Below, one piece after another: positions 1 to 64,000 of a stretch of DNA of 64,000 nucleotides (position 1 is its first letter; every line of letters starts with the position of its first letter). Position numbers and translations under genes: made by a program. The stretch is from Oikopleura dioica (Eukaryota; Animalia; Chordata): the NCBI GenBank assembly GCA_907165135.1, contig OU015567.1, forward strand, positions 7,006,001-7,070,000. Reading direction: 5' to 3'. The notes beneath the pieces are model-generated. The model was not told the origin of the DNA. It saw nothing but the letters and a program-made list of their open reading frames with translations, and ran no database searches.

Positions 1-429
1 GTCATTGGAATTTAAACGCATCATCACGAAACTTGTCCTTACTTCTGATACCGCAGAAATCTCATGCGTGCCTGGGTCGGTGACGATGTTCGCAGTAAAG
101 AAAGACAAAAAAATGGGTGATAAAACTTCTAGGGTGAATATCGTTGAAGTTTCTGACCCTCTCCGGCCACAAAATAATATCTCTATCGATGTATCATGCC
201 CTTTCAAGGATACTTACACTCTCAGGTGAGTAAAACTCAAAAGATTGACATGATTCGCTTGCCAGAAAATAACTTGAATGTTAGGTATTTGAAGAAGATC
301 GCCAAGACGCAGGGAACGTCGCCGATGGTGAAGCTTAGTTTCGAAGACGGCGTTCCGCTAATGATTGAATACGAAATCGAGACTTTTGGCGTAGCGCGAT
401 TTTTTCTTGCGCCGTTGATTCAAAACTGA
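1..429 (+). CDS. Divergent PCNA-like sliding clamp A, 5' truncated; exons <1-225 and 285-429
   Basis: Splicing the GT-AG intron 226-284 gives S-EFKRII..L...D...ISC...TYTLR|YLKKIAKTQGTSPMVKLSFEDGVPLMIEYEIETFGVARFFLAPLI. This matches the PCNA C-terminal pattern [49 protein letters not shown]. Confidence 0.9.
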
Positions 430-642
430 TTTCTGTGACCATGTTTTCCTTATTATTTTCAACTTATTTTGACTACTTACTTTTATTTTTACTATTTTTA
501 CTAACTGCCTTCGTTTCTTTAAAACACTATCTTTAAAGTATACTGCTTACTTGTTCCAACCAAATAACGCTACTCTGTCGCGAAGCGTTCTCTGCTGCTT
601 TCTGATCTAACAAAGAGTGTTCAGAAATCGGTAGCTGAGTGA

Positions 643-1319
643 ATGAGCGATTACAAGAGATTCGTCCACAACTTGAAATGTACCCTCAATTGTGTAGTTT
701 GCAGAGACGCCAGTCAAACTGCAAACCTCTACAGCTGCTGTGAGTGCAAAGTCATAATCTGTGGAGTTTGCATTGATGTGATGTCTGACGAAACCCGTCG
801 CGACAGAGTGAAATGCCCACAGTGTAATTATTTTTTGGCTAAGGTTTTGGACAAATACGTTTTTTGAAGTAACAGCTCATTTAGGGCAGTTTTATCCATC
901 TTCCTTGGGTTAACGCTGCTCTTCAGGATGTTCTCGGTACATGATAATTAATTGATCATTTTATTTATTTCTTTTTAGCCCTCGACGACCATTGCAGTCT
1001 TCAAGAAGCCACCATTTCAAAGTTGCAGGCGTCGATTGCCAATCTGGAAGAGGAAAAGAACGCCGAGCGTGCCGCAAAGTCGCACCAAAAAGCGCCGAAA
1101 TTCAAGGATGAAAATCAAGAAGACGCTCTTCGAGAAGACAAAGTAACGCCTCAAAAACGAAAATGGTATGTTAAGAAAGCTTATTCATATTGCTCCTCAG
1201 ATCTGGCATTATTTAGGCTGGCTATAAGCGGAGTTCAGTCAATCAAGACAATCTACAAGTCAACGCCTTTCATACCGAAAAAGACAAACTTAAAGGGTGA
1301 CAAACACGATTCTAGCTGA
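643..1319 (+). CDS. RING-like zinc finger plus coiled-coil protein, multi-exon; structure approximate
   Basis: 643-867 carries CVVC..CCEC..CGVC..CPQC. After an acceptor at ~978 the heptad-like sequence LQEATISKLQASIANLEEEKNAERAAK follows. Confidence 0.6.
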
Positions 1320-1482
1320 TTTGGTTGTTTTTTTTTTATTTAAATCGTCTGCGCTTCTGCCCAATAAAAAACAAATCTTTGAATTGATGTATTTGTAGGC
1401 TCTCCGTTTTGGATTCTGACAATTTGGAAATAGAAGCTTTGTTTAGCCCTGCTGACTTAAAACATACGTTAAGAATGTGAAT

Positions 1483-2280
1483 ATGGCTTCCGTCGTGTTT
1501 AAAAAGCCTGCCCTTATTATTCATGGCGTCTTCTCAACCTTCAAAAATGATAAGTTTATCCGAATGAGGTTCCGCGAAACGGGTTTCGAATTTCTAAAGT
1601 TAGTTGAAAAGGCGCCTCGTCCTTTACAACCAACAGAGCGCCTCTCAAACTACGTCTATTTGAATGAGAAGCGGCAGGTCTACGATTTTACAGGTAAAAA
1701 TATCAATAAAGATAACTTTTCACACTTTTTTACTCAACTTATACTTAATCCAGTGAAATGCCGCCAATTTAAAGAATTGCTGTTCAAAACGAGAAAAGCA
1801 GATTCACTGACATTAAAAGTCGAGGACTTCGACTCATCTAAACTTATGATAATTGGCAGTAAACGCGCGTTCGAAAAGCGTGTCGAGATTCAAGTAAGGC
1901 CCTTCAACGGTGAGCGGAAGCATGGAAGTGGGTGGCACGCGACCAGAACTGTGACACGATTCTATGACAAACGCGCAAGAATGCACAACGAGAGGGCAAA
2001 GAAGGCGAAGGAAGATGACGACTGCTCAATTGTGGAATTTTTCGTCGATAATCCTGATGAATTACCTTTTACGAATGACTATCGTGCTGGCCCGGTTACG
2101 CTTGATTTTCCACTCTCTGATTCAATGCAAGTTGATGTGCTGTCTCTCGCATCGATGTCGGTTAGGAGTATTAAGCGCAATCCCAAAATCTTCGGGAGAG
2201 CGAATGGTCGAAACGTATTTTTGCCGTCTCTTGATGACGATAAAATCGACGTTGAAGTGATGAAAATCCTTCAGTTACAG
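1483..2280 (+). CDS. Divergent PCNA-fold clamp B; probably the N-terminal module of a clamp-primase fusion
   Basis: KELLFKTRKADSLTLKVEDFDSSKLMII resembles PCNA [26 protein letters not shown], and GPVTLDFPL resembles EPVQLTFAL. Likely in-frame intron 1694-1753. The unspliced ORF stops at 2352. Confidence 0.6.
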
Positions 2281-2336
2281 GTTCAACAATATTATCTTAT
2301 GGCCTCAATTCTTATTTATAATGTGAACCCAAAAAG

Positions 2337-3697
2337 GCTAAACGAAGATTGACAACAAAAGAGTATTATCGATACCTCTTTCCTTACAAGGCTATCAAAA
2401 AACTTCTGACAAGAAATGGGGCGTTTGAATTCAAGATGCGTGACATTAGGTAAGTGATAAATTATCTTTCCGTATTTACAGCAATTAAGCTATTGCTACG
2501 ACTCGTCAAACGCTATCAAACGAGTTCGAAATTTCGTTATCCGCGACGATGTTCAGTTTATGAACATTTTGTGCAAAAAAAATCCTACACGTCTTGACGT
2601 CGGTGGGTTATTCGACACGACGACCTCTTACAGAAATGTTGCGACAGACAAACCCATAGGGCGCGAGGTTGATGCGGCAGTTCTTACGATTGTCTTCATT
2701 TGACATGTGTTTAGTTCGTGATCGACATCGACGTTACAGATTATGCGTTTCGATATTGTTGCGTCGGCAAGGGCATCTGCAATAGATGTTGGCGATTTCT
2801 TAGCGTTGCGTCACAGATTGTTGACACCACACTTCGGGAGGATTTCAATCTACGAGGAATTTTCTGGGGTTTGTCATTGGCAATAATGGTCTTCAATGAA
2901 ATTGTTTGCAGTCTTTAGCGGCCAGCGGGGGCTTCATGCTTGGTCAATGGATTCGAAATTTTTACAACACAGCCACCGAAGAAGCCTATCGATCCTTTCG
3001 TATTTGAGCAAAAAAAAAATGGCATACTATGGGAAGCGACTAGACCACACCTACTTCAAGCGTGCACTGGCTATCATCGACCGAAATTGGATTGATTTTC
3101 TCATGGAACAAGGTAATATTCTTTTGGTAAATGACCCTCTTTACATGTTATAAGAAATAATGACGTCAGATGAGAGAGTTATGAAGCTTCTACGATTCAC
3201 ACGACTGAACAGAAGCGAAAAGGAGGAGCTGCTAGAATCCATCAACACGGCTGAAACAACAGAAGAGAAATGGAATAAAGTAGAGGAACGATTAAACAAC
3301 GGGGACGTGATTGACGTGAACAGCTTGAAAGTGATTAAATTGAAAGTGCTTCTCCCCGAGATCGATGAGGCGGTAACAGCACAGAAAAGTCACCTGCTGA
3401 GGCTTCCTTTCTCAATTCACAATGAGACTGGAAAAGGTAGGCTTAATCAAGTGAACACGACGACAATTGACTTGTTTATTTGTAGTTGCATTGCCGTTCA
3501 ACGCGCCGGGTGCACAGTGGGAAGATCTTACCAAAGTTCCTTCGTTGACACTGTCGACTGATACGCTGATTATTCTAGAGCAAAGCAAAAAATACTTCGA
3601 CCATGCGCTACGTGACGCATTTTATTCAGTAACATATCAATTTTTATTCAGAGTGGTTATCTTATACTTCGCATGTCCGATCTCAAAACATTACTAG
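2337..3697 (+). CDS. DNA primase small (catalytic, AEP) subunit, PRIM1/PriS-like; exons 2337-2449, 2490-2667, 2715-2868, 2912-3112, 3155-3436, 3486-3697
   Basis: The spliced product has YYRYLFPY, NPTRLDVGG, RE|FVIDIDVTDY..CC..KGICNRCW, W|VFSGQRGLHAW and HLLRLPFSIHNETGK, the ordered PriS motifs (ELVFDID, SGRRGVHCW, HLLKSPFSVHPKTG). All introns are GT-AG; the exon sum is 1140 nt, in frame. Confidence 0.93.
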
Positions 3698-4118
3698 ATG
3701 AAATTGCAAGGTAAGTAACCGTTTTTAACCCTATGTAAAGTGTTCCTTAGTGCGACAGCGGAAACCTGCTACGACTTCTTTGCGGCGAAAATTAAGTCGG
3801 CGGTATCACGCGAAACACATATTCATCAGTACAATGTGATGATGATGCTAATGCAAAAAATGTAGGTTTTATTTGCTTGGGTTTCATCTAGCGACAAAAT
3901 AAGGGACCCAGTTGAAGCAACTCGACTTGGGCACAGATTGGCAAGGACTGTAAACTCAACAGTCTTCAATGCACAGGTAGAACTTGAGAAAGGACTTGGA
4001 AGGGACGAAAAGGAGCGGATCCAATCATGCATCGAAAGGTTTTTCTATCATATATTTCGAGACTTGATGCAGTTTCAGGACTCTCGCGAAGATCGACTAC
4101 GATAATGGGTGGACCTGA
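3673..4118 (+). CDS. Small 4-exon helical protein of unknown function (~110 aa)
   Basis: GT-AG splicing joins MSDLKTLLDEIA|SATAETCYDFFAAKIK..MQK|IDKIRDPVEATRLG..SCIE|RTLAKIDYDNGWT* into one open frame. Confidence 0.5.
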
Positions 4119-4238
4119 AGGAATGAGAAAATGTTATCGAACATGGTGCCTTTTTTTAACCGATAAAAATCGGCAACAATTGTTTTCTGTTCGTCTCAAA
4201 TAACAGTGTATCAAAACCATATCGCTCGTTTATATAGA

Positions 4239-5775
4239 ATGGAGTTTACTCTTGTTAATTCGGGCAAACTACGCAGGGCCATGATGACGGTGATTGATGA
4301 CGACCTGAGATTCAGGATAACGTTCCTGAATGGAAGCATCTGTTTTTCCGGTCATGACGATAGCATGCAGAAGTTCACGATCTGCGAACTCGACAAAGAA
4401 GTGCTTCACACTTACAAGAACTCAAACAATCTGCAGCGGACTTTTGAACGTAAGCTGAAACTCAATCTAAAAATAAAATAACAATTACCTAGTAACAAAC
4501 CCACGTCGACTGATTTGGGTTATGGAAACAGCGCCGCTGGGCGGTTATGTCTATTTCAAAGTCAGCGAGATTTCAGCGGATAGAGTCTCCGTGGTAACAG
4601 TGGCTGGCCAGAGAGAGGTGCAGTTGTACGCACATGCAGTTGAAACATTGGGGAACGAACCGTGGGATACAACGCAGTTCGACAATGATACGTTTGTCTA
4701 TTTAGAGAAGAACCGCTTCGCAACAGACATAGCCCTGCTCGCCCAAGGAAAAGATATAAAAGAAACGACTCTTAAAAAAAATTAAACATTTGCTTATCTC
4801 TTAAAAGTTGGAAAGGTGCTTGGAGTCCGAGTAATTGGCAAGAACAGATTCCAGCTATCGACTAATTGCAAACAAGAGATTATGAAGATAACCTGGGACG
4901 ATAACGAAGTCGACGAATCGCCGATGAACATCGAAAATGGAGCCGACAAACGCTGTTTCACAAATTTACAGTAAGCAATAAGAGGATTAAATTTACCCAT
5001 TATTTTCAAATAGACAATTGACGACGTTTGCAAAGAACAGCGAAGCGTGTAGCCTTGTTGCTGTGCGAATTGAAGAAGATATTCCACTTCAAATTACCGT
5101 CGATTTCGATTCTTACCAGGTGAGTTTTATTTCAAAGTGAAATCGAATGAACTCTCGCCAACCTAGGTCATTGCGCAATTCAAACTCCGTCCTGAACCAA
5201 TGAATACTGGATTTCGAGTTGTTGACCCGAATAACATGGAGGATGATCATTTAATGTTGATCCAGCACTTCGAAGATGAAACGGCCTTTCGCATGCATTC
5301 ACCTTATGCAAAAGAAAACAGGGATAGTAGCGGCGACAACGATAGTCAAAGTGCATCGGAAAATAGCGACGTCCCGATGGACGAAAACAACACGGAGAAT
5401 GCAACTACGGCGAGTTGCGAAGAGCCCAAAGACTCTTCAAAAGAAGATCCTCAGGAAAAAGTGGAAACGAATGAACAGTCAGATGAGCAAAGAATCGAGA
5501 CGGCGAAAGGACAGCATCATGATGAGCCACAGTCGGAGAAAGCAGATGTTGTCGACGAGCAAGAAAACAAAGCCGAGTGTCAGCACACTCCAATGAAAAT
5601 CGATCACAAGAGCGATGTTCCGTCGTGCGAGAAAAAAGCGAGCAACGAAGACAACGTCAGCGTTGTTTCAATGGCGGACACAAACGATAGCGATCCCGAC
5701 ACATTTGACAGTCCTCTAAACTCTGACTTCGAGTTTGAATCGCCAAACCGCTCCCCCTCTACTTCAGCAGACTAA
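4239..5775 (+). CDS. Divergent PCNA-fold clamp C with long acidic C-terminal tail (~447 aa); exons 4239-4449, 4493-4747, 4808-4970, 5014-5119, 5167-5775
   Basis: Exon sum is 1344 nt with an open frame. MEFTLVNSGKLRRAM ~ MFEARLVQGSILKKV; NLQRTFE|LTNPRRL ~ NLAMGVNLTSMSKIL; VETLGNEP ~ VEQLGIP; QLTTFAKNSEACSLVAVRIEEDIPLQI ~ [27 protein letters not shown]. The model needs one GA-AG intron (4748-4807). Confidence 0.8.
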
Positions 5776-6226
5776 ACTCTACAGCGTGAATTCATAAATA
5801 AACGGACATCATTTATTCTCGCCTGCTTACCTGCCTAGTAATCAAATCCGTCTTGTCGAATGCGAATTCTCTATTTTAATTGCTTCAAACCGCCGAAACA
5901 CTAACTGTTAACAAATGTGAGCTTGATGCATACCATTTGCCCTGTTTTTTGCCAGTTTAAACTCAAATCGTTCCCAATTCGTAAGCACGCTCCGCGTGCG
6001 CAGTATTTTATGATAGAAACCTACTTCAGTCCTTTTTGCCTTACTTAAGTGATCCAATTGACCCGCCTTAGCTTCATTGTTCGATGCTCGTACATAGTAA
6101 ACTCGCATAGCCAACTATCTCAAGCTTTAAATGTAGATGGCGTCTTTACGCTAACTGCGCTTTTTAAAATAGCGCCGCCGCTAAAAAGTTTTTTTCTTCA
6201 ATGCGCTTGGATCAGGATTTTAAATT

Positions 6227-7557
6227 ATGAGCATTCAGAATGAAAAGATTGGGAAATGATGCCAGCAGAGCGATTAATGTGACCGCAGCACCAGACACAC
6301 AAGGAAAGATACAATAATTCATAAGTTGATTAAAAAGACCTTATCTCGTAGTATTTGGTTGAACGAAACGTCAATAAATTATTCATCACTTGCAGACCAT
6401 ATCCAAGAAGTCGACACTGAAAGCTTTGCCTTAGCTGAACCAACAGCTTACGACAATCAAGACGAAAGGATGCAAAAAGAAGGTTCAGAAGATGATGAAC
6501 TCGATCCAGACGAGGAAGAATATCTGGCAGCGATTGCGAACTCCACTGACACACTCGATGCTGAGTTGGAGAGGCGCTTTATCGAAGCTGAGGAAGGGTT
6601 TAAATTCCAGATGCGCGTTTTTCGCAAAATCTTAGTTTACTTGAATATATTTTATTGATACCTACCTTAGAGCCTCTTGAATAGCTAGAAACCTGCGCAC
6701 AATAGATTATAAACCAATTTGAGTTCGAAGCAGAGTGCGCAGAATTCGAAGCTATGACGATTAATGAGCGTTATTCGGACGAGGAAATTGATGGACACTT
6801 CGAAGGAAGGAATAAAATTTAATAGAAAAAAAATAAAAGAAAGAAGGTAAAATTTTAATCCGACTGTCAGACGAAAGCAACAGTCCGTCTCCTCAAGCCA
6901 AGACTCTGGGACGACAGCGTTCGTTCGCACCGCTCTGCAATCAACGCGTTCGTCGCAATGCCATCCAACTCCACGATATTTAGGGTCGCAAATGTCATTT
7001 ACCTTTCACAAACGCCACAGAAAGATAAACAGAATTCATAAAATGCCATCCGGTAAATAGGAAATCCAGTTCAAGCTGAGTCTGAGGTGACCCTTAAAAA
7101 GTGAACAGGCTGTATTAGACCATTATGGATCTATCGACGCCTGGGAGCAGCATTGGGATGAAGAAACAGCTCAAGGGGAAAGCGACAATGAGTATCAGAC
7201 GAGGAAAGGTTGATACATGTCCATAGCTGGCAATAAATACATGATAAAACCTTTAAAAGCGATGCTGATGAAATTGAACCAGTAATGGAAAATATTTTCA
7301 TCAATAGTGAGCCGGCTCCAATTGAGATGAGAGAACACGGTCGAGTATACACCGAAGAAGAAGTCAGTGGCTTGGTAGTGGCCTACGATGATGGTCAGGC
7401 GCCAGAAGAGTTTCACTGCAACATCTGCATGAGCGAAAACATCGAAAACGTCGTCGGTCTACATTCGTGTAAACACTGTTTTCATCGCTCATGTATCCTG
7501 GACTGGTTTCGACGAAACCCGTCATGTCCAATCTGCCGTGCGAGCCAAATTGATTGA
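6227..7557 (+). CDS. Multi-exon acidic protein ending in a RING-H2 finger (putative E3 ligase)
   Basis: The last exon has CNIC..CKHCFHRSCILDWFRRNPSCPICR, a canonical C3H2C3 finger. Upstream acidic exons (6326-6658) probably belong to it; the 5' structure is uncertain. Confidence 0.7.
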
Positions 7558-7807
7558 AAGCAGGCAAACAGACGATTGGAAAAAATACGTCGAAAACCAT
7601 CGAAAGCGGGTCTTTCTTTTTTATATTTTCAAATTTTTCATATTTTTGCATCTCTGCATATAAACACATTTTGTACCTCAAGAGCAGCCATTCTATTCCT
7701 TAAAAGTTCACAAACTCAACAGATACTCGATTATAATACACCCTTTTAACATTAACACGTGAATCAACCCTTATCACAGAATTTAAGCGAACCACGATTT
7801 TCAGATT

Positions 7808-8439
7808 TTGATGGATCCCCTTGTTGTTGTGCAATCAGTCGTCCTTGAGTCAATTGGAACAGGAGAAGCCAATAAACATTTTAGAAAAGGAAAACAAAAA
7901 CATATTAACTTTATGTTTTATATAATTATATTCGGCCATTTAAAAGACGTTGTATGCAAATTGCAGCAAACCGTCACATACGTAGAAAGAAACCTGTATT
8001 TCTTAAATATTGCGCTCAGCCGGGAGGAGGATGAAGCTCCGGAAGAGCGTGGAGTTCAAATGGTGGTTGAAATGATACTCAGTCAACGTAAAGCGCGAAC
8101 ATCAGTCATTTTATAAAATATTACTAGAATCAACTCGAACAAGACTACGCAAGATAAAAAGGGAATTCAAGGTCGCCGGACGAAAGATCGAGCAATACCT
8201 GGCATCCCAGCACGGAAAAGATTGGAGGTACGAACTTTATTTCAAATCGTTCAGAAACGAAAATTAGCGAGCGAGTGAATCAACTTCAGCAGGATAATTC
8301 GAGCCCATACGAATCGACCTTATTCCTCGCGAACTGCGCAGAATCAGAATTGATGGCAATGGGAGAAGAGAATCTTCAAATACGGGACGACATCATCGCA
8401 TTGAACAACGATTCAATTCCAAGGACCTATCGCTATTAA
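7808..8439 (+). CDS. Multi-exon hypothetical protein
   Basis: Coding-like segments separated by short AT-rich GT/AG-bounded gaps; no recognisable domain. Confidence 0.35.
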
Positions 8440-8551
8440 ATTCCATCTGTCATGCGATTACTGTACACAATCGCTCGCTCCGCTCGCACAATAAAAACTG
8501 AAAATGTGTAAACTATCTGGCACGCAGAAACAGTAAAGATTTGGTTTAAGA

Positions 8552-10898
8552 ATGGCGCAACAGCTTGTTCGCGAACACGACGGAATCGGAATCCAGCAGC
8601 TCCCACCTGAAATTATGGAGTCTCCGGAAATAAGATTTCCAGTGAGAGTTTACGACTGGCTGCCACAATACGAAAACATAGATCTGGAGAAACTCAAGAA
8701 AATGACCGCGATGCGCAAACGGGCGCTTCAAATCGTTGAAGGTACATCATTATTAATCAATGCATTCTGAACATAGTTAAGTGGCACACAAAGAATGCGT
8801 CCACAGCGCTCTCATCAGAAGACGTCTAGATAACTGCTTCTTGAGAGACACAGAAGTAGAGTTGATTGGGCTCGACAAGCAGATTCCAACAAAAGAAGAT
8901 CGAGAAAACGACATAATTTCCCACTGGACACTCAGATTGGCGTATTGCAGGCATCCTTTCCTCAGAGACTGGTTCGTCAACAACGAGATCAAGCTTTTTA
9001 AGTACAGATTTCACGCCTTATCGGATAGCTGCAGAGGACAATTTATCCAGGTAATTTTCCAAATTCAAATCTGATAACATATATAATATTTTTTGTTTTC
9101 TAGGAAACAATGAAAGGAATAAAAGAAGTGCCGGATGAGATGAAAACCAACGAGTTTATTCAAACGCTTCAAGAGTGCAATAACATCCGTCCAAATAGAT
9201 ACGTAAGGACTGGTTTCGCGATCGTTAGGTTTAAAAATTCGGTTAAAAATTTCAAAGTGACGGTCATTTGCGCGGATTTTACTTTGCGCGGAAAAATACG
9301 TAACCCTAGCTAACCCTAATCCTGATTCTCACCAGGTTGAGACCTTAAAAACTTGATTTCGGCCAAAATGCGATATCGACATATCAATCGATAGCTCTTG
9401 AGCTCCTGATTCTAATGGTGATGGTCATTTTGAGTTTCGACTCAAAAATGAGGGGAAAATGGCGTTTAGGTAGAAAATGATCATCAATTCATGATCAGAC
9501 CTTGTAACACTGAGTTTGAATTTCACAGTGACGATCATTTGCGCGGATTTAACTTTGCGCGGAAAAATACGTAACCCTAGCTAACCCTAATCCAGATTCT
9601 CACCAGGTTGAGACCTCGAAAACTTGATTTCGGCCAAAATGCGATATCAACATATCAATCGATAGCTCTTGAGCTCCTGATTCTAATGGTGATGGTCATT
9701 TTGGTTTTCGACTAAAAAAATGGGGAAAAAATGGCGTTTAGATAGAAAATAATCATTTATTCATGATCAGACCTTGAAATACGATAACGGCAAAAATTAT
9801 TGATATTGCGAACCTGAAAAAGAGAAAACTGGTATCAGGCTCCTTGGGAAGAAGTTGAAAGCATTGTTGAAAGTCGGAATCTTCACATTTCGAAAGGAAT
9901 CGGTAAGAACTAAGCGTCTTAGCTTCTCATTTAAGAAATTTTATTTAAACCTATATAAAAACGCTCATTAAGCATTTTTTTTCGAGTCAAGCATCCATGA
10001 AGCCGTGGTGGTAAAATTCCAGAAAGAATGTAACAGATGGCTCGATGGACTTGCTCTCAAATACGATTTACTGATGATTAACGAAGGCGATAGACTAGGT
10101 AAAGAAAAAAGGCTCCAAAATAATAAGACTTTCGAAAGCAAAGATACTGCCGTCGTTCGCTGTCAGCTCGTCGGAGGATTACAAATCACAACAATTGCGA
10201 ACGCTCACCTTGGAGAACTTTACTAGACTTCGACATTCGTCGTTTCCGCCCTGCAAAAAAATGCTGCTTGATAAGCTCTCGGCAGATAAAAAGCTAAAAC
10301 ACAAGGTTATTGCTTATTTCAAGAGAATGCACATACTTATTTTCAGGGAAGACAGCAACTGTGGGCATTCATACGAGAAGCCGGGATGTCGCTACAGGAA
10401 GCACTTGAATTTACCTTCGATTCAATGACCGCTTATACAGATCCGAAGGCCGAATTTGACTATCAAGTCAAATATGCATACGGAAAAGTTGGACAGCAGA
10501 AAATCACCGCGGCGGCAACATGCGGCCAAAAGATAAATACCATTAAGACGATCGGAGAGCATCATCACTGTCCATTTAACAACTTGGCAGACACGTCGCA
10601 CTTCTTGCCAAATTGGGGAATACGAAGAGAAGAAATGCCCGACATTGAATCGCTAGTAAGCAGAGGTGAATCAAAGGAAGGGGAATTTATTAACCGTATT
10701 AGAGAAAATAAGAAAAAGACGTTAGTCAGTCAGAGCAAAAATACCCTATGACAGAATGCTTGCAGGCTTTTCATGAAACTGACTCATGAGAACATAGAAG
10801 GAGCGATGAAACATATTGGCTACAAAACGCCAAATCAGTACCTCGAGCAGAGTTTGGCGTGGAATAACGAAAAGACAAACAAAAATAAAAATGCCTGA
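8552..10898 (+). CDS. DNA primase large (Fe-S) subunit, PRIM2/PriL-like, ~8 exons
   Basis: ISHWTLRLAYCRHPFLRDWFVNNEIKLFKYRF ~ [72 protein letters not shown] and TPNQY follow in PriL order, including the Fe-S cysteines. Confidence 0.93.
9250..9785. repeat. Two ~270-bp direct repeats inside a PriL intron, with telomere-like TAACCC motifs
   Basis: GCGCGGATTT(T/A)ACTTTGCGCGGAAAAATACGTAACCCTAGCTAACCCTAATCC starts at ~9271 and again at ~9541; the following ~200 bp are near-identical. Confidence 0.9.
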
Positions 10899-11089
10899 CT
10901 TTCTGCGCAAAAAAACTTTCTTATGAACTGCACAGTAGAATCTCGAAAAGTTGAGTTCAAGAGTTTAGTTTAGAATGGCCTCTTCCAATACAATGGAAAC
11001 GGAGAATGACCGCGAAGCGCAACATCGGAGGGTAAATGCGTCTATTAGAAAATGATAAATGAGTAATTTAGGATGAGTCAGTCGAAAGG

Positions 11090-12113
11090 ATGGATACATC
11101 GAATGTACCATCAGGCGAGGAACAGCCAGCGACATTATGGGACCTCGTTCCAGAAGAAGAAACTGGCTACCAAATGCGACGGTCGACAAGCGTGCAGAGA
11201 CGCGCCGAACCCGTTTTTTTCCGAGCTATGAGAGGTCGATTAGCTAGAAACCGACGCGGCAGTCGACGCAATGGCGTTGGCAACGCGAGAACTGAGCAAC
11301 CGAATCGACAAGAATCAGGAAAATGGATCTTAAACTCAAACTTTTTATTGAATTAATTTATATCTGACTACATAAGAGCACGTGAATAAATGAAACACCG
11401 ATCCGAGAACAGCGAATTCTTCAGGACCAAGTCACGCCCAAATAAATAGAGCTCAAGGAGTGAACAATATTAGCCACCGACCAGCTGAAAATTCTCAAGC
11501 TAGAAACCAACCCGAGAATTCTGTAACAGGAAAGGCATATTCACAATTACTATATTCGAAAATAGTGAGAACTTAAAATGTCGATATAAATTGCAGTCCG
11601 AGGACGAAGAGCTGGATGGTGGACCAGAGACGACGACGCCAACTGGGATCGTGATCTTCAAAGCCGACCGCAAATGTACGAGTTAATATCTAGGGTCATA
11701 AAGAAAGAAAACGTGCTTGCGTTAGACAAGTTGATATTCAATTTTTACAAGCCAACGCACGAAAATATATATATTCACACTTCGACTAACAGAGTACAGT
11801 TTTGACCCGCAAAAGCCGCGAAACAGTACATTTCTTCCATCAAAATGAGGAACAGTGGCTGAGACGACACGAAAGTCGCCGCGCACGCGAGCGAGCTGCT
11901 GCACGGCCCAGGCGATACAACCCTAGACTGCAACAGATTCACTTTACAGCCGACGAGTTGGCGAGTGATGAAATCTGCACAGTCTGCTTGAGCCCACGCG
12001 AGGCGATCATGACTCGAATACCGGGCTGCGGGCATGTCTTTCACGAGAGATGTGTCCGACCGTGGATCGAAGCGCGCGGGCAATGTCCAAACTGCCGAGG
12101 AATGGCCGCCTAG
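11090..12113 (+). CDS. Arg-rich multi-exon protein ending in a RING-H2 finger
   Basis: The last exon has CTVC..CGHVFHERCVRPWIEARGQCPNCR. Upstream exon assignment is approximate. Confidence 0.75.
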
Positions 12114-12575
12114 ACAAAAAGATTGTCTTTTTATTTTTTATTTTCTATATCACCAGCTGCTTTAGCAATTTTCTACTGCCATTTAAGTGACAATCAATCA
12201 AATATTGCCTTTCATTCTAGACCATTTGCTATTTCTCATTTTCAAAATCTGGCACGCTCCGCGTGCAAAATAAACAGAGACAAACACTCATAAAGATTAA
12301 ACTTTATCATTCTGAGACTGATCGTGATCTTAGTTAGCCAGATACATAGCAGTCCTTATCTGATCATCAAACTATTTTGAGATCCTCAATTTTTTTCGTA
12401 GAAAATGTCTGGCTAACTAAGCGCCTTTTTCAACTGCAACGTAAGGATAAAAGTGTCACTGCCATAACTCCTGTAGGGTTCACACTGTTAAATAAAACAA
12501 TTAAAAAAACTGCAAACGAACGCAGATCGATAAAAGATATTTTAAAGAGTTAACGAACAGAATTTAATTATTAGA

Positions 12576-13065
12576 ATGTTAAAAAAGGGATTTATGATTG
12601 CTAGAGACGTCATCATGGCAACAACCGATGAGGACATTGCATATAGGCTCCTCACTGCTTACGACAGTATTAGGAAGTTAAAAATTCGATTAGCCAAAGA
12701 GAATGCCAGCCAAGAAGTGCCGACTGAATCAAGAGAACTCGAAAGAGTCGGTAAATGATATCAAAATAAGAAAATGAGATTAAATTTTGTTCCTTTAGAT
12801 TATATAGAACAAAAAATCAAGTCTCTTGACAGGGATTTTGACCGACTTGGACGAATGATTGAAGAATACATGAGCTCTGACGAGCTCGAAGGCTGGAGGT
12901 ACAGAAAGCAAAATCACTTTTAAAGTAATCAATTTTAGTGACAGAACCGACGCAGTCTGTTACGACAGAGGATCGCCACTTGACGAGCTCTACGGGTTGG
13001 ATCAAGAACTTGACAATCATAACGACGAGCTTGGAGAAATGAAACGAAGATTTGGGCTGGAGTAG
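12576..13065 (+). CDS. Helical orphan, paralog 1 of a tandem triplet
   Basis: 3 exons; N-terminus MLKKGFMIARDVIMATTDEDIAYRLLTAYDSI. Confidence 0.6.
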
Positions 13066-13140
13066 ACCCCCGCGAAGGACTTATAAATGATATTTCTAAA
13101 ATAAACCATCACAGGAGTTGTTTAAAAAAAATGGTTCAGA

Positions 13141-13642
13141 ATGCTTGAGTTCGAAATCATGTTGGCCAGAGATGTCCTTTTAACAGTTGGCAATCATGAC
13201 ATTGTTCTTCAGCTGCTTGATGTCTACGACAAGATACAAGCAGTTCGAACATTGATTCGTCGATTGGGTGGACGATCGCTACTAGACGGAAATTACGAAA
13301 ACTATTTCGAGTATACAAACGAGGAGACCAGCATGGGTAAAATAAGCACAAGGGAAAATGACCCATAAATTATTTAGATCAGTTTATGGTCGACCACAAG
13401 AGTTACCAAAGGGTCGTCAAAAGCATCGGATCAAGGCTGACGAGACTCGTAGGCCTCGAGGCAAGCATCAGGTCAAAAAAACAGTTTTCTCAAAATAACA
13501 ACGGTTAAGGGACGCAATGGAGACGGACGAAGCGCAGACAGAAATTGAGCGACTTTTCACTGTCCGGGAGAATCTGACCGGCTTGGCAGATCGGATTGAA
13601 AGAAAGCGGGAAGAATTAATAAATATGACGGAGCGACAGTAA
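13141..13642 (+). CDS. Helical orphan, paralog 2 of a tandem triplet
   Basis: N-terminus MLEFEIMLARDVLLTVGNHDIVLQLLDVYDKI; similar exon layout. Confidence 0.6.
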
Positions 13643-13713
13643 TCTTTCTGTTAATTAGCCTTGATTCATTGGGAACACTTGGAAACCTATAAAGCACAAT
13701 TAAATATTTTAGT

Positions 13714-14244
13714 ATGATAAATGAAGATTTTTTGATGGCTCGTGCAACAGTGAAAGCAATTAAAAGGAAAGACATTGCGATATGGACAATCCGTGCTTAT
13801 GACACGATGGATGGTACCTCAAGAATGCTGAAACGAGTGATGGAACAAACAGTGAATGCCAACAATGCGCGCGAACTAAGCCGATTGCGACGAGAAACAG
13901 GTAAAAAAAAAAAGAAAAACGTAAAAGCCATAGTAAATAAAAATAAGAACGCGATCACCAAGACATAGTGAAGATCCAAAATGACTTCAAGATTACTGGA
14001 AGAGCGTTCAGCTCCTACCTAGCAGGCATGGGACACCGTGGGATGGAGATGTGGTAACTGATTAAAGAACACAGTTCAGAATATTAACGTTAACTTCAGG
14101 GAACGAGTAAGAAGAGCGCGACGTGACAGATATGGCCCGATTGCGCGAATTTTGGAAGTTCACCGACAACTTGTCGCCCTCACTAGGCGAGTGAAATGGC
14201 GAAAAAGATACGTCAAGCACTTCCTTACCACCGAATTAGAATAA
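13714..14244 (+). CDS. Helical orphan, paralog 3 of a tandem triplet
   Basis: N-terminus MINEDFLMARATVKAIKRKDIAIWTIRAYDTM; similar exon layout. Confidence 0.55.
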
Positions 14245-14595
14245 GGTAAATATCAAACAAAGAAAAAACTCAAAATAGCTTTAAGGATGATCTCCCACGA
14301 ACAGAGAAACAACTGCCTATGTGTTTAAGATCTAGAGTGAACTAAATAAACATTAAAAATCTATCTCAAGTTTCATATTTTCCTAGATAAATATGATCTT
14401 TTTATACACGGTTTGCAAAGAATACACGACATGCAAGAGATGCAGGAATAGGTAAAAAAGATGACCTAATCGCATAAGATCAGCTCGACTTACAGAAGCC
14501 ACTCATTATACGCAGGTGATTACCGGATGCAGAGTACACAAGCACGCTTCGCGTGCGCTATAATCAGGATCAACAAAACAAACTCACTTATTCAA

Positions 14596-14880
14596 TTATT
14601 GTAAATTATAATGATGCGCAATATCTTTCCAGTATGTTTTACGGTCGATAGGGTAGAGGTTTGCTTTTCGGGCAAATGTTTCTGAGTAAGACTTTCGAAT
14701 CTCCGCGAGTCGTTTTGCGGTAAATTCTTCGATGAATTCTTCTTCTTCAAATGACTCAGGTGAGAGCCAGTAAGGGCAATTCTCAAGGATGTAGAGTTCC
14801 TTCCCCGAAACGTCGTATTTCATGCCTTTTTTGGTAAATTTAAGACGAAGGAAATTGGTAATCTTTTTGGTAAGTTTCAT
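14596..14880 (-). CDS. Hypothetical 94-aa protein
   Basis: ATG-initiated ORF convergent with the triplet; no domain recognised. Confidence 0.45.
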   Translation of the reverse strand: MKLTKKITNFLRLKFTKKGMKYDVSGKELYILENCPYWLSPESFEEEEFIEEFTAKRLAEIRKSYSETFARKANLYPIDRKTYWKDIAHHYNLQ

Positions 14881-15209
14881 GTTTGATGGTAGTTATGCGT
14901 GAAATCGGCTGTTTTATACTATTCACAGATGTGACTACAGCCGCGCGCCAGCCATCAATGCGCGGACGTAGTTAATGCAGCTGTCAAGTTCTGCGAAAAT
15001 GAGAAGTAATTACTTTTTCATTCAAGGGAAGGTATCAAATATCTATGACATCAATTTACTTCTGAAACCAATATCACATAAAACTACATTTCTCAACCGT
15101 CTACGCTGTCGTTCCGATTCTTTTTCTTAATAAAACACAAGTGATTTTAGAAACAAAATAATTTATTTTTTTTTTATAAAGAAAACCGACAAGAAAGTCA
15201 GAACAGTTT

Positions 15210-16940
15210 TCAAAGTTCGTCACCCCAAACATCAGCTCCACCAAATGAAACAGCCACAGTTGGAGTTGACACCACGATGGAATAGTGTCCATCGCTCAGC
15301 TCTCGTTCAAGGTCGGCGAGCTGAGCGTGCTTCTCCTTGTAGAAGTTGGAGATTCGCATCAAGACGACGGACAGCGGATCGCTGCCGTTTTTGTGGACTA
15401 AAATATTTCTGTAACATGTCATAAGCATTAAAACTTACCGTTCTCCGCTTCAGTCAAAAGGGGGCGAGTGAAGGTAACCCCTGGACGCTTGATGGGCATT
15501 GGAAACAGGTGGTTTCCATAGCCAGCGTACACGGCATCCTCCGGTGTGATGCGAAGGATGGTTCTTCCATGGTTGGCGACGTTGACAGGGGCGCCTTTAA
15601 TCCAAACGACCCCGTAGCTTCCACCCCGAGCATTCTTCGACGGTGGTTGGCCGAAGACGCCCGCGTTATCCGTCGGACGCTTGCGAGAAGTGGTAGGCTC
15701 GTCGAGACCAACTTGGTCGAGCGCCTCCATGCTTCCGATTCGACGAGCGTCACGTTGCTCTACTCGTCGTTGCTGCAGAAGGCGGGGGTGAGCGTCGGCG
15801 ACGTCGGAGGGTTGCTGCGGAATTCCTTCGTATCTAAACACAAAAATTATGATCAAACAGAAGACAACCAATCTTATTGAAAATGTAAGCGTATTGTAGT
15901 GATATATAGAACCCGCAAGTTATCCTACTCCATTAATTATGATAAATACGTACCCAACTTCGAATTCTCGGGTTGGACCGAATCGGAAGAATTGTCCGCT
16001 GCCTCCCATCGATGGGGGAAACATCGGGTAGGGAAAGATGGCATTGGGGGTGAGGGAGCTGGGATGCTGGTACAATCGTGCACCCTTCACGAAATGGGGG
16101 TCCAGGCCGACGAAAGGTGAGGGCGGAAGCGGAGCTCCAATCGGCGTGCCAGGGACGAAACGATGCGGTGCGTTGAAGCCAACCGGGAACTGGAAGACAG
16201 GGTTCACACCCATCGCACCATAGGGGCTAAACGCGTACGCTGCTGGAAGGGCGCTCGGAACTCCAGGCCAGTTCGCAAAGTTGGCGCTTTGCTCCTGTGG
16301 TAAAGGAGCAGCAGGCGCGTCTTCGCCGATGTTCGTCGGGATCACTAGATTCCGAAGCCGAGGAGCACCACGCCGAGCTGCCAAGTCGCTTTCCTTTTTA
16401 CATGTTTTCAAAAAATATTACAATCCATTTAATAATAATTAATTAAAACATTTTCCTTATGGTCAGCGGGCGCCCTTTCCCATCCTGCATTCGTTCGAAT
16501 CGGACGGGCCTCAAAGAAGAAGCTAGAATCCTTTTCGTCCTGAGAATTCGGATCCCATGCTCCAAGCGTGACTTCGAGCTGGTTATCCGCTAAATTTCAT
16601 TTTTAGATATTAAAGCAATATCAAATTATTAATGTTACTCATAAAATTCATAAAATATGCAATTCAAATTTAAGTCAAGTGTAGAATATCTTTTTGCAAC
16701 ACTTACATTCATTCAGACGAGTCAGATTCTCGAGATCGACGACTTCAGGGGGGCAATCGGGACGTCGACGTCCATTTCGGTTAAAAATCGTTCCAAACTA
16801 AGAAATTTTAAAACTATTAACGTAATTTCTACAACGTACCCGATGCATATTCTCCAAAAGTTATTGTCCGAGAACTGCAACTTTGAAAACTGATTGAATT
16901 TGACCACACGATCTCTTATATACCCGTCGAAAACATCCAT
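15210..16940 (-). CDS. Multi-exon orphan with a Pro/Ala/Gly-rich central region
   Basis: The ORF pieces 16722-16940, ~16457-16580, 15920-16411, 15428-15871 and 15210-15428 can be linked by short introns (one AAG|GA donor). GC-rich coding blocks alternate with AT-rich gaps. Confidence 0.55.
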
Positions 16941-17567
16941 GTTCTAGAAACACCTGCCAACAATATCTTATGAATTTTTACAAGAAAATGATAAAAATCA
17001 ATACGAAAATGCAATAAAACAAAGAAAAGAATAAAGCTAGAAAGTAAAGAATTGGAGTAGGAATCGAGATGATGCCAGCGCGAGTAATAGTGTAATTTTG
17101 TAGAAGAAAGCCCATATATTCCAGGAGAAAAACCCAAATTTGTCAATAAAATGCCATTTTCTCAGAATTCAACCGTTAATTTTCGCTAAAATTTGGTATA
17201 TAGAATAATTATTGAGAGTTCTCAATATTTACATAGAAGAAATCCAAATGAATACACTAACTGAAGAAAAAAAGAACTTTAGAAGTGAATACATGTATGA
17301 CATACGCAAAAACGAATTTCACTCGATTCTAGAACAAAAACAACAATAAAAAAAAAACAATTGTCACAAGAGCCACTTTCAAACTTCTAATGACACAATT
17401 AAATTGCATCGATGAATTATCGCCACCGATGGCCTTCTCAATTGCAAAACCCTAATTCATACGCGGCCAAGTATTCCTAACTCGTACGTAACGCTTACTA
17501 CACAGCTCAAACCGACTACAAAACAACCGTTATCAACAAAAGACGAATCAACCGCGATAAATAGACA

Positions 17568-17864
17568 GTGATGACAAGACAGGTTAAGAAAGAAGATTAT
17601 ATTTTATTTATGCACAGATTGCACAAAAAAAAGAAAGGCCAATATTTATCGGCGTCGTTGATTCTGGCCGAAGTTGAACTCCATGCCACCGCGAGTTTTG
17701 ATGGCGATCGTGAAATGACCATTGATCACATCGTCTTCGAAAGTCTGGAAACGCTCCAGAATTTGCGCATCTTGCCGCATGAGAGATTCAACGGCAATTG
17801 CCCGTTCTGCAGGGCGGAGAGAGTCCAGTTCGAGGGCCCGATACAGCGCGTTTCGCTCGGCTAA
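17568..17864 (+). CDS. Hypothetical protein with a CPFC motif
   Basis: 98-aa ORF with GNCPFCRAE; function unknown. Confidence 0.35.
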   Translation: MMTRQVKKEDYILFMHRLHKKKKGQYLSASLILAEVELHATASFDGDREMTIDHIVFESLETLQNLRILPHERFNGNCPFCRAERVQFEGPIQRVSLG

Positions 17865-18879
17865 TATAAATATAAGGTTGGAAAATGTATCGAATCATAC
17901 CGTTGTAAGCAGCCGAGCCAGGAAGGTGCTCCACGTCTTCCGGCAAGGGTTGCTGTCGAGGCTGGGGTCGCTCCCGGGGCTGAGATGGTTGATGCTCCAC
18001 TCGGCGCTGGTCCAACACGCGTTCGCTGCTACGAGCGCGTCGAGAATCACGAACAGAGTCGGTTCGGCGAACTCTACCACGTTCCATTTCAACTTCACTC
18101 AGCTGAGACGCCGAGTCAGAGGTTGAAACATCGCTAGCAGAGGACGACGAGTAGGTATTAGCTCGTGTAGACTATAAATAAGAAGTGAATGATTATTATT
18201 AAAATTCCACCGCCAAATTATGTCAAAATAATAGTACAATGAAAATAACAATTAAAATTAATCTATAGCTCCACAGTAGACACTCAAAAATAAAAAAGAA
18301 CTTACCGGCATTTTTGGACTTTCGGCCTTTTCTCTATCCAGACAGACGAGAACTGACGAATTTGAAAACACATCCCAGAAGTTAACCAAAGTTCTAGAAA
18401 TAGTTAGAAGACGAAAAATAAAAACATGTTAAATTTGTAAACAAACACAGTTCTAGAACACCTGTTATTAAGATACCTTTAAATTTCCATTGAAGCGAAC
18501 GGAGGCGGACATGATGGATAGCAAGGACGTGAATTCAGTTGAGAGCGTGCGTAGGCGGGCAAAATGAGCCAGCTAACCCAATTGGTCGCAACGCGAGCGA
18601 CAAAACCAGTACACGAGATTTTTTGCGAGAAAGACACCAAATTTTTAAAAAATATTCAATCATATTTCCCGGAGATCTAATAAACCACGATTCACCTTCT
18701 GCCAAAAGGAAAATCATGGCTAAACCCCGTTTCTGCCAAAAACGAGGCTTAGAAATTAAATCTACAGGCAATATCATCCGAATATTTGAAAATTATATAA
18801 AATCTCGTGCAATTTATTCATAAAAAATCAATCTTAATTCTTACTTATAAAATGCAGTTCCCACAATTTCGAGCAAAAA

Positions 18880-19232
18880 ATGTTTTCTAGGGGCGATTTC
18901 ACCGAAAAAGTCCAACAGGGCGACCAAAAATTTCCCCCAACCCGCCCCCAACTCCGTTGCATCCTAACTATTTCGTGGGTACAAAAAATAAATTCCGCGA
19001 GAAATCCGTTTTCTAGGGACGCTTTCACCGAAAAAGTCCAACAGGAGGACCAAAAATTTCCCCCAACCCGCCCCCAACTTCGTTGCATCCTAACCATTTA
19101 GTGGGTACAAAAAAAATAACTTCCGCAAAAAATCCATTTTCTAGGGGCGCTTTCACCGAAAAAGTCCAACAGGGCGACTAAAAAATTTCCCCCATCCCAC
19201 CCCCAGCTACCAACCATTTCGTGAGTACAAAA
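18880..19232. repeat. Three ~127-bp tandem repeats with C-runs
   Basis: TTCTAGGG..TTTCACCGAAAAAGTCCAACAGG..AAAAATTTCCCC(C)A..CC.CCCCCA; TTCTAG at 18885, 19011 and 19139. Confidence 0.92.
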
Positions 19233-19238
19233 TGGCTG

Positions 19239-19445
19239 GCCAGTTGGGAATGGCACGCTCCGCGTGCCCAATATTATTCGAGGGGAAATAAGTTGGGAAG
19301 GGTTGGTTAGTTGGGAAGGTGGGCCAGTTGGGAATGGCACGCTCCGCGTGCAATATAAAATTCGAGAGAAAGTAAGTTGGGGAGGGTTGGTTAGTTGGGA
19401 AGGTGGGCCAGTTGGGAATGGCACGCTCCGCGTGCAATATAAAAG
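19239..19445. repeat. About 2.5 copies of an 84-bp repeat, each with the hairpin GCACGC-TCC-GCGTGC
   Basis: GGCCAGTTGGGAATGGCACGCTCCGCGTGC; hairpins at 19253, 19337 and 19421. Confidence 0.93.
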
Positions 19446-19865
19446 TCGAGAAAAATAAATTCGAGAAAAATGGAGTTTTTTTGCGCGGAAAACATTTGCG
19501 CGGAAAAAAAAATGCACGAAAGTGAATTTGCCAGGTTTTCGTGCAAGTGCCATTCGCGCAACACGATTTCCGAGCAATTACCATTCGAGTTTTGCGATTT
19601 TGGGGCAATTCTTATTCGCGCACTTTTATTTCCGTGCAGTCCAATTGGCCCCTGGAAGTCATTAATTTTATCGTGGATTTTCTTTATCAACGAAAACATA
19701 ATTATAAATTACTATCATGTCTTGATTGGACATAATTTGATCATTAATTGATTGTTGAACTTTAATTTCCAAACCTCGATCGAAGCGCTGAAAGGTAATT
19801 GTTTGTTATGCTCTGTTCCTGGGAAAATTAGGTCTTTCCTAGGCTCGTCAATAGAAGATGAGAAC

Positions 19866-22800
19866 ATGTCCGACTTCGAAACGCGGGGAGCTTACGCGGC
19901 TTTGTCTCAAGCAGCCGGCCGTCTCAGGTGGAATATACTTTTATTCTACTTCAAATGGCAATCCCGCCCAGCTAAAGAAAAAACGGATAGTCGGATAGAT
20001 AAGGTTCCCTGAAGAGATTACTAGATCAATTATTTTAAATAAATAATTTATTTAGCTGCTCAGCAAATGAGCATGCTGGGGCTCTACCTGTGTGGGCTCA
20101 ACCTGTGTAAAACCTGAGTCAGGATATGACAGACCTTTGATGAAAAGCCGCGTAGCGGCTTTTAAACGAAGCCGCGAAGCCGAATAGATTGGAATTTTAG
20201 CTTGCGGCTTCGTTAAGAAAAAGCCGCTACGCGGCTTTTCATCAACGATCTGTCAGACCCTGACTCAGGTTTCTACAAAGGTTGCCGAGTCCAGTTCTAG
20301 GGTAGGGTAAGTGTTGGGTTCCAATAATGGGTAAGTTCAGGACTTTGATTGGCTAAAAGATAGAGAAGTATTTTCTGATTGAGTGAAGCCTTCAAAGATA
20401 TTTTTGACTCAAATTAGTAAGAAGAAGAAGCAACACGAACTAAGGTTTAAAAGAGCGTGAACTTTCCGTAGTATGGATTGCGCCGTTTTAAAAGGGCTCA
20501 CCTTAAGACGGCCTTAAAAGGGCGTGAAGTTATTGTATCAACCTGGTACGGCCGTTCAAAATCGCTCAATCTCGATTTAACTAGATTTGTTAACAACGAC
20601 CTTTTTGAACTGAGAAGTTCTTAGAAGCGTTATTTTCTTCTTGGAAGGACTCTCCGCTACTCCTGCTGACAGTTGCGGGGAGCAATAAACACAGAAGCAG
20701 TAATCGGTCTAGGTCGGGGTAAATTCAATCAGGGCCCTCTCTTGGTTAGACGACTCTGAAATCTGCGCCAACAATTAGTTGTTTAGAGGAATCATAGCAC
20801 TGGTCAACTCCGGCTACTTGACCGTGGACATTTTGCTCAATAATCTTGAAGCGTCTGCGCGAACTCTTGAAGCTCTCTACGGTAAGAAATTGGAAATTGT
20901 TCTCAGCAACCTGTGTGGAATCCTGAGTCAGTATCTTAAGGGAGTGTACCTAAAAAGTGAATGGAAATATGCTCGAAATCGTTGTTGACACCCTAAGTTC
21001 AAAAAATTAAATTAAAATGGCACACTTGTCGAAGCCGCTTTGCTCTGAGGTTTTTACACTGGTTGCCGAGTCCTAATTGGAATTTTTGCTTTGAAAAGAC
21101 CTCAATTGACATTTGTAGCCGTCGAAATGGGCCACGATCATGAAGACGCGAGCGTTTTCACCGAGTGCGGAACCGCCGGTGAATTCAATGCTCTTCGAAG
21201 AATCTCGGAAACAGCTGAAATTCCGTCAGAAGTAAAGAACTGGCTGGTCGGGACGTTCTGCCGGACAGAGATTACAAAAGCGAGTAAGTTGTTTATGCAG
21301 AGTTGAGCAGATTAGATCATCTCCTAATTGTCGAATTTGCATAAAACAGCGAGGCTGAATTCGAAAAACGCAGAATTAGAAAATGAATCTACTGTTTTCT
21401 GGGCAGCAGAAGCAGTTTCAAGCAAAGAATTACAGTAAGGAAAGGGCAAAACGGTAATGATCAGAACAAGCCATAAAGTAATAATTTCTGTTTACTCCAG
21501 GTTTTTCATCTTCGAATAAATTGAATCTCGAGAGAAGAGCTGGCGTTTTTATCAGAGGATCGTGTCAGACAGAGGGTGCGCGGCTCTCGAATAGGCACTT
21601 TCGCCCATTTTTCGCGGCCATAAAAGTGCCTAAGCCAAGCTTTAAAATGTCAGAAGGCCATCATTAAATACGGATCATCTTACAAAGGTTAAACATTAAC
21701 CCCTCGCGAAGCAGAGTTGTGCGTATTCCTTGCCGCCAATAAAACAAACATAGAAACGTTTTTTTTTCTTTTTTCGCGAGAAAAAAAAACGAAAAGCGAA
21801 AAAAAATCATTCAATTTTCAAAAAAAAACACCTAAAAATCACTCATTTTTGGGAGACATAGAAGAGAAGAATTTCAAAAAACAAGAAAAAAAAACAGTGA
21901 ATTGCCCCGAGGCGCGTGAGCTCGAAATGAAGCTGGAATTTCAATGAGCCGGGAATTGTCTTGCAAACTTTGTCAGGCGATAACGCAGAGTCAGAAGAAA
22001 GGGACGAGATTTTTAACTTACGGGAAAGGGACACGAAAAAGAATGCGCGGGGAAATGTTGTGACATTGAATGATAGCTCTGTATTTGCATGACAGTTAAA
22101 GTTACTGAGCGCGTCATACCTTGAACGAACCAACAAAACAGAATTACCGAATTTCCCCTTGTTCAAAACTTCGCTCAAAAAACATAGGAAAAAGGGCCTC
22201 AGTCGCCCTAAATCAATATTATCAATTTGAAAAGAGAGCCGACTTATCCTACTTATATTTGCCGAACTTGGCCCTCAAAAATTACGAAAACTCGGCGACT
22301 CCATCTGTGCTCACAGAATTAAGTACAATTGTCAGAACTATCAACTTGGAGTTTGTCCTGAGATTAAAATCCTTGAGAAAGTGCGCTTTTCAGTAGTTTT
22401 TTTTCTGAAGAAGTTTTTTTTCTTACTGTACTTTTGCGCAGGTAGAAGATTATTTTTTCGTTCGTTGCAATTTGGAACACGAAAACTGACCTTTTAAAGC
22501 CCGGAAACATTAAAATTCGAGAATATCCGGTCATTTCTATTTCGATTTTTGGTTTTGTCAATTCTGAAAATTTGTGTCCCGCATAATGGCATGGCTGAGC
22601 AGGACGGCAAATATCAGGACTATACCGAGACGTTCCTGCCCAAGGGTGGACACCAGCGCAGTGAAAAGGAGCATCCAGATGATTTGGACAATGAAAAGTG
22701 AGTTGCTAACAATATTTTAGATGAAGGAAACAAGAAAAAATTCAAGGTCTTAGGAAAATGGTCCATAAAAATATCATTGATTTTGAATTTTGGTAATTAT

Positions 22801-25800
22801 CGAGAAGCCGCTTGCGGCTTCGAAAACAAAAATTAGAGCCGCGCTCTGCGCGGCTTTCTTTTTAAAAATCTCGAAGCCGCGGGCGGCTTCTCGAAGGTTA
22901 TTTTTGATTTTAATTTTGGACTTGAAATTGTGCTTGTTAGAAGTTATTACATCAATAATTTATAACTACACGTAAACTTGGTGTTGGAAGAATAAAAAAA
23001 AGATGTTGTTTCTTGTTTCGCGGAGCATTAGAATGCTGGAATTGATCGTCAGCCCGGGAGACCCCGCCAGCGGTCGGGCAGATGGCCGCCGATTGACATG
23101 GCGGTCGGAAAACATCCAGTAAAATCAGATCACTTCAAATTTGCGAAATTGACTCAACAAAACAGTGAACACAACGGGCCTCCTTCTGAGACACGTTTAA
23201 TTCTAGCGCCAGTACAGTCATAAACGTGGTCTTGAACGCAAAGAGGCGATAGTCCCTCCTCTCGAATTCGGGACTAAATATTTGCTCGTTCGGACTCTCA
23301 CTCGACCATAACCGGCATCTAAATGACGACTTGGATCAATAATTTATTAAAATCGGTAAACTACCCCGCTCAAATATTTGCGGCGCCTAATTCCTCGCTT
23401 TCGCAAAAAGTACTCTCTTGAAAGCAAATTCTTTTCGATACCGGGTTAGATAGAGATTCCCGAGGTCAAACATTATATAATCGTAATAATGACTGTTACA
23501 AATAAAATTTAATTTATGAGAAAAATGAAATAATGAAAAATATAATTACTACGAAAGCCGCGCAGCGGCTTTTGGAAACGAAGCCGCGCAGCGGCTTTCC
23601 TGAAACCGAAGCCGCGAAATTTCTTCGCCGAAAATTTGATATCTAGAAACTAAATAAAAATTAAATATCTTTATTTTTTAAGACTTCAAATTTTTGGCGA
23701 AGCCGCTCTGCGGCTTCGTTTTTAAAAAAAGCCGCTGCGCGGCTTTCGAATTTAACTATTTCAGCGATGGATTTAGGAATCAAGAAGTAGCGCGGTCTTC
23801 CATCTTATCATTTTCTAGGGCAGATAGCCCCGTAAATAGAAGAAAGCAGCATTCTAAATTGACTTCTTGCTGCGAAGTGGATGGAAGGAAATTAGGGGGC
23901 AAAGGAGCAACGCGTCATTTTTTTTTTGCGAGTTGGGCAAATACGCACTGAACAGTTATCTTTTGAAGTTTTCGCATTTTTGAAACTTCTCAAGCGCGTA
24001 AAGACAATTTACGAAAGCTGCTGTCTTTCTGTTCAAAAAAAAAAATGTTTCCTAAATACCGTTTTTCGGACCGTTTAAAAAGTGACCGGAATTCAAGCGG
24101 CCTCGTTTTTGGAAAAGATCTTCAAGTAACAATTTTGATTTACTGCCATTTTGTGTCAGAATCAGTGTCGGAATCAATGTTTACCATTTTTTAACGTAAA
24201 AACGTTTCATCGTCAAATTTACAACATCGTTGTCGTCGATTTTATAGCGGATTATTAGATGCCGATCAAATAGAATTTCATCCACCTCAAAAGCAGTAAA
24301 ACATGGGATAAGTGGTTTATTATAAAAAATAATCATTCCCCTGTTTATTCAGAATCAGAGCTCAGCAACCTGAGTCAGGGTCTTAAGATCGCAAATGAAA
24401 AGCCGCGTAGATTTTATAATAGCCGGAATTTTATAAATTATAATAGATTGGAAAAGTAACTTTTCGACTTCGTTTTGAAAAAAGCCGCTACGCGGCTTTT
24501 CGTTTAAGATCTTTAGACCCTGACTCAGATTTTCTATACAGGTTGGCGAGTCCAGAGTATTCGCCACCAAGGTCATTTTTCTTCTGATTTAGTTTCAACT
24601 TTAGTTTCCCACTTTTTTCCCAAGGAATTTCGCGATATTTGCGTCTTGTCAAAAGCGAAGCCTTTTTATTCCTCAGCTGAGGAAAACATTCCTTGTGCAG
24701 GAATCTCTGTTCTTTTCAAACAGGGGGACTGTAAAATGAGAAATCCAAACTGATAGGGTAGTCATCCAGTTGACAGCTGCTTGTATACTTTTGGCTGTGA
24801 CGACACTAGAAAGAATTGTCATTTGCGCGGAAGAAACGGCCGGATCTTTTAGCTCCAGGATTTCTTCATTGTCGATGGTGTTTTTTTTAATTTTAGACAG
24901 TTTTTTGTCGTTAAATTAAAAAGATCAAACATCAAACAGACGATTCTAACCAAAATTTATAGGACGCGTCATATGAACTACCCAAAAGATCTGGTGAAGA
25001 GCTTGAGTCTGATAGACAAGTGGGAGTTCAATGTTTTCGACGTCTCCGATGCTTCCAAACAAAGGCCGCTTACGTATGTTTTATACGAACTGCTCAAGAA
25101 GTACGATTTACTTTCGACGTTCAAGGTAATCGAAAATCCAAATTTCATCAAAATTCAATCAAAACTGGCTTCTACCTTTCATAACCTTATTTTCTTCTGA
25201 TTCATTCGATAATTAGCGGGCTAGTTTCAGACAAAATATTTTGTAAAAAATATACAGTTGGCCGTCAAAAGCTCATTCAAAATTTTCTCGAAGGAAAACT
25301 CCATTTTAAGGGTATAACCGTCGATTTCCCCAATGATCGAAAATAAACTCATTTATTGAAATTTTACTGAACAAAAGGAAAAGTTCAAACTTTGACGAAA
25401 AAGTTAAACAACCAGCGATTTCGTTGATCTTTATTTTTCTAAAGCCTTAGTAAGTATTATGGTTATTTTCTTAGGCTGAATAACCCCCTTCCGCCCGTCG
25501 CGCAACGCAGCGCTCAAGTCCCACCTAATCAGCTCCTGTCAGTGACAGTCAGTGCGACTTCTGCGAGTATTTTCTTGAGCACTGGTCGTATTTGCTCTAG
25601 CAGCCCCTGGCAGCCGATATCGCTGACAGGATCTCATGTCAAATGTCTCCGATTTCGCCGATTGCGCTTATTTTTCAATTCAGCTTTCTTTAATTAAAAG
25701 AAAGCTTCCCTCAAAGTTACCGTAAAAGAAAGCATCGATAGAAAAATATTCCTCCGCTATTTGGGAGACGAAAGAAGCAATTACAAATCTGAATATTTTA

Positions 25801-28315
25801 GATTCCGACGAATGTGCTCATGTCCTTCGCGGACAAGGTAGACGCTGGCTATAGAAAACACCGGAATCCGTACCACAACCCTAATCACGCTGCTGATGTC
25901 GCCCAGACCACCCACTTTTTTATTTGCCAAACAGGTAAAAAGAACACTTTTTCCACAACAGAAAAAGTTCACCTGGCCTCGGAAACCTGTGTTGAAAACC
26001 TGAGTCAGGGTCTGAAGGGTCTAGAATGAAAAGCCGCGTAGCGGCTTTTTCTAAGATACGAAGCCGCGAAGCGGCTTCGCGAATGTTACTTTTTCAGTCT
26101 TTTATAAAATTCTAGCGTATTTTGAAAAAGCCGCTACGCGCTCAGACCCTTACTCAGGTTTTCTACACAGGTTACCGATCCCGTCAGTTCACAGAAAAAA
26201 ATGCAGAAAGACTATTTTTTTTGAATTCTTGCCGAGGCAATTTCCGAAATCGAATCGCTGTGAAAAGTGCACTAAAGTCTATTTACATATTTGAAAATGG
26301 CTTCCATTACTTCCGGAAGCTCACTTGCGAGAAACATAATCGTGAGATTTCGTTTACTAATCCAATTGGGAATCGCTCCGTTGTCTAGAATTTTCTAGGC
26401 CTGCTCAACTGGCTCAGCGAAGTAGAAGTCTTTGCCATGATCTTCGCCGCTGCAATCCACGACTACGAACATACAGGCACAACGAACACATTCCACACGC
26501 AAACCAGGTGTGTTTGGCCAGCTACCAGAACTCTTCCGAAAGTTAGATCATCATTGTAAATAATGATTCGATAATAAGGTCGATACACAGTGGCAAAATG
26601 GAATGCCCAGTCTTACTACTGATAGAGTACCGTATCGGAGTTTCAGTAAAGTTTTATAAGACCACTTTTTGCTCATCAAATAAGTTGACAAATAAACTTG
26701 AATTCGCCAAAACTTTGAAATAAAATCGATAAGATAAGACCTCAAAATTAAGTAATTGATATTTTTATCCAATCAAAAACCTTTATAAACGCTTTTAGCC
26801 AATCAAAACCCCAATTTCCCCAACTATTTAAGACAAAACCAAATTGGCCTCGATATCTGGCTGTACAGAAGGTCGTTTTATTTTGTGCAAATAGACAAAA
26901 GTGACTGTAATAACTAAAGGATCAATTGAGGTCGCCTTTGGCCGTGCTGTACAATGATCGCTCCGTTCTTGAAAATCATCATGTCGCTGCCAGCTTCAAA
27001 ATGCTCCAAGACAACAAAGGAAGCAACATCGTTGCCGAACTGACCCGAGATCAATTTGAGGTATTTTCGCTGCTTCGTGTCCTTTTTTCAAATTGTGATT
27101 CAGGAATTCCGCTCGCTCGTTGTCGACATTGTGCTCGCCACCGACATGTCGCAACATTTCCAGCAAATGTCCCAAGTCACCGACGCGCTCAACAACCCGA
27201 AAGAGCTTGACAAAGTCAAAGTGATGGCTCTCATCGTTCACTTGGCCGACATTTCACACGCTGCCAAGTGCTGGGAGCTGCACGAACGGTACAGTCAAGA
27301 GGGAGAGAGCACTTGATTGAATCTCTCTCTCGCCCTGTTCACATAACATAACAGTAAATTGAAGCTGGAGCTACGCGCTCACTGAAGAATACTTCCGACA
27401 AGGTGATCGGGAGAAGGAACTTGGACTGCCTTGCTCCACTCTTTGCGATAGAAATACTGTGATGGTGCCGCAATCTCAATTTGGATTCCTGCGTTTTATC
27501 ATTGAGCCAAGTTTTAACACGCTGATTGAGCTCTTTAGGTACTCTTTTCAATTTGCTTGTAATTTGCTGAAAATCGAGAAGCCGCTTGCGGCTTCGAGAA
27601 AAAAAAGAAAAGCCGCGCTTCGCGCGGCTCAAATTTTCTTTTACTCGAAGCCGCAAGCGGCCTCTCGATTTTCAGCTAAGATTTTTCTTCAACCCTTCTC
27701 GTATAACATCTCTTCAGGCATATTGCTGACCACTATATCGCGAAAGAAGACGCGGCCCTAAATTCCGCTGATGTCGCTGAGAAAACCGAGGGCTCGCCAA
27801 ACCGAACGCGCCGCCATATTGTCAAGTGCCGCTTGGGGACTAGTCAAGACCAAGGTCAGTGTCAAGTTTTCTGTCACTGCAGCTGTCGTGATCTTCCCAC
27901 AAGAACTCGGCAACTTTTATTAGACGCCAAATTATTTCTAGTTCGAGTTAGAATCTTCTCAAGTAGTCTGTGACGCTTATTTACTGTATTTATTATAGGC
28001 GATGCACTTTACCCTGACTATACTTACGCAAACGTGGTGGCCCGGCTGGAGGAGAGCGGCAAGAAATGGATCGGAAACATCGAATCAAATAGAAAGAAGT
28101 GGTCCGCCTTGGCTGAAAAGGAAAAGGCCACTGCTTCGCCTAAAGATGAAAACAACAAGGACTCACTCTCCACAACCGACTCGACCAAAAACGCCTCCTC
28201 AGACTCGGCGGACAACAAAAACGAAAATTCTAATAATAACACTAAGGAGAAAAACTCAAAATCAACGAAATCAGAAACGTCGACAAAAACCACTGCGAAA
28301 GACAACGAAAACTGA
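19866..28315 (+). CDS. PDE1: Ca2+/calmodulin-dependent cyclic nucleotide phosphodiesterase (PDE1 family), ~12 exons
   Basis: N-terminal NLEASARTLEALY and IPSEVKNWLVGTF match the PDE1 N-region. The catalytic exons give DKWEFNVF, NPYHNPNHAADV, AAAIHDYEHTGTTN, LYNDRSVLENHH, LATDMSQHF, HLADISH, EEYFRQGDREKELGLP and QFGFLRFIIEP. Confidence 0.92.
20075..20294. mobile_element. First copy of an abundant ~200-340 bp MITE family with TIR ~CTGGGCTCGGCAACCTGTGTAGAAAACCTGAGTCAGG
   Basis: Further copies at about 24355-24554, 25973-26177, 42408-42618, 43795-44022, 45740-46110 (composite), 46550-46762, 47375-47700, 49488-49828, 53340-53585, 56534-56752 and 63920-64000 (partial). Internal inverted motifs of the AAAAGCCGCGTAGCGGCTTTT type. 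TSD not resolved. Confidence 0.85.
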
Positions 28316-28568
28316 TGCCGCTACGCCGCAACGCTCAAAGCACCAGATGAAACCTCATTTTTTTTTGATATCAAGAAGAGTCTCTGTTCAGAAAATATCA
28401 ACGTAGAATTTCAAAAAAACAACGATTACTACTATTAAGATATATAATAAATAAATATACTAAATTAACATTTTCTGTTTCCTTGAATATTGGCTTTGGC
28501 TGAAGTCATTTGATCAAATATTAGCATTATATGAAGGAGAAAACGTATTTCATGCAACTCAACGAAAA

Positions 28569-30709
28569 ATGAACGGCAATGAAGAACTATTAGCGCTAAG
28601 AGATATTTACAGGGAACGAGTTATTCCCGAGAATAAACGATTCAAGCAGCGATGTGTTCTTTTTTCAGCCGAGAGTTTGAAAGAAAATCATCGAAGTTTT
28701 TGGAAAGAAATTTTTCTTTTCAACTACTCAGGTGGGGACAGAAATCGAAGCACGGCGCAAGCAAGAGACTCGGAATTCGATGAGTTTTTGGATTTCAAGA
28801 GGTTTTCTGATGGATCCGGGCCTCATACCTATTTAAAAAAGCTCCTTGAATACAGAAAATTGCCAAAAGAAGAGCGATGGAAAAAGCTCAAGCTTGCTGA
28901 TTTCGCAGGCGCTCTTCAGAAAAAGACAGGGGAGGAGGAGGAAAGTCCGCAAACTCTTAGCCCTTTCAGCACTTACATTAGACCACAAACATTCTTGGAA
29001 GAAATATTGGACATTCAACTTCATTCACTGTGGCTGGAAAAAACAACGAATGAATTGGGAGAGTTGAAACTCCTATTTCCAAATGAAAAGCAATTCAAAG
29101 AAGATGTTTCCAAATCAGATGCTTCGGTGCAGGAATTCGCCAGGGACGAAGCGAAAGCCCAGGCCTGGCTGAATATTTCCACCTGTTTGTTAAAAGCATT
29201 TGAAGATCAAGCTGCCTCTGTTTTTCACCTTTACCAAGATTTCTTTAGCGACATAGAGCGAGAAATGGAAGACAAAGAAGATTATTACGGCATAAGCGCT
29301 GGAACAACTAATGAATTCAAACTATGGCTGAATGAAGAGGTCAAGAAGCCGGATCATCTGAACCCGTTGAGCGAAGAAAACTTTACGAAAAATTTGAGCT
29401 ATCAGATTCCGGAGTTGGGCAGACTCGCAGCGACGAAGGTTTCACCGCCAACTACAACTATTCAGAATGCGCCCTATCAAACCATCAATCACTCCGTTTT
29501 AAAAACGATCGTTCCAGTTCTCCTCAAAATCCGCTGCTTTTTGGAAGGAAAGGATGAGCTTCACGAGCATTTATCATCTTTCATCTTGAAAACTGACGAT
29601 TCGAATCGATTCGTCAGTGTCACTTTGGCCGACGTTTTCAAAGAGAAGATTTCCGTGGAAATGAATTCAAAGTGGCTGAACTCGTCTTTGGAAGAAATCG
29701 AGGTCCGCTACGTTCACGAAGATTTCAACCCCGAATTATTCCCACTGCCCGAGTGGCTTCCAGATTTGAAGAATCTGTACACATTCTTGCTCGCGACCTT
29801 GGCTCGCTATCCGATGACGCTTTGCAGGCACGTGATGAAGAAGTTCGAGAGCGTCGGTTCCAACTCCTTCGACCATTCGAACTTCATCGCCGAGTTCAAT
29901 CCCGTCTTCGACCAATGCGTAGGCCTCGGACGTAAAAATTTCGATTTTCACCATCGGAGCTTCGTATGAGGACGAGTAGCTCATTCGAAAGCTCTTGAAG
30001 AGGGCTTATGGACAAATAAAAAATTGGACCCTGCCTCCCTGTTTCAAGTTATTTCGTAAAAACGTTTTTCGACTTTATCTTTAACGGCAGATTACTCAAA
30101 ACTGGGAGACAGGGTCCAATTTTTTATTTGTCCATAAGAAAGCCCTCTTCAAGAGCTTTCGAATGAGCCTATTCTCAATCCTATACGAAGCTCCGATGAT
30201 GGTGATGGATTTTTACGTCCGAGGCCTACCAATGCGCGTTGACCATCTTCTGCGTCGAGAATTTAAAGCTTACCAAGAGCAACTCCAGCACCGATCTCTT
30301 GTTCAACACTATGTTCAAGCTCAAAAACGAGTTCAAAGAAGCGCTCAAATGCAACTTTCAAAAGGTCCTTGTCCCGCCTCGGAATCACTTGAAATCGGGC
30401 GACTTCGACTTGCACTTGTATCTTCGGCGAATCAATAACTTCTCGCTCTATCCGATTCGGGCTGAGTCGATCGGACGAGTTCTGCAATTCGAAATGAAGC
30501 ACTTCAAGGACCTCTCTCGCGGAATGCACATTTCTACCAAGCCGAAAATGATCGAGTTCTTTCAGGATAATGCTCTCGTAATGATGGACGTTTTGAACGA
30601 TTGGATCAAAGAAGGAACGATAGTCAAGCAACACGCATTCGCAGAAAAGTCATCGAATCTCTCAAGTCTCAAAGGCCAGATGAAACAAAGAAGCTTGTCC
30701 AGCAGATGA
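28569..30709 (+). pseudogene. Intronless ~607-codon ORF of unknown function split by a MITE; may continue by frameshift into 30601-30966
   Basis: Removing 29920-30228 and one TSD copy joins ..FDQC to ALTIFCVENLK.. in frame. Confidence 0.7.
29920..30228. mobile_element. hAT-type MITE, 309 bp, 8-bp TSD CCAATGCG
   Basis: Termini TAGGCCTCGGACGTAAAAAT ... ATTTTTACGTCCGAGGCCTA with ~115-bp imperfect TIRs; TSD at 29912-29919 and 30229-30236. Confidence 0.9.
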
Positions 30710-31622
30710 TCCACGACTTTCGATCTGAAACGAGCACTTTTGTCGACAGCGAAGCGGACGGAATTTTCAAATTTTCATATTTTTTGAAAGATCTTTCCGA
30801 AAATGCGATCGGATACAGCGTCAACAAAAATGTTGATTTTTCACGGATTTTGATGGAGAAGAACTTTTGCATTCTGCGGGTTACAAATGACGAAGAATCG
30901 GATTTCTGGATTTTTGCCAGGAAGAAACAATCCAACGATTTATCAACGGGCAATCGACTTGTTTAGAAGAACTATTCGACCAAATGCAGAGTTCTGAGTT
31001 CCTCTCGCCAGTCACGAAAGATCTGTTAATTAGAATTGATGACAACGAAAAAGCTGCTTCGAACAGAGCTAGGGTTCCGCACGATTGGAGGACCTTATTT
31101 TTCAAAATCCGAATCCTTATTATATCAAAAATAGACTTTTTATAAACTATGGGTTTTCGAATACGGCGAAAAAATGATGACAATAATATTCCGATTCACC
31201 ATCGGAGTCGCCGATTTTTCTCGGTTTTTCATACTTCTAGTGGCAGCACAAACTTTTCTTTAACACTGTAGATAGAATCAACCCTAAAAATCACAAATCT
31301 GCAAAAACAAATTTAAAAAAATTCAAGGTTTTTATGTGCTGTCCATTTGAAAATTATCCATTATTTATCATTATGTGAAAATTGAGGAGGCGCGCTCTGA
31401 TTGGCTGATGAGGAAGACATTCTCAAGAGTCGATTTGAAGGAAGATTATTCTAAGCTTCCGCGATTTTGTCCTTGTTGGTGAAAAAGCCCTTTCTCGATA
31501 AGATTTTAAATAGAAACCATAACAAAGTAAAAATCTTGGATAATTTGACTTTTTTCAACAATGGGTGAGGGCGGGGTTGGGGACATAACTGAGATTGATC
31601 ACCTCAGAGTCCAACGCCGATC

Positions 31623-34160
31623 TCAAGCCCCTTAAATTTAAAAATCAAGGAACGGGGCTGAAACGGCCCGAAGGGCCGTCAAGCCCTTAAATTTAAAAAT
31701 CAAGGAACGGGGCTGAAACGGCCCGAAGGGCCGTCAAGCCCTTAAATTTAAAAATCAAGGAACGGGGCTGAAACGGCCCGAAGGGCCGTCAAGCCCTTAA
31801 ATTTAAAAATCAAGGAACGGGGCTGAAACGGCCCGAAGGGCCGTCAAGCCCTTAAATTTAAAATCAAGGAACGGGGCTGAAACGGCCCGAAGGGCCGTCA
31901 AGCCCCTTAAATTTAAAAATCAAGGAACGGGGCTGAAACGGCCCGAAGGGCCGTCAAGCCCTTAAATTTAAAATCAAGGAACGGGGCTGAAACGGCCCGA
32001 AGGGCCGTCAAGCCCCTTAAATTTAAAATCAAGGAACGGGGCTGAAACGGCCCGAAGGGCCGTCAAGCCCCTTAAATTTAAAATCAAGGAACGGGGCTGA
32101 AACGGCCCGAAGGGCCGTCAAGCCCCTTAAATTTAAAATCAAGGAACGGGGCTGAAACGGCCCGAAGGGCCGTCAAGCCCTTAAATTTAAAATCAAGGAA
32201 CGGGGCTGAAACGGCCCGAAGGGCCGTCAAGCCCTTAAATTTAAAAATCAAGGAACGGGGCTGAAACGGCCCGAAGGGCCGTCAAGCCCTTAAATTTAAA
32301 AATCAAGGAACGGGGCTGAAACGGCCCGAAGGGCCGTCAAGCCCCTTAAATTTAAAATCAAGGAACGGGGCTGAAACGGCCCGAAGGGCCGTCAAGCCCT
32401 TAAATTTAAAATCAAGGAACGGGGCTGAAACGGCCCGAAGGGCCGTCAAGCCCCTTAAATTTAAAATCAAGGAACGGGGCTGAAACGGCCCGAAGGGCCG
32501 TCAAGCCCTTAAATTAAAAATCAAGGAACGGGGCTGAAACGGCCCGAAGGGCCGTCAAGCCCCTTAAATTTAAAATCAAGGAACGGGGCTGAAACGGCCC
32601 GAAGGGCCGTCAAGCCCCTTAAATTTAAAAATCAAGGAACGGGGCTGAAACGGCCCGAAGGGCCGTCAAGCCCCTTAAATTTAAAATCAAGGAACGGGGC
32701 TGAAACGGCCCGAAGGGCCGTCAAGCCCTTAAATTTAAAAATCAAGGAACGGGGCTGAAACGGCCCGAAGGGCCGTCAAGCCCTTAAATTTAAAAATCAA
32801 GGAACGGGGCTGAAACGGCCCGAAGGGCCGTCAAGCCCCTTAAATTTAAAAATCAAGGAACGGGGCTGAAACGGCCCGAAGGGCCGTCAAGCCCCTTAAA
32901 TTTAAAAATCAAGGAACGGGGCTGAAACGGCCCGAAGGGCCGTCAAGCCCCTTAAATTTAAAAATCAAGGAACGGGGCTGAAACGGCCCGAAGGGCCGTC
33001 AAGCCCCTTAAATTTAAAATCAAGGAACGGGGCTGAAACGGCCCGAAGGGCCGTCAAGCCCCTTAAATTTAAAAATCAAGGAACGGGGCTGAAACGGCCC
33101 GAAGGGCCGTCAAGCCCCTTAAATTTAAAAATCAAGGAACGGGGCTGAAACGGCCCGAAGGGCCGTCAAGCCCCTTAAATTTAAAAATCAAGGAACGGGG
33201 CTGAAACGGCCCGAAGGGCCGTCAAGCCCCTTAAATTTAAAAATCAAGGAACGGGGCTGAAACGGCCCGAAGGGCCGTCAAGCCCCTTAAATTTAAAAAT
33301 CAAGGAACGGGGCTGAAACGGCCCGAAGGGCCGTCAAGCCCCTTAAATTTAAAAATCAAGGAACGGGGCTGAAACGGCCCGAAGGGCCGTCAAGCCCCTT
33401 AAATTTAAAAATCAAGGAACGGGGCTGAAACGGCCCGAAGGGCCGTCAAGCCCTTAAATTTAAAAATCAAGGAACGGGGCTGAAACGGCCCGAAGGGCCG
33501 TCAAGCCCTTAAATTTAAAAATCAAGGAACGGGGCTGAAACGGCCCGAAGGGCCGTCAAGCCCCTTAAATTTAAAAATCAAGGAACGGGGCTGAAACGGC
33601 CCGAAGGGCCGTCAAGCCCCTTAAATTTAAAAATCAAGGAACGGGGCTGAAACGGCCCGAAGGGCCGTCAAGCCCTTAAATTTAAAATCAAGGAACGGGG
33701 CTGAAACGGCCCGAAGGGCCGTCAAGCCCCTTAAATTTAAAAATCAAGGAACGGGGCTGAAACGGCCCGAAGGGCCGTCAAGCCCCTTAAATTTAAAAAT
33801 CAAGGAACGGGGCTGAAACGGCCCGAAGGGCCGTCAAGCCCCTTAAATTTAAAAATCAAGGAACGGGGCTGAAACGGCCCGAAGGGCCGTCAAGCCCCTT
33901 AAATTTAAAAATCAAGGAACGGGGCTGAAACGGCCCGAAGGGCCGTCAAGCCCCTTAAATTTAAAAATCAAGGAACGGGGCTGAAACGGCCCGAAGGGCC
34001 GTCAAGCCCCTTAAATTTAAAAATCAAGGAACGGGGCTGAAACGGCCCGAAGGGCCGTCAAGCCCCTTAAATTTAAAAATCAAGGAACGGGGCTGAAACG
34101 GCCCGAAGGGCCGTCAAGCCCCTTAAATTTAAAAATCAAGGAACGGGGCTGAAACGGCCC
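31623..34160. repeat. Homogeneous satellite, ~55-bp unit, ~45 copies
   Basis: Unit TCAAGCCC(C)TTAAATTTAAAA(A)TCAAGGAACGGGGCTGAAACGGCCCGAAGGGCCG. Copies differ almost only in homopolymer length. Confidence 0.98.
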
Positions 34161-34205
34161 ATCCCGGATCCGTGTTTTCCAAGCTAGAAAGCTTTTGAAA
34201 AAAAT

Positions 34206-34276
34206 GAGACGCGGGTTGGATTCGAGCTCGCCATCTCGTCTGCTCGAAGAGAAGCGCTCACCACTGAGCCAACTCC
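34206..34276 (-). other. Degenerate tRNA-like or SINE-head sequence
   Basis: The reverse complement has the A-box TGGCTCAGTGG and the B-box-like GAGCTCGAATCC at tRNA spacing; the acceptor stem does not pair. Confidence 0.4.
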
Positions 34277-34478
34277 AGGGTGACAGTGCAGTGCAGTACT
34301 CGATTCATATTTCCGCGAAGAGCGCCAGCCAATCAGCGCGCAGCAGGCCTCCTTGGCAAAATATACTTTGAAGCCCTTAAAAGGGCTGAAGGGGGATTTT
34401 CTGGAAAAACAGAGGCCAGGAATGAATTTCTAGGCATTATTTTGGTGGAATCTCCAAATTTTATTAAAATGAAAAATT

Positions 34479-35790
34479 TTGGTCCAATCGTGCGGAACCC
34501 TAAACAGAGCTTTCTTGTCGACAATTGTTGATCCCAATCGAGGGAAGTTCAAAATGCTGAGACGAGCGTACTTTGAACCAGGCAACTTTAGCATTGATGT
34601 TCCGGATGAAGAAGAAGTGCCAAATCTTTACCAGCAGAAATCGCAAACAACAAGGACGAAGACACTTTTGGCCCGACAGAAAAGTGTTGTTGATGAAACA
34701 GAGCAAAATGAGGAGCTCGAAGATGAAGACTCTATTTTCGAGGAGACAGAAGAAGCAAAAGAAGAAAAGAGAAAAATGCCATTGACTGGAGAGAGGAAGA
34801 CAGCATCTTTGTCGTACGAAAAACAGTGTTCGACAAGCTCGACTGGAAGGGAAAGTCTACGAAATCGCCCCTAATTCAATGACTCTTACCCCCGTTTTTG
34901 CCGTTGAAATGGAGAAAGACTGCGATTGCTATATCGTCACAAAAGACATCAACAACGAAACCGTCTTTAGCAACGTCTTTCAAGAAAGCTTAGAACTCGT
35001 CGTCAAGCAAATCGGAATCACAAACGAGGCAACAAAAATGGTCGAAAATCTCCGGCAATCAATTTTGAAGATAACGCTTTCTTTGAAAAACATTGTGAAG
35101 GAGCATTTTGCGATTTTCCGGCGAGTGGAAGCCTGGTTTCTTGAGATGCAAAAGACTGGAGGAGAGAATTTCAAGCTTCAAGAAACTTTGGATTATTTCA
35201 TCAAGGAATTTCCGAATGGGACGCGCCGACTTTACGAAAGCCTCAATTTTCTATTTCTTTCCGTGATGGGCAGATTCACCAGAAAACCCTACAATGAAAA
35301 GATCATCAATGATCCATTTTATCAGTCATTTCAACGAATGACTCTGGATATTTTGCACGAATGGACGCTTTTTGAAACGACAATCTCGAGTGCTTGGTCG
35401 TTTGAAATGATCAAAAATAACTTGCGACGAGGGCCTATTTCGATGGAAAATGAACACTTGGACATTCATTTTTTGAGAACTCTTGGAGGGCAAGAAGCAG
35501 AAAAGTACAAAGAAACGCTCAAAAGAATTATTGACGCTCTTCAAAATCACGGAAAGGAAAATCGTGTCGTTCGCCCAAAAAGAATATTCAGCCAGGAAAG
35601 TGTCGACCAGATCAATACTTCTCGAATTACTTTCCAGAAAAGATGCCAGGAGTCTGTATCAATGCTTGACTCAAGAATCATGAAGAAGAAGCAGAGCTTG
35701 CCTAAAGAACAAAGGAAAAAATTGGGCATTGGAAGAGTTTATGAAGCATCTTTTCTGAAGGCACTAGCGAAGAGCCAGAAGTCACTCTAA
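34479..35790 (+). CDS. Hypothetical protein(s): an acidic 131-aa ORF followed after 4 nt by a 303-aa helical ORF
   Basis: Long intronless ORFs; no domain recognised. Could be one gene or two cistrons. Confidence 0.55.
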
Positions 35791-35792
35791 GC

Positions 35793-36818
35793 GAGTGGAG
35801 GACTCTCGCCCAAGTGGACTCTCGCCTAAGTGGACTCCCGCCCAAAAGGACTCTCGCCCAACTTGGGCGGGAGTCCATCTTGGGCGAGAGTCCATGTGGA
35901 AATTTTCAACAATGAGAAACAGAAAGTTGGGCGAGAGTCGATCTTGGGCGAGAGTCCTCCACTCCATTTGTTAATGAATGACAAAAGAAAGCAATGAGCT
36001 GTATATAATATATATGCAATGTACTTTATATAAATAAAAGTTAGGGTTAGGGGGCACTGGGCAAAATGACAGAACAACCTTACCCGAGGGGGATAGGCTA
36101 GGGTTAGTTAGGGTTACTGAAGGTAACCCTAAGTAACCCTAGACTAGACCCCGGCATCTTAGGACCTAAGGGGCGAAGCCCCGTGGTAAGGGGCAATTAG
36201 ATTTGATAATTTCGTCTGAAAAGTGGTGCAGTAGGATTGACCTTCTCTTTCAACCTAGTCGAGGACTAGCACTTTTGAGAGTTCGAGTTTTATTAGCGAA
36301 GCGCTATATTTTCACATCAAAGAATTTATGCTTTCGCTTATCTTTCTGGACAAACCGAAACAAATCTAATTGCCCTCTAACCCTAACATTAATTTATATA
36401 AAGTACATTGCATCGTTAAATGACATCTGGAGATAAATGAGAAATTCCATCATCAGAGCCAGTTGCTTGTCTTGTAGAACAGTTCACTTTTCTACAAGAC
36501 AAGCAACTGGCTCTGATGATGGAATTTCTGTTCCGAAAACGTTAAGCCTGCAATAAACGAACTCAAAGTACATTGCATATATCATGTATGATATATGTTA
36601 TATACAGCTTATTGCTTTCTTTGTCATTGAATAGTCATTAACAATTGGAGTGGAGGACTCACGCCCAAGATCGACTCTCGCCCAACTTTCTGTTTCTCAT
36701 TGTTGAAAATTTCCACATGGACTCTCGCCCAAAGGACTCTCGCCCAACTTGGGCGGGAGTCCATCTTGGGCGGGAGTCCACTTGGGCGAGAGTCCTCTTG
36801 GGCGAGAGTCCTCCACTC
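35793..36818. mobile_element. Non-autonomous Mutator/Foldback-like element, copy 1, 9-bp TSD ACTCTAAGC
   Basis: Termini GAGTGGAGGACTCTCGCCCAA ... TTGGGCGAGAGTCCTCCACTC; long modular TIRs with GGACTCTCGCCCAA subrepeats and TTAGGG blocks; TSD at 35784-35792 and 36819-36827. Confidence 0.93.
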
Positions 36819-36833
36819 ACTCTAAGCATCAGA

Positions 36834-37936
36834 ATGTACCCTCATACTATTGATATAGGAAAATCTTTAGGAAAGGTATTTAAACTATCATCTGGAAATT
36901 GTTTGCTTCATCTTTTTAGGGTGGCTTTGGCGTGGTAAGCTTTGGAACGAGACGGGACACTGGCGACCAGCTTGCTGTTAAACAAATCAATCCAATTTGG
37001 AATGCCGATGCCGAAACAATTGCATCGATGCGAGATACGATCGAAAGCGAATGCGAAGCCAGCGAAAGGCTTCATCACAAAAACATTGTCACTTATTTCG
37101 GCTTCAAAATGGAGGTAAATCTAAATCTAAATCGTCCATTGAGAGTTGACAATTGCCGTCTAGGCAAACGATTTTCTGCGAGGGCAAATGATTTACGAGT
37201 ACTGTGAGCTGGATCTTTCCAAAGAAATCTACCCTGAAGGTCTTGCTCAGATCACCATTCAATCTTACGCAATCCAATTGATCGATGCAATCGAATACAT
37301 GCATTCCAGTGGCTGGGTTCATCGAGATATCAAACCTGGAAATATCCTCCTTTCTCCAAGACGAGATCACAGGTAGAATTCTATGATTGCTATAGCCTAT
37401 AGAAAGCTAGAATTACCGCTTTAGCGTTCTCAAACTAGCTGATCTTGGCAGTGCCCTCCTCCTAGACGAAGAGACAATCGTTGATCGGCCAAAGGCAGAA
37501 ATCGGGTGCACATCGAATTACGCACCCCCAGAAGTGTTTAAGGGAAGAGTGGGCTTGACAAGTGACATTTGGTCAGTTGGCTGCACGGTGCTCGAAATGA
37601 TCACTCAGAAATTGCCATGGACGGCTGATTGTTGGAAAGAGCAATTTTTTCCTGGGCCAGTTTGGAGAAAATGATTATGACATAGAAAAATGGAGAAATC
37701 CACTGGAGCACTATGAACAGAAAAAGGGAAAACTTGAGACTCTCTTTGGCGGTTCCGCGTTTATTTTGTACGCTAAAAACTTCATCAATCGGTACGTTAC
37801 CTCAGCCTTGCCAAAGAAGTTAATGAACTGTTTCTGTAGATGCTTCGATCACAACCCAGAAACGAGAATCACTGCTTCCGAGCTGAAAAATCACGCATTT
37901 CTTGGACAGATAGTAACTTCCTACTCGTGGTATTGA
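36834..37936 (+). CDS. Ser/Thr protein kinase (STE/MAP3K-like), ~5 exons, apparent frameshift near 37645
   Basis: LGK|GGFGVV, LAVKQI, ECE, HRDIKPGNILL, KLADLG, YAPPEV, DIWSVGCTVLEM, RCFDHNPETRITASEL. The frame breaks in a T6 run. Confidence 0.85.
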
Positions 37937-37999
37937 ATCTCTTCTCTCTTTGATCGATCTTTTATTTACAGATAATAATACTTAAATAAAGTGGTTTAA

Positions 38000-39783
38000 T
38001 TCTTCCTGATCACGTGTCGGATATAGTAGCTGAAGCCTTGGCTGAAGCGCGGATTGCAGAAACTGAAAGTTATCCAGATCATCTGCTTTTTTTCAATTTA
38101 CCTGTAGAAAAAGCTGTTCAAAATTGAGTTAACGTAGAGCAGCGCTACTATCACGTGCTTGGTGAAATTGCACCAGAAGAAGCTCGGCATTTTGATTTCG
38201 ACGATTGTCGACAAGTTCCAATACGTAAAGAAGGGAACACGACAGACAAAGAAGCTCAGCACCAGGTTTCTCACCATTCCCAGAGAGCGCTAGAATATCT
38301 GTAATTCGGAGAAATGAGAAAAGAGAACTTGCCGATCTGACAAAAGCTCTAGAAGAATTGGACCGCGAAGTTTGCATCACGCGGCGCATTACCAACGCGT
38401 TTGCCACTACAATCACCACTGAAACAAGCTTCAAAGGGGTTGAAAAGGACAGTAGCTTACCAGAAGGAATGGTGAAGGCAAACCAAGTCCATGTCTGAAG
38501 CCATCTCGAAAAGGCTTGAGTTTCACTGGGAGGAAGTTCGCAGCTCACGAGCGGAGAAACAGTCGAGTTTTGGACGGACGAGTCGGCGGGAATGGAAGTT
38601 GAGCTGTCGTTGAAGTCGAGATTGTAGTCGGAGTTCAACACTGGCAAGTCGGGAATGAAAAAGAGCGTCTCTTCTTTGCTCTTGTCCATGAATCTGTTTT
38701 GGCATCTTCCTTGATTTTTTGATTATTTAACAAATACCGTTGTCGTTTTCTTGCCTGCGGAGGTAATTGCGAACTCGTTGGAGATCAGAAAGCTGAAGAT
38801 GGGACAAGTGATCCAGAGACATCGGACCACCCAGCGGGCGAAAACTGGCGTCCTAATTGGTAATTTTTTTTCGCAAAGAGGCTTGTTTGAAAAGTACCTG
38901 TATTTTAGTAGTTTGGCAAAGTTGGCACTGACGCTAAAATATCTTACAATCAGGGACTCCAAAATCATCCAAATGGATTCTCTCAAAATGAAGCAGATGG
39001 ATTTTGTGTTCAAAGTTACTTTCATTAGTAAATAATGAGTGCCTCTTTCTCCCTATTGAATAATGAGTTCCCTGTTTCCCTGTCGACTGACATGACGGCC
39101 AAGAACCAGGCGACGATGGTGAAGTTTAGATAATGAAAGAATGCCCACATCCGACAGGATAATTGACGCATTCGCTCGCTGCACATTCGGCTGAGCAGAT
39201 CAAGCTGATTAGATTAACAAAAGTCTGGCAAATGAGTTATTGGCTCTGGTTCAGTCAGTGTCTTCAAAGCATCGTTTTTGCTTGATTTTCTGATTGCGCT
39301 GGAGACAGAAACCGGATTAGCCGACGGTCAAGGGATTATTTCTTGGATCAAAGATTAGTTGCTAATCAGTATTTCTATAAATTCATCAATAGATGTAATG
39401 ATAGTATTGTCGAAGAAAGAGATCTAAGAGAACCTTCCTCTCTCAAAGGGGAAAAATGGTATCTCGACTGCTTCAATTAAAAATGATTGAACCTCAATTA
39501 GAATATTGGCGAGCAAAATAGCGAACACACGCAATTACAGTAATTCGCCAAGAGGCAACAGGCCCAGCCCGTTCCTGTATTCTTCAAAAGCGGAAAACTC
39601 CGGCCAGGCCATGAAATAATCCGACCAGAGCTCCAAAGGACCAAACACCAAAAACGTAAAGTCGGTGAAGGTCAAATGAATAGTGTATCGGAAGCTGGAA
39701 GTGTGCTGGCTTCGCGCTGCGGACTTTCTTGTGTAGAAATGGATCACCAGAGCGAGGAGGTTGAAAACGAGGCCGATGATCAA
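38000..39783 (-). CDS. Class A (rhodopsin-like) GPCR, multi-exon; boundaries approximate
   Basis: TM1 GLVFNLLAL; TM2 HLTFTD..FGP..W; TM3 CRMWAFFHYLNFTIVAWFLAVMSVDR; TM5-like FTIPS|..VANALV; TM7-like NSILNSFFY. Confidence 0.7.
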
Positions 39784-40501
39784 AACCGTTCCCTGGAAAT
39801 AATCAAGTTCATCGCGAAATCCAATAAAACGATAATAATTGAATATTTTATAATAAAAAATAAGTCCATTCTTTTTTTTATTTCTCTAATAAAAGCTCAC
39901 CCTTAGAATAATATACTGAATCATGTCTTTCTTCTTTCTTAAAATAGTCTTTGAAAAAATGTATCGATACGAAAATGTAAGAAAAAAAGGAGGAAAGAGC
40001 AAAGAAGAGAACTCAGGAGATGGCGCGGTTTCCAATAATATTACCTCATTAGAAAAGGTCTAATCTAACGTTAGTTAAGCAGCCCAGCTATTTCTCCGAC
40101 AGAATTAATCATTTATGGAATTAACGAATCATTATGTCACTTTTGAGTCTTGTATTTCAATTTCAGATTAAACTGATGATTCCGTGTGATGATTTATGTG
40201 TATTATAAAATATAATTTATACTCTCGTCACGAGAATCCCCTGGTTTATACTTTTTTCGGCGAAAGACTATCGAATAAGAACCACTTCCAATTTGCCCGG
40301 ACTGCTAGGAAATTGCAACCATACAGTAATACACCTGCTGTCAATTAGCTGCGTCATAGCTCCTTGATTGCTCCTTCCAGGAACGCAGCTTCTCAAAATT
40401 ATTCAGGTGCCACATCAATTCTAGCGCCATAGCAGGAGTTTACAAGCAAGTAACTTCCGATGTTCCAATAATAATACTTACGAACAACAAACAGGCAAAA
40501 A

Positions 40502-41013
40502 ATGAGTACAAACAGCAAGAAGCTCCAATCCCGAAAGCAGCCAACTTCTCTTCTGATGCAGTCAGCAAACGGCACCCTCTACAACGCCATCGAAGTCGAC
40601 CTTCTGACCAGAGAGAAAGTCCGGGACGTCGTGGTCAAGTTCTTTCCCAAATCCTCCGTCCGAACCTACGTCGATGTCAAAGGCATTCGCTGTCCTTCGG
40701 AGATCTACTTTCACGTCAAAGCCTTTTCCCTTGCCCGTCCCTTCATCGTCGAACCACTCGACTGGATCGAGCGAGAAGATGACTTCGCGATCGCCGTGGA
40801 AAAGCCCGAAAGAACCATGGTCCATGGACTTGTTTAACTTCTGCAACAAATTCGGCGTCCAGAGCGAGAAGAGCGCGAGAATCATTTGGACATGTCGCAT
40901 GCTACAAAATGCATCTGGGGGGAGTGATCTATTCTGACATCAAGGACGAAAACGAACTCATCGACCCCGACACGCTTCAAATTAAAATCATCGACTTCGG
41001 CTGCGCGAATTAG
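40502..41013 (+). pseudogene. PIM-like kinase fragment, frameshifted and truncated after DFG
   Basis: GTLY, VVVKF, RCPSEI, LDWIEREDDFAIAVEKPE, then DLFNF and SDIKDEN..IKIIDFG in shifted frames; stop just after DFGCAN. Confidence 0.75.
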
Positions 41014-41548
41014 GTTCAACATCTCTACGAGAAACAATCGTGAACAGATGCCTACTAGGTCATCACGGAGAATTTGAGGATTCTACCATTTTGGAGGGAG
41101 AATTTTGGGCTTCAACGGTCTAAAATTTGTAGAAAATATCATGCGTTTTGATGGTAAGCATGTTCTCCTGTAGCATGGCAACGAGTTGATATATTTGCGA
41201 GTCAACTTGTTATCTTTTGCAAGATCAAAACGGACAAATTTATGAGTAGCTTTCCTGCAGAGAAGAGTTCCTTCAGTCTCTCCACGATTTATCTTCCTGC
41301 ACCGGACAACACTCTCTTTGATGAATTATGGACTTCAGGATCGAGTTTTACCGGTTGGTTTTTACGTCGCTTTTGACTTGATGTTCCAACTCGTTGAAAG
41401 ATTCAGAAGTAGATTCAGATGATTCTTTGTCTTCAATAGAAAGTGTCGAGGAGAAAGAAGAAAGGGGAGGGATTTTGTCGAGATGGACTTCTATTTTCTG
41501 TTGCACTAGAAAACGAAAAGAAATAAACCATAAAATGTGAAAAAAGAA

Positions 41549-41622
41549 TGGCCAGTACGGGGATCGAACCCGCGACATTCGCGTTATTAGCACGACGCTC
41601 TAACCAACTGAGCTAACCGGCC
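41549..41622 (-). tRNA. tRNA-Ile (AAT)
   Basis: Reverse complement GGCCGGTTAGCTCAGTTGGTTAGAGCGTCGTGCTAATAACGCGAATGTCGCGGGTTCGATCCCCGTACTGGCCA forms a full cloverleaf with anticodon AAT. Confidence 0.95.
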
Positions 41623-44600
41623 TGTCGGGAAAGCTTGAATTTGACATACATATTGTCGATCTTCCATGATTCCAGAGCTCGCAAAAAGTGTCGCCCGCGC
41701 CCCCACCCCCGAAAAACGAGCGGGCACCGCGGGCGAAAAAAGCCCGCTAGGAGCCCGCTTGAAGCCCGCCTGTAGCCCGCTAACAGATTTTTCTTTATGA
41801 GATGCATACGGATGTCGAATATTGAGAATATTGTATTCCCCATCAAATATGCGTGTATTTACCGTAATACGGCCGTCTGCACTTCGCGGCTGTTATTTTT
41901 ACTTACAACAGTACAAAATGCTGTCCAAATCAATAATCCTGAGAGTCCGCTAAAGAGGGTTTACGAGAGGTTCACTTCGGAAAAGCTGAATTTAAAAATT
42001 TATCAAGAGCGCGATATAGATTAGTTTCTGTATACAACAGACAAGTCAGAAAGTAAATGTAAGGCCAGTGAAAAGAAAAAGAGAAAGTAATGGAGAGCGG
42101 GATATATTTTTTATTTCTTCTTATTATATTTATTATTGGTAAGGGCTTCCTTTTGATAAATTGTTTATTAAAAATAGTGACGCTATTGATTTTAATCTGG
42201 AATGAAATTCAAAACTACATTTTTTGCAAACACTCTTCTTCAGGAAATTTTCTCAAATTATAAATTTTAAAATTGCATAACTCAAAGCCGCAAACTGACC
42301 GATTTGTTGGTAAACGGAAGCGATTACTGTTCTGACGAGTCAGCTTAGAATTTGAGAATAAAAATGAGTCTACGCAGCAGATGATGATGGTCATATGGTT
42401 ACCAAGTCTGGGCTCGGCAACCTGTGTAGAAAACCTGTGTAGAAAACCTCAAGTCAAAAGCGACCTGAGCTGTAGTGAAAAGAATTCGAAAGACTGATTT
42501 GGCATTATTGGCAAGGCCTCTTCGCGGCTTTGTTTAAAAAAAAGCCGCAACGCGGCTTTCAAGAACAGCTTTTCCAAACCCTGACTCAGGTTTTTTACAC
42601 AGATTGCCGAGCCCGGTTAAAAGTGTCCAAGCTGGGTTGCCTTCAGAAATTACTATTCCCACTAGCTAAGTGAAAATTGACTACTGTAATAAAATCTGGA
42701 ACAATTCTTCTTTTTTTATGCGAGAAAATTGTCTTTTATTTCGTGAAAGTGCGCTGCGGCTTCGTGGCGGAAATGGAGAATTAATCGCTTTTGGCCGCAT
42801 TGATTTTTGTATTCGTATATTCTGGACTGCGGTCTCGCCACCGCTCGTTTCTGGACAATTGTAAAAAGTGGGAGAAGCCACTTGATTCCCATCTGGGCGC
42901 CTTTCTCATGGACGAATGTATGGGAATGAAATGAAACATTGCCCATTCGGAAATATGAATTTTGGCAAATGCAGTTGCGGGCAGTCGCAATTTCCTTCAG
43001 TACTTGACTTGCTCGGGGATTCAAATACATTTCTGAAGCAAAGCAATGTCTACCAGACACTCTTCTTCACGATGTTCGTCCAAAATTGTGGATAAGACTC
43101 GAAATTCCTGTCCCAAAATCGTCAATTTCTCTCAAAATTTGACCAATCAGAGCGCGATTTTGTCCAAAAACCGACAATCTTGGGCTGAGATTCCTAAGTT
43201 TTGTCCACATTCTTGAAGGAAGATACATTGATACATTATATACATGTTATTGCATTTCAAACTTAATTTTTTCGATTTGTTCAAAGCAAGAGGCCGCCTA
43301 TCCGGTCTATTCTAGCCCTATTCCGAATAGGCGTAAAACTCAAAACCCTTGCAAGAAGTGTCTCTGGCTGCGTATTTATTATGGAGATGAAAGGCGCATT
43401 CCGCCCATCAATATGCGCCAACAAGCGAAAAAATCCGCTAAGGCCACTTACGGCGGCGGATCATCCCTCCTGAATAAAAATAACGAAAAAAAGAGCGCTG
43501 ACTTTCAAAAATCATGTTTTCACGATCTTCGAACATAGATTTTCGAACAGTCAAGTCTCTTATACTTACTTATTTGAATATTGGCACTAGAATCTAACAG
43601 AAACAGCGAAATCACCTAAGTGTGATTCTAGCTCTTTCTTTTTGAAATTTCTTGTTTATTTTTTTCTCTCAAAAAGCTCAAGAAACTTCAATAATGAGCT
43701 CGAATAAAGATTCGATTTAATTCTAGTGCCAAATTCTAGTCTTTTAGTTCAAATAGAAGACTTGGAATTTTGGCCCTAGAGGACATTCTAGACTAGTCTC
43801 GCCCAGCAACTTGTGCCCAAAACCTGAGTCAGGGCCTGAGAGATCTTGAATGAAAAGCCGCGTCGCGGCTATTTTTAAAATGAAGCCGCACAGATTAAAT
43901 TGATAATATTGTTATTTTTTTTAAATTTTGCGGCTTCGTTTTCAAAAAAGCCGTCACGCGGCTTTTAATTAAGCCTCTTTCATATCCTGACTCAGGTTTT
44001 GAACACAGGCTGCCGAGCCCAAATTCTAGAGTTCTATCTTGAAAGAAACTGAAGCGGAGGAAACAAGAGAAGATAAGAATTTCCTGCCTGAAAAAGATTA
44101 CCGCGCCGAAGAAAGTAAAATTTCGTCTCGGAGCGAGCGACTCAAAAGGCTGGATCCTGATTTTCTGATGTCATTTTTTGTCGGGTGCAGAAGAGAAATG
44201 GCGATATTCCGACTGAAGATGGGCGTCAATTACAATAATTTGAAGGATCTGCGAGACAAGGATGGTTATACGTTACGGAATATTTCGAATGGCCAATTTA
44301 GAACAGATTTTATGATAATTTTTTGTTACGATATTAAAATAAATTTTTGAAGAAAATATTCTTTCCTTCAAAATCGACCTCTGATTACTAAACGTAAATC
44401 ATAAAAAAGGCAAAAAGAAAAATTGAGCAGCGAAAAAAGCGTCAGATGGAAAAGAGAACTCAAAATAATCCTGCCCAGATCACGGAAAATGCCCCACGTG
44501 ACACTCAAAAGGTATCTTTACATTCAACCTGTAATCATTTCAGAATCATAAATTCCTATTTTAGACGATTCCGGTTAAAAACCTGACGGAAATCTTCGAA

Positions 44601-47600
44601 AAACTCAGTTCGCAAGAAAATCCACGAAAAGTAAAGTTCATTTTAATTATTTTTTATTTAATAATTTATTTTCTAGCGAAAACATGAAGAAGAAGAAAAA
44701 AGTTGAAAATGCGAAAATATCTTTAGAAGCCAATTAATTTAGAATCAAATCAGCATAACAAATAAATTCATCCAGCTTTTGTCCATTTTCGTAAATATTA
44801 TCGATTCCGAATTTATTTGCCCCAGATAGCATAAACAAATTGTTTCCAAATTCATAATTTTGATTCATCATAAATCTGTTTTTCTATAGATTGCATTATT
44901 CATAAAGCCTTAAATAAATAATTTCCATAAAAAAGAGAGATTTTCCGTTAAAAATTCACGATTTTGTTTTTTCATTTACATTTTCATTCTTTTCTCGAAT
45001 ACGTGAATATGTCACGCGAAAATGGCAATTTTCGCAAAATATTAAAATAGTATATTCTTCAAACTTTTGTTCAACTAACAGTTTACTGTACGAAACTACA
45101 GTTCTTACTGTCAGTTGAACAAAAAGTTTCAGAATAAAAAAATCTAATATTTTGCGAAAATAGTCATTTTTTTGATAAATTAAGGGGTCCCCATATTAAC
45201 GGGAAAACAGGGAAAATAGGGGTCCCTATTTTTATTGTCGACTTTCTATTGAAAATAATTTGGCGCGGCGCAAATTCGCGGGTTCTGAATTATGTGAGTC
45301 TCGTTTAATCAAATGGGCGACATGAGAAAAAAAGTGCAAGTCCATATTCTGTCATGTCCGGTCGTGGGATAATCGCCCCGGACTAAAACTAGCGGGGCGA
45401 AATTTCTTGATTTTCTGATGAATCTAAATCAAATTCGCCTCCCGTCCCTGTGGGAAAAAGAAAATCAGATGCTTTTCTCATTTCGCGCTTCTTTTTTGTA
45501 ATTTCCAAATTACATATACAATATTTCAGCACGGGCCAGCGAAAAAAGGCGTGGCTACTAAACTGACAAGCGTGTACTTGAAAATTGATATGCTCTTTTC
45601 CTCATGCGCCATTCAAGATTGCATGGTTGCATATTGAAAAAGATCCGGAATATGCATTCCGAGATGCAAAAGGAGACATTCCGCATCCTAAATACTCCCC
45701 TAATTGATCATCTTTCTAAGAAAAATGGCGAAAGTTTAGCCTGACGCTGGGCTCTCTAAACATGGAAAACCTGTGTAAAAACCTGAGTCAGGCCCCTGAA
45801 AAAGCGATTTTTAGCTTTTTAAAATACTGACTCAGGTTTATGAACAGGTAACTGAGCCCACGTCAGGCGGCCTGACTCAGGCCTGCGCTCGGCAACCTGT
45901 GTAGACCTGTGCGGAACCTGATTCAGGCTGCATTGATAAAAAAGGTCATTTTGCGAAGCCTGACTCAGGTTTTTCACACAGGTTTCCGAGCCCAGGCCTG
46001 AGTCAGGCCGCCTGATGTGGGCTCAGTTACCTGTGTATAAACCTGAGTCAGGATTTCAAAAAGCTAAAAATCGCTTTTTCAGGATCCTGACTCAGGTTTT
46101 TACACAGGTTTCCGAGCCCAGAGAAAAAGACTTTTTCGTTGGAAAATTAAAAAGCTCAGTTTCCGTTGCTGGCATTTTTTTCAACAAAATATTCGGAACT
46201 GATTAAAACATCTTCAAAAAAGTTTTCTTGCTTCTATTTCCGCTGACAAAAGGGTGGACCGGAAAATGTACAATAGTAATTATATGCGGAACAAAATGCT
46301 CAATCGAATGCCATCGAAGGCGCGCGCCGCCTGAGAGTTCCGCTCTTGAAGACTTCCGAAAAACAATCCCTTCCGCTATGCAAAAATCAAAACTAACCGC
46401 CGAGGAGACAAGAATAGCTGAATACTGATTTGAAATCAGTGATTTCCAAAAAAGAAAGAAGGAAAAAATCGGAAATGGATTTCTCATGGGAAAATTTTTA
46501 TGAAAATTAGTAAAAAAAATGACCATTTTGGGTCATTACCGGCATTTTACCAGGGCTTGGAAGATGTCCAATAAAAGCCGCGTAGCGGCTTTTTTAAGAA
46601 AAGAAGCCGCAAAGCGTTTTCGCCAAAATTTCTGACCTGATTGGAAAGAAAGTTTTGCGAAGCCGCTTCGCGGCTTTGTTTCCAAAAAAGCCGCTACGCG
46701 GCTTTTAATTGAAGATCTTTCAGACCCTGACGCAGGTTTCCTATACAGTTCGCCGGGCCCAGGTTATAATACCGACCGATTTTCTTTATTTTCCAATTCT
46801 GAGATTGAGGCTGAAACTGTGAGGAAACTTCTTTCCTTTGCGGTGCTAGACACATTTCATCTTTTAGTCAAGCTGTCGCTGGAAATTAAAATGCCAGTGT
46901 GTATACCTATTATAACGCGTATTCATAACGCGTCAAGCCGTTCCGATTTACTATCGCCAGTGCTTCCTATTCCATCCTTTAGATTTCGAAATCCCAATCT
47001 TTGCAACTTTCGTACAGATCGATAGCTAAGTCCTCGGAAGCGCTAGAATGATCAGATAATGATTGTATTTGCAAACAATTTGCGGGGAATGCCGGTTTTG
47101 GTTTTATTCAGTTTCGAAGTTCCAAAGAGGGCTATAATCAATCGCAATTCTTGGTCGGCATAATTCGATTCAACCTTATCAATCGAGGAATTTACTTCCG
47201 ATTTTACGTTTTTGAAATCGTTTTTCTTTCCTCTTTCTCTCAAGAGTAATTTTCTTCTAAGGAGGTATGCGCAAATTGATGCATTTTCCGGGCCTTTTTG
47301 GTTGAGTTATTTATATTAGAGTAAGGGTTAAGATAAGGGCTAGTGTTAGGGTTAGGGCACCCTTAAAATCAGAGCTCGACAACCTGTGTAGAAAACCTGA
47401 GTCAGGTTCTGAGAGGGTTAAATTTGAAGCCACTGCTTTTGTAAAGCTATTTTTTAGGGTAAGGGTAGGGATACCCTTAACGTCCGATCTCAGAGCCTGT
47501 GTAGAAAACCTGAGTCAGGTTCTGAGAGAGCTAAATGTGAACCCCTGCTTTTCATAAGCTTTTTGGAGCTCTCTCAAAACCTGACTCAGGTTTTCTACAC

Positions 47601-49035
47601 AGGCTCTGAGATCGGACGTTAAGGGTATCCCTACCCTTACCCTAAAAAATAGCTTTACAAAAGCAGGAGCTTCAAATTTAACCCGAACCCAGTTGCCGAC
47701 CCTTTTAGGAAGAACCTTTAGTAATTGAAACTACATGGGTTTGCACTATTTTCAGCGCTTGTCAAAAGTGCGATTTTCTAGTTTGTAATTTTTGTGTATA
47801 AAAATATTATGCGTTGACAATTTGAGGCGGATACTGATTCCGGAAGTAGAATAAAATTAATTTGAGAATAAAATCACAACTCAAAATAATCAAAATCTCA
47901 TTTTAGAAGAACATCGAAGGTAAATATAAAAATTAGTGTTTTCAGTAAACATTTTTTCTTTCAGACTCAGAAAAAACGCTGATTTGTTTTGAAATTTTGA
48001 AAGTGAAGGAAAAGCCCTTCTTGGCTTTTGCCCAGAATAAGGCGCTAGAATGAGGCGCTAGAATCATGGGAAGAAAGAGCTGCTTCGCGATCAAGTGGGC
48101 CTTGTTGTCTTGAAAAATTTGAAAATTTCCTCTTGCGCATTTTTGGCACTTGATGCTGCGGCAACAAATTCAAATTATTCAAAACGCGCCTTTACGGGGT
48201 TAATGAAAATTATACCAAATATTCACGGAAGCGCTAAGCAACTTTGTTTTCGTTGACGCCGCCGAAATTAAGGGGGTGTCTCAGTTTTCCTTTTTCTCGT
48301 AAAAAAGTTCGACTTTCTTTCTTATTCAAAAAAAAATTGCCATGAAAGATTCATGCGCTAATCCAGGCTAATTATGCCTGTTTGAGATTGACTGACATTA
48401 TCACGTGAAAGAAGCGGGAGCGAGTCAGCTGAGCTGGGTTTTTTCAAGGGTGGAAGTGGCGGCACCCCTTTCAAATTGACCAAAACTGTATACAAGCACT
48501 GACAAACAAGAATACAAGAATACATGTTTTGCATATCAATAGTACTTCTCGACCCGCACAACAAAGCTTTTAGCGGCGATGAGTAGTACTGCTATAAATT
48601 ATAAATATTTTTTCGCAAAAAGAAATATCAAAAATCTAAAAATAAAGCAATTTTTTATTTAGTGATGTTTTTAAATTGAATCTGTCCATTTTGATAATTG
48701 TCCATTATTTTCAATTTTGCATCAGAAATTCTTTTTAATATGTTTTTCATCCCATTACCGGGGCTAGGCGTGACGGGTTAGCACTGACCCAGGTGCGTTT
48801 GCGCCTTTATTTTTTTAATAATTGTTGAAGATTTGAAGATTCTTGCTCTTTTTGATCAATTTTTCACACTTGCCTCGCAAATGTTGATTTGAGACATATG
48901 GTCAAATTGAAATCTACAAAAAAGAACCCAATGCTTCGAAGTTATATAAATCTTAGATTTTTCATTTTCACAGAAAATCTTTGACTTACTATTTAGGGTT
49001 AGGGCTAGAGTAAAGTTAAGGGTTAGGGTTACGAT

Positions 49036-49455
49036 CAGAGTTGGTAAAAAAGTATACTTCACTCGCCCTTCAGAATGAAGTATACTTCATGAAGTATACT
49101 TCAGGGCGTTGCAGGGCGTTGAAGGGCGTGAAGTGTACTTCCGCACTTCCCTCTACTTCAACCGCCCTTCCGCCCTTCACTCTACTTCAACTTGGTTCTG
49201 TCGGCCATCAGAATCCATCCGCCAGAATTTTTTCAAATTTTACGCTTATTGGCTCTCAGGCGCCATGATTTAAATCACGCTGATTGTGGCAGATGAAGTG
49301 GCAGCGAAAGTTTTCGATAAGAACCGATAGCTGAAGTATACTTCAGCGCGTGAAGTATACTTCAGAGCCATTTCGTACTTCACCGCCCTTCAAGAATGAA
49401 GGGCGCCCTGCAGATTTTTGAAGGGCGGGGGGAAGTATACTTTTTTCCAGCTCTG
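49036..49455. mobile_element. hAT-type MITE, 420 bp, 8-bp TSD GTTACGAT
   Basis: Termini CAGAGTTGG..AAAAAAGTATACTTC ... GAAGTATACTTTTTTCCAGCTCTG, with repeated palindromic GAAGTATACTTC subterminal motifs. Confidence 0.85.
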
Positions 49456-51136
49456 GTTACGATCTTTGCTGAAAATCTAGAAACAAGGCTCGGCAACCTG
49501 TGTAGAAAACCTGAGTCAGGGTCTTAAAGATCAGAAATGAAAAGCCGCGCAGCTGCTTTTTTAAATACAAAGACGCAAAGCGGCTTCGCTAATATTGCCA
49601 ACAATCTGAGTTTGTTTATTTGAAGGCTTAACGTTTTCGGAACAGTAATTCCATCATCAGAGCCGTTGAAGTCTTGAGATAACTGTAGATCTTTTCAAAA
49701 ATCAGACAAATCTATCAAAAAATTTAGCGAAGCCACTTTGCGGCTTTGTTTCTGAAAAAGCCGCTGCGCTGCTTTTAATTTCAGTTCTCCCAGACCCTTA
49801 CTCAGGTTTTCAACACAGGTTGCCGAACCAAATCTTGAAGCCGCTCCGCGCGGCTAATTTTCTTTTCGACTCGAAGCCGCAAGCGGCTTCTCGACTTTCC
49901 GATTAAGGCTTCTTATTTGACAGATTACTGTAAAATCCAAGAAGGTACCTGTAAGTATATGTATTGGAAAGATGAGTGCTTTTGGCTGTGAAATGAAGCG
50001 CGTGGAGATATGCGAATTGGAATGCATTTTCAATGCGTATTTCGCGCATTTGCGAATTATTTAAAAATGAAGGCGGCTCGGCCACTCCATTTTCGGGAAA
50101 TAAAAATGCATCGATATTATCATGTCCTAATCGACATGCATGTCAAACGGGGCGTACTCTGACAGGCTAATTTTGAATATTGAATTACTCCTTCTCAATT
50201 ATCCTCTAATTAGATATTTACAGATAATATTCCCAATCGACAATATTTCGACTGCTCTTCTTCGATCAAAACGCTAAAATGTCAATTTGAATTGTAATTA
50301 ATTCTTATTCGGAAACACGCTTCCTTCGGTATAGTCAATTTAGATGTGCGTAAATGATTATGGTGGAAAATGTAGGTCAATGCCTCAAATTAAATGAATT
50401 TTTGTCGCGATTCGCGAATTTATTAGAAATTATAATTATGGAGAGAATGAGAGAGTCGTTTTTGAACGCTCTTACGTCTTGACTTTATTACGAAAGATTT
50501 CCAAAATGGAGAAAAAGTACGAGAATAGATCTCGATCGATTTTCGCGTGACTCTTCCTTTTCCGGAATTTCGCGAATTTTTCCTGGCAAAAGGAAAGTAT
50601 AAGAAAGCATTACACGCGTTCTGAAAAAAGCTCTAGAATCAGCTTTAAATATACTCTGGTCACCCGACTGAGAACAGTCTAACCCGATCGTTGGGGACAC
50701 CCTTAAGGGGAAAAAATTTCGAAAAGTCGTTTAAGAAAAGCCGCGCGCGGCTTCTTTTATCGGCTTCTAAACGCTAAAAATCTCCGCGCACGCGTATTTG
50801 TTTACTCCCCAACACAACACCTTCCCCTCCCCCAGCCTCTTCTGAGTCTTTTGAGTAATTTCCGCTCGGTGGCGCTTTCAATATTTTATTCAAATTATTC
50901 GCCGCCGCTTATTCGTCTGAGCATACGAGTCGCGCGCCGCTCCGCCCGTGCGCCGGCGCAAAAAGAAAAATGCTCTCTTCCGCCCTCTTGGCGCCGCGCA
51001 ACTGCTCCCTCCCTCCATAACTCGAGAAAAGAGCATATTGTGCGTACCATATTCAATCAGAGAATTATATCCACGCATATACCTTCTCAAAAAAACAAAA
51101 AACTTTCAAACTTCATTTTTAAAAATTCAAGAAAAA

Positions 51137-54100
51137 ATGACAACAGAAACGAGCCAAAACGAGCCAGAGCCAGTTGAAAAGAAGCCGACAACTGAATTTC
51201 TCCAAGTTCCAACATCTTCGCCAAAACACGTGACGGCAGGTAGAGCCACGCCAAGTCCAACAGGGACAGCTGTAGCGAGCCAGAGCACGGCGGGGACGCC
51301 AAGTGCGGTTTCAGAGGGACAAGATGGGATGATCGCAAAACTCCTCGAGCACTTTCAACAGCAACAGCAGCAACAACAAGTCCACGCTCAAACACAAGGT
51401 AAGAGATTAGAACAAATTTTAGAAATTGTAAATCGAATTAGTCGTAAAACTAGCCGATTGCATCTTTTGACTCAAAAAACGACCACCAAATCATAGAATT
51501 CATAGGTTGAATAAATCGGTCTCGAAAGCCGCGCGCGGCTTTCTAGACGATTTCAACTAAATATTCAGTCTTCATTTTCAAACGAACATTTTAATGAACA
51601 ATAACAACTAACCCTAACCCTAACCGTTGAGGCGGACAGTAACCCTACATTAGGGTCCATTTTTCACTAAAATTCTTGTTTTTAGCTATTTTTGACACCT
51701 AAAAAATACATTTTCTATTTTTTTCATTTTTAGAAGTAGATAAAGAAAAAGATAGCTGGCTCGGAATAGGCCGCCTAAATCTGTTTGAAGCGTTCATAAT
51801 GAGGATGCAAATCGCGTAAATATTTCCAACCACAGCAATCCAACAGGGCCAAAAATAAATATTTGATCATGGATATATATTTGAATATCTTTCGTAAGCC
51901 CAGGGCGGCCTTTCTGTGGCGGCTTATTTTATGCCAAATGATAAATATATAAATCCGCAGAGTCTGTTTCGCACTTTGGAGGTGTCATCTAATCGTATCA
52001 ACAAAAATATAACTCCATAAACAGCTCATTTTTAAGGTGCTCAAAAGTCAAATGAGTTTTTTTACTAGAAAAAAATTAATTAATATTAAAAATTATTATT
52101 TAAACAAAAACAAAGTTTAGATATTGAAAAATAAGGGGGTCTCTGTCTTAAATAACTATTTTCAGAAGATATTTCTCCAAAAATTAATATACTGACACCC
52201 TTATTTTTTCTCTCTTTCAATTGATAAAACCCTTATCTTTGATTTATAAAGGCTTAATTTTTAAAATTCAAAATTTTTTTTAATAAAAATTTCAATCAAA
52301 GTTGTCTTACTTTTGGTAAAAAGAGACTCTGAAAATCTAAAATTAGACTGAAGTTGAATTTATTGTTATTTTTTTTCTGGAGCTAGAATTTTTATTTGCA
52401 GCTTATCAGAATTATAATTAATAAATCGACTTTTTTATGATCGATGTTTTTTGAAATATCAAAAATAATAAAATAATGACTTATTTGTTTTGAATTTATT
52501 TGGATAAATGCGGTGCGGGTTTTTGCACCTCGGGACTGATGGGTAGTTAAATCCGAATGAGATTTTATTTAGAATAAACAGATACAAACCCAACGCGGCT
52601 TTTTCATCAAGATTTATTTGAAAAGGAAATCAAACAGACACAGGCTCCTGTAAAAAGTAGCTACTCGGCGATTTCCGAGATTTCCGCAATAAACAATCTC
52701 ATTTTCGTTCCTCTTCATTCCTAGCTCATTATTATTGAAATCAATTTGGTTCTTGAAATAAGCGACTTCCGACAAGCACTTCCGAGTCTTTTTCTTGAAC
52801 ATCGTGTTTTATTTATTTTTAGGACAACCCTGGGCGAATGCGTACACGAATCAACAACTAGCAATCACCATTCAAATGCAAGCTTCTTTGACCAACATTC
52901 AATGTAAGTTTCTTCATTCAAACTACCACGAATCTAATCCCAACTTTAGCAATCGAAAAGAAGCTGGAAAAAAGCGCGGAAAACTTCGCAGAACTCCTCG
53001 ATCAATTCTCAAAAGCGTCTCGTTCTCCTGAGCAAAAGCACTCGCCCAGTTCCCCATCATTCCAAAGCGGCAGTAACTCGCTCCGGGGAAAGTTCCGCGA
53101 TTCCGACATTTCCACCGGCAGCAATGGTACGTCACAGCATTCCGGCTCGTCGTCGTCTGCTTCCTCCTTGATGCGTCCCCAGCATGGGCTTCCTCCCCTA
53201 GCGATGAGAGGACGGCCACATTTCCATCCCGGAACCATGGATGAAAATATTCAAGTAAGTTTTTTTTCCGCCAGAGATATTGATTTCTCTTCTCTTATCG
53301 AAGACTTTAGGGCACTAACTACCATTAGCTTGCGGAAACCTGGTCTCGGCAATCTGTGTTGAAAACCTAAGTCAGGCTCTTGAAGAGCTGACATTAAAAG
53401 CCGCGCAGCGGCTTTTTTAAAAACAAAGCCGCGAAGCGGCTTTGCCTGAATTTACGATAGATTTTGATGGTTATATTAGCGAAGCCGCTTCGCGGTTTCG
53501 TTTTTAAAAAAGCCGCTACGCGGCTTTTCATTTTAGCTCTTCCAGAGCCTGACTCAGGTTTTTTACTCAGGTTGCCAAGCCCAGCCAGTGGCACCATGAT
53601 TCGCTGAAAACACACAAATTTGTCCAGCTGAGTATGGACGGGTTAATACCATCAGAACGAGCTGAAGGGTCTGATCTTTACTGGGAATACTTAGTTATGG
53701 ACGTAGCCATTGATTTAAATGTAAAAGTCAAATTCGGTAGTCATTGTGCGGTCGGCCCTCCACCTGGTCATCCCCCCGCGTCAACGGTCATTTTGAAATA
53801 AATTCGGGCACCTGCATTATTCTCGTGAATTTATTAACATACGCCCTGAGAAGAGCCCTTTCTTAACGTAACTCAGAGAGAAAAAATGACCTTTTCGCAG
53901 AATATTTTTTGATATTCAAAAAAGCGGGGAGATTAAAAAGCTCCTTTTCGGAGGACTCATCGTATTCTCTCTTGCATAATCCCCTGGTGCGCGTTTGAGT
54001 ATTCCTCGTGAATCAAAAATTTTTATTTTTTGCATTATCTCGCCACAGGTTATGCAGAAGGCGGGACCCCGCTTGTCATGAGCAACTTTCAATTTTTTCT

Positions 54101-56414
54101 CTTCCATTTTTTTTGAATTTTTTGCAAAATCGCATCGTTTAGTGCATAAAATACAAATCAGCGGGCGTGAGAAAGAAACCGAAACGCCACAGACATTCAG
54201 TCGCAACAAATGCAAAAAAAACGACAAAAATAAAAATGGAAGAGGAGAGAATGGGATTCCCAGCCTCTTCTCTGAAGAAACCGTCTGCGGCCCTTCATTT
54301 TTTTCAAAAAGAAAAAGCCGCGCGCGGCTTCGGAGATCACGAGGGAAAGAAAAAACTTGATCTCGAAAGCCGCGCGCGGCTTTTTCCAGGCCTTCGAAAA
54401 GCAGGCTTAGGTTGTAAGTCTTATTATGGCTTTTTCTTAACCCATTTGTTCGTCATGGCCATTTTCTTGGACATTTGCTTTTTCGACTCGGAAGTGTTCC
54501 AAGGACTCATGAGGTGGAAGTGCCAGCACCTGACACGGGGCCCAGTAACTTCATTTGCTTTTTAATCTCCGGTCGGGCAAATTTTGCAGCTTTTGGCAAT
54601 ATTATTTTTTTGACTTGCATGCAGTACAGGTGGCCATTCGGCTCGCCTGACCCAACCCATGTATAATACTACGCTATGTTAATGAAATTCAGCAAGATAA
54701 ACCACCACCTGCCGGAAAAAGAATTAGAGCCAGAAAAAAGTTCTTTTTCTTGCGAATTAGAAAATTCAAATTGAATTAAAAGCATTAGGCTTTAATATTC
54801 AGTAAAAATTGATAAAAAAATGATGCGAAAATTTGGGTCGTGGAAATCTTGCGAAAATGATTTCATCTTTATGACGCGGGGGAAATCATTAATGTAAATT
54901 TTCAATCATGAAAAAACGATTCACGCGAAAATTATGTATAATTTTTTCCTAAACAAGCGATTGCGTAAGATTTCCGATGATGGTCAGATTGGAACATTAC
55001 TGATGCTTGAATTTTTAGCTTGAAGAATTGGACAGATTCGCGAAGGAATTCAAGCAAAAGCGGATCAAGCTCGGCTTCACTCAAGGAGACGTCGGAGTCG
55101 CTATGGGAAGATTGTATGGAAGCGACTTTTCGCAAACGACGATTTCGCGTTTTGAAGCGCTCAATCTTAGGTAACCAGTTTTCTCCCCACCCAAATGAGA
55201 CGATTTCCTTTAGTTTCAAAAACATGTGCAAGCTGAAACCAATTCTCGAGCGCTGGCTAGAAGACGCGGAACGCTACCTGACTCCGAATCAACAGTCCTT
55301 GTCCACTGAAGCTCAGTTGGAAAGCGCGAGACGCAGGAAGAAGCGAACCTCAATCGACAATTCTGTCAAAGGTACTTAGCTTATTGTTTTGTCGAAATTC
55401 GCGAGTTAGGTAATGAGCTGCTTAGCTGCCAAAAATGCACGTGGGTGAATACACGGTGGTTTATTCACGGCCTGAATGTGGCATTATTAGCTTGAATGTC
55501 GTGGAATATCGCGACTAACACCACGAATATTATACAAACGAATAATCATATTCCATGAGCGCGAATTTCAAGCAAAATCGATAAATGTCATCTTCAAAAA
55601 CGCTTGAAAATTTCATGAATCAAAATTCAAATTTCACTAAATGTCACTAAATTTTGTTCTTTTAACTGAACTAATCATTTAGTAGCTTTGGAAATGCATT
55701 TCCTTCGAAACTCCCGACCAACCAGCGCCGAAATCACGCAACTGGCCGAAGACCTTGAAATGGAGCGAGAAACCGTGCGAGTTTGGTTTTGTAATCGGCG
55801 ACAAAAGGAAAAAAGAATCGGCAGTCACGGAGAGGTACTAAGAGGACTATCCGAAGAGCGGGGAATGAGTGAGATTAGGAGCAGTCAAATGAGATGCAAA
55901 TTTGGAGCTCATTTCAATCCAATAATAGAAGGATGAGCACCTGCGCATTTCGGAATGTGACAGGGGCTTGTTTAGGTCAAGCGCGGGTCGAGCGAATATT
56001 TTGAAAGAAATATTTTTTTGAGAATAGGCCTTACTTCATTCAGCCCTCACTTGAAACCCCGACTCTGCATGAATTTCAATTAGTCACTAACTCCGTTCTT
56101 TTCAGGAGGAAAACGCATCGATTCAAGACTCCGAGCCAACATCTCCAGTTGGCACTACTCACCCGACCCTGCCAGCTTCCAGCCCGATTGCCCAAGTTTC
56201 GCAAATCCCTCAGATTCCCGTCTCCATTCCCCTTTCGATCCAGAACGCTGACTTCTACCAGAACTTAGTCAACATGCAAAAGAGCGGAGGACTATTCGGA
56301 AATATGGCCTCCGAGATTCCGAAGCTGCCAAACTTTGGTTTCTTCCCTCAAATTCCGCAAATATCGGCGCCAAATCAAATGGCAGAGATAACTGAGCTTC
56401 CAACTGCACAGTAA
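51137..56414 (+). CDS. POU2F: Class II POU homeodomain transcription factor (Oct1/Oct2-like)
   Basis: [44 protein letters not shown]|[20 protein letters not shown], then RRRKKRTSI and [15 protein letters not shown]. The GDVG.AMG.LYG.DF signature is class II. Gln-rich first exon. Confidence 0.92.
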
Positions 56415-57203
56415 GAGTTACTGTATATCCCCGTCACAGCTTTATAAATATATTTTCACTGTATAATAAAAATATAAAACTCATTAATTTCATTTGATTA
56501 TTGTTGATTTCAAAGTATTGTTTTTGCTAATGGGCTCGGCAACCTGCGTGGAAAACCTGAGTGGAGTCAGGGTCTTAAGCGGCTTTTCTAAAAACGAAGC
56601 CGCAAAGCGGCTTTGCCAGATTAAAAATTGTTTGACGTATCAATATTGATTTAGCCGCTTCGCGGCTATGTTTTTAGAAAAGCCGCAACGCGGCTTTTTA
56701 CCATCACTCTTCCAGGACCCTGACTCAGGTTTTCCACGCAGGTTGCCGAGCCGAGATATGACTTTATTCGATGAACAGCATATTTTTTAGTTTCCGACAA
56801 AGCTCTTATTATTTTTTCCGCATCGAATAAATTCAAGAGGCAGTTCACTCTGTTTGGAATATTTTTCCGCGCAAGTCGTTTTATGTAATTCGGCAAAAAC
56901 TTGAAATTCAGTCGGGATGCTTAAAATTATGCTGAAAGCGCGGCCGAACAAAAAAATTCATAAAAAACATGAGTGCTTATTATTTTCTCTCCTTTTCTTT
57001 TTGCAGTGTTTAGGAGTTAGTGGGAAAATCTGGTTCTTTTTAATCAAAGATCGCATTTTTATCTGGTTTTACGATTTTTCTTGCCCAAGATCTGAAACGT
57101 GAGTGCTAATTTTTTATGTATTTATTCCATTGTTTGGCAGATAGTGGAAAAAAACAGGTCAGTTTTTAAAAGTATGGAACTGTGTGGAGTGATTTGAACA
57201 ATT

Positions 57204-58928
57204 CTATTCTTCTTTCGCAGTGAGAGATTTTTTCTCAGCAAGTACGATGTTCTCTTCGTTGATTTCATTCTGATTCTCGTCTTTCTTTGGTTCTTCGTAT
57301 TTCTTTCGTTTCAACACTCGGTAGATGTGCCAGCTTGTGAACAAACTAAAATATGAAAAGTTTAAAACCCAAAGGCTACTAAAGTCCCTCACGTGATAAA
57401 AGCGGCAACAGCGTTCACAATGAACAAGACCTTCTTGGTGCCCATCGCCGCGATGAATAGGTTACTGATCGTCGGCACAATAAGCGTCATCAGCCCGTCA
57501 AACATCTGGTCGAAGAAGAGGGCCTTGTTGAGGTTGGCCCCGCCGACCAGGTCGATCAAAATCACGTATTTGAGACCAGAGTAGCCAGCCAAGCCAAGAG
57601 CAAAGAGAACTAAGCCGATGGCAAACATCCAGTAACTTTCAGCGAAGATAAAGGCGATTTGAGAAGCAAGGAGAACCGCTGTCCACGCGAATTGGAGAGT
57701 GGTTTCGGAGAAGCACTTGGTTAGCTCTCCCCAAAGAGGTCGGAAGAGCACCTAGAATGCTGCGTTATTCAGGCAGAAATGATGTTAAATGTACCTCTGG
57801 AATAGCGCTCCACAAAATCAGCTGACCAGCCTTTTCTCCATCAATTCCCATTTCAATAGCAACATTCGTAATTTCCGTAAAAACCGAGCTCATGATAAAA
57901 CCAGAGCAGACCATGCAATTAACGATCATACAGACGATTCCAGGGTTCTTCAGTACGCCGGTGAATTCCTTCACTTTATCGCCAAAGGGGACTTTGTTTT
58001 CTTTCTCTTCGAGCGCTCGTTGTTTCTGGCTCTCGATTTCGGAGGAGTGCTGGTGGAAGAGAGTAGCCACGATGGCTAGGGAAGGATGTTAGTTCTATCG
58101 CTGAGGGTAGAGTATCTTACCTTGGTGGAAGAAAATTCCAGTCATGATCAAAAGCGCGCCTGTCCAGCTCATAACAGTGGCGAGGTAGGAGGTAATCGGG
58201 AGCAGGGCAGTAATGAAGATAGGAGCTCCAATAAAGAGGTAGGGATTCCATTTGTTGCGAGTCTGAAAATTTTCTTTACAAGGAAAGTTGTATATCCTAG
58301 ACGTCTAGGAAGACTTAAAACTAGCATGTATGTCAGTGCATATTCCATGTTTTACCTCGTCTAGCCAATTCTGTGGGGTGATGCAAATGATTCCGAAGGA
58401 AAAGCCAGCGCCGATGCCGGATAAAATTCCCATAATAATCTGCGGGATGACAAAGTACTCGGCAGGCCACCAGTTAGCAAAGTAGATCAGCAAGTAGCCG
58501 ACAAGCGAAAAGACAGTGGAAAGAGTGAGCCACTCGCGAGCAGAGAGCTTGGAGTAGAAAGCGGAGAGGAACATCGCGCCAAAGTAGAGGAAGCCTTGGT
58601 TGAATCGCTGATGCAAGGAGGCTGTTTCTTGGGGCAAACCATAGGAACCCTTCCACTGAAAAACAGATTAGAAAAAAGTTGAGAAATAATAGCAGAAAAA
58701 AATGATTCAAAGGGCGCTAAGCTTTGAAAAAGCAATATTTATCTTCTGAATGATCATTCTCTCCTGACTGTAATTTGAAAGTGTACTTACTGAGGCTGTG
58801 AGGACATTCTGAAAAGCCGAGAAACCGAAAGTAAATCCAGAAAGCAGGGCCGAGCAGGCGACAATCAACTTCGAGTAGCCGCCATCTTTCTTCGTTGAAA
58901 GCCCAAGTCTCTTTTTCGGATAGCCCAT
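57204..58928 (-). CDS. MFS transporter, SLC16/monocarboxylate-like, multi-exon
   Basis: N-terminal KDGGYSKLIV resembles the SLC16 DGGWGW motif; many TM segments; LIDLVGGANLNKALFF in the C-terminal half. Confidence 0.8.
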
Positions 58929-59388
58929 ATTCTCCGTTCTTTGGGCAATTTGGGTGCTAACGGGCTTAGTGAAAAAACGGCCTAAATTTCGGGATTCTCT
59001 CGATTCCTCAAACGAGTCCGGGGCGAAGTGCAAGAGATGACTCATTTTTGAGCTCCTCACTGGACTCGCGCCAACCAATAGGGAATCATCAAGGCCTGAG
59101 GAGCTGAGTCAACTTTTCAGCAACCTAAAAATGAGAAAAAATTGAGAATAAAATGAAAACAGTAGCATCCTTCAGTACCGAACTGAAACTTCCGAAACTG
59201 ATTGAGTCTTGAAGCAATAAATATCTAAGTTGACAAATTTTCAAGAGTTGTTTTTTATAAATTGATTTATTCTGAAATCACACTGATATGAAGAGAAGAA
59301 GCAGGAGAATGGAATTTTTGAAGTAAAGTAAGTTTCGAAGCAATGATCTTTGTACAGTCATAGTAAGGTCCTTCAGAATGTTCTTTGT

Positions 59389-60183
59389 TTACTCATACTG
59401 GTAGCAGACAATTTCATCTTGCATGAAGTAGGCTTGTTGATCTGGTTGGTCTGGCTGTCCGACCGCTGTCTCGTAGACGTAGTAATCGCAAGCTGGGAAT
59501 TCACCGGTGACGACTTGAGTTACAGGAGGAAGAGCAGAGTTGCTGTTTTCTTGGTTGAAGAGGGGAGAAGCTTGGGCAGGTTCCTGAGTCAGGACTCCAG
59601 AATCCGGAGAATGAGCGAAGGCGAGAGAAGTTTCTGGAGAGTAGTTTTGCTGCTCAGCGTAGCTAGAATCCGGCGAGAGTTGACCTTGACTGTGATTTTC
59701 GACTGGAGAAGCAGATCGATTCGCAGATTGAACCGGTTGTTCTGGAAATGACTGGTTCTGTGCCGGGATCATCCCTTTTCCCATCATCTCAGCGGTGACT
59801 TTTTCCAGGTAGAGAATTCGATTGATTGCTTCTCGAAGAATCTTGGCTTTGGTTGGTGTTTTCATGTCTGGGCAGACGATGGTTCGGATGTCTTCGATGC
59901 AGTGATTAAGCTTTTCCATTCGTCGTTTTTCTCGTTGAGTAGCCATTTTTCGCCGGTTGGATCGCTCTTCTTTTTTGGGGTCTTGTCGATGCGCCGGGGC
60001 AGTTGCGATGGGGACGGATTGGGGCTGCTGAACTGGGGGTTGGAAGGCTTGGGGAGGGAGGTTGACGTGAGGTTGAGGGACATGGAGAAAGTCCTGGCCC
60101 CACATGACGGTTTCGGAGGGTTCAGGGTTGATCATCGAGCTCTTCATGGAGTATTCGATCCAGGTTGAAGTCTCTGTAACCAT
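59389..60183 (-). CDS. Intronless group A bHLH transcription factor (basic region MyoD/MRF-like)
   Basis: RRKMATQREKRRMEKLNHCIEDIRTIV..KAKILREAINRILYLE; Gln/Pro/Ser-rich flanks. Confidence 0.88.
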   Translation of the reverse strand: MVTETSTWIEYSMKSSMINPEPSETVMWGQDFLHVPQPHVNLPPQAFQPPVQQPQSVPIATAPAHRQDPKKEERSNRRKMATQREKRRMEKLNHCIEDIRTIVCPDMKTPTKAKILREAINRILYLEKVTAEMMGKGMIPAQNQSFPEQPVQSANRSASPVENHSQGQLSPDSSYAEQQNYSPETSLAFAHSPDSGVLTQEPAQASPLFNQENSNSALPPVTQVVTGEFPACDYYVYETAVGQPDQPDQQAYFMQDEIVCYQYE

Positions 60184-60722
60184 TTTTTGCTTTTTGCTTT
60201 TTGAGGTTTTGCTTTTTTGGTTGTTTGAAAGTGTGTTTTAAGTTTGATGAGTGTTCGGAGAGAGGAGGAGTATTTATTGCAAGCGTGTGAATACAGAATA
60301 TCGCCACCTATGTGCGCATTTTGCATTTTTTTCGCGTTTAGCGGCGGCTGGCGCCTTTCAAATGCCCCGCGCAGGAGGGAAGATTCTTATCGATGGCGAA
60401 AATCGCCATGTATTCAGGATATTGGCTTCGTGGAAAGCTAATCTGATACTGATCTCGTATCTGATCGAGTTTGAGGATCAACGAAAAAGCTGGCGAAGGG
60501 TTCCGGGAAAGAGCTATTTCCGTTTCCGCTTGTCGCTAGAAAATTGTAATAAACATGTTTTTCATTGCTTCTCTTTCAAATTCATGACAGATAAGCTAAC
60601 TTACTAGAAAACAAGGAAGAGAGTAGACTTTCGAATAGAAAATCTCGATAAAAAAACTGATTTTAGATTTTTTTTTTGATTAACCAAATGATTTATCTTA
60701 ACTGAGGCGACTTTAGAACTTC

Positions 60723-61737
60723 GAGTGGAGGACTCTCGCCCAAGTGGACTCTCGCCCAAGTGGACTCCCGCCCAAAAGGACTCTCGCCCAACTTGGGCGG
60801 GAGTCCATCTTAGGCGAGAGTCCATGTGGTAATTTTCAACCATGAGAAACAGAAAGTTGGGCGAGAGTCCATCTTGGGCGAGAGTCCACTTGGGCGAGAG
60901 TCATCCACTCCAATTGTTAACGACTATTCAATGAAAAAAAAATGCAATGAGCTGTTTATAATATATATCATATATAATATATGCAATGTACTTGATATAA
61001 ATTAAAGTTAGGGTTAGGCGGCACTGGGCAAAATGACAGAACAACCTTACCCCAGGGGGATAGGCTAGGGTTAGTTAGGGTTACTGAAGGTAATTTAAAT
61101 AATTTTAATAATTTCCGCTGAAAAGTGGTGCAGTAAGACTGACCTTCTCTTTCAACCTAATCGAAGATTAGCACTTTTTTGAGATTTCCAGTTTCGGTTT
61201 GTCCAGCAAGATAAGCGAAAGCATAAATTCTTTGATGTGAGAAAATATTGCGCTTCGCTAATAAAACTGGAACTCTCAAAAAAGTGCTTATCCTCGACTA
61301 GGTTGAAAGAGAAGGTCAGTCCTACTGCACCACTTTTCAGCCGAAATTATCAAATCTAATTGCCCCTTACCACGGGGCTTCGCCCCTTAGGTCCTAAGAT
61401 GCCGGGGTCTAGTCTAGGGTTACTTAGGGTTACCTTCAGTAACCCTAACTAACCCTAGCCTATCCCCCTCGGGTAAGGTTGTTCTGTCATTTTGTCCAGT
61501 GCCCCTAACCCTAACTTTAATTTATATAAAGTACATTGCATATTTATTATATACAGCTCATTGCTTTCTTCTGTCATTGAATAGTCATTAACAATTGGAG
61601 TGGAGGACTCTCGCCCAAGATCGACTCTCGCCCAACTTTCTGTTTCTCATTGTTGAAAATTTCCACATGGACTCTTGCCCAAAAGGACTCTCGCCCAACT
61701 TGGGCGGGAGTCCATCTTGGGCGAGAGTCCTCCACTC
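60723..61737. mobile_element. Non-autonomous Mutator/Foldback-like element, copy 2, 9-bp TSD TAGAACTTC
   Basis: Same termini as copy 1; nearly palindromic over ~1 kb; TSD at 60714-60722 and 61738-61746. Confidence 0.93.
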
Positions 61738-63225
61738 TAGAACTTCACCATGAATACAACAGAAAGTCTTAATTTCTAGCAATCATTAGAGCAAGAAGCT
61801 CGCATAAAAAATTTACCACCGCGCAAATTCCAAATTCCAGAGTAGCTGAATTCTCCCCTTGGCTGAAAGATTGTTACCTTGTCATTCTCAAAAACCTCAA
61901 AAACAAGTCTGAAAGCGCTGTAATCGACCGTCAGTTGACAGTGAGCTTAGCATAACTTTCGTCGACTTCCTCGAATTAGAAAATCTGAGCGGGATTAGCT
62001 CTCTCCCGGGGTGTCATCTCCCACAATTCTCAGTTCTCAAAGACTCCTTCCGTCCGACCAAGTTCATCATTCTCACCTAGGAGGCCGCTTCATCTCTCAA
62101 AAGTCTATTAATAGAACTTTGAAAATTAAGGGGCTGGACATCTTTAATCGCGATTTTCGAGATGATATTTTCCAAAAAAAAATTAGACATTGACTCCCTT
62201 ATATTTTCGAATTCTGAGTACACAGCTTCAAATAAGGGTCTATCCTTTGTTCACATTTGAATAATCAAAAGTTAAATTAATTGAAAATTGAAAAGCAAAG
62301 CACTGATTTTTGAATATTAATCAATCAATCAGACTCTGAACTTTCGAACTCATAGACTGGTAATGAACTCATTTTTTGTAAAAATCGATGAATCAATTTA
62401 TTTCAACTGATTTGCATCGCCGAGCGACGAATGAACTAAAGTCGTCAATTTCAACCCCAAGAGAAGAAGAGAAGAAGGGAGACTGTTAAAACTAATCCCC
62501 CAGAAACCAAATTTGAAGTAATTACAAAAATGAACTCAAAAACAGCAGAAGAGATCTGAAGAGAAGACAGAGACGTAGACTGAAACGAGAAAAAGGAAAA
62601 TGAAGAAAGAAGAGTCTGGAGAATCGAATGCACATAAATTATGTGACATAATTAAATTAAAGAAATGACGTCAATTGTAATCAAAATTAGACAAGTTTGA
62701 ACTGGGTCACTTCATTTGAACAATTCGTCATAGACGGTTTTTCTTTGAACTTCTCCCAGGTTCAGAAGATGCATTGAACGAAGATAATCGACGGTTCTTA
62801 TTTCAGTTCTGATGCGTCCAGAAACTTATCTGAAGATTAGATAGCTGCGCGCGGTTTTCGAATGAAGACAAAATTTGATCATTTATATATCAATTCGAAA
62901 GCCGCGCGCGGCTACCTTATCTTCAGATAAGTTTAAGATCACAGAAGAATTGAAATAAGAATCGTCGATTATCCTCTTTCACTTGTGGAAAAAGTTCAAA
63001 GAAAATTCCAGAGAAGCGTGAATTTATTGCCCTCTGCTCGCGCTCTAATTAGGGTACTCAGAGCGTCGTTCACAAAGTCACAAATTGCGCACATTAAAAC
63101 CGGTCTGAAATTGAGTAGCTCCAGTTTTCTGTTTGAAGTTGGAAGAAATAGACAGCAATTCAAAATGAATACAAATGAGAGCATAGGAGTCCAACTCCAA
63201 TGCTGAAAGTCCATGAATCATCCAA

Positions 63226-63868
63226 GATGATTTCAAAAAACTTTTTGTGGGGCCGGAAATCGTAAAAAACTGCAAGTGCAGTTTTCTTCAGTTCGTCAAG
63301 ACGAGTCGAATGATGGGTCTAACTCCTGATAATTCTAAGGATTTACCGGTTTACCGGCTGGTTACCGGAAAATACGTTGTCACCGGCCGTTTTTGTTCTA
63401 GAAGTGATAGACTAGTGTTTGACACCGGAAATTGTTCTTTATAGTCGGTTCTCCTGCAGCCTAAAAGATGAAGGTTGTATCAATTCTCTGAAGAGAGTTA
63501 TCACTAAAAACAGTAATTTTTACTAAAATTTTGTTGTTGCTGCACGTTCCTAATTTCTAGTCCCATTTTCGCCAAAAATAGTATTTTAGTGATAACTCTC
63601 TTCAGAGAATTGATACAACCTTCATCTTTTAGGCTGCAGGAGAACCGACTATAAAGAACAATTTCCGGTGTCAAACACTAGTCTATCACTTCTAGAACAA
63701 AAACGGCCGGTGACAACGTATTTTCCGGTAACCAGCCGGTAAACCGGTAAATCCTTAGAGTTATCAGGAGTTAGACCCATCATTCGACTCATCTTGACGA
63801 ACTGAAGAAAACTGCACTTGCAGTTTTTTTACGATTTCCGGCCCCACAAAAAGTTTTTTGAAATCATC
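63226..63868. repeat. Long near-perfect inverted repeat (arms ~285 bp, spacer ~75 bp)
   Basis: 63226-63509 is the reverse complement of 63584-63868 with very few mismatches. Confidence 0.92.
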
Positions 63869-64000
63869 CAATTCAAATTTCATAATTGTCTTATTCCTTG
63901 AAAAGACGGATAACCAGTGGAGAAAACCTGAGTTAGGGTCCGAAAGATCTTTCATGAAAAGCCGCCAAACTCAGATTTTCTACTCAGGTTGTCGAGCCCA

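Follow-up and report, generated by a model that had tools for sequence, protein, structure and literature searches.

Gene organisation of the locus

The window analysed is a 64,000 nucleotide stretch of chromosome 2 of Oikopleura dioica OKI2018_I69 (OU015567.1:7,006,001-7,070,000), and 21 kb of it was matched exactly to the chromosome-scale record. Its left-hand part carries genes for a diverged PCNA, for the small and large subunits of primase and for three RING proteins, together with a number of orphans, two tandem arrays and the start of a host phosphodiesterase gene (Table 1). The G+C content is uniform along the window at 0.40-0.43. Short GT-AG introns of 40-78 nt were observed, with sizes as in the canonical genes, and no compositional break with the host was found either in G+C content across the window or in intron sizes compared with the canonical genes. 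The public annotation describes this region poorly, gene models being fused or missing.

Table 1. Features of the replication gene cluster and its right-hand flank, in window coordinates.
Feature	Position	Strand	Basis
PCNA-b, 3' part (diverged PCNA paralogue)	1..429	+	PCNA_C 4.8e-8 at 178-426
RING1, RING-like zinc finger with coiled-coil tail	643..1319	+	PF25080 RING-like 1.5e-4 (643-864, weak)
Orphan ORF, 291 aa, single exon	1477..2352	+	ORF; absent from public annotation
PriS paralogue (small, catalytic primase subunit), several exons, 5' end uncertain	2416..4105	+	PF01896, three exons
Gene 3 (PCNA-c, probable), long acidic C-terminal tail	4239..5775	+	Last PCNA-like exon and two intron positions
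Orphan ORFs with acidic stretches, unannotated	6049..6658	+	ORF list; without Pfam match
RING2, RING-H2, unannotated	7237..7557	+	zf-RING_2 2e-10 (7237-7554)
Orphan gene	7787..8436	+	Without Pfam match
PriL paralogue (primase large subunit)	8552..10898	+	PF04104 7e-16; spliced alignment to canonical PRIM2
Small Arg-rich orphan gene	10975..11356	+	Without Pfam match
RING3, RING-H2, 5' end uncertain, unannotated	11590..12113	+	zf-RING_2 1.8e-10 (11790-12110)
Two annotated orphan genes (12594-13065, 13159-14244)	12350..14244	+	No Pfam families
Two annotated orphan genes (15210-16848, 17646-18311)	15210..18311	-	Without Pfam match
Two tandem arrays, 126 bp x 2.6 and 84 bp x 3	18873..19489		Just upstream of phosphodiesterase gene
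Host phosphodiesterase gene, start (right-hand neighbour)	19470..21356	+	PF00233 PDEase_I on annotated product

An earlier note made from the sequence of this stretch had described an animal locus in which co-oriented genes for PCNA-fold proteins, PriS and PriL, all interrupted by introns, are interleaved with RING genes and run up to tandem arrays. The host is indeed an animal, O. dioica, both primase genes are present, and three RING genes recognised by Pfam lie among the others. The block does end in arrays, at 18873-19205 and 19238-19489. Co-orientation holds as far as approximately 14.2 kb, beyond which the annotated orphan genes lie on the minus strand, and the short introns are real but do not extend to every gene, the 291 aa ORF being a single exon.

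The first five genes are separated by gaps of 63-213 nt, and an AG lies a few bases before several of the ATG codons. Operons of Oikopleura consist of genes on the same strand, a few tens to approximately 200 nt apart, whose transcripts are resolved by SL trans-splicing. The layout of the cluster appears to be operon-like.

RING2 and RING3 are 31% identical across the finger. RING1 is fused to the PCNA genes in the public annotation, where model P0001 also wrongly joins the exon of the Arg-rich orphan to PriL. No homologue of the orphan genes of the block was found among 5.8 billion proteins. Within the cluster, a weak likeness (internal BLAST, E 1e-5) links 8076-8264, in the orphan preceding PriL, to 12759-12920, in the orphans at 12.5-13.4 kb. 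The unit of the 84-bp array contains a palindrome together with a TATA-like motif, which is also found between genes of the cluster.

PCNA paralogues

The whole of PCNA-b begins 555 bp to the left of the window and spans -555..429 (L001:894-1878) in five exons. The spliced model of 263 aa is free of stops and aligns with residues 1-257 of canonical O. dioica-type PCNA, with 88 of 256 residues identical. Both PCNA domains (PF00705 and PF02747) are present, the upstream exons matching PCNA_N at 2.2e-7 and PCNA_C at 1.2e-5, and the product also matches PCNA structures in the PDB. Pfam scores of the exons were 31.1, 25.9 and 33.7 bits, against 97.7, 101.6 and 53.5 bits for those of canonical Od-PCNA. 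The introns of PCNA-b fall at 69/1, 108/0, 133/2 and 209/2 (guide residue/phase) and those of canonical PCNA at 69/1, 106/0, 133/2 and 209/2; all four canonical introns are therefore shared, three exactly and one to within two codons, for which the probability by chance is approximately 2e-7. A second gene, PCNA-a, lies further left than PCNA-b, outside the window. The annotated PCNA product additionally gave a weak and overlapping match to Rad1.

Gene 3 yielded no Pfam or PDB match when its exons were searched singly. Its first exon is 211 nt long and ends in phase 1, as does exon 1 of PCNA-b, and the exon at 5015-5119 aligned with the last exons of PCNA genes at z scores of 5.1 and 7.1, which were reached by none of 500 shuffles. 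The intron ahead of this exon has phase 2 and coincides with a PCNA position in the alignment; in all, two intron positions match PCNA. Gene 3 is probably a PCNA-derived paralogue.

The ORF at 1477-2352, which had also been proposed as a PCNA-fold gene, finds no support as such in its sequence, with no match in Pfam, the PDB or the protein database and alignment z scores against PCNA guides of at most 2.8; its AlphaFold model (pLDDT 33.6) was too low in confidence to be used. The earlier count of three PCNA-fold genes thus stands for PCNA-b, the sole one of them verified by both Pfam and the PDB, probably for gene 3, and is unsupported for this ORF. With PCNA-a the cluster contains at least two PCNA genes, and gene 3 is probably a third.

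Primase subunits

PF01896 was matched across the consecutive exon ORFs 2715-2915, 2887-3150 and 3154-3558 of the PriS copy, covering profile positions 1-156 of 163, with scores of 35.0 bits (2715-2915) and 31.1 bits (3154-3558) against a curated cut-off of 26.8. The sequence SGQRGLHAW, an instance of the SG-x-RG-x-H motif, is located in 2896-3153. In alignment with yeast PriS (4lim_A, E 3.7e-13), the D-x-D motif (D-I-D) and the zinc-knuckle cysteines CC..C..C are kept. A stop-free GT-AG path from an ATG to a stop codon exists.

The PriL copy has 7-9 introns, one of which, of approximately 620 nt, holds a 271-bp tandem duplication (9248-9782). Matches to PF04104 were found at 10099-10425 and 10290-10748, and the annotated product, P0001, carries PF26466 followed by PF04104 in N- to C-terminal order. 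In a spliced alignment with canonical PRIM2 of O. dioica type, the copy spanned residues 8-465, was identical at 175 of 453 and gave a stop-free model. Cysteine is present at all four 4Fe-4S columns, taken as those where 80% or more of 103 PriL sequences have Cys, and 40 of 55 strongly conserved columns are kept, compared with 45 of 55 in the canonical protein; the conserved columns are thus retained at 73%, against an overall identity of 39%. Five introns, at 69/1, 159/0, 220/1, 262/1 and 318/0 (guide residue/phase), are common to the PriL copy and canonical PRIM2, an agreement in position and phase with a chance probability of approximately 3e-11.

The best pairwise score of the PriL copy, 132 bits, was to the canonical PRIM2 of O. 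dioica, and the canonical PRIM2 clade of O. dioica type was its nearest relative among 1.84 billion representative proteins. By neighbour joining, the copy was sister to the PRIM2 clade {P0002, P0153, P0154} in 69 of 100 bootstraps, a moderate support on a long branch. It is single-copy in the annotated proteome. The JGI metagenome collection yielded no relative of it, though contigs bearing canonical PRIM2 and PCNA of O. dioica type occur there.

Canonical copies in O. dioica

Separate conserved genes for PRIM2 and PCNA were looked for, as the earlier note had advised, and both were found. The PAR chromosome of this genome carries canonical PRIM2 (OKI2018_I69.PAR.g11522), in a run of housekeeping genes after those for a proteasome alpha subunit and RPL13A. 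Between lineages of O. dioica, canonical PRIM2 shows 83% identity. A conserved Od-PCNA of O. dioica has been described (Kugler et al. 2011, PMC3034685), and both published primers for it map to contig L006. The PCNA and PriL genes of the cluster, and presumably PriS, are therefore extra copies, private and strongly diverged as had been claimed, PCNA-b and PriL having 34-39% identity to canonical proteins encoded elsewhere.

Origin of the cluster

The alignments show the PCNA and PriL copies, at the level of sequence, to be DNA-level duplicates of intron-bearing host genes that have since diverged to approximately 34-39% identity; the PriS copy may well share this origin. They also show that, in the predicted products of the diverged PCNA and PriL copies, catalytic and cofactor residues have been kept along with open reading frames. 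The block is, we consider, probably a lineage-specific, tightly packed and same-strand cluster of strongly diverged host replication-fork paralogues that encode an alternative primase and clamp set.

The earlier note had interpreted the block as the arm of a giant endogenous DNA virus or element. In a modified form of this proposal, a large endogenous DNA virus or a giant mobile element, perhaps now domesticated in chromosome 2, would have captured intron-bearing PCNA, PRIM1 and PRIM2 from its host to replicate itself, the cluster being its cargo or one of its arms. Capture offers a simpler account of how duplicates of three unlinked genes came to be adjacent, and functionally matched genes of unlinked host loci do lie here on one strand within approximately 12 kb. 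The strong divergence of these genes, the many orphans without a homologue, the arrays at the right-hand end and the failure to detect a counterpart in the JGI collection, which has contigs of the canonical genes, are all compatible with an element, and the left flank was read as far as 1.4 kb from the window. Against this, no capsid, packaging ATPase, PolB, D5-type helicase-primase or integrase was detected by Pfam among the ORFs and annotated products from -1449 to 19450, and no other viral or transposon hallmark domain was detected there. The named Pfam and PDB matches of the primase and PCNA copies were all to cellular eukaryotic proteins, none being viral, the comparison of PriS covering Pfam and the PDB. 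The closest relative of PriL is the host's own gene, and both PriL and PCNA-b share introns with their host counterparts. The PriL copy occurs once in the annotated proteome, the arrays are short, with a motif common to intergenic sites of the cluster, and no long repeat pairing with the end of the block was found within the window. Because intron positions are common to the normal copies, the genes are better explained as host gene duplicates than as part of a giant virus. A viral or element origin is unsupported given these introns (PRIM2 and PCNA), the position of PriL in a host clade, the lack of a hallmark gene from -1449 to 19450, the uniform G+C content and the neighbouring host gene, and even the capture proposal is quite unlikely. 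Among the findings that the earlier note had named as counting against an element were grouping with host genes, which was observed for PriL, and the copies being the only ones in the genome, which they are not, canonical PRIM2 and PCNA lying elsewhere.

Host paralogues could instead have lost their function and be decaying as unprocessed pseudogenes or relics that are adjacent by accident. Their very high divergence would fit such an account, as would the poor or absent public gene models, the failure to find environmental transcripts and the orphan status of the 291 aa ORF and further neighbours. At approximately 60% amino acid divergence, neutral decay should have introduced stops and frameshifts; none occurs in the spliced PCNA-b and PriL models, and PriS has a stop-free path. 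GT-AG sites are intact in all shared introns, and the retention of catalytic and Fe-S residues, with conserved columns well above overall identity, is likewise contrary to decay, which we regard as unlikely. An assembly artefact, in which the sequence is chimeric near 19.5 kb or a contig has been collapsed or misplaced, would be a most improbable explanation. An assembler might in theory be misled by the repeats at 18.9-19.5 kb, but these extend over only approximately 600 bp, much less than the length of a long read, the gene cluster lies entirely to one side of them, composition and intron style are alike on both sides, and the chromosome-scale record is identical over 21 kb.

Proposed role

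In animals, the genes for PCNA and for both primase subunits are as a rule single-copy and evolve slowly, and Oikopleura relies heavily on endocycles within a very fast life cycle. The PriS and PriL products may form an alternative primase heterodimer and the PCNA copies one or more alternative clamps, possibly as a mixed trimer, with the RING proteins perhaps acting as partner ubiquitin ligases. Such a set could serve a specialised replication setting, for instance endocycling or germline nuclei. We put forward only tentatively the idea that the operon-like locus constitutes a self-contained second priming-and-clamp module (a PriS-PriL pair, two or three PCNA paralogues and dedicated RING ligases) belonging either to a specialised replication programme or to the host-derived cargo of a large unrecognised element. 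A second set that is both constrained and clustered would, in a chordate, point to specialised replication machinery. The locus also illustrates how a block of diverged replication genes among orphans can mimic a virus in scans for endogenous viruses, and that intron positions shared with canonical host genes are a quick and strong discriminator from viral origin.

Comparison with known systems

Giant endogenous viral elements of eukaryote genomes (Nucleocytoviricota, Mirusviricota) resemble the present block in combining replication genes with numerous orphans and some repeats within a chromosome of the host. Viral genes with introns are known in some giant endogenous viral elements. The block differs from such elements in having introns shared with its host and a two-subunit primase of cellular type, and in lacking a hallmark gene from -1449 to 19450, a viral nearest relative or a compositional island.

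Sliding clamps built from several paralogues are known from Crenarchaeota, where PCNA1-3 form a heterotrimer, and from eukaryotes, in Rad9-Hus1-Rad1. As in both of these, a single genome would contain several distinct PCNA-fold genes, in this case two to three and adjacent, for which a mixed trimer is conjectural. The present copies derive recently from host PCNA itself rather than from the genes of the 9-1-1 clamp.

The copies are of the same families as PRIM1, PRIM2 and PCNA of O. dioica and are like them in domain order, catalytic motifs, Fe-S cysteines and intron sizes, the PriL copy sharing five PRIM2 introns and PCNA-b four PCNA introns. They differ in their identity of 34-39%, in Pfam scores approximately one third of the canonical and in being clustered, whereas the canonical genes are dispersed among housekeeping genes. 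No report of PCNA or primase paralogues in O. dioica was found in the literature. The lineage-specific expansions of cell-cycle and chromatin genes in O. dioica (CDK1, Aurora, histone variants) similarly represent conserved, essential and normally single-copy genes that have been duplicated and have diverged; compared with these, the present locus is distinct in gathering duplicates of different genes at one site.

Gene content of the block

The larvacean tunicate Oikopleura dioica has a small, densely packed genome in which introns are very short and genes are partly arranged in operons; its proteins evolve fast. The left part of the window was read together with a locus record, L001, which is 100% identical to window 1-21356 and extends 1,449 bases further left. 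Pfam scans were made on stop-to-stop ORFs with single exons as queries; database searches of the spliced genes likewise used separate exons, joined exons serving only for checking splice models. Matches to the primase small and large subunits (PriS and PriL), PCNA and RING fingers are listed in the table. The gene for PCNA-b, a diverged PCNA copy, starts 555 bp outside the left window edge, where its upstream exons match PCNA_N and PCNA_C, and the 3' exons of a further copy, PCNA-a, lie to its left in L001. The remainder of 1-19450 consists of orphans without a family match in Pfam. A search of 1.84 billion representative proteins with the PriL exon at 10290-10748 returned one near-identical match, P0001, which is g5898 of chr2 of O. 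dioica OKI2018_I69. Literature searches on Oikopleura that covered primase and PCNA, paralogues of replication genes and endogenous viruses found nothing on this locus.

Features of the window (positions in nucleotides)
Feature	Position	Strand	Remarks
PCNA-b, C-terminal half	178-426		Pfam
RING-like finger	643-864		Pfam, weaker
PriS	2715-2915, 2887-3150, 3154-3558		three consecutive exons, PF01896 positions 1-156 of 163
RING-H2 finger	7237-7554		Pfam
PriL	10099-10425, 10290-10748		PF04104 matches
RING-H2 finger	11790-12110		Pfam
Two short tandem arrays	18873-19489		right end of block
Host phosphodiesterase gene	start 19470		directly downstream of the tandem arrays
Palindrome and TATA-like stretch	5984-5999, 12251-12266, 14541-14556, 19252-19267, 19336-19351, 19420-19435
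TTTGCGCGGA pairs	9267-9292, 9538-9563, 19480-19504, 24822-24831
MITE-like repeat (examples)	20104-20272, 24444-24533, 42445-42622, 46591-46768, 49489-49838, 53340-53590
tRNA-Ile(AAU) gene	41549-41622	-
282-codon ORF	59392-60237	-	helix-loop-helix domain, 1.2e-10

The public gene models are unreliable across window 1-11356 (L001:1-12805). An annotated product of 798 aa is a fusion of PCNA-a, PCNA-b and the first RING gene, with matches to PCNA_N, Rad1, PCNA_C and again PCNA_N, and another of 528 aa joins the 3' part of PriS to gene 3 (4239-5775). P0001 lacks the conserved exons at 9825-10305, the first Fe-S cysteine among them, and carries an extra exon from the next gene. The ORF at 1477-2352 and two RING genes are missing from the annotation.

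Relationship to the canonical host genes

The nearest non-self relative of the window PriL exon is P0002, a full-length, ordinary-looking PriL protein that matches human PRIM2 at an E value of 1e-60, against only 1e-16 for the annotated window protein. The closest relative of P0002, P0153, shares a 90% cluster with OKI2018_I69.PAR.g11522, and a canonical PRIM2 is therefore present in the same genome; it lies on a different chromosome, where the proteasome-alpha and RPL13A genes precede it. As read from L004:4787-7453 and L003:211-2459, canonical PRIM2 follows RPL13A by about 80 bp, RPL13A itself standing after the proteasome-alpha gene, and in an environmental transcript contig RPL13A and an intron-free PRIM2 ORF are separated by 75 bp, an arrangement that resembles the polycistronic transcript of an operon. 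Od-PCNA was identified and cloned by Kugler et al. (PMC3034685) through a reciprocal best match with Ciona PCNA. Their primers are not found in L001; both are present in L006, an environmental contig of O. dioica type. The PCNA exons of L006 score 97.7, 101.6 and 53.5 Pfam bits versus 31.1, 25.9 and 33.7 for PCNA-b. Since PRIM2 and Od-PCNA exist separately and the window copies score far lower, the earlier note was right to regard the latter as additional and diverged. In the annotated proteome the PriL copy occurs once. With P0001 as query only P0001 itself was found, and no match was found among JGI metagenome contigs scanned with P0001; both absences are weak evidence, since these searches need close similarity and the Bergen proteome is apparently absent from the collection.

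Shared introns and ancestry

Introns were placed with our own protein-to-DNA spliced aligner, which allows GT/GC-AG introns and disallows frameshifts, and are given as guide residue/phase, the guides being P0153 for PriL and the 261-aa canonical PCNA model from L006. Canonical PRIM2 has introns at 69/1, 90/1, 159/0, 220/1, 262/1, 318/0, 372/1 and 488/2. The window PriL has introns at 69/1, 159/0, 220/1, 262/1 and 318/0, the five being identical in position and phase, together with a long one near 190 and another near 425. For PCNA, the canonical introns at 69/1, 106/0, 133/2 and 209/2 compare with 69/1, 108/0, 133/2 and 209/2 in PCNA-b, and the visible part of PCNA-a begins exactly at residue 134. 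The probability of such sharing by chance is approximately 3e-11 for PriL and 2e-7 for PCNA.

In pairwise comparison the window PriL scored 132 bits to the O. dioica canonical protein, the next four scores being 106, 87, 63 and 49 bits, and in a neighbour-joining tree of 44 PriL sequences, 69 of 100 bootstraps placed it as sister to the O. dioica-type PRIM2 clade. For the three families, every named match in Pfam and PDB is cellular. Because the introns are common to the canonical genes and PriL is nearest to the host protein, the PCNA and PriL copies are DNA-level duplicates of intron-bearing host genes. They are not viral genes to which host-style introns were added later. The genes flanking canonical PRIM2 and PCNA were not duplicated along with them: a search for such neighbours gave only a 15-aa match at an E value of 0.02, which was rejected.

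The earlier note had counted three PCNA-fold genes, of which the PCNA at 178-426 is supported by Pfam. Gene 3, with its ATG at 4239, had no Pfam or PDB match exon by exon. Its first exon is 211 nt long and ends in phase 1, as does that of PCNA-b. The exon at 5015-5119 is significantly similar to the final exons of canonical PCNA (z score 5.1) and of PCNA-b (7.1), with none of 500 shuffles reaching the score, and the preceding intron is in phase 2 and coincides with the PCNA intron in the alignment. Gene 3 is probably another, third derivative of PCNA, extended by a long acidic tail. The remaining member, a single-exon ORF of 291 aa (ORF291, 1477-2352), gave no Pfam, PDB or PCNA-guide signal. 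Spliced alignments of both genes to canonical PCNA and PCNA-b scored inside the shuffle range. The ORF at 1477-2349 had no match in the protein database, itself included, and exact look-up of the ORF291 product returned no record; an AlphaFold model made without an alignment had a pLDDT of 33.6 and is useless for the fold.

Constraint on the copies

No stops or frameshifts were counted in the spliced models. The PCNA-b model is stop-free over 263 aa, and PriL could be read without a stop over guide residues 8-465, with the shared introns unchanged, when stops were forbidden throughout. For PriS, GT-AG splicing allows a reading from the ATG to the stop codon that has no internal stop and contains the Pfam-supported exons, a weak test. 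PriL has 39% overall identity to the canonical protein. The four Fe-S cysteines are all retained, and of 55 columns conserved at 80% or more in 103 PriL sequences it keeps 40 (45 in the canonical protein). PriS retains D-x-D, the zinc-knuckle cysteines and the SG-x-RG-x-H motif. Stop-free models that keep these cysteines, conserved columns and catalytic motifs despite low identity indicate that the copies are under purifying selection rather than in decay.

Repeats, motifs and other genes

A palindrome of 15-16 nt, GCACGC-TCC-GCGTGC, with a TATA-like, A/T-rich stretch behind it, has seven matches against 0.01 expected. The sites lie between cluster genes and, three times, in the 84-bp array that precedes the phosphodiesterase gene, and may represent a shared promoter or terminator element. 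Pairs of TTTGCGCGGA with a spacing of 15-16 nt (seven matches, 0.2 expected), which we take to resemble E2F-type sites, occur just ahead of the same gene and in each copy of a 271-bp unit. This unit is duplicated in tandem at 9248-9782 (92% identity) within the long PriL intron, contains telomere-repeat-like CCCTAA motifs and has no further copy in the window.

A palindromic MITE-like repeat of approximately 100-170 bp, with a CCTGACTCAGG palindrome and a GC-rich hairpin set between runs of A and of T, is present in at least nine copies in 20100-57000, many in inverted pairs. At 28464-35787, orphan ORFs of 501 and 334 codons without a family match stand either side of a tandem array (31623-34160; 56 bp x 46) with a local GC of 0.52 and a strong A over T skew. 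Two foldback-like repeats of about 1 kb (35792-36935 and 60722-61782), 25 kb apart and 95-98% identical, contain inverted arms internally as well as micro-arrays of 16-17 bp (GGACTCTCGCCCAAGT). The tRNA-Ile(AAU) gene and the helix-loop-helix ORF are ordinary host genes of the right half of the window.

Origin and possible role of the cluster

The block had been read in the earlier note as probably the arm of an endogenous giant DNA virus or element. That reading is not borne out: the scans of -1449 to 19450 turned up no domain of the capsid, packaging, PolB, helicase-primase or integrase kinds, and primases of the UL52, LEF-1/LEF-2 and D5 types were absent among matches to the window's proteins. 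GC is flat at 0.40-0.43, intron sizes equal those of the canonical genes, and a host gene adjoins on the right. Capture of the genes by a large element keeps a small probability, since duplicates of three unlinked genes adjoin, orphans are many and the left flank past 1.4 kb lies outside the sequence read; against it stand the single occurrence of the PriL paralogue in the annotated proteome and the host phosphodiesterase gene as right neighbour.

On the most likely reading, a cluster of diverged host paralogues, the PriS and PriL copies would form a second primase, and PCNA-a, PCNA-b and perhaps gene 3 would provide alternative clamps, which may assemble as a mixed trimer. Targets of the RING proteins may be the primase or clamp copies, and all of these products would serve some special setting of replication. 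The first five genes lie on the same strand, 63-213 nt apart, a spacing similar to that of host operons and a further point against a virus arm.
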